This document shows positions 1-40,000 of a stretch of DNA of 40,000 nt, piece after piece. A program made the translations under genes and the position numbers. Source of the DNA: an uncultured Ignavibacteria bacterium (GTDB lineage Bacteria; Bacteroidota; Ignavibacteria; Ignavibacteriales; Ignavibacteriaceae); contig CAWCVZ010000004.1 in NCBI GenBank assembly GCA_963798865.1, forward strand, positions 56,862 through 96,861. Reading direction: 5' to 3'. The notes under the pieces were generated by a model. It made no database searches. It had not been told where the DNA came from and worked only from the letters and a program-made list of their open reading frames with translations. The first letter of the stretch is position 1. Each line of letters opens with the position of its first letter.

Positions 1-264
1 ATAAAACCAATATCTGATTTAAGAAATAAATCAAATGAGATTTCTGAATTAGCACATAATTCTAACGAGCCAATATTCATCACAAAAAATGGCGAAGGCG
101 ATTTAGTTGTTATGTCAATGTCTCATTATTCAATGATACAATTAAAACTTGATTTACTCGGGAAATTATCTGTTGCACAAAACCAAAAAGCCGATGGCGA
201 TAAAGGGCGAACATTAAAACAAGTTATGACCAGTATTAGGGCCACAATAAATGCCAGCCGATAA
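1..264 (+). CDS. Phd/YefM-family type II antitoxin (5' end outside window)
   Basis: Frame 1 is open from base 1 to TAA at 262-264. Translation IKPISDLRNKSNEISELAHNSNEPIFITKNGEGDLVVMSMSHY... matches the Phd/YefM N-terminal pattern. It overlaps the downstream toxin start by 14 nt. Confidence 0.7.
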   Translation: MKPISDLRNKSNEISELAHNSNEPIFITKNGEGDLVVMSMSHYSMIQLKLDLLGKLSVAQNQKADGDKGRTLKQVMTSIRATINASR

Positions 265-559
265 GTTTCACATTCGACTTCTCAGAATTGCGGAAGAAGA
301 TTTTACAGAAATCATAAAGTTTATTGCAGATGATAATCCGATTGCCGCTGAAGCAATCGCAACCAAAATAGAAAAGAACTTAGAGCTTCTTTCTGATAAT
401 TCTAATCTGGGCAGAATACCTAGAGATGAGGAAATCAAAAATCTTGGATATAGGTACCTAGTTGTTCAAAATTATATCATCTTTTACACAATTGAAGAAA
501 AAACAATTCTGATTCATAGAATCTTACACGGTGCCAGGAATTACAAATCACTACTTTAG
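251..559 (+). CDS. RelE/ParE-family type II toxin
   Basis: 102-aa ORF whose C-terminus (...YRYLVVQNYIIFYTIEEKTILIHRILHGARNY) is typical of ParE/RelE toxins. The gene overlaps the upstream antitoxin. Confidence 0.75.
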   Translation: MPADKFHIRLLRIAEEDFTEIIKFIADDNPIAAEAIATKIEKNLELLSDNSNLGRIPRDEEIKNLGYRYLVVQNYIIFYTIEEKTILIHRILHGARNYKSLL

Positions 560-570
560 CACTACAAGCA

Positions 571-820
571 ATATAACACTGTTGCCGCTAACCGCCGCCC
601 AGAACAGCAATGCAGATTAGAAAGACAACACCAATAATTTAGTCCGCCGCGGCGGAGTATGTAACTTTCATCGTATGCGCCAGCTGCACTTGCCCGCCTC
701 CGGTGGGACAATTTATTTTAGAATGTTACTGCCGAGCAGCAACCTTAGATTTTTTACAAAAGCCCAAAGCCATAATAATGCCGCTTTGAAAACGGCCTCC
801 GGTTGATTTGCTAGTTAGCC
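571..820 (-). other. attC site (belongs to the AKR cassette)
   Basis: atataac at 571-577 and gttagcc at 814-820. The left arm ctgttgccgctaaccgccgcccagaac is shared with the other attC sites. The site lies between the AKR stop (856) and the toxin stop (559). Confidence 0.7.
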
Positions 821-855
821 ATTTAACCACAACAGATTGTGAATGTTTATGAGAA

Positions 856-1812
<957 letters not shown>

Positions 1813-2086
1813 TTTTATGTTTCCTATTTTTTTATCATTTCAAAGTCCAAATAGTGGCTAACGGCTTGTTACTAAGGCGTAGCCCAGAACAAGAATGCCG
1901 AATAGAGCCACAACTGCCGAAACCCTGCCTGCCGGCAGGCAGGTACCAAAGCTAACAATTACTAAAAACCCAACGGATAATTCGCAGTCGGCTTGTCCCA
2001 AGGACTCCTATGGAGAGGCACGTGATATTTCCAATAAGTAAAAAGTTATTTTTGAATAGCATCAACAACTTATCAGGAGGTATCAA

Positions 2087-3062
2087 ATGTTTTACACAGG
2101 TATCGATCTTCATAAATTCACTTCTTACTTAACTACCATTGACTCTTCAGGAGCAATTATTAAACAGGAAAACCTGAAAAATGTTGCTCATAACTTCGTT
2201 CAATATTTCAATTCCATTCCGGGTGAACATAAGGCAACAGTTGAATCAACTATGACCTGGTACTGGTTAAATGATCTTCTTTCTTCTATTAACATTCCCC
2301 TGGTCCTTGCTCATGCCAAGTATGTTAAAGCTATTGCATATGCTAAAGTTAAAACCGATAAAGTCGATTCTCATACTCTGGCTCAGCTTCTTCGTATGGA
2401 CTATATCCCTGCTGCTCATAAAATCTCAGCTGAAAACCGTCTTCTCCGGGATGCCCTTCGTGCAAGACTTAAAATAGTTCAGCGCCATACTTCGGTTACT
2501 AATTCTATGCACCTTCTTCTTGCTAAATATAACTATGATTCACCAACTCAGCTGACCGGTATTCCTGAATTTCAGTATCAGCAATTAACTGAAGTTGAAT
2601 CTTTACTAAATGAACAAATGCTCAATCTTGAAAAGCAACTTTATCCTTTTCTTATTCCTAACGATGATATCCAACGTCTGCTCTGGATCCCGGGCATTGG
2701 AAAGATGAATGCTTTTACTATACTTCTGGAAGTTGATGACATCAATCGTTTTCCGGATGTAAAAAACTTCTTCTCTTACTCAAGGCTTACTCCTTCTGCA
2801 CGTAACTCAGGCGGTAAATCTAAACAACGTTCATCCAAAGACGGTAACAAATATCTCAAAGTTGCTTTCTCTGATGCTGCCATTCACGCTGTTCAGTACT
2901 ATCCGGTTATTCGCAAATATCATAGCTCGCTGCTGCAGTAAGAAGAACAAACAAATTGCTAAAACTATTATTGCCAAGGAAATTGCATCAATTGTTTATT
3001 ACGTATTGAAAAATAAATCTGACTTTAACAACAAATTCAAAGGTCAAAGAATTAGATCATAA
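2087..3062 (+). CDS. IS110-family (DEDD) transposase, with an apparent frameshift near 2925-2940
   Basis: N-terminal GIDLHK, VESTMTWYW and KTDKVDSHTLAQL motifs, then the C-terminal IPGIGKMNAFTILLEVDDINRF...SGGKSK module. The reading frame continues in ORF 2862..3062 (KKNKQIAKTIIAKEIASIVYYVLKN). Confidence 0.85.
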
Positions 3063-3230
3063 GAAGTCTTTACAATGGCCGCGTGTAGTAAGCCCCTACG
3101 CCTAACTGATTAGCCAAGCATAATCCTTGCCGCTGGATTGGGAAACTAACACGCTATGCCTATTAAATATCTGGAATCGTATTCTTCATTGAATACAGCC
3201 TTCACTTATCGTGATAGTAAGTCCCTAAAG
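3063..3230 (+). ncRNA. Candidate bridge-RNA-type non-coding region of the IS (hypothesis only)
   Basis: A 168-nt non-coding tail lies between the transposase stop and the IS end, where IS1111-group elements are reported to encode their guide RNA. It contains gcctaac and aggcgtag-like strings (3091-3107) resembling the attC left arm (1856-1885). No fold or covariation was computed. Confidence 0.25.
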
Positions 3231-3392
3231 AGGTTTGGTTTGCCATAGTGCAGCCTCATAGATATTACGGCATTAATTGTTGTTTAAAAGTAGAAGACAG
3301 TATATCAAAGAACTATTTTTTTTACAAAACTTTTTTTGCCAGGGATTTTTATTTTCTTTTTCTACCTATTGACCTTTTACTTATTAAAGAGG

Positions 3393-4022
3393 TTATACCG
3401 TTACTCCTATTAGCTGCTGATGTATCCATTTTTTAGAGAAAGTAATTTTTATCGTAATTGCCAAATACCAAAGCCCAATAAATGGACCAAAATCAATATA
3501 TTCTTCATATGGAGGAATTGGAAAAGAGATTATATTGGTAATTATCATTAAAAGCGAAATTAATATTCCAACAATTGAAAAAATTTTTCCCAATTTAGGA
3601 TGTTGAAAAATACTTACCGCGAATAAAAATGTTCCTAAAAATATATAAACATCCCAGGCAACATCTAATCCATAATGGATATGATTAAATGAATTCCAAA
3701 TCCATATGCTAGATTCTTCAACCAGTTTTGGTTTTGATGACTTAATTGCGAGTTGTACTAAAAACATTTGAGTAAGCAAAGCACCGGCAATAATGTTTGA
3801 GAACAATGCAATTTTAGAGGCAATTGTTTTTTTATAAATTTGAATAAAATGATATAAGCCAGCAGAAGCTAAACTTAGTAAAATTCCCATTGCAGCAGCT
3901 AGAATAACTCCCAAAATTAAATTTGAAATGAATTGTAATAACGGATAAATAATGCTTACAAGAAAACCACAAATAATTCCAATGTTTATCCAATTTTGAA
4001 TTAGTCGATTATCATTATTCAT
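3393..4022 (-). CDS. Multi-pass membrane protein, unknown function (cassette-borne)
   Basis: 209-aa ORF with 5-6 hydrophobic segments. Its start lies 22 nt from the attC box at 4044-4050. About 150 nt of non-coding sequence separate its stop from the attC box at 3237-3243. Confidence 0.65.
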   Translation of the reverse strand: MNNDNRLIQNWINIGIICGFLVSIIYPLLQFISNLILGVILAAAMGILLSLASAGLYHFIQIYKKTIASKIALFSNIIAGALLTQMFLVQLAIKSSKPKLVEESSIWIWNSFNHIHYGLDVAWDVYIFLGTFLFAVSIFQHPKLGKIFSIVGILISLLMIITNIISFPIPPYEEYIDFGPFIGLWYLAITIKITFSKKWIHQQLIGVTV

Positions 4023-4043
4023 AACTCTTCTACCTTTTTGACA

Positions 4044-4286
4044 GTATAACGACGTTGCAACTAACCCGCCGCCCAGAATAAGAACGACAAGCTATTTACA
4101 ACTGCCGATGATTTAGCAAACTGTGCTTAACTTTCATCATAAGCGCAGTTTGCAACTATATTGTTTAATAGAACTACCTTTAAAAAGTTAGCCGAAACAG
4201 CCTGCCCCTATGGGGGAACGACTAATTCTAAAATTTATAAATTGCCGAATGCGAACTTGCGGTCGGCGTTAAGTTGCCTGTTATAT
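4044..4286 (-). other. attC site
   Basis: gtataac at 4044-4050 and gttatat at 4280-4286. Imperfectly complementary arms, with the conserved inner hairpin gcaaactgtgcttaac...taagcgcagtttgc. Confidence 0.8.
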
Positions 4287-4291
4287 TTGCT

Positions 4292-4786
4292 TTAATCGTA
4301 ACCACCATTTCTTGGCGGTAGAACTTTATATTCTGGCTTTGATTCTATGATTTGTCTTATATAGTTAGATAATTTTTCTATTGATTTATAATTTTCCGTT
4401 TGATATTCTGGTGTTATATATTTCCAGGTAATTTCTTTCTCCTGATCATTTATTTTTATTCTTAAATATTGTTGAAAGTTAGGACTTATTTCTACTGGAC
4501 TATTATCTATGATTGTATCTGGTAATGAATAAAAGTTTGTTTCGTTAATTTTATTTTCGATTTTTTGTTGTTCTTCTTCTGTTAACCAAAACTTCACTTT
4601 TTTCAAACCATCTAAAACTAAATCCTTAATTAAATAATTATCATAGGTATTCAGTTCATCTTTATAGTTGTATTTAAATAATATTTTAACAAACTGTTCA
4701 TTTGGCTCTACACTGTTTTCATTGCACGAAATAAAAATTAAAGAAATCAATAATGTTAATGTGATTTTTAAATATTTCATAAACAC
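4292..4786 (-). CDS. Lipoprotein, unknown function (cassette-borne)
   Basis: 164-aa ORF with a signal peptide and lipobox-like LIFISC. It fills the cassette exactly between the attC boxes. Confidence 0.7.
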   Translation of the reverse strand: MFMKYLKITLTLLISLIFISCNENSVEPNEQFVKILFKYNYKDELNTYDNYLIKDLVLDGLKKVKFWLTEEEQQKIENKINETNFYSLPDTIIDNSPVEISPNFQQYLRIKINDQEKEITWKYITPEYQTENYKSIEKLSNYIRQIIESKPEYKVLPPRNGGYD

Positions 4787-4811
4787 CTCAAAAAAAATAT
4801 TATTTTTGCAA

Positions 4812-5040
4812 ATATAACGGCGTTGTGCCTAAGCCGCTGCCCATAACAGCAATGCTTAACTTTTACACAATGCCGATGATTAAGCCGAAGGTGCGTAACT
4901 TTCAATTTCTTCACGCACCGAAGGCAAGTTAATTATTTATTTGAACTACCTTGAACAAGAAACTTAGACGAAGCAAACCAAGCCGAGAATCTGGAAAAAC
5001 TGGTGGATGCGAAGCAGTCGGCTTGAGGCACTTGTTATAC
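4812..5040 (-). other. attC site
   Basis: atataac at 4812-4818 and gttatac at 5034-5040. Arms aacggcgttgtgcctaagccgctgccc and gcagtcggcttgaggcacttgtt. Confidence 0.8.
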
Positions 5041-5046
5041 CTATTT

Positions 5047-5325
5047 TTATGAATGAGCCTTTTGTAATAACTCTGAAACATATTCTGAACGGGAAGATGA
5101 ATCTAATTTTTTGTTATTCTTCTTACACCAGTTTTTAAAATTAGTTGGAGAAATATTAACTTTTTTAACAGTGAATCCTTGATCTTCAAGTTTAGATTTA
5201 GATAAAGAAGCTTCGACTAACCAATCATCATAGTTATCTTCTATTTGATCTTCAGAAATATTTTTCCATTCCTCCCAATCATTTTCATTAAACCAGGCAA
5301 TTCCAATTATTGATTCTTTATCCAT
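5047..5325 (-). CDS. Small acidic cytoplasmic protein, unknown function (cassette-borne)
   Basis: 92-aa ORF that exactly fills a 317-bp cassette. I recognise no motif. Confidence 0.6.
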   Translation of the reverse strand: MDKESIIGIAWFNENDWEEWKNISEDQIEDNYDDWLVEASLSKSKLEDQGFTVKKVNISPTNFKNWCKKNNKKLDSSSRSEYVSELLQKAHS

Positions 5326-5357
5326 TTTATCATCTCATATTTTATGAAACTTAATAG

Positions 5358-5601
5358 GTATAACGACGTTGTGCCTAAGCCGCTGCCCAGAATAAGACTG
5401 CCAAAAGAAACCACAACTGCCAAAGATTAAGCAAACTGTTTTAAATTTCCTCGTACAAACAGTTTGCAAGTTTATTAAATTAGTAATGACTACCTTGAAC
5501 AAGTTAGCCGAAACAGCCTGCCCCTATGGGGGAACGGCTAACTTTAAAATCCCAAAATTGCCGGGAGCGAAATCACTGTCGCCTTGAGCCACTTGTTATA
5601 C
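5358..5601 (-). other. attC site
   Basis: gtataac at 5358-5364 and gttatac at 5595-5601. It carries the same inner modules as 4044..4286, including gcctgcccctatgggggaacg. Confidence 0.8.
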
Positions 5602-5604
5602 TGG

Positions 5605-6396
5605 TTACTTACTATGGACTAATAAATTTCTAAATTCTTTTAGTGTTAATATTCTTATCATTTCAAATTTAGAAATGTCTTCTTGCAATTTAATCGGCGA
5701 AGGAACAACTATAACTGCATTATTAACATTTTCAAATTTAGCCATCTCATTCAGATTAAAAACAATATCTTGAATCATTTTGATAGGCATTGGGCGCAAC
5801 CAATTCTTAACTTCAACTATAAACCTATTATCATACTTTTCAATGAGGAAGTCATAGTATATATCGTGACTTTTTACAATTCTGTAACCAGATTTATATA
5901 TGATATTTTCAACTTCTTTTTCGAACTCTACATATTTATGAATAGATGATTGTTTACTGCTTTCGGTTGAAGATTCTTTATACTTTCTAAAAAAATATAT
6001 TAAAAGTGTCGCAGCAAAACTGGCTCCTAAAGTTCCTAAAATAAGAGCAATAAGTTCATTGGTTGATTCATTAGTTTTAATTTTTTGTAGTTCTGGAAAT
6101 AAAGGAATAACAGTTCCAATTACAGAAGCTATTAAAGCGAGAAGAACAGGCAATAATGTTTTTGTTATGAATCTTTGACGAGTAGATGGTAATGATTCAA
6201 TTTCAGATTCTTTAATAGGTAAGCTTTCTAAATGTATAATTGTCCCATTTATTCTTTGTAATATTTGTTCTCTTTGTTCTTGTGTTATAAAATCTGTTTC
6301 AACAATTCTTGTGTAAATTGTGTTCATTATTTGAGATTCAGATAATAAATCAATTGGCATCAAGACTTTATAATACACGTGTCCTTGCTCTCTCAA
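5605..6396 (-). CDS. Two-TM membrane protein with a C-terminal PD-(D/E)xK (Mrr-cat / restriction-endonuclease-like) domain
   Basis: Two hydrophobic helices (LLPVLLALIASVIGTVIPLF and LIALILGTLGASFAATLLIYFF). They are followed by FEKEVENIIYKSGYRIV...YDFLIEKYDNRFIVEVKNW, a D...E-x-K core as in Mrr-like nucleases. The listed start is TTG; the true start may be the internal ATG (MPIDLL). Confidence 0.55.
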   Translation of the reverse strand: MREQGHVYYKVLMPIDLLSESQIMNTIYTRIVETDFITQEQREQILQRINGTIIHLESLPIKESEIESLPSTRQRFITKTLLPVLLALIASVIGTVIPLFPELQKIKTNESTNELIALILGTLGASFAATLLIYFFRKYKESSTESSKQSSIHKYVEFEKEVENIIYKSGYRIVKSHDIYYDFLIEKYDNRFIVEVKNWLRPMPIKMIQDIVFNLNEMAKFENVNNAVIVVPSPIKLQEDISKFEMIRILTLKEFRNLLVHSK

Positions 6397-6638
6397 TGAT
6401 TAATGCTCTTGAATATCTCCACTATTTTTAGGAGTAAATTCTTCCGTTAAAACGATTCTTTCTAACTAGAAATGTTGTTCAATGTTTATGCTGATTAGCG
6501 AGTCTTGATTCTTTCTTTTATTAGTGCACCTATTAGTTTGGCGATTTAAGTTATTTTTCGAGAGAAGATGTATAACTGATATGAATAACACTAAAAAATG
6601 GTTTAGTAAGATGGATAATGTTTGCCATTTCTTACCAT

Positions 6639-6870
6639 TGTATAGGCGGGGCTTTGCTTGCTCTCGCCGCAGCCCGGAAACAAGAATGTCGCTTAAAAAA
6701 CAATGCCTAAGATTTAGCAAACCGTGTGTAATTTTTCTCGTACACACGGTTTGCAAGTTTATTAATTAGAACGAGTACCTTGAACAAGTTAGCCGAAACG
6801 GAACGACCAACATTAAAATTTATAAAATGCCGAATGCGAAAATGCTGACGGCTTGAGCAGCTTGTTATAT
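6639..6870 (-). other. attC site with a degenerate crossover-side box
   Basis: The right box gttatat (6864-6870) and the inner modules are intact. The left end reads tgtataggcgg instead of gtataacggcg, so the AAC (GTT on the cassette strand) triplet is lost. An extra ggctttgcttgctct is present. Confidence 0.6.
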
Positions 6871-6949
6871 AGCGACTACTATTATCTTAAATTCACTCCA
6901 AGTTTTAGTTAACCGAATAAGTTCCCTTGAACAGACGTTGTATTTTTAA

Positions 6950-7896
6950 TTAAGTTTTTTTTTGCATTATTTTCGTTACCATTTCGTAAATATTGTCTTG
7001 TTTTATGATAGTAATGTCTTTCTGTTCTTTGATAAGGTCTCTGTTCAAGTCAAACATTGGATTGTTTTCATCAAGATCGTTCGTCATACATTACTGCTCG
7101 AGGAATATTATATTCTTTTGCAAAGCCCATCGCTAAACGTGCCCCACTGTCAAATTTTTGTCCGAAACATTTTTCCTACGTTCGGCGGAATTTTGAGCAT
7201 AACTTGCAGCTAAAACAATCGTATCACAAAACAACGCTTGTAAGCGGTCACGTTCTTTATAACGACTGCTTAATTCCATTTTGCTTTTAAAATCATTGCC
7301 ATATTCTGTGACAAGCAAGTCCGCCTTCTTCAAAAATTTGAAATGCTAGTCCTTTATTTCTTGCAGGTAAAATATTATTTAATGGGCTTGGTAAAATTGC
7401 AACTGTTTTGCCATTAGAATCTAATGCTTGTTGATGAGAAATACTATCACAACCAAATGCCAATCCGCTAAATATTGTTGCACCATTTTTAACAAACTGA
7501 GCAACAATTTTTCTTTCTCTTTCTTCTATGTCGCCTTCTGGATTTAAAAGTCCAATTACAGAAATGTTTTTATTTTCAATACTCAATAAGTCAATATTAC
7601 CTTTGTAATAAAGAAAAACAGGTCTGTTCACTTTCTTTTACGTTACCGCGATGTTGTGGAAAATTTGGGTCACCAAAAGCAACAAAACCATCACAATATT
7701 CTTCAAATTTTTGTATAAGTTTTGTTTCAAACTCTTTTCTGAGATATTCAAATTCAGATACAGTAGTTTTTTTTGATATTTTATTATTTAGCAAAGAAAC
7801 AATAATGTCAACACTTTCATTGCCTTTCAAATTCTTTACAACCCAAGCATTACCTATACCCTTATAGGATTTAGCAGTTAGAATGTTTATAGGCAT
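6950..7896 (-). pseudogene. DprA/Smf-like (SLOG Rossmann) protein, ShosA-like, broken by several frameshifts
   Basis: The ORF fragments 7597..7896, 7293..7631 and 7133..7333, plus two further frames that I translated by hand, join up. Together they read ...ISVIGLLNPEGD...GATIFSGLAFGCDSISHQQALDSNGKTVAILPSPLNNILPARNKGLAFQIFEEGGL / LVTEYGN...RYKERDRLQALF.DTIVLAAS / DSGGARLAMGFAKEYNIPRAV. This matches the DprA core pattern GLAxGxDxxxHxxAL...T.AVL....YPxxN. The last readable stop is at 6950-6952. Confidence 0.6.
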
Positions 7897-7976
7897 TTTC
7901 CGAGTATTTCATTTCTTTATATCTTTTCTTATTGTAAATGTATTAAAACGGTAAATCATCCGTATTGGTAGTTAAG

Positions 7977-8640
7977 TTACTCTAAGAGAGTAACACTTCT
8001 CGATTTTGTCTTACCAACTGCATAAAATATAACGTGATTTTGCTTCATTGTCATAACAACGCTTGAATAGCATCCTCGTCAATATTTACTGTCTTTGTAT
8101 ATAAATCATCTATCAACAGAATATCTTTATTTCTAACATCTATTGGAAATACGTACAAGTATCTTTAGTAATTCCAGGATAAGGTGATACTCTCCACTAC
8201 CTCCGCCAGAAATGCCTCTATCTTAAGTGAGTTGTTTTTGTATCAGTATGTCTTATAATATAAATTCGTACTCTACTTAAAAAAGCCATTTAAGCCGATT
8301 CGCTACATTAATAACAGTCGCTCTTGAATAATAACTGATTAGCATTATATTTTACTTTCGCTCTAGGTACAACGCAAACCGTAAGATGTAGTCTTTTTAA
8401 CTCGGTTAGCTTTAGAATTTGTGGCAAGTCTTCTAATAGTATTTTAGATAATTGTTGAGAAGTGTTTTGCAAGACACTATTAGGGGTATAAGGTGTAATA
8501 TCATTTTTAAGAGTACAAATAATATTTTCGATCGTTCCTTGCACTTTCCATTGTCCACCACCGCCAGAATAATCGGAATGATAAAAACCTTGTATATCTT
8601 GGCTCAAAAAGTTGTTTCCCTCGATTGTAAAACTGTGCAT
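7977..8640 (-). pseudogene. Phosphoribosyltransferase-type protein, ShosT-like, heavily frame-disrupted
   Basis: ORF 8308..8640 (..LTVCVVPRAK..) is followed by hand-translated fragments in three frames: IIRHTDTKTTHL, GISGGGSGE, PYPGITKDTC, NKDILLIDDLYTKTVNIDEDAIQALL and VIFYAVGKTKS. The hydrophobic-DD-x-x-T pattern is the PRTase PRPP-loop signature. At least five frame breaks occur within about 660 nt. Confidence 0.5.
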
Positions 8641-8643
8641 AAA

Positions 8644-9213
8644 CTATATCCTTATAATGTTTTGAGTTGGGTATCCCGGCTTTTATTGCGTCTCCGATTT
8701 CTGTTTTTTCGTTTTCAAAAGCAATAACTAACTCAGTTGAAATACCTAATTCTGAAATTGCATTTTCAAATTTATTAAGTGTAAGAACCATTTAAGCTAA
8801 GTTTTCTAAAGAAAAATTTGTTCGAATCGGTTTGTTAACCCGTGAAATTCTAATGTTTCTTGTGCTCTCATTTGTCGGCAATTAGTGACCAAAATAGAGC
8901 TGTTTGTTTTTGAATACTTTAAAAGAATGTTAGCAACGGGCTTTATCAGTTTTGTGGCGTGTAGGAAGTCTTTATAGCTATTCTTCTTTTTCTTGGATTA
9001 TTCTTTCGTATTCTGTTTCATTTAAATTTGGAACAGCGTTTTTTAGAATAACGCGGTTAAAACGTTTGCTCAGGATTGAATGTTATATCGTGTTCTGATT
9101 TTGTCACAGATATGAATTGCTTTTTTGTAAGAGAGAAAGTTGGCATAGTTTGTGTCAACCAATGTTCCGTCAATATCAAAGAATAAAACCGTATCAGTCT
9201 GTAATCTTAAGCT
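8644..9213 (-). pseudogene. HAD-superfamily hydrolase, frame-disrupted, no clear start codon
   Basis: Hand translation of the minus strand gives DTVLFFDIDGTLVDTNYANF (HAD motif I, DxDGT) near 9140-9200. It also gives a C-terminal ...ISELGISTELVIAFENEKTEIGDAIKAGIP (HAD motif IV region) at 8660-8770. Stops and frameshifts lie in between. Confidence 0.5.
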
Positions 9214-9312
9214 CTGAATTTAGTGTTTCTTCAATATGTTTGTTTCATTTTACCATTACTTAATTTTCATAGGATTACTTTCATCTCAATAATAATTATT
9301 TGAGAACTAAGC

Positions 9313-9537
9313 TTATAACGGCGTTGCGCCTAACCCGCCGCCCATAACAAGGAAGCCGAGTAAAACACAACTGATAAATATTTGACAAACTGCACTTAAC
9401 TTGCTTCAGCAAGTGCAGTTGTAAGTTAATTAATTAAGAACGAACACTTAGAACAAAATGCCTAACAAAAACAAAACGCCAAAAATTATAAATCCGCCGA
9501 ACTAAAACGGCGGTCGGTGTTGAGGCGCAGGTTATAC
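9313..9537 (-). other. attC site
   Basis: ttataac at 9313-9319 and gttatac at 9531-9537. Over most of its length it is a close sequence relative of the site at 11465..11688. Confidence 0.8.
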
Positions 9538-9549
9538 ATCATTTTTAGA

Positions 9550-10236
9550 TTATTGTATCTTTTCAATATCATTTAGTCTTGCGATAAATTTTATATCAGA
9601 GATATTCCATTTCGCTTTAAGTTCATAATAAATATCTTCATTTAAATATTTCATCAAGATAATCAGAGTCCCATATCCAGACCTCCTTACTTACACAAAT
9701 AACCAATTCTAAAAGGCTTCGATGAACTAAACTAATCTGATATTCGACCTTACTCTTTGAGATTTTTTGCGGGTTGTTTATTCTGCCTTTCATATCAATT
9801 TTATTCTTAAAACGCTTAAGACCAACATACAATGAGTTTTGTTTTTTTTGTTCAAGAATTCCATCCAACATTTCTTTGAGATATTTGTTTCTGGGCTTGA
9901 ATTCAGAATCAAAAATTCTGACAAAGTGAGATTGTTTTTGCAAATGATTATAAATTATTTTTTTAAAATATACCGTTCTTCAATATTGTTACCAAATATT
10001 TTTATCATTTCTGGGTCTTTGTAAGAATTGTATCTACCATCCACTCTCGAGTGAAATAAGAAATCAGCTAAAAGAAATATTTTCCCTAATTCCTCTAATG
10101 AAATAATAGATAAATAATTTGCCGAGGAATATGAATCGTTATTAAAAAGTAATATTGAATCTAAATGTAGCTTAGTGGCATTCTGGAATGATAGTAATGC
10201 CATTTTATCAATTTTATTAAGATTTACTGCATCCAT
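9550..10236 (-). CDS. AbiV-like abortive-infection protein (two compensating frame changes)
   Basis: The N-terminal segment ...NATKLHLDSILLFNNDSYSSANYLSIISLEELGKIFLL matches the AbiV pattern (x-A-x-x-L-x-I-x-A-x-EE-x-GK). The middle segment (9638..9943) reads IYNHLQKQSHF...NSLYVGL. The tail YLNEDIYYELKAKWNISDIKFIARLNDIEKIQ returns to the first frame and stops 13 nt from the attC box. The total span is 687 nt, a multiple of three. The first break lies in an A-run at about 9950. Confidence 0.6.
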
Positions 10237-10255
10237 AATTTTAGTTACTTTAGCT

Positions 10256-10444
10256 GTATAACAACGTTGCGGCTAAGGCGCAGCCCAGAACAACAATGCC
10301 GAATTAATTAATAAATTTTATAATTAAAAAAATACATTCATAACACAACAACGTTGAACAAGAAACTAAACACGGAAAGACAAACCCAAAAACCCAAAAA
10401 ATGCCAAGAGCGAAATCGCTGTCGCCTTGAGCCGCGGGTTAGGC
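10256..10444 (-). other. attC site (short variant lacking the inner hairpin)
   Basis: gtataac at 10256-10262 and gttaggc at 10438-10444. Arms aacaacgttgcggctaaggcgcagccc and gctgtcgccttgagccgcgggtt. Confidence 0.75.
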
Positions 10445-10458
10445 TACAAATGCTTTTA

Positions 10459-11108
10459 TTAAAAAGCATACCCAATACCAGCTAAAATCTGTACTGTAAA
10501 GTATTCTTGGTGATAATCATCTAAATTTCTAATTCCTTTATCAAACCAAATTGAATGAGTATATCTAAATTTTAACTTAGAAGTAAAGAAGAAATATTTT
10601 TTACTTCTATTTATTGGTACATAAAGTTCTGCATAAACCATTTATTCCTAATCCGGAAGATGCTAAGTTTATCATAAAGTACAGTATCTACTTCAAGTAT
10701 TCTATTTACAATTATAAATGATGGACCAATTCCATAAGAAAGATATTTATTAATTTTAGCTGTATAATTCAAATCAAAATTATGGTTAATTAGCTTTATA
10801 TTACCCGAATATGGTGGCGGTGCTGGAAATGGACTGGGTTCATATCTAATAAATTCTATAATATTTTTCTTTGTAATTTGTTGGTAACTATATTCAAATA
10901 ATATATTGAAACCAAATAGACTATCTCTTTGATAACTAAAATCATACAAAACAAAAGATTGAAATTTTTTATCTCCCATTATTTTTGTTGAATTTTCAGA
11001 ATTACTCAAATAATAACCATAGCCAACATTTAGACTAATTCTATTTTGTGAATTGATTATCGAAGTACTAAATAAAAAAACTATTGAGAATATAAATATT
11101 CTTACCAT
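10459..11108 (-). CDS. Outer-membrane beta-barrel-like protein (at least one frameshift near 10625-10650)
   Basis: Signal peptide, alternating aromatic/polar strands and the C-terminal ...ILAGIGYAF with a terminal Phe. It is split between ORFs 10611..11108 and 10459..10641. Confidence 0.5.
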
Positions 11109-11424
11109 TACTTCACCAATAATATATTCTTAGTGGTTTTTGAATAATACGTGCTATTTACACCTTTTAATTCAACAGTATAAAAGTAAACTCCTTCCGG
11201 TAAGTTAGAAGCATCAAAATTAATTTCATAAGCTCCGGCATCCTGTTCTTTATCAACTGGAGTTAAAATTGATCTGTATTATAACTATTTTCAATTGTTA
11301 ATTTTACCATTGATATTTCTGGTACTGAATACCTTATAATAGTGGAAGGGTCATCAAGTATAGATGATTTACAGCCAAATAATATTATGACTAATACTAA
11401 TGTTGTTAAAGATAATAATTTCAT
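11108..11424 (-). CDS. Small lipoprotein consisting of a signal/lipobox plus a T9SS-type C-terminal sorting domain (one frameshift near 11275-11285)
   Basis: Hand translation gives MKLLSLTTLVLVIILFGCKSS...VKLTIENSYN. After a one-nt shift it continues ...DKEQDAGAYEINFDASNLPEGVYFYTVELKGVNSTYYSKTTKNILLVK, the Por-secretion-tail pattern. Its TAA overlaps the ATG of the downstream OMP gene (TAATG). Confidence 0.5.
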
Positions 11425-11464
11425 AAATCCTTCTCTTATATTGTCTAATATCTTTTACCTTGTA

Positions 11465-11688
11465 GCCTAACGACGTTGCGCCTAACCCGCCGCCCATAAC
11501 AAGGAAGCTGAGTAAAGCACAAATGCCAAATGATTAACAAACTGCACTTAACTTGCATCAGCAAGTGCAGTTTGTAAGTTAATTAATTAGAACGAACACC
11601 TTGAACAAAATTTATAACTAAAACATAATATCAAAAATCACAAATCGGCCGAATCAAAATGGCGGTCGGGTTGAGGTGCTGGTTAGGC
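11465..11688 (-). other. attC site
   Basis: gcctaac at 11465-11471 and gttaggc at 11682-11688. Inner hairpin caaactgcacttaacttgc...gcaagtgcagtttg. Confidence 0.8.
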
Positions 11689-11704
11689 AATAAAAAACTT
11701 ATAA

Positions 11705-12811
11705 CTACTTTACTAAAATGGATGATACATATCCAACAATACCCGAATTCAGACTGTACAAATTTGAACCATCCCATTTAAAGATTCCATTTACAGTTTT
11801 ACCATTAACTAATTTGAAATTTCCACCTACGTATAAATAATTATCTGATGAACATAATGCATAGGGAGAGCCATCAAATGAAAATAAATTATATTTCCAA
11901 TTCGTCCCATCCCATACTGCATAATAAGGTAGATCGTTTTGTGAATTCGAATCACTTTCTCCAGCAAAATGGATTTCATTTTTAAATTTAAAGGAGGAAT
12001 ATGTTCTGTTAGATAGAGTTGAGTTTTGAATTAACTGCCAAGCACTTGTATTCCATTTTGCAATATTGACAACTGAAATAGAATCACACTTATTAAAATT
12101 ACCCGAAGCATAAAGCTCATTATTAAAGGTAGTAATATTATGTACCCAGCCACCACCTGAGATATCTAAAGATATTCCAGTACTAACGGAATCCCAATTA
12201 TTGCCGTTCCATCTGGCTATTTTATTAGCACTAAAATTTCCTAAAGTATTTTTTGTGAACCACCCACCTACATAAAGTTCATTATTAAATGTTGCCAAAG
12301 CATACACCTCATCAGAAAGACCTTCTCCAACATTGGACCAAGTTGTTCCATTCCATTTAGCAATATTATCTGTTTGAATTCCACCAGCATTCGAAAACCA
12401 ACCTCCAACATAAAGTTCTCCTTCAAAGACCATTAAACTAGTAACTCTTCCATTAATACCGTTTCCAACTGATGACCAATTATTCCCATCCCATCGTGCA
12501 ATATTTTGTACTGGTATACCTCCAGCTGAGTCTATGAAACCACCAACGTATAATTCGCCGTTATAATAACACAAACTTTCAATATTAACATTTGAACCAG
12601 AAACTCCTAAACCAAGAGCATTCCAATTTTCACCATCCCAAAAAGCAAGATTCTTGATTGATGAATTTCCTGTAATTGTAAAGCTTCCACCAATAAAAAT
12701 TGAATCTGCAGGTAAATCATTATCTCCATCTGGTATATCGGTTGGGGTTTCGGACTTACATCCATATAAAACCATCATTAAAAAGAAAAATAATGCCATT
12801 AAATTTTTCAT
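11705..12811 (-). CDS. Beta-propeller repeat lipoprotein (cassette-borne)
   Basis: 368-aa ORF with the lipobox LYGC. It has about seven repeats of the form IA(R/K)W(D/N)G.NW..(V/L)G.G....V..L..F.(N/G)ELYVGG.F. Confidence 0.75.
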   Translation of the reverse strand: MKNLMALFFFLMMVLYGCKSETPTDIPDGDNDLPADSIFIGGSFTITGNSSIKNLAFWDGENWNALGLGVSGSNVNIESLCYYNGELYVGGFIDSAGGIPVQNIARWDGNNWSSVGNGINGRVTSLMVFEGELYVGGWFSNAGGIQTDNIAKWNGTTWSNVGEGLSDEVYALATFNNELYVGGWFTKNTLGNFSANKIARWNGNNWDSVSTGISLDISGGGWVHNITTFNNELYASGNFNKCDSISVVNIAKWNTSAWQLIQNSTLSNRTYSSFKFKNEIHFAGESDSNSQNDLPYYAVWDGTNWKYNLFSFDGSPYALCSSDNYLYVGGNFKLVNGKTVNGIFKWDGSNLYSLNSGIVGYVSSILVK

Positions 12812-12821
12812 ACTATTTATT

Positions 12822-13011
12822 GCCTAACGGCGTTGCAACTAAGCCGCAGCCCAGAATAAGACTGCCGAATAGAAGTACAATGCCGATGATTTTAAAAAAT
12901 TTTGTTTAGCAAGAACACCTTGAACAAGTTATTAGAACGAAGGCACAAAACTATATAATTTACAAATTAGCCGACGGAAATATCGCTGTCGGGTTGAGTT
13001 GCTGGTTAGGC
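12822..13011 (-). other. attC site (short variant)
   Basis: gcctaac at 12822-12828 and gttaggc at 13005-13011. It lies 10 nt upstream of the propeller-gene ATG and 12 nt after the stop at 13023. Confidence 0.8.
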
Positions 13012-13022
13012 AATTTTTTATT

Positions 13023-13439
13023 TTAGTGACTCGTCCTAAAACTATCTTTACTTATTACTTCTCCATTGCTAATATCAATGAAATAAAATGAACCCTTGTT
13101 ATCATCAATATAACCAGTTACAACCCAAACTATTTTTACGCCATCTTTATCTCTTGCAGTTGATAATTCAGCAATTATTTTCTCCTTTTTGCCAAGAGTG
13201 ATTCCATTTGATTTAGCAATTGAAATAGCTTCAAGAGAATCAATGTCAAAAGTACAATTTGAAGAATTTGAAATACAATTTGGTATCCATTCAGGGAAAT
13301 GATCTTCTATTATATTTCCTAAACTATCAAGGTACCAAATCCTTGTTATTCGTTGCCAAGGTTTTTCTGGAATAACGAAATCATAATAAATATTATAATG
13401 TAAGAAAGCTCGGAAATATTGATAATTTGTTTTATTCAT
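13023..13439 (-). CDS. Hypothetical protein with a PepSY-like C-terminal region (first cassette, distal ORF)
   Basis: 138-aa ORF. The C-terminus SLEAISIAKSNGI...VKIVWVVTGY...FYFIDISNGEVIS resembles the PepSY fold pattern. It overlaps the upstream ORF by 8 nt (ATGAATAA), which could be coupling or a frameshifted single gene. Confidence 0.5.
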   Translation of the reverse strand: MNKTNYQYFRAFLHYNIYYDFVIPEKPWQRITRIWYLDSLGNIIEDHFPEWIPNCISNSSNCTFDIDSLEAISIAKSNGITLGKKEKIIAELSTARDKDGVKIVWVVTGYIDDNKGSFYFIDISNGEVISKDSFRTSH

Positions 13440-13677
13440 ATTGTAAGTAATCTGGATTGCCAGGGTATAGTCCAGATTTTAGAGAGTCAAATAAAAAATA
13501 TTCTTTATAAATTTTTTCCCCAGTTTTCGATATAAAAACAGAATCTATTAATATTTTAATTGACAGAGGAACAGTAGCTATTCGAATGTCATCACTCTCT
13601 TTACGATTTATTGTAATAGTTTGTGCTTGATTGTTCAATGCTAAAATCAATATTATTAGAATTAGATAATTGTACAT
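13432..13677 (-). CDS. Small secreted protein (first cassette, attI-proximal ORF)
   Basis: 81-aa ORF with an N-terminal signal peptide (YLILIILILALNNQAQT). Its ATG lies 11 nt downstream of the attI GTTAGGC box. Confidence 0.55.
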   Translation of the reverse strand: MYNYLILIILILALNNQAQTITINRKESDDIRIATVPLSIKILIDSVFISKTGEKIYKEYFLFDSLKSGLYPGNPDYLQYE

Positions 13678-13687
13678 TTTTTTAATT

Positions 13688-13845
13688 GCCTAACTAATAC
13701 TTAACCGGAATCGCTTATCACTTATTTTCTGCAATCCCGTTTTTGCTTATCCTAATATCATTAAAATATTATGCTTTTCCAACTAATTGTAACTTTTAAT
13801 TTTATATTAGGATAATCCTTATCTCAATATTATATTTACACCATT
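13688..13845 (-). promoter_or_regulatory. attI region and divergent intI/cassette promoter region
   Basis: gcctaac at 13688-13694 (GTTAGGC on the cassette strand) marks the junction with the first cassette. The remaining 150 bp of AT-rich intergenic DNA up to the intI GTG include the palindrome aggataatcct at 13809-13819. Promoter elements were not mapped. Confidence 0.5.
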
Positions 13846-14814
13846 GTGGAAATTAAGACTAAACCAAAATTACTAACCCAGGTTAGTATTTACCTTCGCA
13901 CCCTGCATTACAGCAAGCGTACCGAGGAATCCTATATAAACTGGATTAAAAGATTTATCATCTTTCACAAAAAAACACATCCCCAAAATCTTGGTAAGGA
14001 TGACATCCGTAAATACCTCAATCACCTTGCTGTCGATCGCAATGTTTCCGCCTCTACACAAAACCAGGCTCTTCAGGCAATACTCTTTCTTTATAAAAAT
14101 ATAATTCATAAAGATGTCGGCTGGATAGATGACATTAAACGACCGCAAAAACCAAAACACATTCCTGTTGTATTTACCAAAACAGAAGCTCATACAGTAA
14201 TTCAGTTAATGGATGGACTACCGAAATTAATTGCAAGCCTTTTATACGGTTCCGGTCTCCGGCTTTCCGAAGCACTGCGCCTCCGTGTTAAAGATATTGA
14301 TTTTGAATATCATCTCATTATTGTAAAGGATGGCAAAGGTGAAAAAGACAGAACAACACTCCTTCCAAAATCCCTGGTTCCCCATCTTCTTGAACAGATT
14401 GAAAAAAGAAGAATACTTCATAACCATGATCTTAAAACCGGGCTTGGTGAAACCTGGCTTCCGTATGCCCTCTCACTAAAATATCCTAATGCCTCTAAAG
14501 AATTCGGCTGGCAGTATCTCTTCCCTGCTGAAAGAATTATTCCCGATCCCGCAAACAAAAAGATCCGTCATCACTTTCACGAATCTACCGTTACCAAGGC
14601 AATCAAATCGGCAATAAAAAAAGCGAACATAGAAAAACCTACAGCCAGTGCACATACTTTCCGCCATAGCTTTGCAACCCATCTCCTACAGAATAATTAC
14701 GATATAAGAACTGTACAGGAACTGCTCGGACACAAAGACGTTCGCGTTACAATGATCTACACACATATAATAAAAAACCTTGGTATGGGAGTTAAAAGCC
14801 CGCTGGATTTCTGA
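13846..14814 (+). CDS. intI: Integron integrase (IntI-type tyrosine recombinase), GTG start
   Basis: 322-aa ORF with the tyrosine-recombinase residues (GLRLSEALRLRVKDID, KGEKDR, HTFRHSFATHLL, LGHKDVRVTMIYTH). It also has the IntI-specific insertion LPYALSLKYPNASKEFGWQYLFPA. It is divergent from the attC array. Confidence 0.95.
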   Translation: MEIKTKPKLLTQVSIYLRTLHYSKRTEESYINWIKRFIIFHKKTHPQNLGKDDIRKYLNHLAVDRNVSASTQNQALQAILFLYKNIIHKDVGWIDDIKRPQKPKHIPVVFTKTEAHTVIQLMDGLPKLIASLLYGSGLRLSEALRLRVKDIDFEYHLIIVKDGKGEKDRTTLLPKSLVPHLLEQIEKRRILHNHDLKTGLGETWLPYALSLKYPNASKEFGWQYLFPAERIIPDPANKKIRHHFHESTVTKAIKSAIKKANIEKPTASAHTFRHSFATHLLQNNYDIRTVQELLGHKDVRVTMIYTHIIKNLGMGVKSPLDF

Positions 14815-15179
14815 TTGCTCAAACACAGCTTCGCCGCATAAGCCACAAATAGAAAATAAATATCCCTTTAAAGCCATTTAAACTTTAATATACACCCGTA
14901 TAAAGATTTAAGAAATTAATATCGGATAATTGATAAAACCCAATGTCGGAATGAAAACCCATAGGATCCCCGCATCATAATAATATTTTATTTTTTACTC
15001 AGTTCCTTAAAAAACTTAATAATAATTTAAAATACCTTATCGTAAGAAGCAATAAAAAAATAAATCTGATTTTTTGATATAAGTAAATAATTGATAAATA
15101 TTAAATATCCCTGTACCCCGCACATATCATATTGTTATAGTAGTTGAAGGATAATCCTAACACAGAATAAAATAAAAGT

Positions 15180-15568
15180 CATTCTGATTTACCTGCCCTG
15201 CGGCAGGACGAAGCGAAGAATCTAAAACAACAAAATTAACCAGGCTCCTTTACTGAACTCCAATAAATTTCTTCAAAAAATTTATTCTGCACATTAAAAG
15301 AATTACGCAAGAAATTAAGATAAGCGGAGTGTTAAAAGATAAATTCTGTTTGAGTCCCGTTTTACGGGACGAGTTAATTTATCTTAACAAAGCTTATCGA
15401 AAATTTCCGGTAATTCTTTTAAAGTGCATGTTCTTTCCTGCCTGCCGGTTTACATACCAAAGGTATGCAGGCAGGTGATACTTTTCTTGCGCCAGGAAAA
15501 GTATGAATTGATTGTTTTGGCAATTTATTTTAAGCCTTGCCTGTAAACCTTGTCTGACATTACACTAT
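15180..15568. repeat. Repeat unit U1 (389 bp)
   Basis: Canonical unit, with an extra GC-rich hairpin (cctgccctgcggcagg) inserted in the boundary motif cattctga...gaagaatc. Confidence 0.85.
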
Positions 15569-15936
15569 CATTCTGAGCAATGCAAAGAATCTAAAACAAA
15601 AAAATTAACCCGCTCCTCAACTGAACTCCAATAAATTTCTTCAAAAAATCTATTCTGCACATTAAAAGAATTACGCAAGAAATTAAGATAAGCGGAGTGT
15701 TAAAAGATAAATTCTGTTTGAGTCCCGTTTTACGGGACGAGTTAATTTATCTTAACAAAGCTTATCGAAAATTTCCAGTAATTCTTTTAAAGTGCATGTT
15801 CTTTCCTGCCTGCCGGTTTACATACCAAAGGTATGCAGGCAGGTGATACTTTTCTTGCGCCAGGAAAAGTATGAATTGATTGTTTTGGCAATTTATTTTA
15901 AGCTTTGCCTGTAAACCTTGTCTGACATTACACCAT
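15569..15936. repeat. Repeat unit U2 (368 bp, canonical)
   Basis: By eye it is near-identical to U5, and to U1, U6 and U7 outside their indels. Confidence 0.9.
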
Positions 15937-16284
15937 CATTCTGAGCAATGCGAAGAATCTAAAACAAAATCTATTGTGGGGTTTACCCAAGGCAATCCCC
16001 TTTTCAACTCCTGTACAAAGCAGCTACAACTCCGTAAAACAACTCCGTAACAAAGCGTAACAAAGCCGAGTGTTAAAAGATAAAGCCGCTACAAAGCCCG
16101 TCTTAGAAATATTAAGAGTCAAAACAATGAGTCCACATTTCCTATGACTTATTGACAGAAATAATTCTGTTTCCGCTCTGCTTCCGGTTTGTTTCCGTAT
16201 TGTTCTCCGCTAAGCAATTCATGGCAATTGATTCTTTTCACAAATTATTTTAAAATTTCCTGTAAAACTGTTTACATACACCGT
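15937..16284. repeat. Repeat unit U3 (348 bp, strongly diverged)
   Basis: It shares the boundary motif and only scattered blocks (gagtgttaaaagataaa, aattctgttt, ccggttt, aattgattcttttcacaaattatttta, cctgtaaaac). All three hairpins are lost. Confidence 0.7.
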
Positions 16285-16644
16285 CTTTCTGAACCGTGCT
16301 AAGAATCTGGAACAGAGATTAAAATTACAGACAGCAATTGCTTCAAAAAATCTATTCGCACATTAAAAGAATTACAGAAAGAAATTGAGATAAGTGGAGA
16401 GTTAAAAGATAAATTCTGTTTGAGTCCCATTTTACGAGGACGAGTTAATTTATCCTAACAAAGCTTATCGAAAATTTCCGGTAATTCTTTTAAAGTGCAT
16501 AGTCTCTTCCTGCCTGCCGGTTTACATACCAGAAGGTATGCAGCGCAGATGATACTTTTCTATGCGCCAGGGAAAAGTATGAATTGATTGCTTTAGTAAA
16601 TTTATTAATGCCTTGCCTGTCAACCTTGTCTGACATTACACCAT
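16285..16644. repeat. Repeat unit U4 (360 bp, moderately diverged)
   Basis: Colinear with the canonical unit. The H1 inner stem and the H2 outer stem carry non-compensated changes (gtccca...cgaggac; cagcgcag). H3 is retained. Confidence 0.85.
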
Positions 16645-17013
16645 CATTCTGAGCAAAGCGAAAAATCTAAAACAAAAAAATTAACCCGCTCCTCAACTGA
16701 ACTCCAATAAATTTCTTCAAAAAATCTATTCTGCACATTAAAAGAATTACGCAAGAAATTAAGATAAGCGGAGTGTTAAAAGATAAATTCTGTTTGAGTC
16801 CCGTTTTACGGGACGAGTTAATTTATCTTAACAAAGCTTATCGAAAATTTCCGGTAATTCTTTTCAAAGTGCATGTTCTTTCCTGCCTGCCGGTTTACAT
16901 ACCAAAGGTATGCAGGCAGGTGATACTTTTCTTGCGTCAGGAAAAGTATGAATTGATTGTTTTGGCAATTTATTTTAAGCTTTGCCTGTAAACCTTGTCT
17001 GACATTACACTAT
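16645..17013. repeat. Repeat unit U5 (369 bp, canonical)
   Basis: A one-nt insertion (cttttcaaag) is the only reason ORF 16773..16991 opens in this unit. Confidence 0.9.
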
Positions 17014-17344
17014 CATTCTGAGCAAAGCGAAGAATCTAAAACAAAAAAATTAACCCGCTCCTCAACTGAACTCCAATAAATTTCTTCAAAAAATCTATTC
17101 TGCACATTAAAAGAATTACGCAAGAAATTAAGATAAGCGGAGTGTTAAAAGATAAATTCTGTTTGAGTCCCGTTTTACGGGACGAGTTAATTTATCTTAA
17201 CAAAGCTTATCGAAAATTTCCAGTAATTCTTTTAAAGTGCATGTTCTGTTTGATACTTTTCTTGCGCCAAGAAAAGTATGAATTGATTGTTTTAGCAAAT
17301 TTATTTTAAGCTTTGCCTGTAAACCTTGTCTGACATTACACTAT
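17014..17344. repeat. Repeat unit U6 (331 bp, precise loss of hairpin H2)
   Basis: It reads ...gtgcatgttctgtttgatacttttc..., so the cctgcctgcc...caggcagg module is absent while H1 and H3 remain intact. Confidence 0.85.
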
Positions 17345-17696
17345 CATTCTGAGCAATGCAAAGAATCTAAAACAAAAAAATTAACCCGCTCCTCAACTGA
17401 ACTCCAATAAATTTCTTCAAAAAATCTATTCGCACATTAAAAGAATTACAGAAAGAAATTGAGATAAGCGGAGAGTTAAAAGATAAATTCTGTTTGAGTC
17501 CCGTTTTACGGGACGAGTTAATTTATCTTAGCTGAACGAAAGATAATTTTATGGCGAAGCCATTCCTTCGGAAGAATTTCTTTTTTACCTGTCCGCCTAT
17601 GGCGGAAGTGCATGTTCTTTCCTGCCTGCCGGTTTACATACCAAAGGTATGCAGGCAGGAGATACTTTTCTTGCGCCAGGAAAAGTATGAATTGAT
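17345..17696. repeat. Repeat unit U7 (terminal; segment between H1 and H2 replaced)
   Basis: After H1 the usual acaaagcttatcgaaaatttcc... is replaced by gctgaacgaaagataattttatggcgaagccattccttcggaagaat...tccgcctatggcgga. Homology to the other units ends at attgat (17696). Confidence 0.8.
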
Positions 17697-18123
17697 CTTC
17701 TGTAATAACCAGTTTAAAATATCTTTTCAGTCTTAGCCTGCATGCCGATTAGGCAGTTAAAAGCCCTTTGTATTACTTACAGCTTCGCCTTCATCAGTTA
17801 CAACCTGCAAAAAATTAAACTGTTAAAAGAGCTGTGTTTACAACAAACGGGTATTATTCAACCCGGATACTTACAACATGGAAAAATTTATTTATAGTAT
17901 CAGATGTTAAATTAAAATCTGTATCCAAAAGAGATTTCATAATTCCCCTTAATAAATTCTGTTTTAAGAATTAATAAATATCTGAATTTGAATAGCAGGG
18001 GGATTAAAAGATTTGTTTGTTCCCATATAGCCCCTGTAAAACTTATTCCCAACTCATTATTTTGGTTCTAAATAAGCAACAAAAAATTTCCGGATATTTC
18101 ACAACAACAAACAATTGCCAATT

Positions 18124-18186
18124 ACTAATAACCAATGACCAATGACCAATGACCAATGACTAATGACTAATCACTAATGACAAATG
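18124..18186. repeat. Heptanucleotide microsatellite (ACCAATG/ACTAATG, about 9 copies)
   Basis: accaatg x4, then actaatg, actaatc, actaatg and acaaatg, read directly at 18131-18186 with degenerate copies upstream. It lies about 55 nt downstream of the lysC stop. Confidence 0.9.
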
Positions 18187-18240
18187 AATTGACAAGTTGA
18201 ACTATTTATTAATCTAATAACTAAACAACTTTGTAATCAA

Positions 18241-19564
18241 TCAGAACAAGCTCCTGTGCAAAGCCTCAAGAACAGCTTTCTTTTCTTCAGAGGGAATGAG
18301 AATGGAAATGTTGTGCCTGCTTCCGCCGTATGATATCATTCGCAAGTGGAAATTACTAAGCGCTTCAAAAACTTTATGTATGTATCCTTTTTGATCTACA
18401 ATATTATGACCAACCAGACAGACAATCGTCATATTTTTGCTTACTTCAACCTCGCTGAATTTTTTTAATTCTTCAAGAATTCTTTTTAGCTTGGATGAAT
18501 CATCAATTGTAACAGATACTGCAACCTCTGAAGTTGTAATCATATCAATCGGCGTTTCAAAATGTTCAAAAACCTGGAAAACTTTTGTTAAAAAACCATA
18601 CGCCAAAAGCATTCTTCCGGATTTAATTTTTACTGCTGTTATTCCATCTTTCGCAGCAACAGCTTTAATCCCATCGCCTGTAGTTTTATCTGTAATTAAT
18701 GTTCCTTCATCTTCCGGCTTCATAGTATTCTTTAATCTTACAGGAACATTTGCAAGTTTTGCCGGCAGCATAGTTGAAGGATGAAGTATCTTTGCACCAA
18801 AGTACGCTAACTCGGCAGCTTCATCAAAAGAAAGCTGCCCAATCGGGTAAGTGTTTTCAACATATCTCGGGTCGTTATTATGAAAGCCGCTGATGTCTGT
18901 CCATATCTGCACTTCTTCAGAATTAATCGCAGCTCCGATTAATGATGCGGTATAATCACTTCCGCCTCTTTTCAGGTTATCAATTTCTCCATAAAGATTT
19001 TTGCATATATAACCTTGCGTTATAAATATTTTTTTATCAGGATATTGTTCAAGCTCCCTGGTTAAGTTTTCTTTTATATAGTAATTATCAGGTTCTGAGT
19101 TTGAATCTATTCTCATAAAATTTAAAGCAGGGAGGAGGACTGAATCAATTTTTTGTTGTGTAAGATAAAGATGAAAAAGCCCGGATGAGATTAATTCCCC
19201 CTGTGCAAGAATCTTTTTTTCATCGCTGTCTGTAAAGTCATCCTCCTTGAATGACCGTATTAAGTTGAAATGTGATAATATTTAATTCTTTCCCTTTTTC
19301 TTTAAATTCTTTTTTAGAAAAAAGTTCATCAACCATTTTATTGTATTTCTCTTCAAGTAAGCCGGTGACTTCCTTAGCAAGTTCTGTTTTATTTTTAAAG
19401 AGTGCATTGGAAATCTCAACCAGCGAGTTCGTTGTTCCCGCCATTGCCGAAAGAACGATAATTTTGGGTGAATTTATTCCCTTTGGATTTAGAATAAGAT
19501 CAGCAACGGCTTTCATCCGTTCTGCAGAACCAACAGATGTCCCTCCGAATTTTAATACTTGCAT
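18241..19564 (-). CDS. lysC: Aspartate kinase (single frameshift near 19240-19250)
   Basis: N-terminal MQVLKFGGTSVGSAERM... (ORF 19238..19564). The C-terminal catalytic and ACT-domain part is ORF 18241..19116. Hand translation of 19117-19250 in the third frame (EDDFTDSDEKKILAQGELISSGLFHLYL) bridges the two. Confidence 0.9.
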
Positions 19565-19683
19565 ACTTATTTATCTTTTTACTTTAATATAAACTTTTCC
19601 CGGTTAGGGTCGGTAGGGAAAAGGTATAAATGTATAAAAATAGTTTTATGACTTTTCATTTTCATCTTTCGTTTCTTATTTTT

Positions 19684-19739
19684 TTCTTACTTCTTACTTC
19701 TTACTTCTTACTTCTTACTTCTTACTTCTTACTTCTTAC
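19684..19739. repeat. Heptanucleotide microsatellite (TTCTTAC x8, perfect)
   Basis: Eight perfect copies at 19684-19739. The last copy contains the stop codon of the DUF502 gene (19736-19738). The array lies 120 nt upstream of the lysC ATG. Confidence 0.95.
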
Positions 19740-20281
19740 TTACTTTTACTCAATCCACCAGTAACAATAAATGTCATTATCTCTTCCGCACCGGAATTAA
19801 TAAGCTTCACTTCAGTAGAAGGTACAACTATCAGGTTTCCGGCAAAGTTATATGCCTGTGGAATGTAAACTGCAACTTTATCTTTTTCTCCAAGCAGATC
19901 AAGGTTTTCTTCGGTAACAAATCCAAGTATTTCAATATTACTGTCTTTTGATGCCTTGACTAAAACAGGCTTATTAAATTTCTTTTTGTCACCAACAAAA
20001 GCTTCAATAAGATCTTTAATAGAATTATAGATCAATTTTACGAGGGGCAAACGGCTGAAAATTCTTTCTAAAAGATTTGTTAATCCCTTTGTAAAAATAT
20101 TGGAGGCAATAAAACCAACAACAAGTATTAAACCCAGCGTTATAAGAAATCCAATGCCGGGAATTTTGAAATTGAAAAGACCATCTATCTTAATAAAGAT
20201 GAGATAAACAAAGTAAATAGTGGCAGAAGTCGGAAGTATTACAATTAGCCCTTCAAAAAAATATCTTGTAATAGTTTTCAT
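19736..20281 (-). CDS. DUF502-family membrane protein
   Basis: 181-aa ORF with two N-terminal TM helices and a conserved-looking C-terminal domain typical of DUF502. Confidence 0.7.
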   Translation of the reverse strand: MKTITRYFFEGLIVILPTSATIYFVYLIFIKIDGLFNFKIPGIGFLITLGLILVVGFIASNIFTKGLTNLLERIFSRLPLVKLIYNSIKDLIEAFVGDKKKFNKPVLVKASKDSNIEILGFVTEENLDLLGEKDKVAVYIPQAYNFAGNLIVVPSTEVKLINSGAEEIMTFIVTGGLSKSK

Positions 20282-20405
20282 TTTATTCCTTTTGTTTTCT
20301 ATACAAAGATAGGAAAGAAGAAGTTATAAGGGAATTGGTATGAGGAAATTGCGTATAAGGTATATTCAATATTTAATGGATTCCCGTCTCCTATACCTTT
20401 CAATC

Positions 20406-20744
<339 letters not shown>

Positions 20745-20764
20745 TTAAAACCTCTTAAATTTTT

Positions 20765-22057
20765 TTACGATACTTTTTCAAATTCCGGGTAAGCTTCCAT
20801 TCCATGTTCTCCAATATCTAATCCTTCAACCTCTTCAATTTCTGAAACTCTAATACCAATTATTTTCTTAAGAATTATCCATACTAAAAAGGAGACAGTG
20901 AATGTAAAACCTCCGACTGCCGCAATTCCAATTAATTGATGACTAAGAAGAGAAAACCCTCCACCAAAAAATAATCCGTTGCCGGTAGTGCCGGGCATAA
21001 ATTTATCCTGCGCAAAAAAACCAACAGCCAGCGTTCCAAAAATTCCATTTACCAGGTGAACAGAAACAGCGCCGACAGGGTCATCTAACTTAAATATTTT
21101 TTCAAATCCTAATACTGCAAATACAACTAATCCTCCAGCGATTGTACCAATAACCAGAGAGCTTTCAACACTTACAAATGCACAAGGTGCGGTTATTGCA
21201 ACCAGTCCGGCAAGACACCCGTTTATTGTCATACTTAAATCCGGTTTGCCAAGCACCAGCCATGCAATTATTGTTGAACTTAAAATTCCTGCTATTGCTG
21301 CACTGTTTGTTGTTATACAGATTCTTGCAATACTTTCCGGATCTGCAGACATTGTACTGCCGGGGTTAAACCCGAACCAGCCGAGCCACAAAATTAAAGC
21401 ACCTAAAGTTGCAGAGGTCATATTATGCCCGGGAATTGGAAAAGTTTTTCCCCCGCGGAATTTTCCTATGCGGGGACCAAGAATTATTGCACCGGTAAGT
21501 GCAGCCCAGCCTCCAACTGAATGGACTACAGTCGATCCGGCAAAATCCCAGAAACCAAGTTTTGCAAGCCATCCTCCGCCCCAGATCCAATGCCCTGTAA
21601 CCGGATAAAGAAATGCAACCAGTACAAAAGAAAATATTATAAAAGCTATATATTTTATTCTCTCAGCTACGGCCCCTGAAACAATTGTCGCTGCGGTTCC
21701 GGCAAAAACAAGCTGAAAGAAAAATTTTGCTGATAAAGGAACAGATGCCCAGCTTAGCGCCGTGTAAACACCTGAATAAGATTCCCCGGTTAATGGGCTG
21801 TTATCGGAACCATTTAATCCGAATAATCCCTGCAAGCCCAGAAAATCATTTCCATTGCCGAACATTAATCCCCAGCCTATTATCCAGAATGCAAGGGATG
21901 AAATGGCAAAGACTATAAAGTTTTTGGAAAGAATATTCACGGAATTTTTGCTCCTTGCAAAACCGGACTCTACCATAGCGAATCCAAGGTTCATAAAAAA
22001 GACAAGCATTGCTGTAAATAGAACCCAGATGGTATCGAGGATTACCTTGTTATCCAT
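20765..22057 (-). CDS. amtB: Ammonium transporter (Amt family)
   Basis: 430-aa polytopic membrane protein with Amt signatures ([32 protein letters not shown]). Confidence 0.95.
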
Positions 22058-22210
22058 TTAACGCCTTTCCTGATCTGAATAATAATTTGCTTATTAATAG
22101 AAAAATCCTGAATAAATAAGGAATATTTTGGAATAACTTTAAATATTAAGGAATTCAGGTGCTTATATAAAAATATATTTTTTATAAGTCAAGAGCGGTT
22201 TTTTAATAAT

Positions 22211-23083
22211 TTATCCCAGGTAAAAATAAATTAATGAAATGGCCTGGTGATAATATGTTCTTCCAAAGAGATTGAGATGGTTTAAGATATGATAAAGTTT
22301 GTAAATATTTTCCCGGTATTCATAATCCTCCTCTAAAGGAGAAGTTTCGTTATAAGAATTATAAAATGCGGGACTGAATCCTCCAAATAATTTTGTCATT
22401 GCAAGGTCTGCTTCTCTGTGTCCATAATAAACTGCCGGATCAATTAAGCAGGGATTTCCATTTTCATCAGGAATATAATTTCCGCTCCAGAGATCACCGT
22501 GTAAAAGAGAGGGAGACTCATCAGAATTTCCTAATATTTTTTCAATTTGTTTTTCGAGTTTCAAAATTCCGCTTTTTAATTCACTTGTTGCATAACCATT
22601 TTTTTCTGCAAGCCGGTATTGATATAAAATTCTCTTGTTGAAATAAAATTCTGTCCAGCTGTTTCTTTCATTCTGATCAGGAATATTAATTTGAGGATTT
22701 GAGCCTATGTAGTTATTCTCATAAAATCCGAATTTCTCTCCTCTGTATTTATGCAGTTCAGCAAACTTTCTCCCAAAATCTTCAAAAAATTTTTTAGATC
22801 GGTTTCCCTGCGAGATAAATTCCGTTAGTAAAAAATCATCTTTACAAAGGATAACCTCCGGTACTCTGATTACTTTTGCTTTTTTTAATTCTCTTAAGCC
22901 GTTCGCTTCTTTAATGAAAAGATCTTTTGGAGAAGAATTTAATTTTAAGAAATAATTTTTACCTGATTCATCACTAACCTTATAAGCATCGCTAATGCAG
23001 CCTCCGGATAAAGATGAAACAGATTTTATTTTTATTCCTGTTTCTTTTTCAACCTTTGTTATTATTTCCTGATTCAATATCAA
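22211..23083 (-). CDS. Fructosamine/ketosamine kinase-family protein
   Basis: 290 aa with LLHGDLWSGN and DPAVYYGHREADLAM motifs. Confidence 0.85.
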   Translation of the reverse strand: MILNQEIITKVEKETGIKIKSVSSLSGGCISDAYKVSDESGKNYFLKLNSSPKDLFIKEANGLRELKKAKVIRVPEVILCKDDFLLTEFISQGNRSKKFFEDFGRKFAELHKYRGEKFGFYENNYIGSNPQINIPDQNERNSWTEFYFNKRILYQYRLAEKNGYATSELKSGILKLEKQIEKILGNSDESPSLLHGDLWSGNYIPDENGNPCLIDPAVYYGHREADLAMTKLFGGFSPAFYNSYNETSPLEEDYEYRENIYKLYHILNHLNLFGRTYYHQAISLIYFYLG

Positions 23084-23561
23084 CTTTTATCTTTTCTAAT
23101 AAAACTTTGCAGGAATCTTCGAGTATATCAAGAACTTTTTCAAAACCTTCAGGTCCCAAATAGTACGGATCTGTTACCTCATTAAATTTAATATCACCTG
23201 AAAACCTCGACATCTTTAATATTTTATCACCAAATTTTCTATTGATATCAAAGGCAAGAATATCGGAATAAATTTCATTATCCATTGCAATTATGTAATC
23301 TGATTCATGAAAATCTTTTTCAGGATTAAAGCCTCTTGCAATATGATCCAGTGAATACCCTCTGTTTTTTGCATGTTTTCGCATTCTCGGGTCAGAAGAT
23401 TCTCCTTCATGGTAGTTAATTGTTCCTGATGAATCTACTTCAATAACATCTTCTAGTTTTTCATTCTTAATATACTTCCTTAGCACTGCTTCAGCAGAAG
23501 GAGAGCGGCAGATATTTCCAAGGCAAACAAATAATACTTTTTTCTTCTTCATATTTACCAT
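23049..23561 (-). CDS. Low-molecular-weight protein tyrosine phosphatase
   Basis: The CLGNICRS P-loop (CX5R-S) lies near the N-terminus, and the DPYY motif is present. Confidence 0.9.
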   Translation of the reverse strand: MVNMKKKKVLFVCLGNICRSPSAEAVLRKYIKNEKLEDVIEVDSSGTINYHEGESSDPRMRKHAKNRGYSLDHIARGFNPEKDFHESDYIIAMDNEIYSDILAFDINRKFGDKILKMSRFSGDIKFNEVTDPYYLGPEGFEKVLDILEDSCKVLLEKIKVDIESGNNNKG

Positions 23562-23735
23562 AAGCTCTTTCTTTTATTCAAAAATTGATTCTTAATTGTA
23601 TATGAAATAAAAATAAAATATTGTTTAATTTAAATGAGATAATTATTGCCTTATGTATTTATCTTTTCATAAGAATACATTATCTTAATTTCAATCTTTC
23701 AGTAGATTCATAATTCAAAAAAAATAAGGAGTATT

Positions 23736-24080
23736 ATGGCTTATACAATAACAAAGTTGTGTCTGAACTGTAAAGACATTGCCTGCACACAGGTTTGCCC
23801 TGTTGATTGTATTTATGAATATACTGGTGATGATCCGACTATTCCGAAAGAGATGCTTCTAATTGATCCTGATGAATGTATTGATTGTAATGCCTGTGTT
23901 CCTGAATGTCCGTGGGAAGCAATTTTCGAAAATGATCTTGTTCCGGATATATTTAAAGAGGATATAGAATTAAATGCAAGAATAGTAGGACAGCCAAGGT
24001 TTGTTCCAACCAGGCCGGATGAACCTATGCCAACCCCTGATGAAGTTGCTGCAAATAAAAAGAAATGGGGTTATTCTTAA
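23736..24080 (+). CDS. Ferredoxin (two Cys clusters, FdxA-like)
   Basis: [18 protein letters not shown] and [12 protein letters not shown] cluster motifs. Confidence 0.9.
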
Positions 24081-24225
24081 ATAACTCCATTTTCATTTCA
24101 TTGTCTAATTGAATTGATAGCTTGTAGTCTTTTATAAACAATTTAAAAAAATATATTTCGTTTATAATATTTTTTTGATGGCACCTCGTTTGTCTTAAGA
24201 TACAGTCTTATAAACCGAGGTTAGT

Positions 24226-24864
24226 ATGAAAAAAATATTTATAATGATTTGTATTTTACTTCCTGTCTCTGCATTTCCGCAGTGGGGAACATCTGCAATT
24301 AAATTAGGACACTTCAGTCCTGCTGCATCCGAAGGTGGATTTATTATTGGTTATGAAGGCGGGAAATATATTGACTACGGCTTTAATTTTGGATGGAGCA
24401 TTGATTGGTTTCATAAAACCTATGTTGATAAAAAACTTGTTTCAAGATTTAATGAACTTTATGGGATTGCCAATGGTTCTGTAAATGAACTCCGTGCAAA
24501 AACTACTTTGCATGATTTTCCTGTAATGATTAATGCTACTGCAAGATTTCCGGTTTCACCATTTGTAAATCTTTTAGTTAACGGGGGATTAGGCGCTGAG
24601 ATACTGTTAATTCATTACAGGAATTTTCAAAACCCGGATGAGAGTGAATTACAAGGTGCTTTTGATTTTAACTGGAGACTCGGTCTGGGTTTATCACTTA
24701 ACCTTGGCAGAAGATCGGAGATATTTGGTGAGCTTACTTATCATTCTTCAATGCCAAGCTGGGAATATGAAGTTGAAGGAAACGACGGAATTAAAAGAAC
24801 ATTTGAAAGGGAGTTTGATATGAGCGGATTGATGGCAAGAATTGGAATAAGGTTTTACTATTAA
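24226..24864 (+). CDS. Outer-membrane beta-barrel protein
   Basis: Signal peptide, alternating strand pattern and the C-terminal ARIGIRFYY. Confidence 0.7.
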   Translation: MKKIFIMICILLPVSAFPQWGTSAIKLGHFSPAASEGGFIIGYEGGKYIDYGFNFGWSIDWFHKTYVDKKLVSRFNELYGIANGSVNELRAKTTLHDFPVMINATARFPVSPFVNLLVNGGLGAEILLIHYRNFQNPDESELQGAFDFNWRLGLGLSLNLGRRSEIFGELTYHSSMPSWEYEVEGNDGIKRTFEREFDMSGLMARIGIRFYY

Positions 24865-25008
24865 TTACGTGCATTCATGCAACCATGTATTCATGCGACC
24901 ATGCATTTTAAGGTGCCATTCAAATCAACTACTGGAAAGTTGCATTATTGCATGGCTGCATGATTTATTGATATCCAGTTAATTTAAGAGTTTGATAATT
25001 TGTTAAAA

Positions 25009-26808
25009 TTATCTTGCACCCAGTTCAACCTGCAGTTTAATTTCTTCGCCATTCCGTTGAACTACAACTTCAACAACATCACCTGGCACGTGTTCCTGCA
25101 AAGCATAAACATAATCGTAAATATTCGAAATCTTTTTGCCGCCGAAATTAATCATAATGTCGCCACCCTTAATTCCTCCTTTTTGAGCAGGACTTCCTTC
25201 ACTTACGCCGGTTAATTTAAGACCTTCAACATCAGCAGCATAATCAGGGATGGTTCCGACATAAACCTTCCATCCGCCCCGCGTACCCTCGTCTTTCCGG
25301 GGAACGTTTATATATTCAGGTTTTTGTTCTTCACTGTCAATTTGCAAGGCAACATCATAAACATATTTAACAACTTTTTCTTCACCGGAAAAATTAATTT
25401 TATCAACATCATCAGTTGGTCTGTGATAATCAGGGTGAGTGCCTGTAAAGAAAAATAAAACCGGAATATTCTTTCCGTAAAATGATGACTGGTCACTGGG
25501 ACCATAACCATCATCATGAAATGCCAGACTAAAATTATAACTGTTAGAGGAGTTCAACAAATCTTTCCAGCCGGCTGAGGTGCCGACACCATAAACTATC
25601 AATTCATTTTTTTCATTTAATCTTCCGATCATATCCATATTTACCATTGTACTCATTTGTGTAACAGGAACTGGTGTATGATTTACAAAATATTCTGAGC
25701 CCAGCAAACCTAATTCCTCACCCGAAAAAGTAATAAAGATGATGCTTCTTTTAAGTTTATTTTTTTCACTGGCAAATTTTTCAGCTATTTCCAGAACACC
25801 TGCAGTTCCCGATGCATTATCATCAGCACCATTATGAACCTGGGGGGTATCTCCGCGATATAGTGAACCGGTTTCTCCCATTCCAAGGTGATCAAAATGA
25901 GCACCTACTACCACATATTCATTTTTTAATTCGGGATCATTTCCTTCAAGATAGCCTGCAACATTCCAGCTGTCTTTAATAACTTCTTTTACACCGGTTT
26001 TAATTTTAACTTTTACATCTTTAAAAAGAAATGAACCCGGCTTTTTAGATTCACTAATCTTTTTCTGATATTCTTCAAGATTCAAGCCCTGAGATTTAAA
26101 AAGCTGATCTGCAAAATTTCTTTTAATCTGAATCGCACCAATTCCGGAAGCAGAACCCGCTCCATCGTATTTGAAATCCAACAATTTATCTTCATCAACT
26201 TTAGGAAGAGCTCCATTTACAAAAATTATTGCCTTAGCTCCTTTTTCCCTGGCAACAGTAGTCTTCTGCCTGAATGAAGAATAATTGTCAAACTCGGAAT
26301 GAGGATTATCATATTCAGGATTAAATCTTAATGCTAAAACAATTTTATCTTTAACATCAATTCCATCATAGTCATCATAATTTAATGATGGAACGGATAA
26401 ACCATATCCGGCAAAAACCAATTCAGATTCGGAAGAAATATTATCAGAAAAAGGGGCTGGAATAAAATCTTTTGAGAGATCTAAAGAATTTATTTCATCT
26501 TTTATCGTAAACTCAACAGAATTATCACCATCGAATTCCACCCCGGATATAAAGGGAAAAGTTTGTTTGTATCCACCTGAAAATAATGGAGTCAATCCTG
26601 AGCTTTTAAATTGTTCTTCTATATAATTCGCTGCTTCCAGGCATTCTTTACTTCCGGTGAACCTGCCTTTCATTTCATCTGAAGCAAGATATGTTATGTG
26701 GTCTTTAATCTCCTGGCTTGTTATTTCGGGATTACTGTTATGGTCTCCCCCGTTATAATTTCCAAAAAACATAAAAGGAGCAATCAGGACGAAAATAATT
26801 TTTTTCAT
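25009..26808 (-). CDS. M28-family metallopeptidase with a C-terminal PDZ domain
   Basis: Zn-ligand blocks GAHFDHLG, DDNASGTAG, SGEELGLLGS, NMDMIG and HRPTD. The PDZ-like segment is LTGVSEGSPAQKGGIKGGDIMINFGG. Confidence 0.85.
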   Translation of the reverse strand: MKKIIFVLIAPFMFFGNYNGGDHNSNPEITSQEIKDHITYLASDEMKGRFTGSKECLEAANYIEEQFKSSGLTPLFSGGYKQTFPFISGVEFDGDNSVEFTIKDEINSLDLSKDFIPAPFSDNISSESELVFAGYGLSVPSLNYDDYDGIDVKDKIVLALRFNPEYDNPHSEFDNYSSFRQKTTVAREKGAKAIIFVNGALPKVDEDKLLDFKYDGAGSASGIGAIQIKRNFADQLFKSQGLNLEEYQKKISESKKPGSFLFKDVKVKIKTGVKEVIKDSWNVAGYLEGNDPELKNEYVVVGAHFDHLGMGETGSLYRGDTPQVHNGADDNASGTAGVLEIAEKFASEKNKLKRSIIFITFSGEELGLLGSEYFVNHTPVPVTQMSTMVNMDMIGRLNEKNELIVYGVGTSAGWKDLLNSSNSYNFSLAFHDDGYGPSDQSSFYGKNIPVLFFFTGTHPDYHRPTDDVDKINFSGEEKVVKYVYDVALQIDSEEQKPEYINVPRKDEGTRGGWKVYVGTIPDYAADVEGLKLTGVSEGSPAQKGGIKGGDIMINFGGKKISNIYDYVYALQEHVPGDVVEVVVQRNGEEIKLQVELGAR

Positions 26809-26838
26809 TTCTCCACCTTTTAAATTTCTGACTATGAT

Positions 26839-27879
26839 TTATTCAATCCAGTCAGCAATAAAAATATTTGTATCGCCTTCTTTTTTATTAAATCTGTTTG
26901 AAGCAAAAACAAGTTTCTTCCCATCTCTTGTAAACATAGGAAAACCATCAAAAGTATCATTGAAAGTAATCTGCTCTAAACCTGTTCCATCAATGTTAAT
27001 CAAATACAAATCAAAATCTCTTCCTGTTTTGCTATTAATATTTGAAGCAAAGATTATTCTTTTTCCATCCGGGTGAAAGAAAGGAGCAAAACTTGCTTTA
27101 CCAAAGTTTGTTACTTGCTGCATATCAGAGCCATCCGAATTCATAACATAAATTTCCAGGGCAGTAGGTCTAACCAAACCGTTATTTACAAGATCATCAT
27201 AATCTTTTTGTTCTTCATCAGTTTTCGGTCTGCTTGCCCTGAACACAATTTTTTTCCCATCCAAAGAAAAATAAGGACCTCCATCATAACCTTTTTCATG
27301 AGTAAGTCTTTTTTGATTACTTCCATCAATATTCATAACATAAATTTCAGGGTCTCCATCTCTTGTAGAAGTAAAAACAATTTTATCTCCTACTGGAGAA
27401 ACCGTTGCTTCCGCATCATAGCCGTTTGTATTAGTTATTTGTTTAAGATTACTTCCGTCCGGCTTTGCCATAAAAATGTCAAAAGTTTCATAGAGTTTCC
27501 AAACATATCCTTTTGAACGGTCGGGCGGGGGAGGACAATTTTTATCTGCAAGGTGAGTCGAAGCATAAATTATTGCGGTATCTCCGGGTAAAAAATAAGA
27601 GCAGGTTGTTTTTCCAAAACCTGTTGAAACCATTTTTTTGTTTGATCCATCAATATTCATCGTAAATATCTGATCACAGGGAAGATTACCGGAATTAGAT
27701 TGGAAGATCAGTTTCTTTTCATCAAAAGAGAAATAGGCTTCAGCATTTTCTCCGCCTGGCGTCAGCATTTTTATATTTGCAAGATGTTTTTCTCCGGGAA
27801 GCTTTAATGAATCATTCTGTGGAATTATAGTAACACTAAAAAGGAGAATTGTAAATGAAATTAAAATTATTTTTTTCAT
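26839..27879 (-). CDS. TolB-like PD40 beta-propeller repeat protein (secreted)
   Basis: Signal peptide plus repeated ...FSPDGKKIVF.S.R.G...IY.MN.DGS... units. Confidence 0.8.
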   Translation of the reverse strand: MKKIILISFTILLFSVTIIPQNDSLKLPGEKHLANIKMLTPGGENAEAYFSFDEKKLIFQSNSGNLPCDQIFTMNIDGSNKKMVSTGFGKTTCSYFLPGDTAIIYASTHLADKNCPPPPDRSKGYVWKLYETFDIFMAKPDGSNLKQITNTNGYDAEATVSPVGDKIVFTSTRDGDPEIYVMNIDGSNQKRLTHEKGYDGGPYFSLDGKKIVFRASRPKTDEEQKDYDDLVNNGLVRPTALEIYVMNSDGSDMQQVTNFGKASFAPFFHPDGKRIIFASNINSKTGRDFDLYLINIDGTGLEQITFNDTFDGFPMFTRDGKKLVFASNRFNKKEGDTNIFIADWIE

Positions 27880-27916
27880 AGCGGTTCTTTTTTAAAATTG
27901 AGTTAATGGGTAGTTA

Positions 27917-28630
27917 TTATTCAGGAACATGCACGAGAAAATATTCTTTTGCAGATTCACCAATTGATTTTGCTTCCTTTAATGTCATATGCATTTCATC
28001 TGGTGTATCTTCATCGTGCCCGGCTTCAATAATAGCAAGATCAGCACCTTTTGCCTGTTTAACAAGGTCTTCACAATAAGCGGTATCGCCGCCATAGCAT
28101 ATTTTTAATCCACTGTAAGTGAACTTATAGCCCAATGCCGGAACCTGCCTAGTTGATATTCCATCATGTAAATACTCTTTATGGATTACAGGAAAAGGAC
28201 GGATTGAAATATTTCCAGCTTTATAATTCCGGTGATACTTTATTTTTTTTAAAACTATTTCATACGGAAGTGTTTTTGAATATACTTTTTTAAATGCATT
28301 ATGAATACTATCTATTTCAACACAACCTTCCGGATAATGAATTGAAAGGAGAGTTTTCTTATTCATAACACGCATATAAGTTAGAAGCGACCAAACTCCT
28401 CCAACATGATCATGATGACCGTGTGTGATAAACAAGTCGTCAATTCTTAAAATTTTTTCAGTTCCAATTTCATTGTTTAAATCACGAAGAATTCCATCAC
28501 CGGGATCTACGACAAACATAGATTTACCGGCTTTAATTAATATACCTGTTGCAATGTTCGGGATAGAGCAAAAGATTTTAATATAAAATTTTTTCTTCTG
28601 CCATATTAAAGGATAACGTTGACTAAGCAT
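27917..28630 (-). CDS. MBL-fold metallo-hydrolase
   Basis: ITHGHHDHVGG motif and later Asp/His ligands. Confidence 0.8.
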   Translation of the reverse strand: MLSQRYPLIWQKKKFYIKIFCSIPNIATGILIKAGKSMFVVDPGDGILRDLNNEIGTEKILRIDDLFITHGHHDHVGGVWSLLTYMRVMNKKTLLSIHYPEGCVEIDSIHNAFKKVYSKTLPYEIVLKKIKYHRNYKAGNISIRPFPVIHKEYLHDGISTRQVPALGYKFTYSGLKICYGGDTAYCEDLVKQAKGADLAIIEAGHDEDTPDEMHMTLKEAKSIGESAKEYFLVHVPE

Positions 28631-28641
28631 TAAAAACCTGT

Positions 28642-29103
28642 TTAGAAATTTTGTTCTTTAAAATATTTACAAGTTTTAGTGTTTTTGCATCGGGCAAAAA
28701 TGTTGAACGAATAACTTTCAAAATTAAATCCAAGCTTATCACTGATTTGTGAAGGCAGCTTTTTTATTTGTGCATCAACAAATTCAACAATCCTTCCGCA
28801 ATCAACACAAATTAAATGATCGTGACTCTGTCTTTTATAATTACTTTCGTACCTGGATACGTTATCTCCAAAGTTACGTTTACTCAGCAAATCGCACTGA
28901 ACAAGAAGCTCCAATGTTTTATAAACAGTGGCCCTAGAAACTCTTGAATGATTATTCTTCATCAAAATATAAAGGTCATCTGCGCCAAAATGTCCGTCAT
29001 AATCAAGAGCCGAATCCATTACTTCAAATCTTTCCGGGGTAATACGGTTCTTTTCGCTTTTTAAAAAATGTCTGAATATTTCTGAGGCTTGAGGATGTTT
29101 CAC
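28642..29103 (-). CDS. fur: Fur-family transcriptional regulator
   Basis: 153 aa with a winged-helix N-terminus and HDHLICVDCGRIVEF plus a C-terminal Cys pair. Adjacent to feoAB. Confidence 0.85.
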   Translation of the reverse strand: MKHPQASEIFRHFLKSEKNRITPERFEVMDSALDYDGHFGADDLYILMKNNHSRVSRATVYKTLELLVQCDLLSKRNFGDNVSRYESNYKRQSHDHLICVDCGRIVEFVDAQIKKLPSQISDKLGFNFESYSFNIFARCKNTKTCKYFKEQNF

Positions 29104-29200
29104 TCACATTCCTAATTAATCTATTATTGTAAAAATATACCGGACTTGTATGAATATCAAGAATAAAGACAACGAACCTTGAAGCGGATTAATGAATTAA

Positions 29201-31243
29201 TTAACTAACTCCCAGAGCCCTGAGTCCATTGACAGTAATGAAAGTAAAAAAATAGGCAAGAGAAGTAAAAATAATTACCTGAAGAATAGGTATCCTCCAG
29301 CTTCCTGTTTCCTTTCTTGAAACAGCAACCGTTGAAAGACATTGAAGGGCAAAGACAAAAAATACTATTAAACCCGTTATCGTTGAAGTTGTAAATAATT
29401 TTTTTCCAGTGTCTTTTATTTCAGCTTTACGCATTGATTGAATCATAGAAGTTTGAAAAGTCTCTTCATTATCAGTCACTTTAAAAATCAAAGCAAGTGA
29501 GCTAACAAAAACTTCTCTTGCAGTAAATGCTGCAATTAAAGAAACGCCCACCCGCCAGTCCATTCCGATTGGCGTCATAGCTGGCTGAATAAATTTTCCG
29601 AGATCAGAAGCATATGAATTAGATAATCTTTGAGTTTGCTGAACCCGTATAACTTCCAAGTTAGATAAATTGGTTTTATCAACCTGTGGATTTATATCCG
29701 GGAAATATGTAAGAAACCATAGCAGTATAGAAAAGCCAAGAATAACAGGTCCGGCTTTTTGCAAATACATTTTAGCATTCATATAAGAATTAGTTACTAT
29801 GAAATTTAACTTTGGTTTTCTGTAAGCTGGCAGTTCAATAATAAAGGAAGAATTATCTTCCTCTTTTATTATTTTATTTCTGAATTTGTTTATTATGCTT
29901 GCAATAACAATCGAACTTGAAACACTGAAAATATAAATACAGGCAAGAATAATTCCACCCAGCCAGGATTTGCCTTCAGGAATTAAAAAGGCAATCAGCA
30001 ATGCGTAAACAGGAAGTCGTGCACTGCAGCTCATTAATGGTAGAATGAAAATTGTTAAGAATCTTTCGCGTCGATTCGGAATTGTTCTGGCAGCCATCAT
30101 TGCAGGTATAGCACAGGCAAAACCTGAAAGCATTGGCACAAAAGATTTTCCATTTAACCCGATTTTTGAAAGAGGTTTATCAACAATCATTGCTCCTCTT
30201 GCAAGGTAACCTGAATCCTCTAATAATCCCAGTATTAAAAAAAGAATTAAAATTTGTGGTAGGAAAACAAGTACTGAACCGGTTCCGCTTATTATTCCGG
30301 TAGAAATAAAATCTGAAAACCAATTGTTCCCGAGTAATGCTGCTGTTTCCGAAGATAAGAACCCGAAGAAATTATCTACTAATGACATTAAAGGATTTGC
30401 AAGCCAGAATATTGAAGTGAAAGTTGCCGCCATTATTAAAAAAAAGAAAACTCCCCCAAGGCTTGGATGTAAAAGGAATTTATCAATCTTTACTGAAGTG
30501 CTGTCTAAGGAATATTTGTTTTTATTTTCAGAAGGAACAGTTAAAACATTTAATTGCGAATTTGCTGCTTCAATATCAAACCCATTCCCGTTTGAATGAA
30601 TCTCATAAACAACTTCACTTTCAATTTGTTCAATCTCTTTATAAATATTTAACAGAGATTCCCGATCACTATGAATTAATTGAACTATCTCAGATTTTTT
30701 TTCCTGCAATAAAAATTTATTAAGCTGATCCGAAATCGTGTTCAATAAATTATTTATTCCATCCCCGTTTCTTCCATCAACCTGGATGATTTCACAACCG
30801 AGAATAATTCTTAGTTTACTTAAAGAGATTTCCAATTTTTTCTTTTTAAGAAGATCATTCATTGTTAAAGCAACAATTAAATTAAATCCGCAGTTCTTTA
30901 GTTGTTTTACAAGTAGCAAATGTCTTGATAGCTGACTGGAATCAACAGTAACCACGACAATATCAGGTTGTCCATATAATGGGTGATTAAATATTGCATC
31001 AATTGAAATTTTTTCATCAGGCGAGTTTGCTGAAAGACTAACAATACCGGGCGAGTCAAGAATGTTGCCATTGAGATTGAATCTGTTTAGTAAACGTGCA
31101 ACGGAATATTCAACTGTTGCGCCGGGGTAATTTACGGTTTTATAATTTTTTCCGCTCAGGTAATTAAAAAGAGTTGTCTTACCGGAATTAGGAGGGCCGA
31201 CTAAAGTTATAAAAGGAATTTTTTCAGATGTCTGCAAACTCAT
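29201..31243 (-). CDS. feoB: Ferrous iron transporter FeoB
   Basis: 680 aa with the N-terminal G-domain GPPNSGKTTLFN and a polytopic C-terminal permease. Confidence 0.95.
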   Translation of the reverse strand: MSLQTSEKIPFITLVGPPNSGKTTLFNYLSGKNYKTVNYPGATVEYSVARLLNRFNLNGNILDSPGIVSLSANSPDEKISIDAIFNHPLYGQPDIVVVTVDSSQLSRHLLLVKQLKNCGFNLIVALTMNDLLKKKKLEISLSKLRIILGCEIIQVDGRNGDGINNLLNTISDQLNKFLLQEKKSEIVQLIHSDRESLLNIYKEIEQIESEVVYEIHSNGNGFDIEAANSQLNVLTVPSENKNKYSLDSTSVKIDKFLLHPSLGGVFFFLIMAATFTSIFWLANPLMSLVDNFFGFLSSETAALLGNNWFSDFISTGIISGTGSVLVFLPQILILFLILGLLEDSGYLARGAMIVDKPLSKIGLNGKSFVPMLSGFACAIPAMMAARTIPNRRERFLTIFILPLMSCSARLPVYALLIAFLIPEGKSWLGGIILACIYIFSVSSSIVIASIINKFRNKIIKEEDNSSFIIELPAYRKPKLNFIVTNSYMNAKMYLQKAGPVILGFSILLWFLTYFPDINPQVDKTNLSNLEVIRVQQTQRLSNSYASDLGKFIQPAMTPIGMDWRVGVSLIAAFTAREVFVSSLALIFKVTDNEETFQTSMIQSMRKAEIKDTGKKLFTTSTITGLIVFFVFALQCLSTVAVSRKETGSWRIPILQVIIFTSLAYFFTFITVNGLRALGVS

Positions 31244-31461
31244 GCAACTTTAATACAATCAGCTTCGTCTCTTCTCATTGCTATTAGAGTACCACGGACA
31301 GAAAAGGCAAGTGGATCATTAAAGAGAGATCTGTTTATTAATTCTATTTCCTGACCGGGAGTGAACCCGATCTCAATAATTCTTTTTGATGAAGGGTGAG
31401 AAGAATCTATTTCAAAAATTTTAACTTTTTCACCATACTTTAATTCTGAAGCTTTTTTCAT
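31240..31461 (-). CDS. feoA: FeoA family protein (start taken at the internal ATG; the ORF track extends to 31521)
   Basis: MKKASELKYGEKVKIFEI...GFTPGQEIELI...RGTLIAMRRDEA is the FeoA SH3-like pattern. It overlaps the feoB start by 4 nt. Confidence 0.85.
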   Translation of the reverse strand: MKKASELKYGEKVKIFEIDSSHPSSKRIIEIGFTPGQEIELINRSLFNDPLAFSVRGTLIAMRRDEADCIKVA

Positions 31462-31470
31462 TGTATATCC

Positions 31471-31489
31471 AATATTAATAATATTATTT
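31471..31489. promoter_or_regulatory. Candidate Fur-box-like AT palindrome upstream of feoA
   Basis: aatattaataatattattt resembles the GATAATGATAATCATTATC class of operators. It lies 10 nt upstream of the short feoA start. A match by eye in AT-rich DNA is weak evidence. Confidence 0.2.
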
Positions 31490-31682
31490 AGATTTAGTCT
31501 ACATAAAAATAAGATGCTCATACAACAAAAGCAATATAAATTTTAAAAGAAAAGCTGATATTAAGAGATTTATTTGCATCAATAATTTTTCTCTGTTTTT
31601 TCTAAGCAAAAAGCTTACCAATTCATTATAAAATTTGATAAATTAATATCATATAAAAATTAAAAAAAATGAGAGTTATAAC

Positions 31683-33245
31683 ATGGAAGTATTAGAAAAA
31701 TCAGCTGTTAAATCCGATTTATTAGAAAAGCTTGGAATAAATGAGAATAATTTTGGCGCATCAAGTGGTGTAAATTGGTTTAAAACATCCAGTGAAGGTG
31801 AACTAAAAATTATTTCTCCTACTAACGGTGAACTGATTGCCTCAGTTTATCAGGCATCCGAAGCAGATTATGAAAATATAATTGCACTTGCTCAAGATGC
31901 TCTGAAATTCTGGGTCAAAGTTCCTGCACCCAAAAGAGGGGAAATTGTCAGGCAGATAGGAAACAGGTTACGGGATTATAAAAAGGATTTAGGTAGTCTT
32001 GTTTCTTACGAGATGGGAAAATCACTTCAGGAGGGGATGGGTGAAGTTCAGGAGATGATTGATATTTGTGATTTTGCTGTCGGGCAGTCACGCCAGCTAT
32101 ATGGTTTTACAATGCAATCCGAAAGATTTAACCATAGGATGTATGATCAATATCATCCACTTGGTATAGTTGTAACGATATCTGCTTTTAATTTTCCAGT
32201 GGCAGTTTGGTCATGGAATGCGATGATTGCTGCAGTATGTGGAAATGTTAATATTTGGAAACCATCATCAAAAGTTCCGCTGTCTGCAATTGCCTGCCAG
32301 AATATTATTAAAGATGTTCTGCAGGATAATAATCTTCCTGAAGGAATTTTTTCTTTGATAATCGGGAAAGGCGCTACCATTGGAGAAAAAATATTAAATG
32401 ATAAAAGAATTCCGATGATTTCTATAACAGGTTCCACCAGAGTTGGACAGCATGCTGCTGAAGTTGTTGCAAAGAGATTTGGTAAGACAATTCTGGAACT
32501 TGGCGGCAACAATGCAATAATTATAACTCCAAATGCTGATCTTAAAATGGCTTTGCCTGCAATTGTCTTTGGCGCTGTAGGAACTGCAGGACAAAGATGT
32601 ACAACTACAAGGAGATTGATAATACATGAATCAATTTATGATAAAGTTAAAGAATCTCTTATGAATGCTTATAAGGGATTAAAGATTGGAGACCCGCTTG
32701 ATGAAAAAAATCATGTTGGACCCTTGATTGATAAAAATGCTGTCAAAGATTTTACAAATGCTCTTGAAAAAGTTAAACAGGAGGGTGGTAAAATAATTTA
32801 TGGCGGTGAAGTACTTAATGGCGGAGATTATGAAACAGGTACATACGTTGTTCCAGCAATAGTTGAAGCTGATAATAAATTTAAAATTGTCCAGGAAGAA
32901 ACTTTTGCACCAATTCTTTATCTCGTTAAATATAGCGGAGAAGTTAACAATGCCATTAAGATTCAGAATGATGTACCGCAAGGATTATCATCATCTATTT
33001 TTACATTAAACCTTAGAGAAGCGGAAGAATTTCTCTCTTCAACCGGATCTGACTGTGGTATTGCAAATGTAAATATCGGAACATCCGGCGCTGAAATAGG
33101 GGGTGCCTTTGGTGGTGAAAAAGAAACAGGCGGAGGAAGGGAATCGGGTTCTGACGTTTGGAAAGTTTATATGAGGAGGCAAACTAATACAATTAATTAT
33201 GGCACTACTTTGCCTTTAGCCCAGGGAATAAAATTTAATATTTAA
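31683..33245 (+). CDS. Aldehyde dehydrogenase (ALDH7 / piperideine-6-carboxylate dehydrogenase-like)
   Basis: 520 aa with the ELGGNNA catalytic-Glu block, the GTAGQRCTT catalytic-Cys block and the EETFAPIL motif. Confidence 0.9.
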
Positions 33246-33295
33246 AGATTATATTCTAAAAATCAAATATCTCATCGTACTTTTCTTTTAAATTT

Positions 33296-33330
33296 AAATC
33301 CAGTTCTTTTTTCTGAACTGGATTTTTTTT
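33296..33330 (+). terminator. Rho-independent terminator of the ALDH gene
   Basis: An 11-bp perfect stem, aaatccagttc (33296-33306) with gaactggattt (33315-33325), is followed by a T-run. Confidence 0.8.
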
Positions 33331-33572
33331 GCCGGCTTAATTTGTACACCAGTGAACTAAGAAATGAACAACAGCAAGTAAATTTTTCTTCGAATTACTC
33401 AAGTACCCAGATAATTCTTAAAATATGTGAATTATTGCAACTCGATTAAAAAATTGTAATAAATCTGATTTAGAACATATTTCAAGGCTTTAACTTTGTT
33501 TAATTATTATCAAGAGTTGAATGGTACAATTATTAGTAAGTATTAATTAAGAAAGTTAAAGCGGAGTTTAAA

Positions 33573-34292
33573 ATGGAACGAATATCTTTAGAAACTTTTT
33601 TTTCATCAGAAACTGATCTGGAAATGAACCAATATAAAATTTTGGGAGGGATTAAAGAACTAAATACAGACTTTGATAAAAAGAAAATATATCCCGGACT
33701 GGCTTCTCTAATTGCTTTAAAAAGTTCTCTTGAACAAATTCGTGAGGAAAGAAAATCTCTTAGCGGGAAATTTCCTAAACAAATTAAAGGGTTTGATATT
33801 AAAGAAAGGAAAATAATTTTTTCTATTCCGGGGGAGAATGCCAATTATAAAAATATTGATAAGGTTTTTGAATTAATAGATTGGGCATTACCGCATATTC
33901 AGGATGCAATTGAAGAGGGAATTGTTCTTTTTGACTTTGTTGAAAAAAATATTCTCCTTGAACAGGTTGGAATTCTTCCTATTTATAAAGATGAAGGATA
34001 TTTTTTAATTAATGATAACATCGTCAGCGAAATTCAGGTGCACCGTTACGAATGCTCTTTATTTTCATCTGGTAAGGAAAAATTCAGAGCATTAAAAACA
34101 GAATTCGTTAAAAGTGAAAAACAGGAGTTAATAATAAAATCACCTGAGTCTATTAAACATCAATTAATAAAAGAAAGGCAGGATTTGCCAAACCCTGCCA
34201 CATTTATTTGTAATTCCGATCTCGATTTCCCTTTTGCAGAAACAATCTTTCCTGTTGCTAAAAGGAAACTTATGACAGCAATTGCTTCCTGA
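33573..34292 (+). CDS. Hypothetical protein
   Basis: 239-aa ORF with coding-like composition. I recognise no motif. Confidence 0.6.
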   Translation: MERISLETFFSSETDLEMNQYKILGGIKELNTDFDKKKIYPGLASLIALKSSLEQIREERKSLSGKFPKQIKGFDIKERKIIFSIPGENANYKNIDKVFELIDWALPHIQDAIEEGIVLFDFVEKNILLEQVGILPIYKDEGYFLINDNIVSEIQVHRYECSLFSSGKEKFRALKTEFVKSEKQELIIKSPESIKHQLIKERQDLPNPATFICNSDLDFPFAETIFPVAKRKLMTAIAS

Positions 34293-34293
34293 A

Positions 34294-36387
34294 TTATCCT
34301 ACAGAAAGAGCAATTAAATCAGCTAAAACTTTTGCTGATTCATCAAGATAAAGATCTTTTGGTGCTGAGGATTCCTTTACTTCTTCGCCTTTATTCAGAA
34401 GTTTAATTCCCTTTATTTTTCTACGTTCATTTTCTCTCTGAAATTTTTCTTCATCCTGTTTAGCCATTTCCTCTTTTCTAACTTTTTCATTCAGAGAAAT
34501 CATGTTTTTGTTTCTTTCTTCTTTTGATTCCTGAATGTCCTCCATTATATAATCAAATTCATTACTTGATTTTATTCTCTCCTTATGCTTGGCATTCAAC
34601 AAGGAAATAAAATCTTTAACATTCCCTGCTATTTTATATTTAGTTGGTCTGATTTCATCCCACGGTAAAGCACTTTTTTCAGAGCTCTCACCAAATTCAT
34701 CGGCATCAATTGATGAAGGTAAAAGAATATCAGGTACAACTCCAAGACTTTGTGTACTGCCTCCATTTATCCTATAATATTTTGCAATAGTTACTTTTAA
34801 TTGGCCTAGCTTATCATCGTTGCTTTGAATAATCCTGTTAAGGTCAATCAGGTTCTGAACAGTTCCTTTTCCATAAGTTTGTTCGCCGATAATTAATCCC
34901 CGTTCATAATCCTGAATAGCGCCTGAGAAAATTTCGGATGCCGAAGCACTGAATTTATTAACAAGTACAGCCAAAGGGCCATCATAAAAAATACTTGAAT
35001 CTGTATCGTCGCCTACCTGAACACTTCCATCGCTATTTCTAACCTGGACAACAGGTCCGTCTTTAATAAAGAGACCGGTTAGGTCGATTGCTTCATTAAG
35101 TGCACCGCCGCCATTATTTCTTAAATCAATAATAATTCCATCAACTTTTTCTTTTTTAAGCTCTTCAATTATTTTTTTTACATCGCGTGTTGTGCTTCTG
35201 TAATCTTTATCTCCCTTTTGTTGGGCTTCAAAATCGCTATAGAAAGTAGGGATATTAATAACCCCGATTTTATAATGAATTTTATTTTGTTCAAAATCCA
35301 AAATTTCTTTTTTAGCTGCTTGTTCTTCAAGCTTAACTTTATCACGGATTAGTTTTATTTCCTTAGGTATTGCATTCAACCCTGCGTCGGCTGGCAGAAT
35401 AAGAAGCCTGACAGTTGTACCTTTTGGTCCTCTGATAAGTTGAACTACATCTGTGACTCTCCAACCAATAACATCAACCATTTCACCTGTATCATCCTGC
35501 CCGACTCCAACAATTTTATCATTGCGGTTAAGCTTATTACTTTTATATGCAGGTCCCCCTGGAATTATTTCCACAATTTTTATATAATCATCATCCTGCT
35601 GCAATTGAGCACCTATTCCTTCAAGAGAGAGACTCATATTTATCTTAAAATTTTCTGATGCAAGAGGAGAAAAATAATTTGTATGCGGATCAATAGACTG
35701 AGTATAAGAATTCATGAATAATTGATAAATATCCTCGCTGTTATACTGGTTTATTGCTTTCCTGTAATTTTCATATCTCCTTGATAAAGTAATATAAATT
35801 GAATCGGGATCTTTACCTGCTAACTTCAAATTTAATGCATCGTTCTTTACTCTTTTTCTCCAGATCTCATTTGCCTCCTCATTTGATGAAGGCCATTTAG
35901 CATCCTTTCTATCAATTTCATAATATTCATCTTTGGTAAAATCAAATGGTTCCTTAATTATTTTTTCAATATAGTCAAAACGGTCGTTTGCTCTTTCTCT
36001 ATATACTTCATATATATCATAAATAGCTTTAAGCTCACCATTCTTTAAATAATCATCTAATTGTGTTTTATATTTACTAAGGTCCTTCATATCTGAATCA
36101 AGGAAATAACTTTTATTATGATCCAGAGATTCTATATACCTGTCAAATATTTCTGTGGAAAGAGAATCATTAAGATTAAATTTTCTATAGTGATATCTTG
36201 AAACAAGATTATTAATTATTTCTGTTTCCTGAGGATAATAATCCTTCGGAGCCAGAACAGCGAGGGAATCGGGTGTAAAAGCAAGAGAGTCAGATTTATA
36301 AAATCTTGTTGAAAATATTCCTGCTGCTGCAATAATCAGCACTAAAAAAATAATTTTTTTCATTCTTTGTCCGGTTAGTTTTTTCAT
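34294..36387 (-). CDS. S41-family tail-specific (C-terminal processing) protease
   Basis: 697 aa with a signal anchor, a PDZ region (GIGAQL...IVEIIPGGPAYKS) and the S41 catalytic blocks DLRNNGGG and ASASEIFSGAIQDY...GKGTVQ. Confidence 0.9.
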   Translation of the reverse strand: MKKLTGQRMKKIIFLVLIIAAAGIFSTRFYKSDSLAFTPDSLAVLAPKDYYPQETEIINNLVSRYHYRKFNLNDSLSTEIFDRYIESLDHNKSYFLDSDMKDLSKYKTQLDDYLKNGELKAIYDIYEVYRERANDRFDYIEKIIKEPFDFTKDEYYEIDRKDAKWPSSNEEANEIWRKRVKNDALNLKLAGKDPDSIYITLSRRYENYRKAINQYNSEDIYQLFMNSYTQSIDPHTNYFSPLASENFKINMSLSLEGIGAQLQQDDDYIKIVEIIPGGPAYKSNKLNRNDKIVGVGQDDTGEMVDVIGWRVTDVVQLIRGPKGTTVRLLILPADAGLNAIPKEIKLIRDKVKLEEQAAKKEILDFEQNKIHYKIGVINIPTFYSDFEAQQKGDKDYRSTTRDVKKIIEELKKEKVDGIIIDLRNNGGGALNEAIDLTGLFIKDGPVVQVRNSDGSVQVGDDTDSSIFYDGPLAVLVNKFSASASEIFSGAIQDYERGLIIGEQTYGKGTVQNLIDLNRIIQSNDDKLGQLKVTIAKYYRINGGSTQSLGVVPDILLPSSIDADEFGESSEKSALPWDEIRPTKYKIAGNVKDFISLLNAKHKERIKSSNEFDYIMEDIQESKEERNKNMISLNEKVRKEEMAKQDEEKFQRENERRKIKGIKLLNKGEEVKESSAPKDLYLDESAKVLADLIALSVG

Positions 36388-36492
36388 AAATAATTGTACC
36401 TTATTACATTCAAATTTAGCAATTGTTCCTGTCTTTAAAAATGATAATTTTATACACTCAAACTATAAATATTCTTAAGGAAATTTAATGAG

Positions 36493-37209
36493 ATGAACGG
36501 CATAATTTACAAAAATATTCTTTTCATACTGCTTCTGTTTGTCACAAGTAACGCGCAGGAAGTATCAACCAATGAATATGGTTTATATGTTATCGATAAT
36601 GTTGAAAGATATCTGGCAATTACTGAACAAGACAGTAATAAAAAACTGGTAGATATTGAAAAATATATACCCGGAATTGTTTTAGACATTCGATATGCTA
36701 CGGATAATAACTTTGTTGGTGAACCTGTGTATATTATTCCTAAAGCATATACAAGATTACCGGTAGCAAAGGCATTAAAAAAAATTCAGAAAGAATTAGC
36801 TGTTGAGAATTTAGGTTTGAAAATATACGATGCTTACCGTCCTTATTCCGTAACTGTAAAATTCTTTAAGAAAGTTAAGGATACAAATTTTGTAGCATCT
36901 CCTAAAAATGGTTCCAGGCACAACAGGGGTTGTGCCGTTGATTTAACAATAGTTGATCTTAAAAGTGGCAAAGAAATTGACATGCCAACCGGGTATGATG
37001 ATTTTACTGAAAAAGCTTCCCAGAATTTCAATGATCTTCCTCAGAATGTTCTTAAAAACAGGGATAAGCTTAAAAGAATTATGACTGAGAATGGGTTTAA
37101 AGTTTATACCTCGGAATGGTGGCATTACGATTTTAACGGTTGGGAAAACTATGAACTTATGGATATTAGTTTTGAAGAGTTATCAGGTTTAGAAAAAAAT
37201 AAAAAGTAA
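36493..37209 (+). CDS. M15-family D-alanyl-D-alanine dipeptidase (VanX/DdpX-like), secreted
   Basis: Signal peptide, then SRHNRGCAVDL and EWWHYD metal/catalytic motifs. Confidence 0.85.
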   Translation: MNGIIYKNILFILLLFVTSNAQEVSTNEYGLYVIDNVERYLAITEQDSNKKLVDIEKYIPGIVLDIRYATDNNFVGEPVYIIPKAYTRLPVAKALKKIQKELAVENLGLKIYDAYRPYSVTVKFFKKVKDTNFVASPKNGSRHNRGCAVDLTIVDLKSGKEIDMPTGYDDFTEKASQNFNDLPQNVLKNRDKLKRIMTENGFKVYTSEWWHYDFNGWENYELMDISFEELSGLEKNKK

Positions 37210-37257
37210 TCTTATATTTAAAAAAGATTTTATGAATTTTTTAATTGGAAAAATATA

Positions 37258-37770
37258 ATGGCAAAAGTACGTGATGAATTAGAAAAAAAAGCTAAACAAT
37301 CGGAAACTTTAAGTGAATCGATTGATGCTGAAGAAGATAAAAATGAAGAAGCAGAAGATTATAAATCTAAAACCATTATCAATGATGAAGGAAAAGAAGT
37401 TTTGGTTTTTAATGATCCGCTTCATTCAAAGGAGAACAGGAGTATTGTTAATTACACAATATTCCGTGGTAAGTGGGAATTTGAAAACATGGATGATCTT
37501 GATGAAACAGATCATGAAAAGTGTGCAGTTAAGTTTACCCCGGTAAAAGATGCCTCAAACGTTACGATAGCTTTCAAATCACTTAAAGACAGAGTTGAAT
37601 TTATGGATTCAATCTATAGCGATAGTGAAATGAAACAGCTTGGTGGAGGAATTGATCTCGAAAAGCTGGCAAATTCTAAAGTGCTTAGAACTACCGGAGG
37701 ATTAATTGGAATCTCACTTGCTGCTTACGGGTTGTATAAAATATTTAAGGGAAAAGATAAAGAAGATTAA
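37258..37770 (+). CDS. Hypothetical protein with an acidic N-terminus and a C-terminal TM anchor
   Basis: 170-aa ORF. The C-terminal GGLIGISLAAYGLYKIF is hydrophobic. Confidence 0.6.
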   Translation: MAKVRDELEKKAKQSETLSESIDAEEDKNEEAEDYKSKTIINDEGKEVLVFNDPLHSKENRSIVNYTIFRGKWEFENMDDLDETDHEKCAVKFTPVKDASNVTIAFKSLKDRVEFMDSIYSDSEMKQLGGGIDLEKLANSKVLRTTGGLIGISLAAYGLYKIFKGKDKED

Positions 37771-37807
37771 TTAATATTCCATGTTTCTGGAAAACGCAAC
37801 TCTTTTT

Positions 37808-38335
37808 TCAATTCTTTGGAATATTTAGTCTTACTGCAGCATTAAAAACATAATCTGCATGTGAATCAATATCTTTTACTTCAAGTATATCTGCAATATT
37901 ACCTTCCATATCAACAATAAAAGTTACACGTTTTGCTAAACCATTATCTTTTAAAACACCATATTCTTTAACAACTTTTTTATCAGCGTCTGAAAGAAGA
38001 GGGAAGTTGAGATTATAATCATCAATAAATTTTTTAATATCTTCTTTTTTATCCGTGCTTATTCCAAGCACTTTAATATTATTTTTTTCAAACTTGCTCC
38101 AGGCATCTCTTATTCCGCAGGCTTCTTTTGTGCAGCCGGATGTACCGGCTGCAGGATAAAAATATATTACAACAGGAGATTTACCTTCATAAGACGATAA
38201 TGTGTATTCATTTCCATAAGCATCCTGAAGTTTAAAATCCGGAGCTTTATCACTCTTATTTAATTTAACCTGTGAGTAAGAAAGAGTCTGTAAAATTATC
38301 ATAACAAAAAATAAAACTTTAATACTCGTTTTCAT
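37808..38335 (-). CDS. Peroxiredoxin (Bcp/AhpC-TSA family) with a signal peptide
   Basis: FYPAAGTSGCTKEAC active-site block. Confidence 0.85.
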   Translation of the reverse strand: MKTSIKVLFFVMIILQTLSYSQVKLNKSDKAPDFKLQDAYGNEYTLSSYEGKSPVVIYFYPAAGTSGCTKEACGIRDAWSKFEKNNIKVLGISTDKKEDIKKFIDDYNLNFPLLSDADKKVVKEYGVLKDNGLAKRVTFIVDMEGNIADILEVKDIDSHADYVFNAAVRLNIPKN

Positions 38336-38349
38336 TTTTACTCCTTTAA

Positions 38350-39652
38350 CTAATCTTTTTCTACAGTTCTTGAAAAAATATAATTAACATTTTTTAACAT
38401 TTTATTATCGTTAAAAATTTCATTTATTTCTTTTTCACTAAGATATTTTTTCACTTCGGAAGAATTCATTAATTCTGTTTTTAGATGTTTACTTTTATCA
38501 GACCAAACATCCATAGCATGAGTTTGAACAATTTTATAAGCTTCTTCTCTGGTAATTCCTTTACTAACCAAATGTAACATAATTGTTTGTGAAAAAACAA
38601 GACCGCGTGTGAGTTCCAGGTTTTTAATCATATTTTCCGGATAAATAATTAAATTCTTAATAAGCTTTGTTGCAAGATCAAGCATATAATCCAAACCTAT
38701 ACAGCTATCGGGAACAATTATTCTTTCAACAGAAGAATGAGAAATATCCCTTTCGTGCCACAACGCAACATTTTCTATGGAAGCCATTGCATTACCTCTT
38801 AATACCCTCGCTAAGCCTGTTATTCTTTCACTTACAATGGGGTTTCTTTTATGAGGCATTGCAGAAGATCCCTTCTGACCTTTTGAAAAAAATTCTTCTG
38901 CTTCAAGCACTTCTGTTCTTTGCAAGTGTCTTATCTCAATTGAAATCTTTTCAAGAGTTGCACCTATTATTGAAAGTGTTGTTAGAAATTCAGCGTGCCT
39001 ATCCCTCTGAATAACCTGTGTTGAAACAGGTGCAGGTTTTAATCCCATTTTTTTACAAACATATTCTTCAACTTTTGGAGATAAATGTTCAAATGTACCT
39101 ACAGCACCGGAAATTTGTCCAAAGCTTATAACATCAATTGCACTTTCGAGTCTCTTAATATCTCTTTTTATTTCTTCAAACCAGTTGGCAAATTTCAAAC
39201 CCATAGTTGTTGGTTCAGCGTGGATTCCATGTGTTCTTCCAACACAAATAGTATTTTTATGTTCAATGGCTCTTTTCTTTTAAAGCTTCTTTTAAATCAT
39301 TTAATCTTAAAAGAAGGAGTTCACCTGCAGTTTTCATTTGATATGATAAAGTTGTATCAAGAATATCCGAAGAGGTCATTCCGTAATGTATATGTCTTGA
39401 TTCAGATCCAACATATTCCGCAACATTGGTAAGGAAGGCAATTACATCATGTTTTGTAGTTTCTTCAATCTCCAGAATTTTCTTTACATCAAATTTTGCT
39501 TTTTTCTTAATAATCTCAACATCTTCTTTAGGGATTTCTCCCAATTCACTTCTTGCTTCACAGGCAAGAATTTCTATTTTCAGCCAAGTATTAAATTTGA
39601 ATTCATCTTTCCAAACTTTACCCATTTCCGGAAGTGTATATCTTTCAATCAT
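38350..39652 (-). CDS. purB: Adenylosuccinate lyase (single frameshift at an A-run near 39262-39275)
   Basis: N-terminal ORF 39263..39652 (MIERYTLPEM...HYGMTSSD) and C-terminal ORF 38350..39204 (...SSAMPHKRNP...). Hand translation across 39205-39275 (AIEHKNTICVGRTHGIHAEPTT) bridges them after a one-nt shift in aaaagaaaagag. Confidence 0.9.
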
Positions 39653-40000
39653 CTTTTCACCAGGTTCATTTTTTTAGTCAGGTTTTCATTGTCTCTTACT
39701 ATTTTCAGAGAGATAGTTTGTCCTGTTCTGAATTCCTGGAATACACCGATTAATGTTTGTTCATTATTTATTTTATAATCTTCAACTTCAAGAATAATAT
39801 CTCCGACTTTTAGTCCTGCTTTAGAAGCAGGGGAGCCAGATGCTACCTGAGTTATAATAACTCCACGTGATGTTGATAAGTTATAGTATTCTGCAATTTT
39901 TTCATCGATAGATTGAATTCTTAAGCCGATATCAAAGTCACGATCAATCTTTCCATTTTCTTTAAGTTCTTTTACAATTTTTTTTACTTTATTAATTGGA
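39649..40000 (-). CDS. HtrA/DegP-type serine protease, C-terminal PDZ part (5' end outside window)
   Basis: Hand translation of the minus strand gives ...DFDIGLRIQSIDEKIAEYYNLSTSRGVIITQVASGSPASKAGLKVGDIILEVEDYKINNEQTL...SLKIVRDNENL. The stop TGA overlaps the purB ATG (ATGA). Confidence 0.7.
   Translation of the reverse strand, partial: PINKVKKIVKELKENGKIDRDFDIGLRIQSIDEKIAEYYNLSTSRGVIITQVASGSPASKAGLKVGDIILEVEDYKINNEQTLIGVFQEFRTGQTISLKIVRDNENLTKKMNLVKR

Follow-up and report, generated by a model that had tools for sequence, protein, structure and literature searches.

A tandem array beside an Ignavibacteria integron integrase gene is probably a local amplification of a dispersed structured non-coding repeat family

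The Integron and the Array

The window (the whole stretch of DNA that was analysed, 40,000 nucleotides from an uncultured Ignavibacteria bacterium) contains an integron; integrons in Ignavibacteriae are already known (PMC9024848). The cassettes run leftward from attI (~13690), away from the tandem array that is the subject here, and long attC sites of the form GCCTAAC...GTTAGGC, 190-250 nt in length, recur over 570-13014. The features of the locus are as follows.

13684..13700, - strand: attI crossover region, with GTTAGGC at 13690-13696; homology to loci L001 and L011 starts exactly here
13846..14814, + strand: intI, integron integrase gene (TIGR02249, 423.6 bits against a cut-off of 265; Pfam Phage_int_SAM_4 and Phage_integrase)
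14815..15179, no strand: AT-rich spacer of 365 bp between the intI stop and the array, unique to this genome
15180..17696, + strand: tandem array of seven units, as assembled (Tandem Repeats Finder, unit alignment)
17691..17696, no strand: right junction, where the array stops ~10 nt past hairpin H3 of the last unit and the DNA shared with L011 starts
17697..18240, no strand: conserved chromosomal flank downstream of lysC, 98% identical in L011, which has no array

An earlier note on this DNA had described seven head-to-tail non-coding units that begin 365 bp past the stop codon of intI. The starting point is confirmed, and the gene is a genuine integron integrase gene. Alignment at the same unit boundaries reproduces lengths of 389, 368, 348, 360, 369, 331 and 352 bp. 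Tandem Repeats Finder reports a main repeat at 15213-17247 (period 368, 5.6 copies, score 2560) and, in addition, a 331-bp variant extending to 17530. The unit alignment gives these units.

15180-15568, + strand: U1
15569-15936, + strand: U2
15937-16284, + strand: U3, decayed; it keeps GAGTGTTAAAAGATAAA and the boundary motif, and its fold is lost
16285-16644, + strand: U4
16645-17013, + strand: U5
17014-17344, + strand: U6
17345-17696, + strand: U7

Pairwise identity is 95.5-98.4% among U1, U2, U5 and U6, ~87% for U4, ~86-89% for U7 and ~55% for U3; U3 and U4 are thus diverged copies, as had been proposed. In each unit a small boundary hairpin is followed by a ~65-nt leader, a ~180-nt core and a ~56-nt tail, and neighbouring units meet at ...ACACTAT/CATTCTGA (the stroke marks the boundary).

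A close comparison is provided by locus L011, where the adjacent chromosome is 98% identical (98.0% between window positions 17691-27349 and L011 11052-20747) and 81 bp stand in place of the 365-bp spacer and the array. Alignment with this array-less chromosome places a genuine junction with conserved chromosomal sequence at the right end of the array. The sequence after 17696 was considered as a diverged unit tail and rejected, being the conserved flank that is also found in L011. Six contigs that represent four further lineages of related platforms lack the array, as does L011, and neither BLAST nor nhmmer matches the 365-bp spacer to any relative.

The Core Element and Its Fold

Each unit bears one element of ~180 nt, composed of a ~140-nt six-tier bulged hairpin (P1-P6) and the hairpin H3 that follows it. 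The internal loops of the core are invariant (GUUAA-AA-GAUAAAUU-CUGUUUGA ... GAGUUAAUUUAUCUUAGC), and its tip is GC-rich and variable. Of the hairpins described earlier, H1 is present and proves to be only the inner tip of the ~140-nt multi-tier hairpin GCAC...GTGC; H3 is likewise present, with a stem of 12 bp that includes one U·G pair and not of 9 bp. The core copies found with an nhmmer family profile are listed below.

15288..15505, + strand: core copy 1, long hairpin P1-P6, inserted H2 and H3 (E = 1.6e-45)
15656..15873, + strand: core copy 2 (E = 1e-45; MFE fold z = -7.3)
16356..16581, + strand: core copy in U4, moderately diverged (E = 1.3e-39)
16732..16950, + strand: core copy in U5 (E = 3.1e-43)
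17100..17280, + strand: core copy in U6, the basal 181-nt form without H2 (E = 4.6e-47)
17430..17690, + strand: core copy in U7, chimeric, stopping at the chromosome junction (E = 2.1e-42)

The profile finds no match in U3, and the fold of U3 is no better than that of shuffled sequences (z = -0.33). A canonical unit folds far better than its shuffles, with z = -7.3 and -7.1 for the two RNA strands and z = -8.1 when folded as DNA. That the two strands fold equally well is expected of a DNA palindrome.

Every unit begins with the boundary hairpin that the earlier note had recognised. Six of these hairpins are plain and 23 nt long (at 15569, 15937, 16285, 16645, 17014 and 17345); in U1 the motif is enlarged by the extra GC hairpin already reported, which the unit alignment shows as a 20-nt insertion. 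The U1 insertion and H2 are both matched by a pattern search for GC-rich mini-hairpins, which gave 11 matches against 0 expected.

15180..15222, + strand: U1 boundary hairpin CATTCTGA...GAAGAATC, with CCTGCC-CTGC-GGCAGG inserted at 15192-15207 (unit alignment)
15437..15475, + strand: H2, a GC-rich mini-hairpin of the CCTGCC...GGCAGG type (pattern search)

Further copies of H2 lie at 15805-15843, 16509-16549, 16882-16920 and 17621-17659. H2-type mini-hairpins occur at different positions in other family members, and one lies within the attC site at 1924-1943. Comparison with these members shows that H2, the extra hairpin of U1 and the extra hairpins of U7 are secondary insertions at structurally tolerated loops and come from a separate CCTGCC...GGCAGG mini-hairpin family.

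The modular character of the variation between units is supported by the unit alignment, and two of its details need to be read differently. In U6 exactly H2 is absent, as had been observed. However, H2 is an insertion missing from most family members, and U6 therefore resembles the basal form; its core has the top nhmmer score in the window and, in profile and alignment, is H2-less like most members elsewhere. In U7 a segment is indeed replaced and expanded, but what had been taken for a swap is a 3' arm of a kind seen in other members together with two extra GC hairpins. Its core joins a canonical 5' arm to an L015/L022-type 3' arm, and the U7 fold is without P2-P3.

Coding Capacity and Known RNA Classes

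The units are non-coding, as had been proposed, since open reading frames are not conserved between them. The 72-aa frame at 16773-16991 exists because of a 1-nt insertion in U5. In the homologues described below, the tip hairpins between the conserved nucleotide blocks measure 16, 17, 19, 20 and ~43 nt, and with such differences in length no reading frame is kept. The conserved blocks fall in different frames among members, and the ATG of GTGCATG is missing in L015 and L021. A type I toxin-antitoxin system of the LDR or Sib kind was rejected, as there is no conserved small hydrophobic ORF and the ORFs differ between units. The array is not a CRISPR either: its period is 331-389 bp, and because whole units are homologous there are no unique spacers.

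Comparison with Rfam 15 gave no match at the gathering score in the window and, in 14800-18300, only SNORA50 noise (E = 0.48); five loci that bear homologues gave no match at E <= 1. Among the classes without a match are 6S RNA, self-cleaving ribozymes, STAXI, HEARO/omega RNA and sRNA-Xcc1. 6S RNA was also considered on its own and rejected: no 6S model of Rfam matched, each genome has too many copies, and the apical part is too short. The boundary motif is hammerhead-like, especially the CUGA-hairpin-GAAG of U1, but no ribozyme model matched it.

Homologues in Other Genomes

Homologues were sought with the 20-mer GTTAAAAGATAAATTCTGTT, which was chosen after the homologue at locus L012 had been found, and then with an nhmmer profile built from the matches. 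Full-length homologues are present in at least four other Ignavibacteria/Melioribacteraceae genomes and on three metagenome contigs. Four copies lie on three contigs of the Melioribacteraceae MAG MFD01721.bin.1.80, and at least seven on one contig of MFD02416.bin.1.322. The homologues adjoin unrelated housekeeping genes, and some are clustered or in tandem. Locus L020 has six copies inside 3.6 kb, L028 has 1.9 copies with a period of 239, and L019 is an independent tandem array (period 342) in which boundary hairpin, leader and element all recur. Like MITEs and foldback transposons, the family has multiple dispersed copies within one genome. Paralogues within one genome have a ~350-bp unit with a leader and a tail in common, and in their alignment homology fades at varying points. 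A leader segment recurs in inverted orientation downstream of the L021 copy.

Other searches were negative. The pattern GAGNGTTAAAAGATAAAN12CCCNTNTTA matches all seven units and nothing in the genome, metagenome and viral collections, and BLASTN of one unit against plasmids and phages gave no match. Two viral matches to GAGTTNATTTATCTTAGNG lie within coding sequence and are due to chance. Contigs of Clostridia, Halomicronema and Treponema, as well as locus L018, were rejected as homologues, their match being limited to the 20-mer. No literature description of the element family was found.

Conservation, Selection and Strand

The possibility that the helices covary among homologues had been raised earlier, and they are indeed kept through compensatory changes, as is characteristic of a structured non-coding RNA family in general. 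Because the structural alignment holds 15 sequences, several of them paralogues, the counts take in inherited changes: RNAalifold finds compensatory changes at 20 of 46 pairs, and in the full structure both sides have changed at 26 of 65 pairs, against 6-10 in controls with the partners slid. In the full structure 92.3% of cells are paired, compared with 38-50% with partners slid, and the covariation score is 0.334 (slid, 0.05-0.07), a value reached by none of 500 shuffles.

The element also appears to be under purifying selection, a conclusion that rests on a single orthologous pair. Identity between the copies at L022 and L027 is 98.3%; in the neighbouring ECH gene it is 83.2% at third codon positions, and in the intergenic DNA upstream it is 45%. 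The two copies differ at three sites, two of which make up a single compensatory pair, from U-A to C-G.

Among members outside the window, 32 G·U pairs fall on the + strand against 11 A·C, which correspond to G·U on the - strand. A sigma-70 promoter scan performed at chance (14 found, 13.9 expected), motifs resembling the Bacteroidetes-type TAnnTTTG lie upstream of P1 at inconsistent distances, with no consistent promoter, and H3 does not have the U-tract of a classical intrinsic terminator.

Relation to the Integron

It is tempting to see the array as part of the integron, either as folded-DNA substrates, decoys or regulators for IntI or as unusual ORF-less cassettes. The array follows intI directly on its 3' side and shares its strand. 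At L012, whose IntI is 84% identical, a homologue occupies the same place and orientation ~175 bp past the intI stop, and at L013 an H3-like hairpin alone lies directly after the stop. The architecture is loosely attC-like in its paired boxes, its variable tip and an extrahelical bulge of 2 nt, and in the related genomes at L007-L010 the integrons are of the inverted type, with attI on the 3' side of intI. However, in the present genome attI and all the cassettes are on the opposite side of intI. The core polarity is reversed with respect to attC (GTTAA on the 5' arm, TTAAC or TTAGC on the 3' arm), and unit boundaries carry no G/TTRRRY. The nhmmer profile built on 10 of the window's attC sites has no match at E <= 10 in 13700-18300; it equally gives no support to degenerate attC halves picked out by eye in the 365-bp spacer (GCATAAGCCAC, TTGTTATAG). 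A gene cassette with attC was rejected because RYYYAAC/GTTRRRY boxes in the right polarity are missing and the array is outside the one that starts at attI.

The distribution of the family points the same way. Searches with IntI (tblastn) and the attC profile among loci L012-L030 detect intI or attC only at L012/L017 and L013, and ten other full-length homologue loci have neither in the sequence examined. The element is also missing from the four other related platform lineages. The earlier proposal of IntI substrates or decoys fails in that all homologue loci but one are without intI and attC, and units are not always beside intI, since the 20-mer and profile searches place most copies elsewhere, by unrelated genes. 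As a component of the integron the array is contradicted by its place on the non-cassette side of intI, by the lack of an attC signature and by its absence from L011. An integron-linked role is therefore highly improbable and largely refuted by this distribution. The array is not an integron substrate or component, and its position 3' of intI, in a permissive stretch between convergent genes, is incidental. There may be some link of the element to the integron platform lineage represented by this genome, L012 and L013.

Nature and Origin of the Array

The block is probably no part of the integron but a local amplification of a structured, non-coding family of repeats, dispersed in Ignavibacteria and absent from Rfam. 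The G·U bias, the compensatory changes and the purifying selection suggest that the core would act in folded, single-stranded form and that the acting strand would be the + strand, on which intI also lies. This folded strand would most likely be RNA: a small RNA in multiple copies, or else an element carried on transcripts and recognised via its conserved loops. The identity matrix and common variants reveal mosaic units. Near-identical, mosaic units around one old decayed unit (U3) point to amplification in place, and the seven copies may be products of unequal homologous recombination among the units. The most likely explanation is a multicopy structured RNA whose copies multiplied through unequal recombination. 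Among the hypotheses of the earlier note, structured ncRNA genes are accordingly the best supported, by compensatory changes, purifying selection and G·U bias, with the lack of a consistent promoter counting against them.

A mobile element had also been suggested, and the dispersed, multicopy occurrence elsewhere fits this; target-site duplications and terminal inverted repeats were not found, nor was a transposase among the neighbouring genes scanned. In its fuller form, the idea is that a MITE-like, foldback or ssDNA-hairpin transposon relic inserted beside itself and that RNA is irrelevant. Copies in unrelated intergenic contexts, the ~350-bp unit, leader and tail that same-genome paralogues have in common, the inverted leader downstream of the L021 copy and the presence of an array here and none in L011 would all be explained, as would an array that starts at a unit start and stops at a unit end. 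The DNA fold is equally good (z = -8.1), and GCGAAG-type loops are stable in DNA. Nevertheless, this origin is rather unlikely. No target-site duplications are recognised, terminal inverted repeats are not consistent and no transposase adjoins any copy; in particular, no Y1 (HUH) transposase of the kind needed for IS200/IS605 PATE or REP/RAYT elements was seen among the neighbour genes scanned. H3 lies outside the palindrome, yet it is always present and co-varying. Internal helices pair through differing sequences, something that recognition of the ends by a transposase would not call for; one strand has conserved G·T 'mismatches', and the orthologous copy evolves about ten times more slowly than synonymous sites.

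The array and the element might instead have no role, a structured segment having been duplicated by slippage into a macrosatellite in a permissive intergenic region. The 98%-identical relative at L011 lives without the array, U3 is decayed and U7 chimeric, and there is no associated gene. Because the element is clearly constrained in other genomes, such a reading could apply to the amplification only, and for the whole it is unlikely. Unlikely as well is a self-propagating 'RNA-gene module' of ~340-370 bp, a novel type of element, mobile or prone to recombination, whose conserved single-strand fold, including the bulged helices, invariant loops and variable tip, would be a substrate for a recombinase or for reverse transcription. 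If true, it would explain the dispersal, the tandem arrays in several genomes and the place 3' of intI in two platforms.

Significance and Comparison with Known Systems

The analysis removes a tempting false lead, as there is no new integron component here, and defines a previously undescribed family of structured elements from a phylum that has received little study. At ~180 nt the element is large; it is multicopy, strongly covarying, slower to change than synonymous sites and absent from Rfam. It tolerates nested GC mini-hairpins at defined loops and forms tandem arrays in independent genomes. Should it act as RNA, it may represent a new class of regulatory or protein-binding RNA in Ignavibacteria. 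With its seven copies, the array is a natural dosage variant, for which L011, without the array, is an isogenic-like comparator.

The ERIC elements of enterobacteria and the BOX elements of pneumococcus are also intergenic imperfect palindromes of 100-200 nt, with multiple copies and with conservation among related species. Insertions at set internal positions produce larger versions, modules may occur in tandem, and action at the transcript level is thought likely. The Ignavibacteria element has no sequence similarity to them, and it differs in its obligatory H3, its invariant internal-loop sequences, far stronger covariation and purifying selection at an orthologous locus. Moreover, whole units of ~340-370 bp are arrayed, up to seven at a time.

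The tandem arrangement itself recalls NsiR1 of Nostoc and LhrC1-5 of Listeria, which are head-to-tail repeats of a few hundred bp with one structured non-coding RNA gene per repeat (here the RNA is predicted) and near-identical, occasionally decayed copies. The NsiR1 and LhrC1-5 RNAs are 60-110 nt long and have clear promoters, U-tract terminators and demonstrated transcription, whereas the RNA predicted in Ignavibacteria is ~180 nt, with no promoter or terminator definable.

With attC sites the element has in common a predicted function via the folded single strand, a structure that is partly more conserved than the sequence, extrahelical bases, variable terminal structure and arrays beside intI. 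In contrast to attC sites, the array is on the wrong side of intI and most members of the family lie far away from integrons. Finally, the CCTGCC...GGCAGG mini-hairpins, including H2, and only these, resemble REP/BIME sequences: they are GC-rich and palindromic, 16-40 nt long, lie scattered between the genes of an AT-rich genome and are sometimes nested or clustered. They differ in that no RAYT transposase is seen among the neighbours scanned and that they sit inside other structured elements, both attC sites and the core element family.

The tandem array

The earlier observation of a tandem array 3' of intI is confirmed. Tandem Repeats Finder calls a repeat at 15213-17247 (period 368, 5.6 copies, score 2560), and a variant with a 331-bp period carries it on to 17530. 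Cut at the boundaries proposed previously, it resolves into seven alignable units, the first of which starts 365 bp 3' of the intI stop codon.

Units of the array (each a boundary hairpin, leader, core and tail)
15180-15568, U1, 389 bp
15569-15936, U2, 368 bp
15937-16284, U3, 348 bp
16285-16644, U4, 360 bp
16645-17013, U5, 369 bp
17014-17344, U6, 331 bp
17345-17696, U7, 352 bp

U1, U2, U5 and U6 are 95.5-98.4% identical among themselves. Against the canonical units, U4 reaches about 87% and U7 about 86-89%, and U3 is about 55% identical to all other units. A canonical unit folds far better than its shuffles (z = -7.3 and -7.1 as RNA on the two strands, -8.1 as DNA); the fold of U3 is no better than shuffles (z = -0.33).

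The units were said to be non-coding, and this holds. ORFs of at least 20 aa are not the same between units, and the 72-aa ORF of U5 is, as claimed, the product of a 1-nt insertion, seen in the unit alignment and the ORF comparison. Furthermore, the conserved blocks lie on either side of tip hairpins with lengths not divisible by three, so that the blocks fall in different frames across members and a coding reading is ruled out.

Homologues in other genomes

The first homologue lies about 175 bp past the intI stop of L012, a JGI contig with an IntI at 84% identity; its sequence is GCACATTAAAA...GCGTTAAAAGATAAATTCTGTTTGAG, and it is cut off by the contig end. Further members were retrieved with the 20-mer GTTAAAAGATAAATTCTGTT, common to the window and L012; matches confined to the 20-mer were found in non-Ignavibacteria contigs and in L018.

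Homologue loci
L020, L028: MAG MFD02416.bin.1.322 (Ignavibacteria)
L021, L025, L026, L029: MAG MFD01721.bin.1.80 (Melioribacteraceae); four copies on three contigs
L022: MAG MFD05442.bin.1.421
L027: MAG MFD05684.bin.1.87
L014, L015, L019: metagenome contigs

A family profile picks up every window unit but U3 (six of seven), as well as six copies in 3.6 kb of L020, an inverted pair in L014 and, in L013, a single H3-like hairpin just past the intI stop. The L020 copies and an MNT/HEPN gene pair are interleaved, within a repeat-rich intergenic stretch (2400-6700), with other small hairpin families, e.g., ACAGTTCACTTTAGTGAACTG and GTCATTTCGA...GAAATGA...GAGAAATCT. No element was found in searches of plasmid, phage and viral contigs. 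The Rfam comparison proposed earlier was run, and no family of Rfam 15 matches the window or five homologue loci; full-text literature searches likewise returned no description of the family.

The conserved core and selection on its structure

The shared core measures about 181-185 nt (U6, L015, L019, L020b, L022, L027, L028) and consists of a long hairpin followed by hairpin H3. The H1 hairpin of the earlier note is real, but it is merely P4-P6 of this longer hairpin.

Anatomy of the core
P1: GCAC/GTGC, in some members GCTC/GAGC
P2: AAAAGAAUU/AAUUCUUUU
P3: variable in sequence, pairing kept
P4 and P5: CGUUAA-AA-GAUAAAUU / AAUUUAUC-UUAGCG
Internal loop past P5: invariant, CUGUUUGA on one side and GAG on the other
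P6: GC-rich tip hairpin, variable in length (16 to about 43 nt)
Linker joining the long hairpin to H3: AUGUUCUUUUG
H3: ACUUUUCUU-loop-AAGAAAAGU

RNAalifold finds compensatory double changes in 20 of 46 predicted pairs. The full structure of 65 pairs was compared with controls in which partners were slid by 1-3 columns, and the helices covary, as had been proposed for checking: 92.3% of cells hold a standard pair (38-50% when slid), 26 pairs are changed on both sides (6-10), and the covariation score is 0.334 (0.05-0.07). None of 500 column shuffles reached the observed values. Even paralogues within one genome compensate, H3 being CUCCUUUUC.../...GAAAAGGAG in L026 and CUACUUUUC.../...GAAAAGUAG in its siblings, and the diverged L020 subfamily retains H3 as GUUCUUUUGU-GUCAAG-ACAAAAGAAC.

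The orthologues in L022 and L027, both upstream of one ECH gene, differ at 3 of 179 positions (98.3% identity), and two of these differences form a single U-A to C-G compensatory pair. Elsewhere the two loci share 83.2% of ECH third codon positions and 45% of the intergenic DNA just upstream, a contrast that points to purifying selection on the element. Among non-window members, G·U outnumbers A·C (which is G·U on the - strand) by 32 to 11 on the + strand, and a U·G in P4 is retained in 11 of 15 sequences. Taken together, this conservation, the G·U bias and the P4 U·G indicate that the element probably acts as a single strand that folds on itself, namely the + strand, which carries intI in the window. 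The functional form is most likely RNA, though it may be single-stranded DNA.

Mini-hairpins and modular variation

Among family members, differing loop positions hold GC-rich mini-hairpins (CCTGCC...GGCAGG), some with a nested second hairpin.

Mini-hairpin sites in the element
5' strand between P2 and P3: L020a, L021, L025, L029
Before the 3' strand of P1: L020a, U7
H2 site: window units, L021, L026, L029
Inside the H3 loop: L029

The mini-hairpins also lie within attC sites (window 1924-1943 and L011) and in intergenic DNA rich in repeats. Sites of this family include 15192-15207 and 17737-17748 in the window besides the H2 sites, eight in L020, and others in L011, L021, L025, L028 and L029. 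They form a separate family that behaves like small mobile palindromes. Given their varied positions, H2 and the extra hairpin of U1 are insertions, and U6 represents the basal form. The modular variation noted earlier is thus real, but what was described as a loss of H2 from U6 is the basal state, and the "swap" in U7 is better described as a chimera with a 3' arm of the L015/L022 kind and two further mini-hairpins. P2-P3 pairing is lost in U7.

Relationship to the integron

The integrase gene (13846-14814, + strand) encodes a genuine integron integrase, which at 423.6 bits clears the TIGR02249 cut-off of 265. A canonical cassette array lies to its left, with small ORFs on the - strand separated by attC sites of 190-250 nt (GCCTAAC/TATAAC ... 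GTTAGGC/GTTATAC). The attI site is at about 13690, exactly where homology with related integrons starts.

Examples of attC sites within 1-13700
572-824
1857-2035
4045-4290
4812-5042
5358-5603
6640-6873
9313-9540
10256-10447
11464-11693
12822-13014

This region is a large sedentary integron, with unusually long attC sites that hold conserved internal hairpins. L011, a close relative, lacks the cassette nearest attI (12829-13689). Cargo (856-1812, 7293-7631, 9955-10236, 11705-12811) includes an aldo/keto reductase, a DprA-like fragment, an AbiV-type HEPN protein and a Rax2-like beta-propeller protein; most remaining cassette ORFs have no Pfam match. An IS110-family transposase (DEDD_Tnp_IS110 and Transposase_20; 2023-3396, ORF 2087-2941) adjoins the attC at 1857-2035, which appears truncated. 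Copies 80-84% identical occur in cassette arrays of L003 and L011. The arrangement resembles the attC-targeting elements of the IS1111 group.

The array had been proposed as an integron component or folded substrate for IntI. However, cassettes and attI lie on the opposite side of intI, and an nhmmer profile of ten of the window's attC sites has no match at E <= 10 in 13700-18300, so the units are neither cassettes nor attC relatives. The central helix of the element also has the opposite polarity to attC, with GTTAA on the 5' arm and TTAAC/TTAGC on the 3' arm. Nor are copies always beside intI: among the homologue loci searched, intI/attC are present only at L012/L017 and L013, and neighbouring genes are mutually unrelated (among them enoyl-CoA hydratase, PmbA/TldD, purA, ubiE, polysaccharide deacetylase, UDP-GlcNAc 2-epimerase, an MNT/HEPN pair). 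An integron interpretation finds no support here. In two related platforms, those of the window and L012, the element does follow intI on its 3' side and shares its strand, and in L013 a lone H3-like hairpin (TTCTTTTCTTACACTAAGAAAAGTA, 1389-1414) directly follows the stop of an intI 84% identical to the window's, 6 nt before the contig ends. This suggests inheritance with the platform lineage.

Array formation and comparison with L011

Tandem or clustered arrays recur across the family. L019 has an independent tandem repeat (period 342) in the same order as the window: boundary hairpin GTCATTCTGAGCGCAGCGAAGAATC, leader CCTCAAATAAATT..., element, H3 and spacer. L028 carries 1.9 copies of a 239-bp repeat, an internally deleted derivative, and in the Melioribacteraceae MAG the paralogues have about 350 bp in common, leader and tail included. 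That the element is dispersed and multicopy elsewhere lends partial support to the earlier idea of a repeated mobile element. In the window, however, near-identical units, variants shared in mosaic fashion (e.g., the 5' half of U7 matches U4) and an old unit, U3, embedded mid-array would fit better with unequal recombination having amplified and homogenised the array than with seven separate insertions.

L011, a 3.35-Mb ENA contig, is 98.0% identical to the window across 9.7 kb beginning at 17691, and two cassette stretches are shared at 99.8-99.9%, yet its intI has only 79% nucleotide identity. Its intI stop and the shared flank are separated by 81 unrelated bp, compared with a 365-bp spacer and 2.5-kb array in the window. 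Since flank homology starts there and the array is absent, the right end, about 10 nt past the H3 of U7, is a true junction with conserved chromosome. The platform as a whole (attI and intI; 13668-17690 against L011 9809-11051) is 79% identical between near-identical sides, which implies its replacement between the two genomes. No homologue was found 3' of intI in the related platforms of four lineages (IntI 81-83% identical; six contigs: L001/L002, L003/L004, L031, L032/L033).

A different, inverted-type integron occupies the same lysC 3' locus in the relatives L007-L010. There intI is read towards an attI lying about 215 bp downstream of it, and the sequences of L007 and L009 part exactly at GTTAG|. 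Two heptamer arrays flank lysC, CCAATGA x10 (18118-18187; copy number different in L011) and TTCTTAC x8.3 (19684-19741). The lysC gene (aspartate kinase, - strand) is split into two ORFs (18241-19116 and 19238-19564) and is intact in relatives (436-440 aa); intI, amt and DUF502 are split in L011. This suggests long-read indel errors, not true pseudogenes.

Expression and significance

Promoter-like sites occur at chance frequency, no U-tract follows H3, and the distances of upstream motifs are inconsistent. Each unit may be a gene in its own right, belong to a read-through transcript from intI, or act at the DNA level. The array is best read as a cluster formed by tandem amplification of a new Ignavibacteria repeat family, one that is structured (probably as RNA) and constrained by selection; it is of low relevance for integron biology and moderate relevance for RNA discovery.
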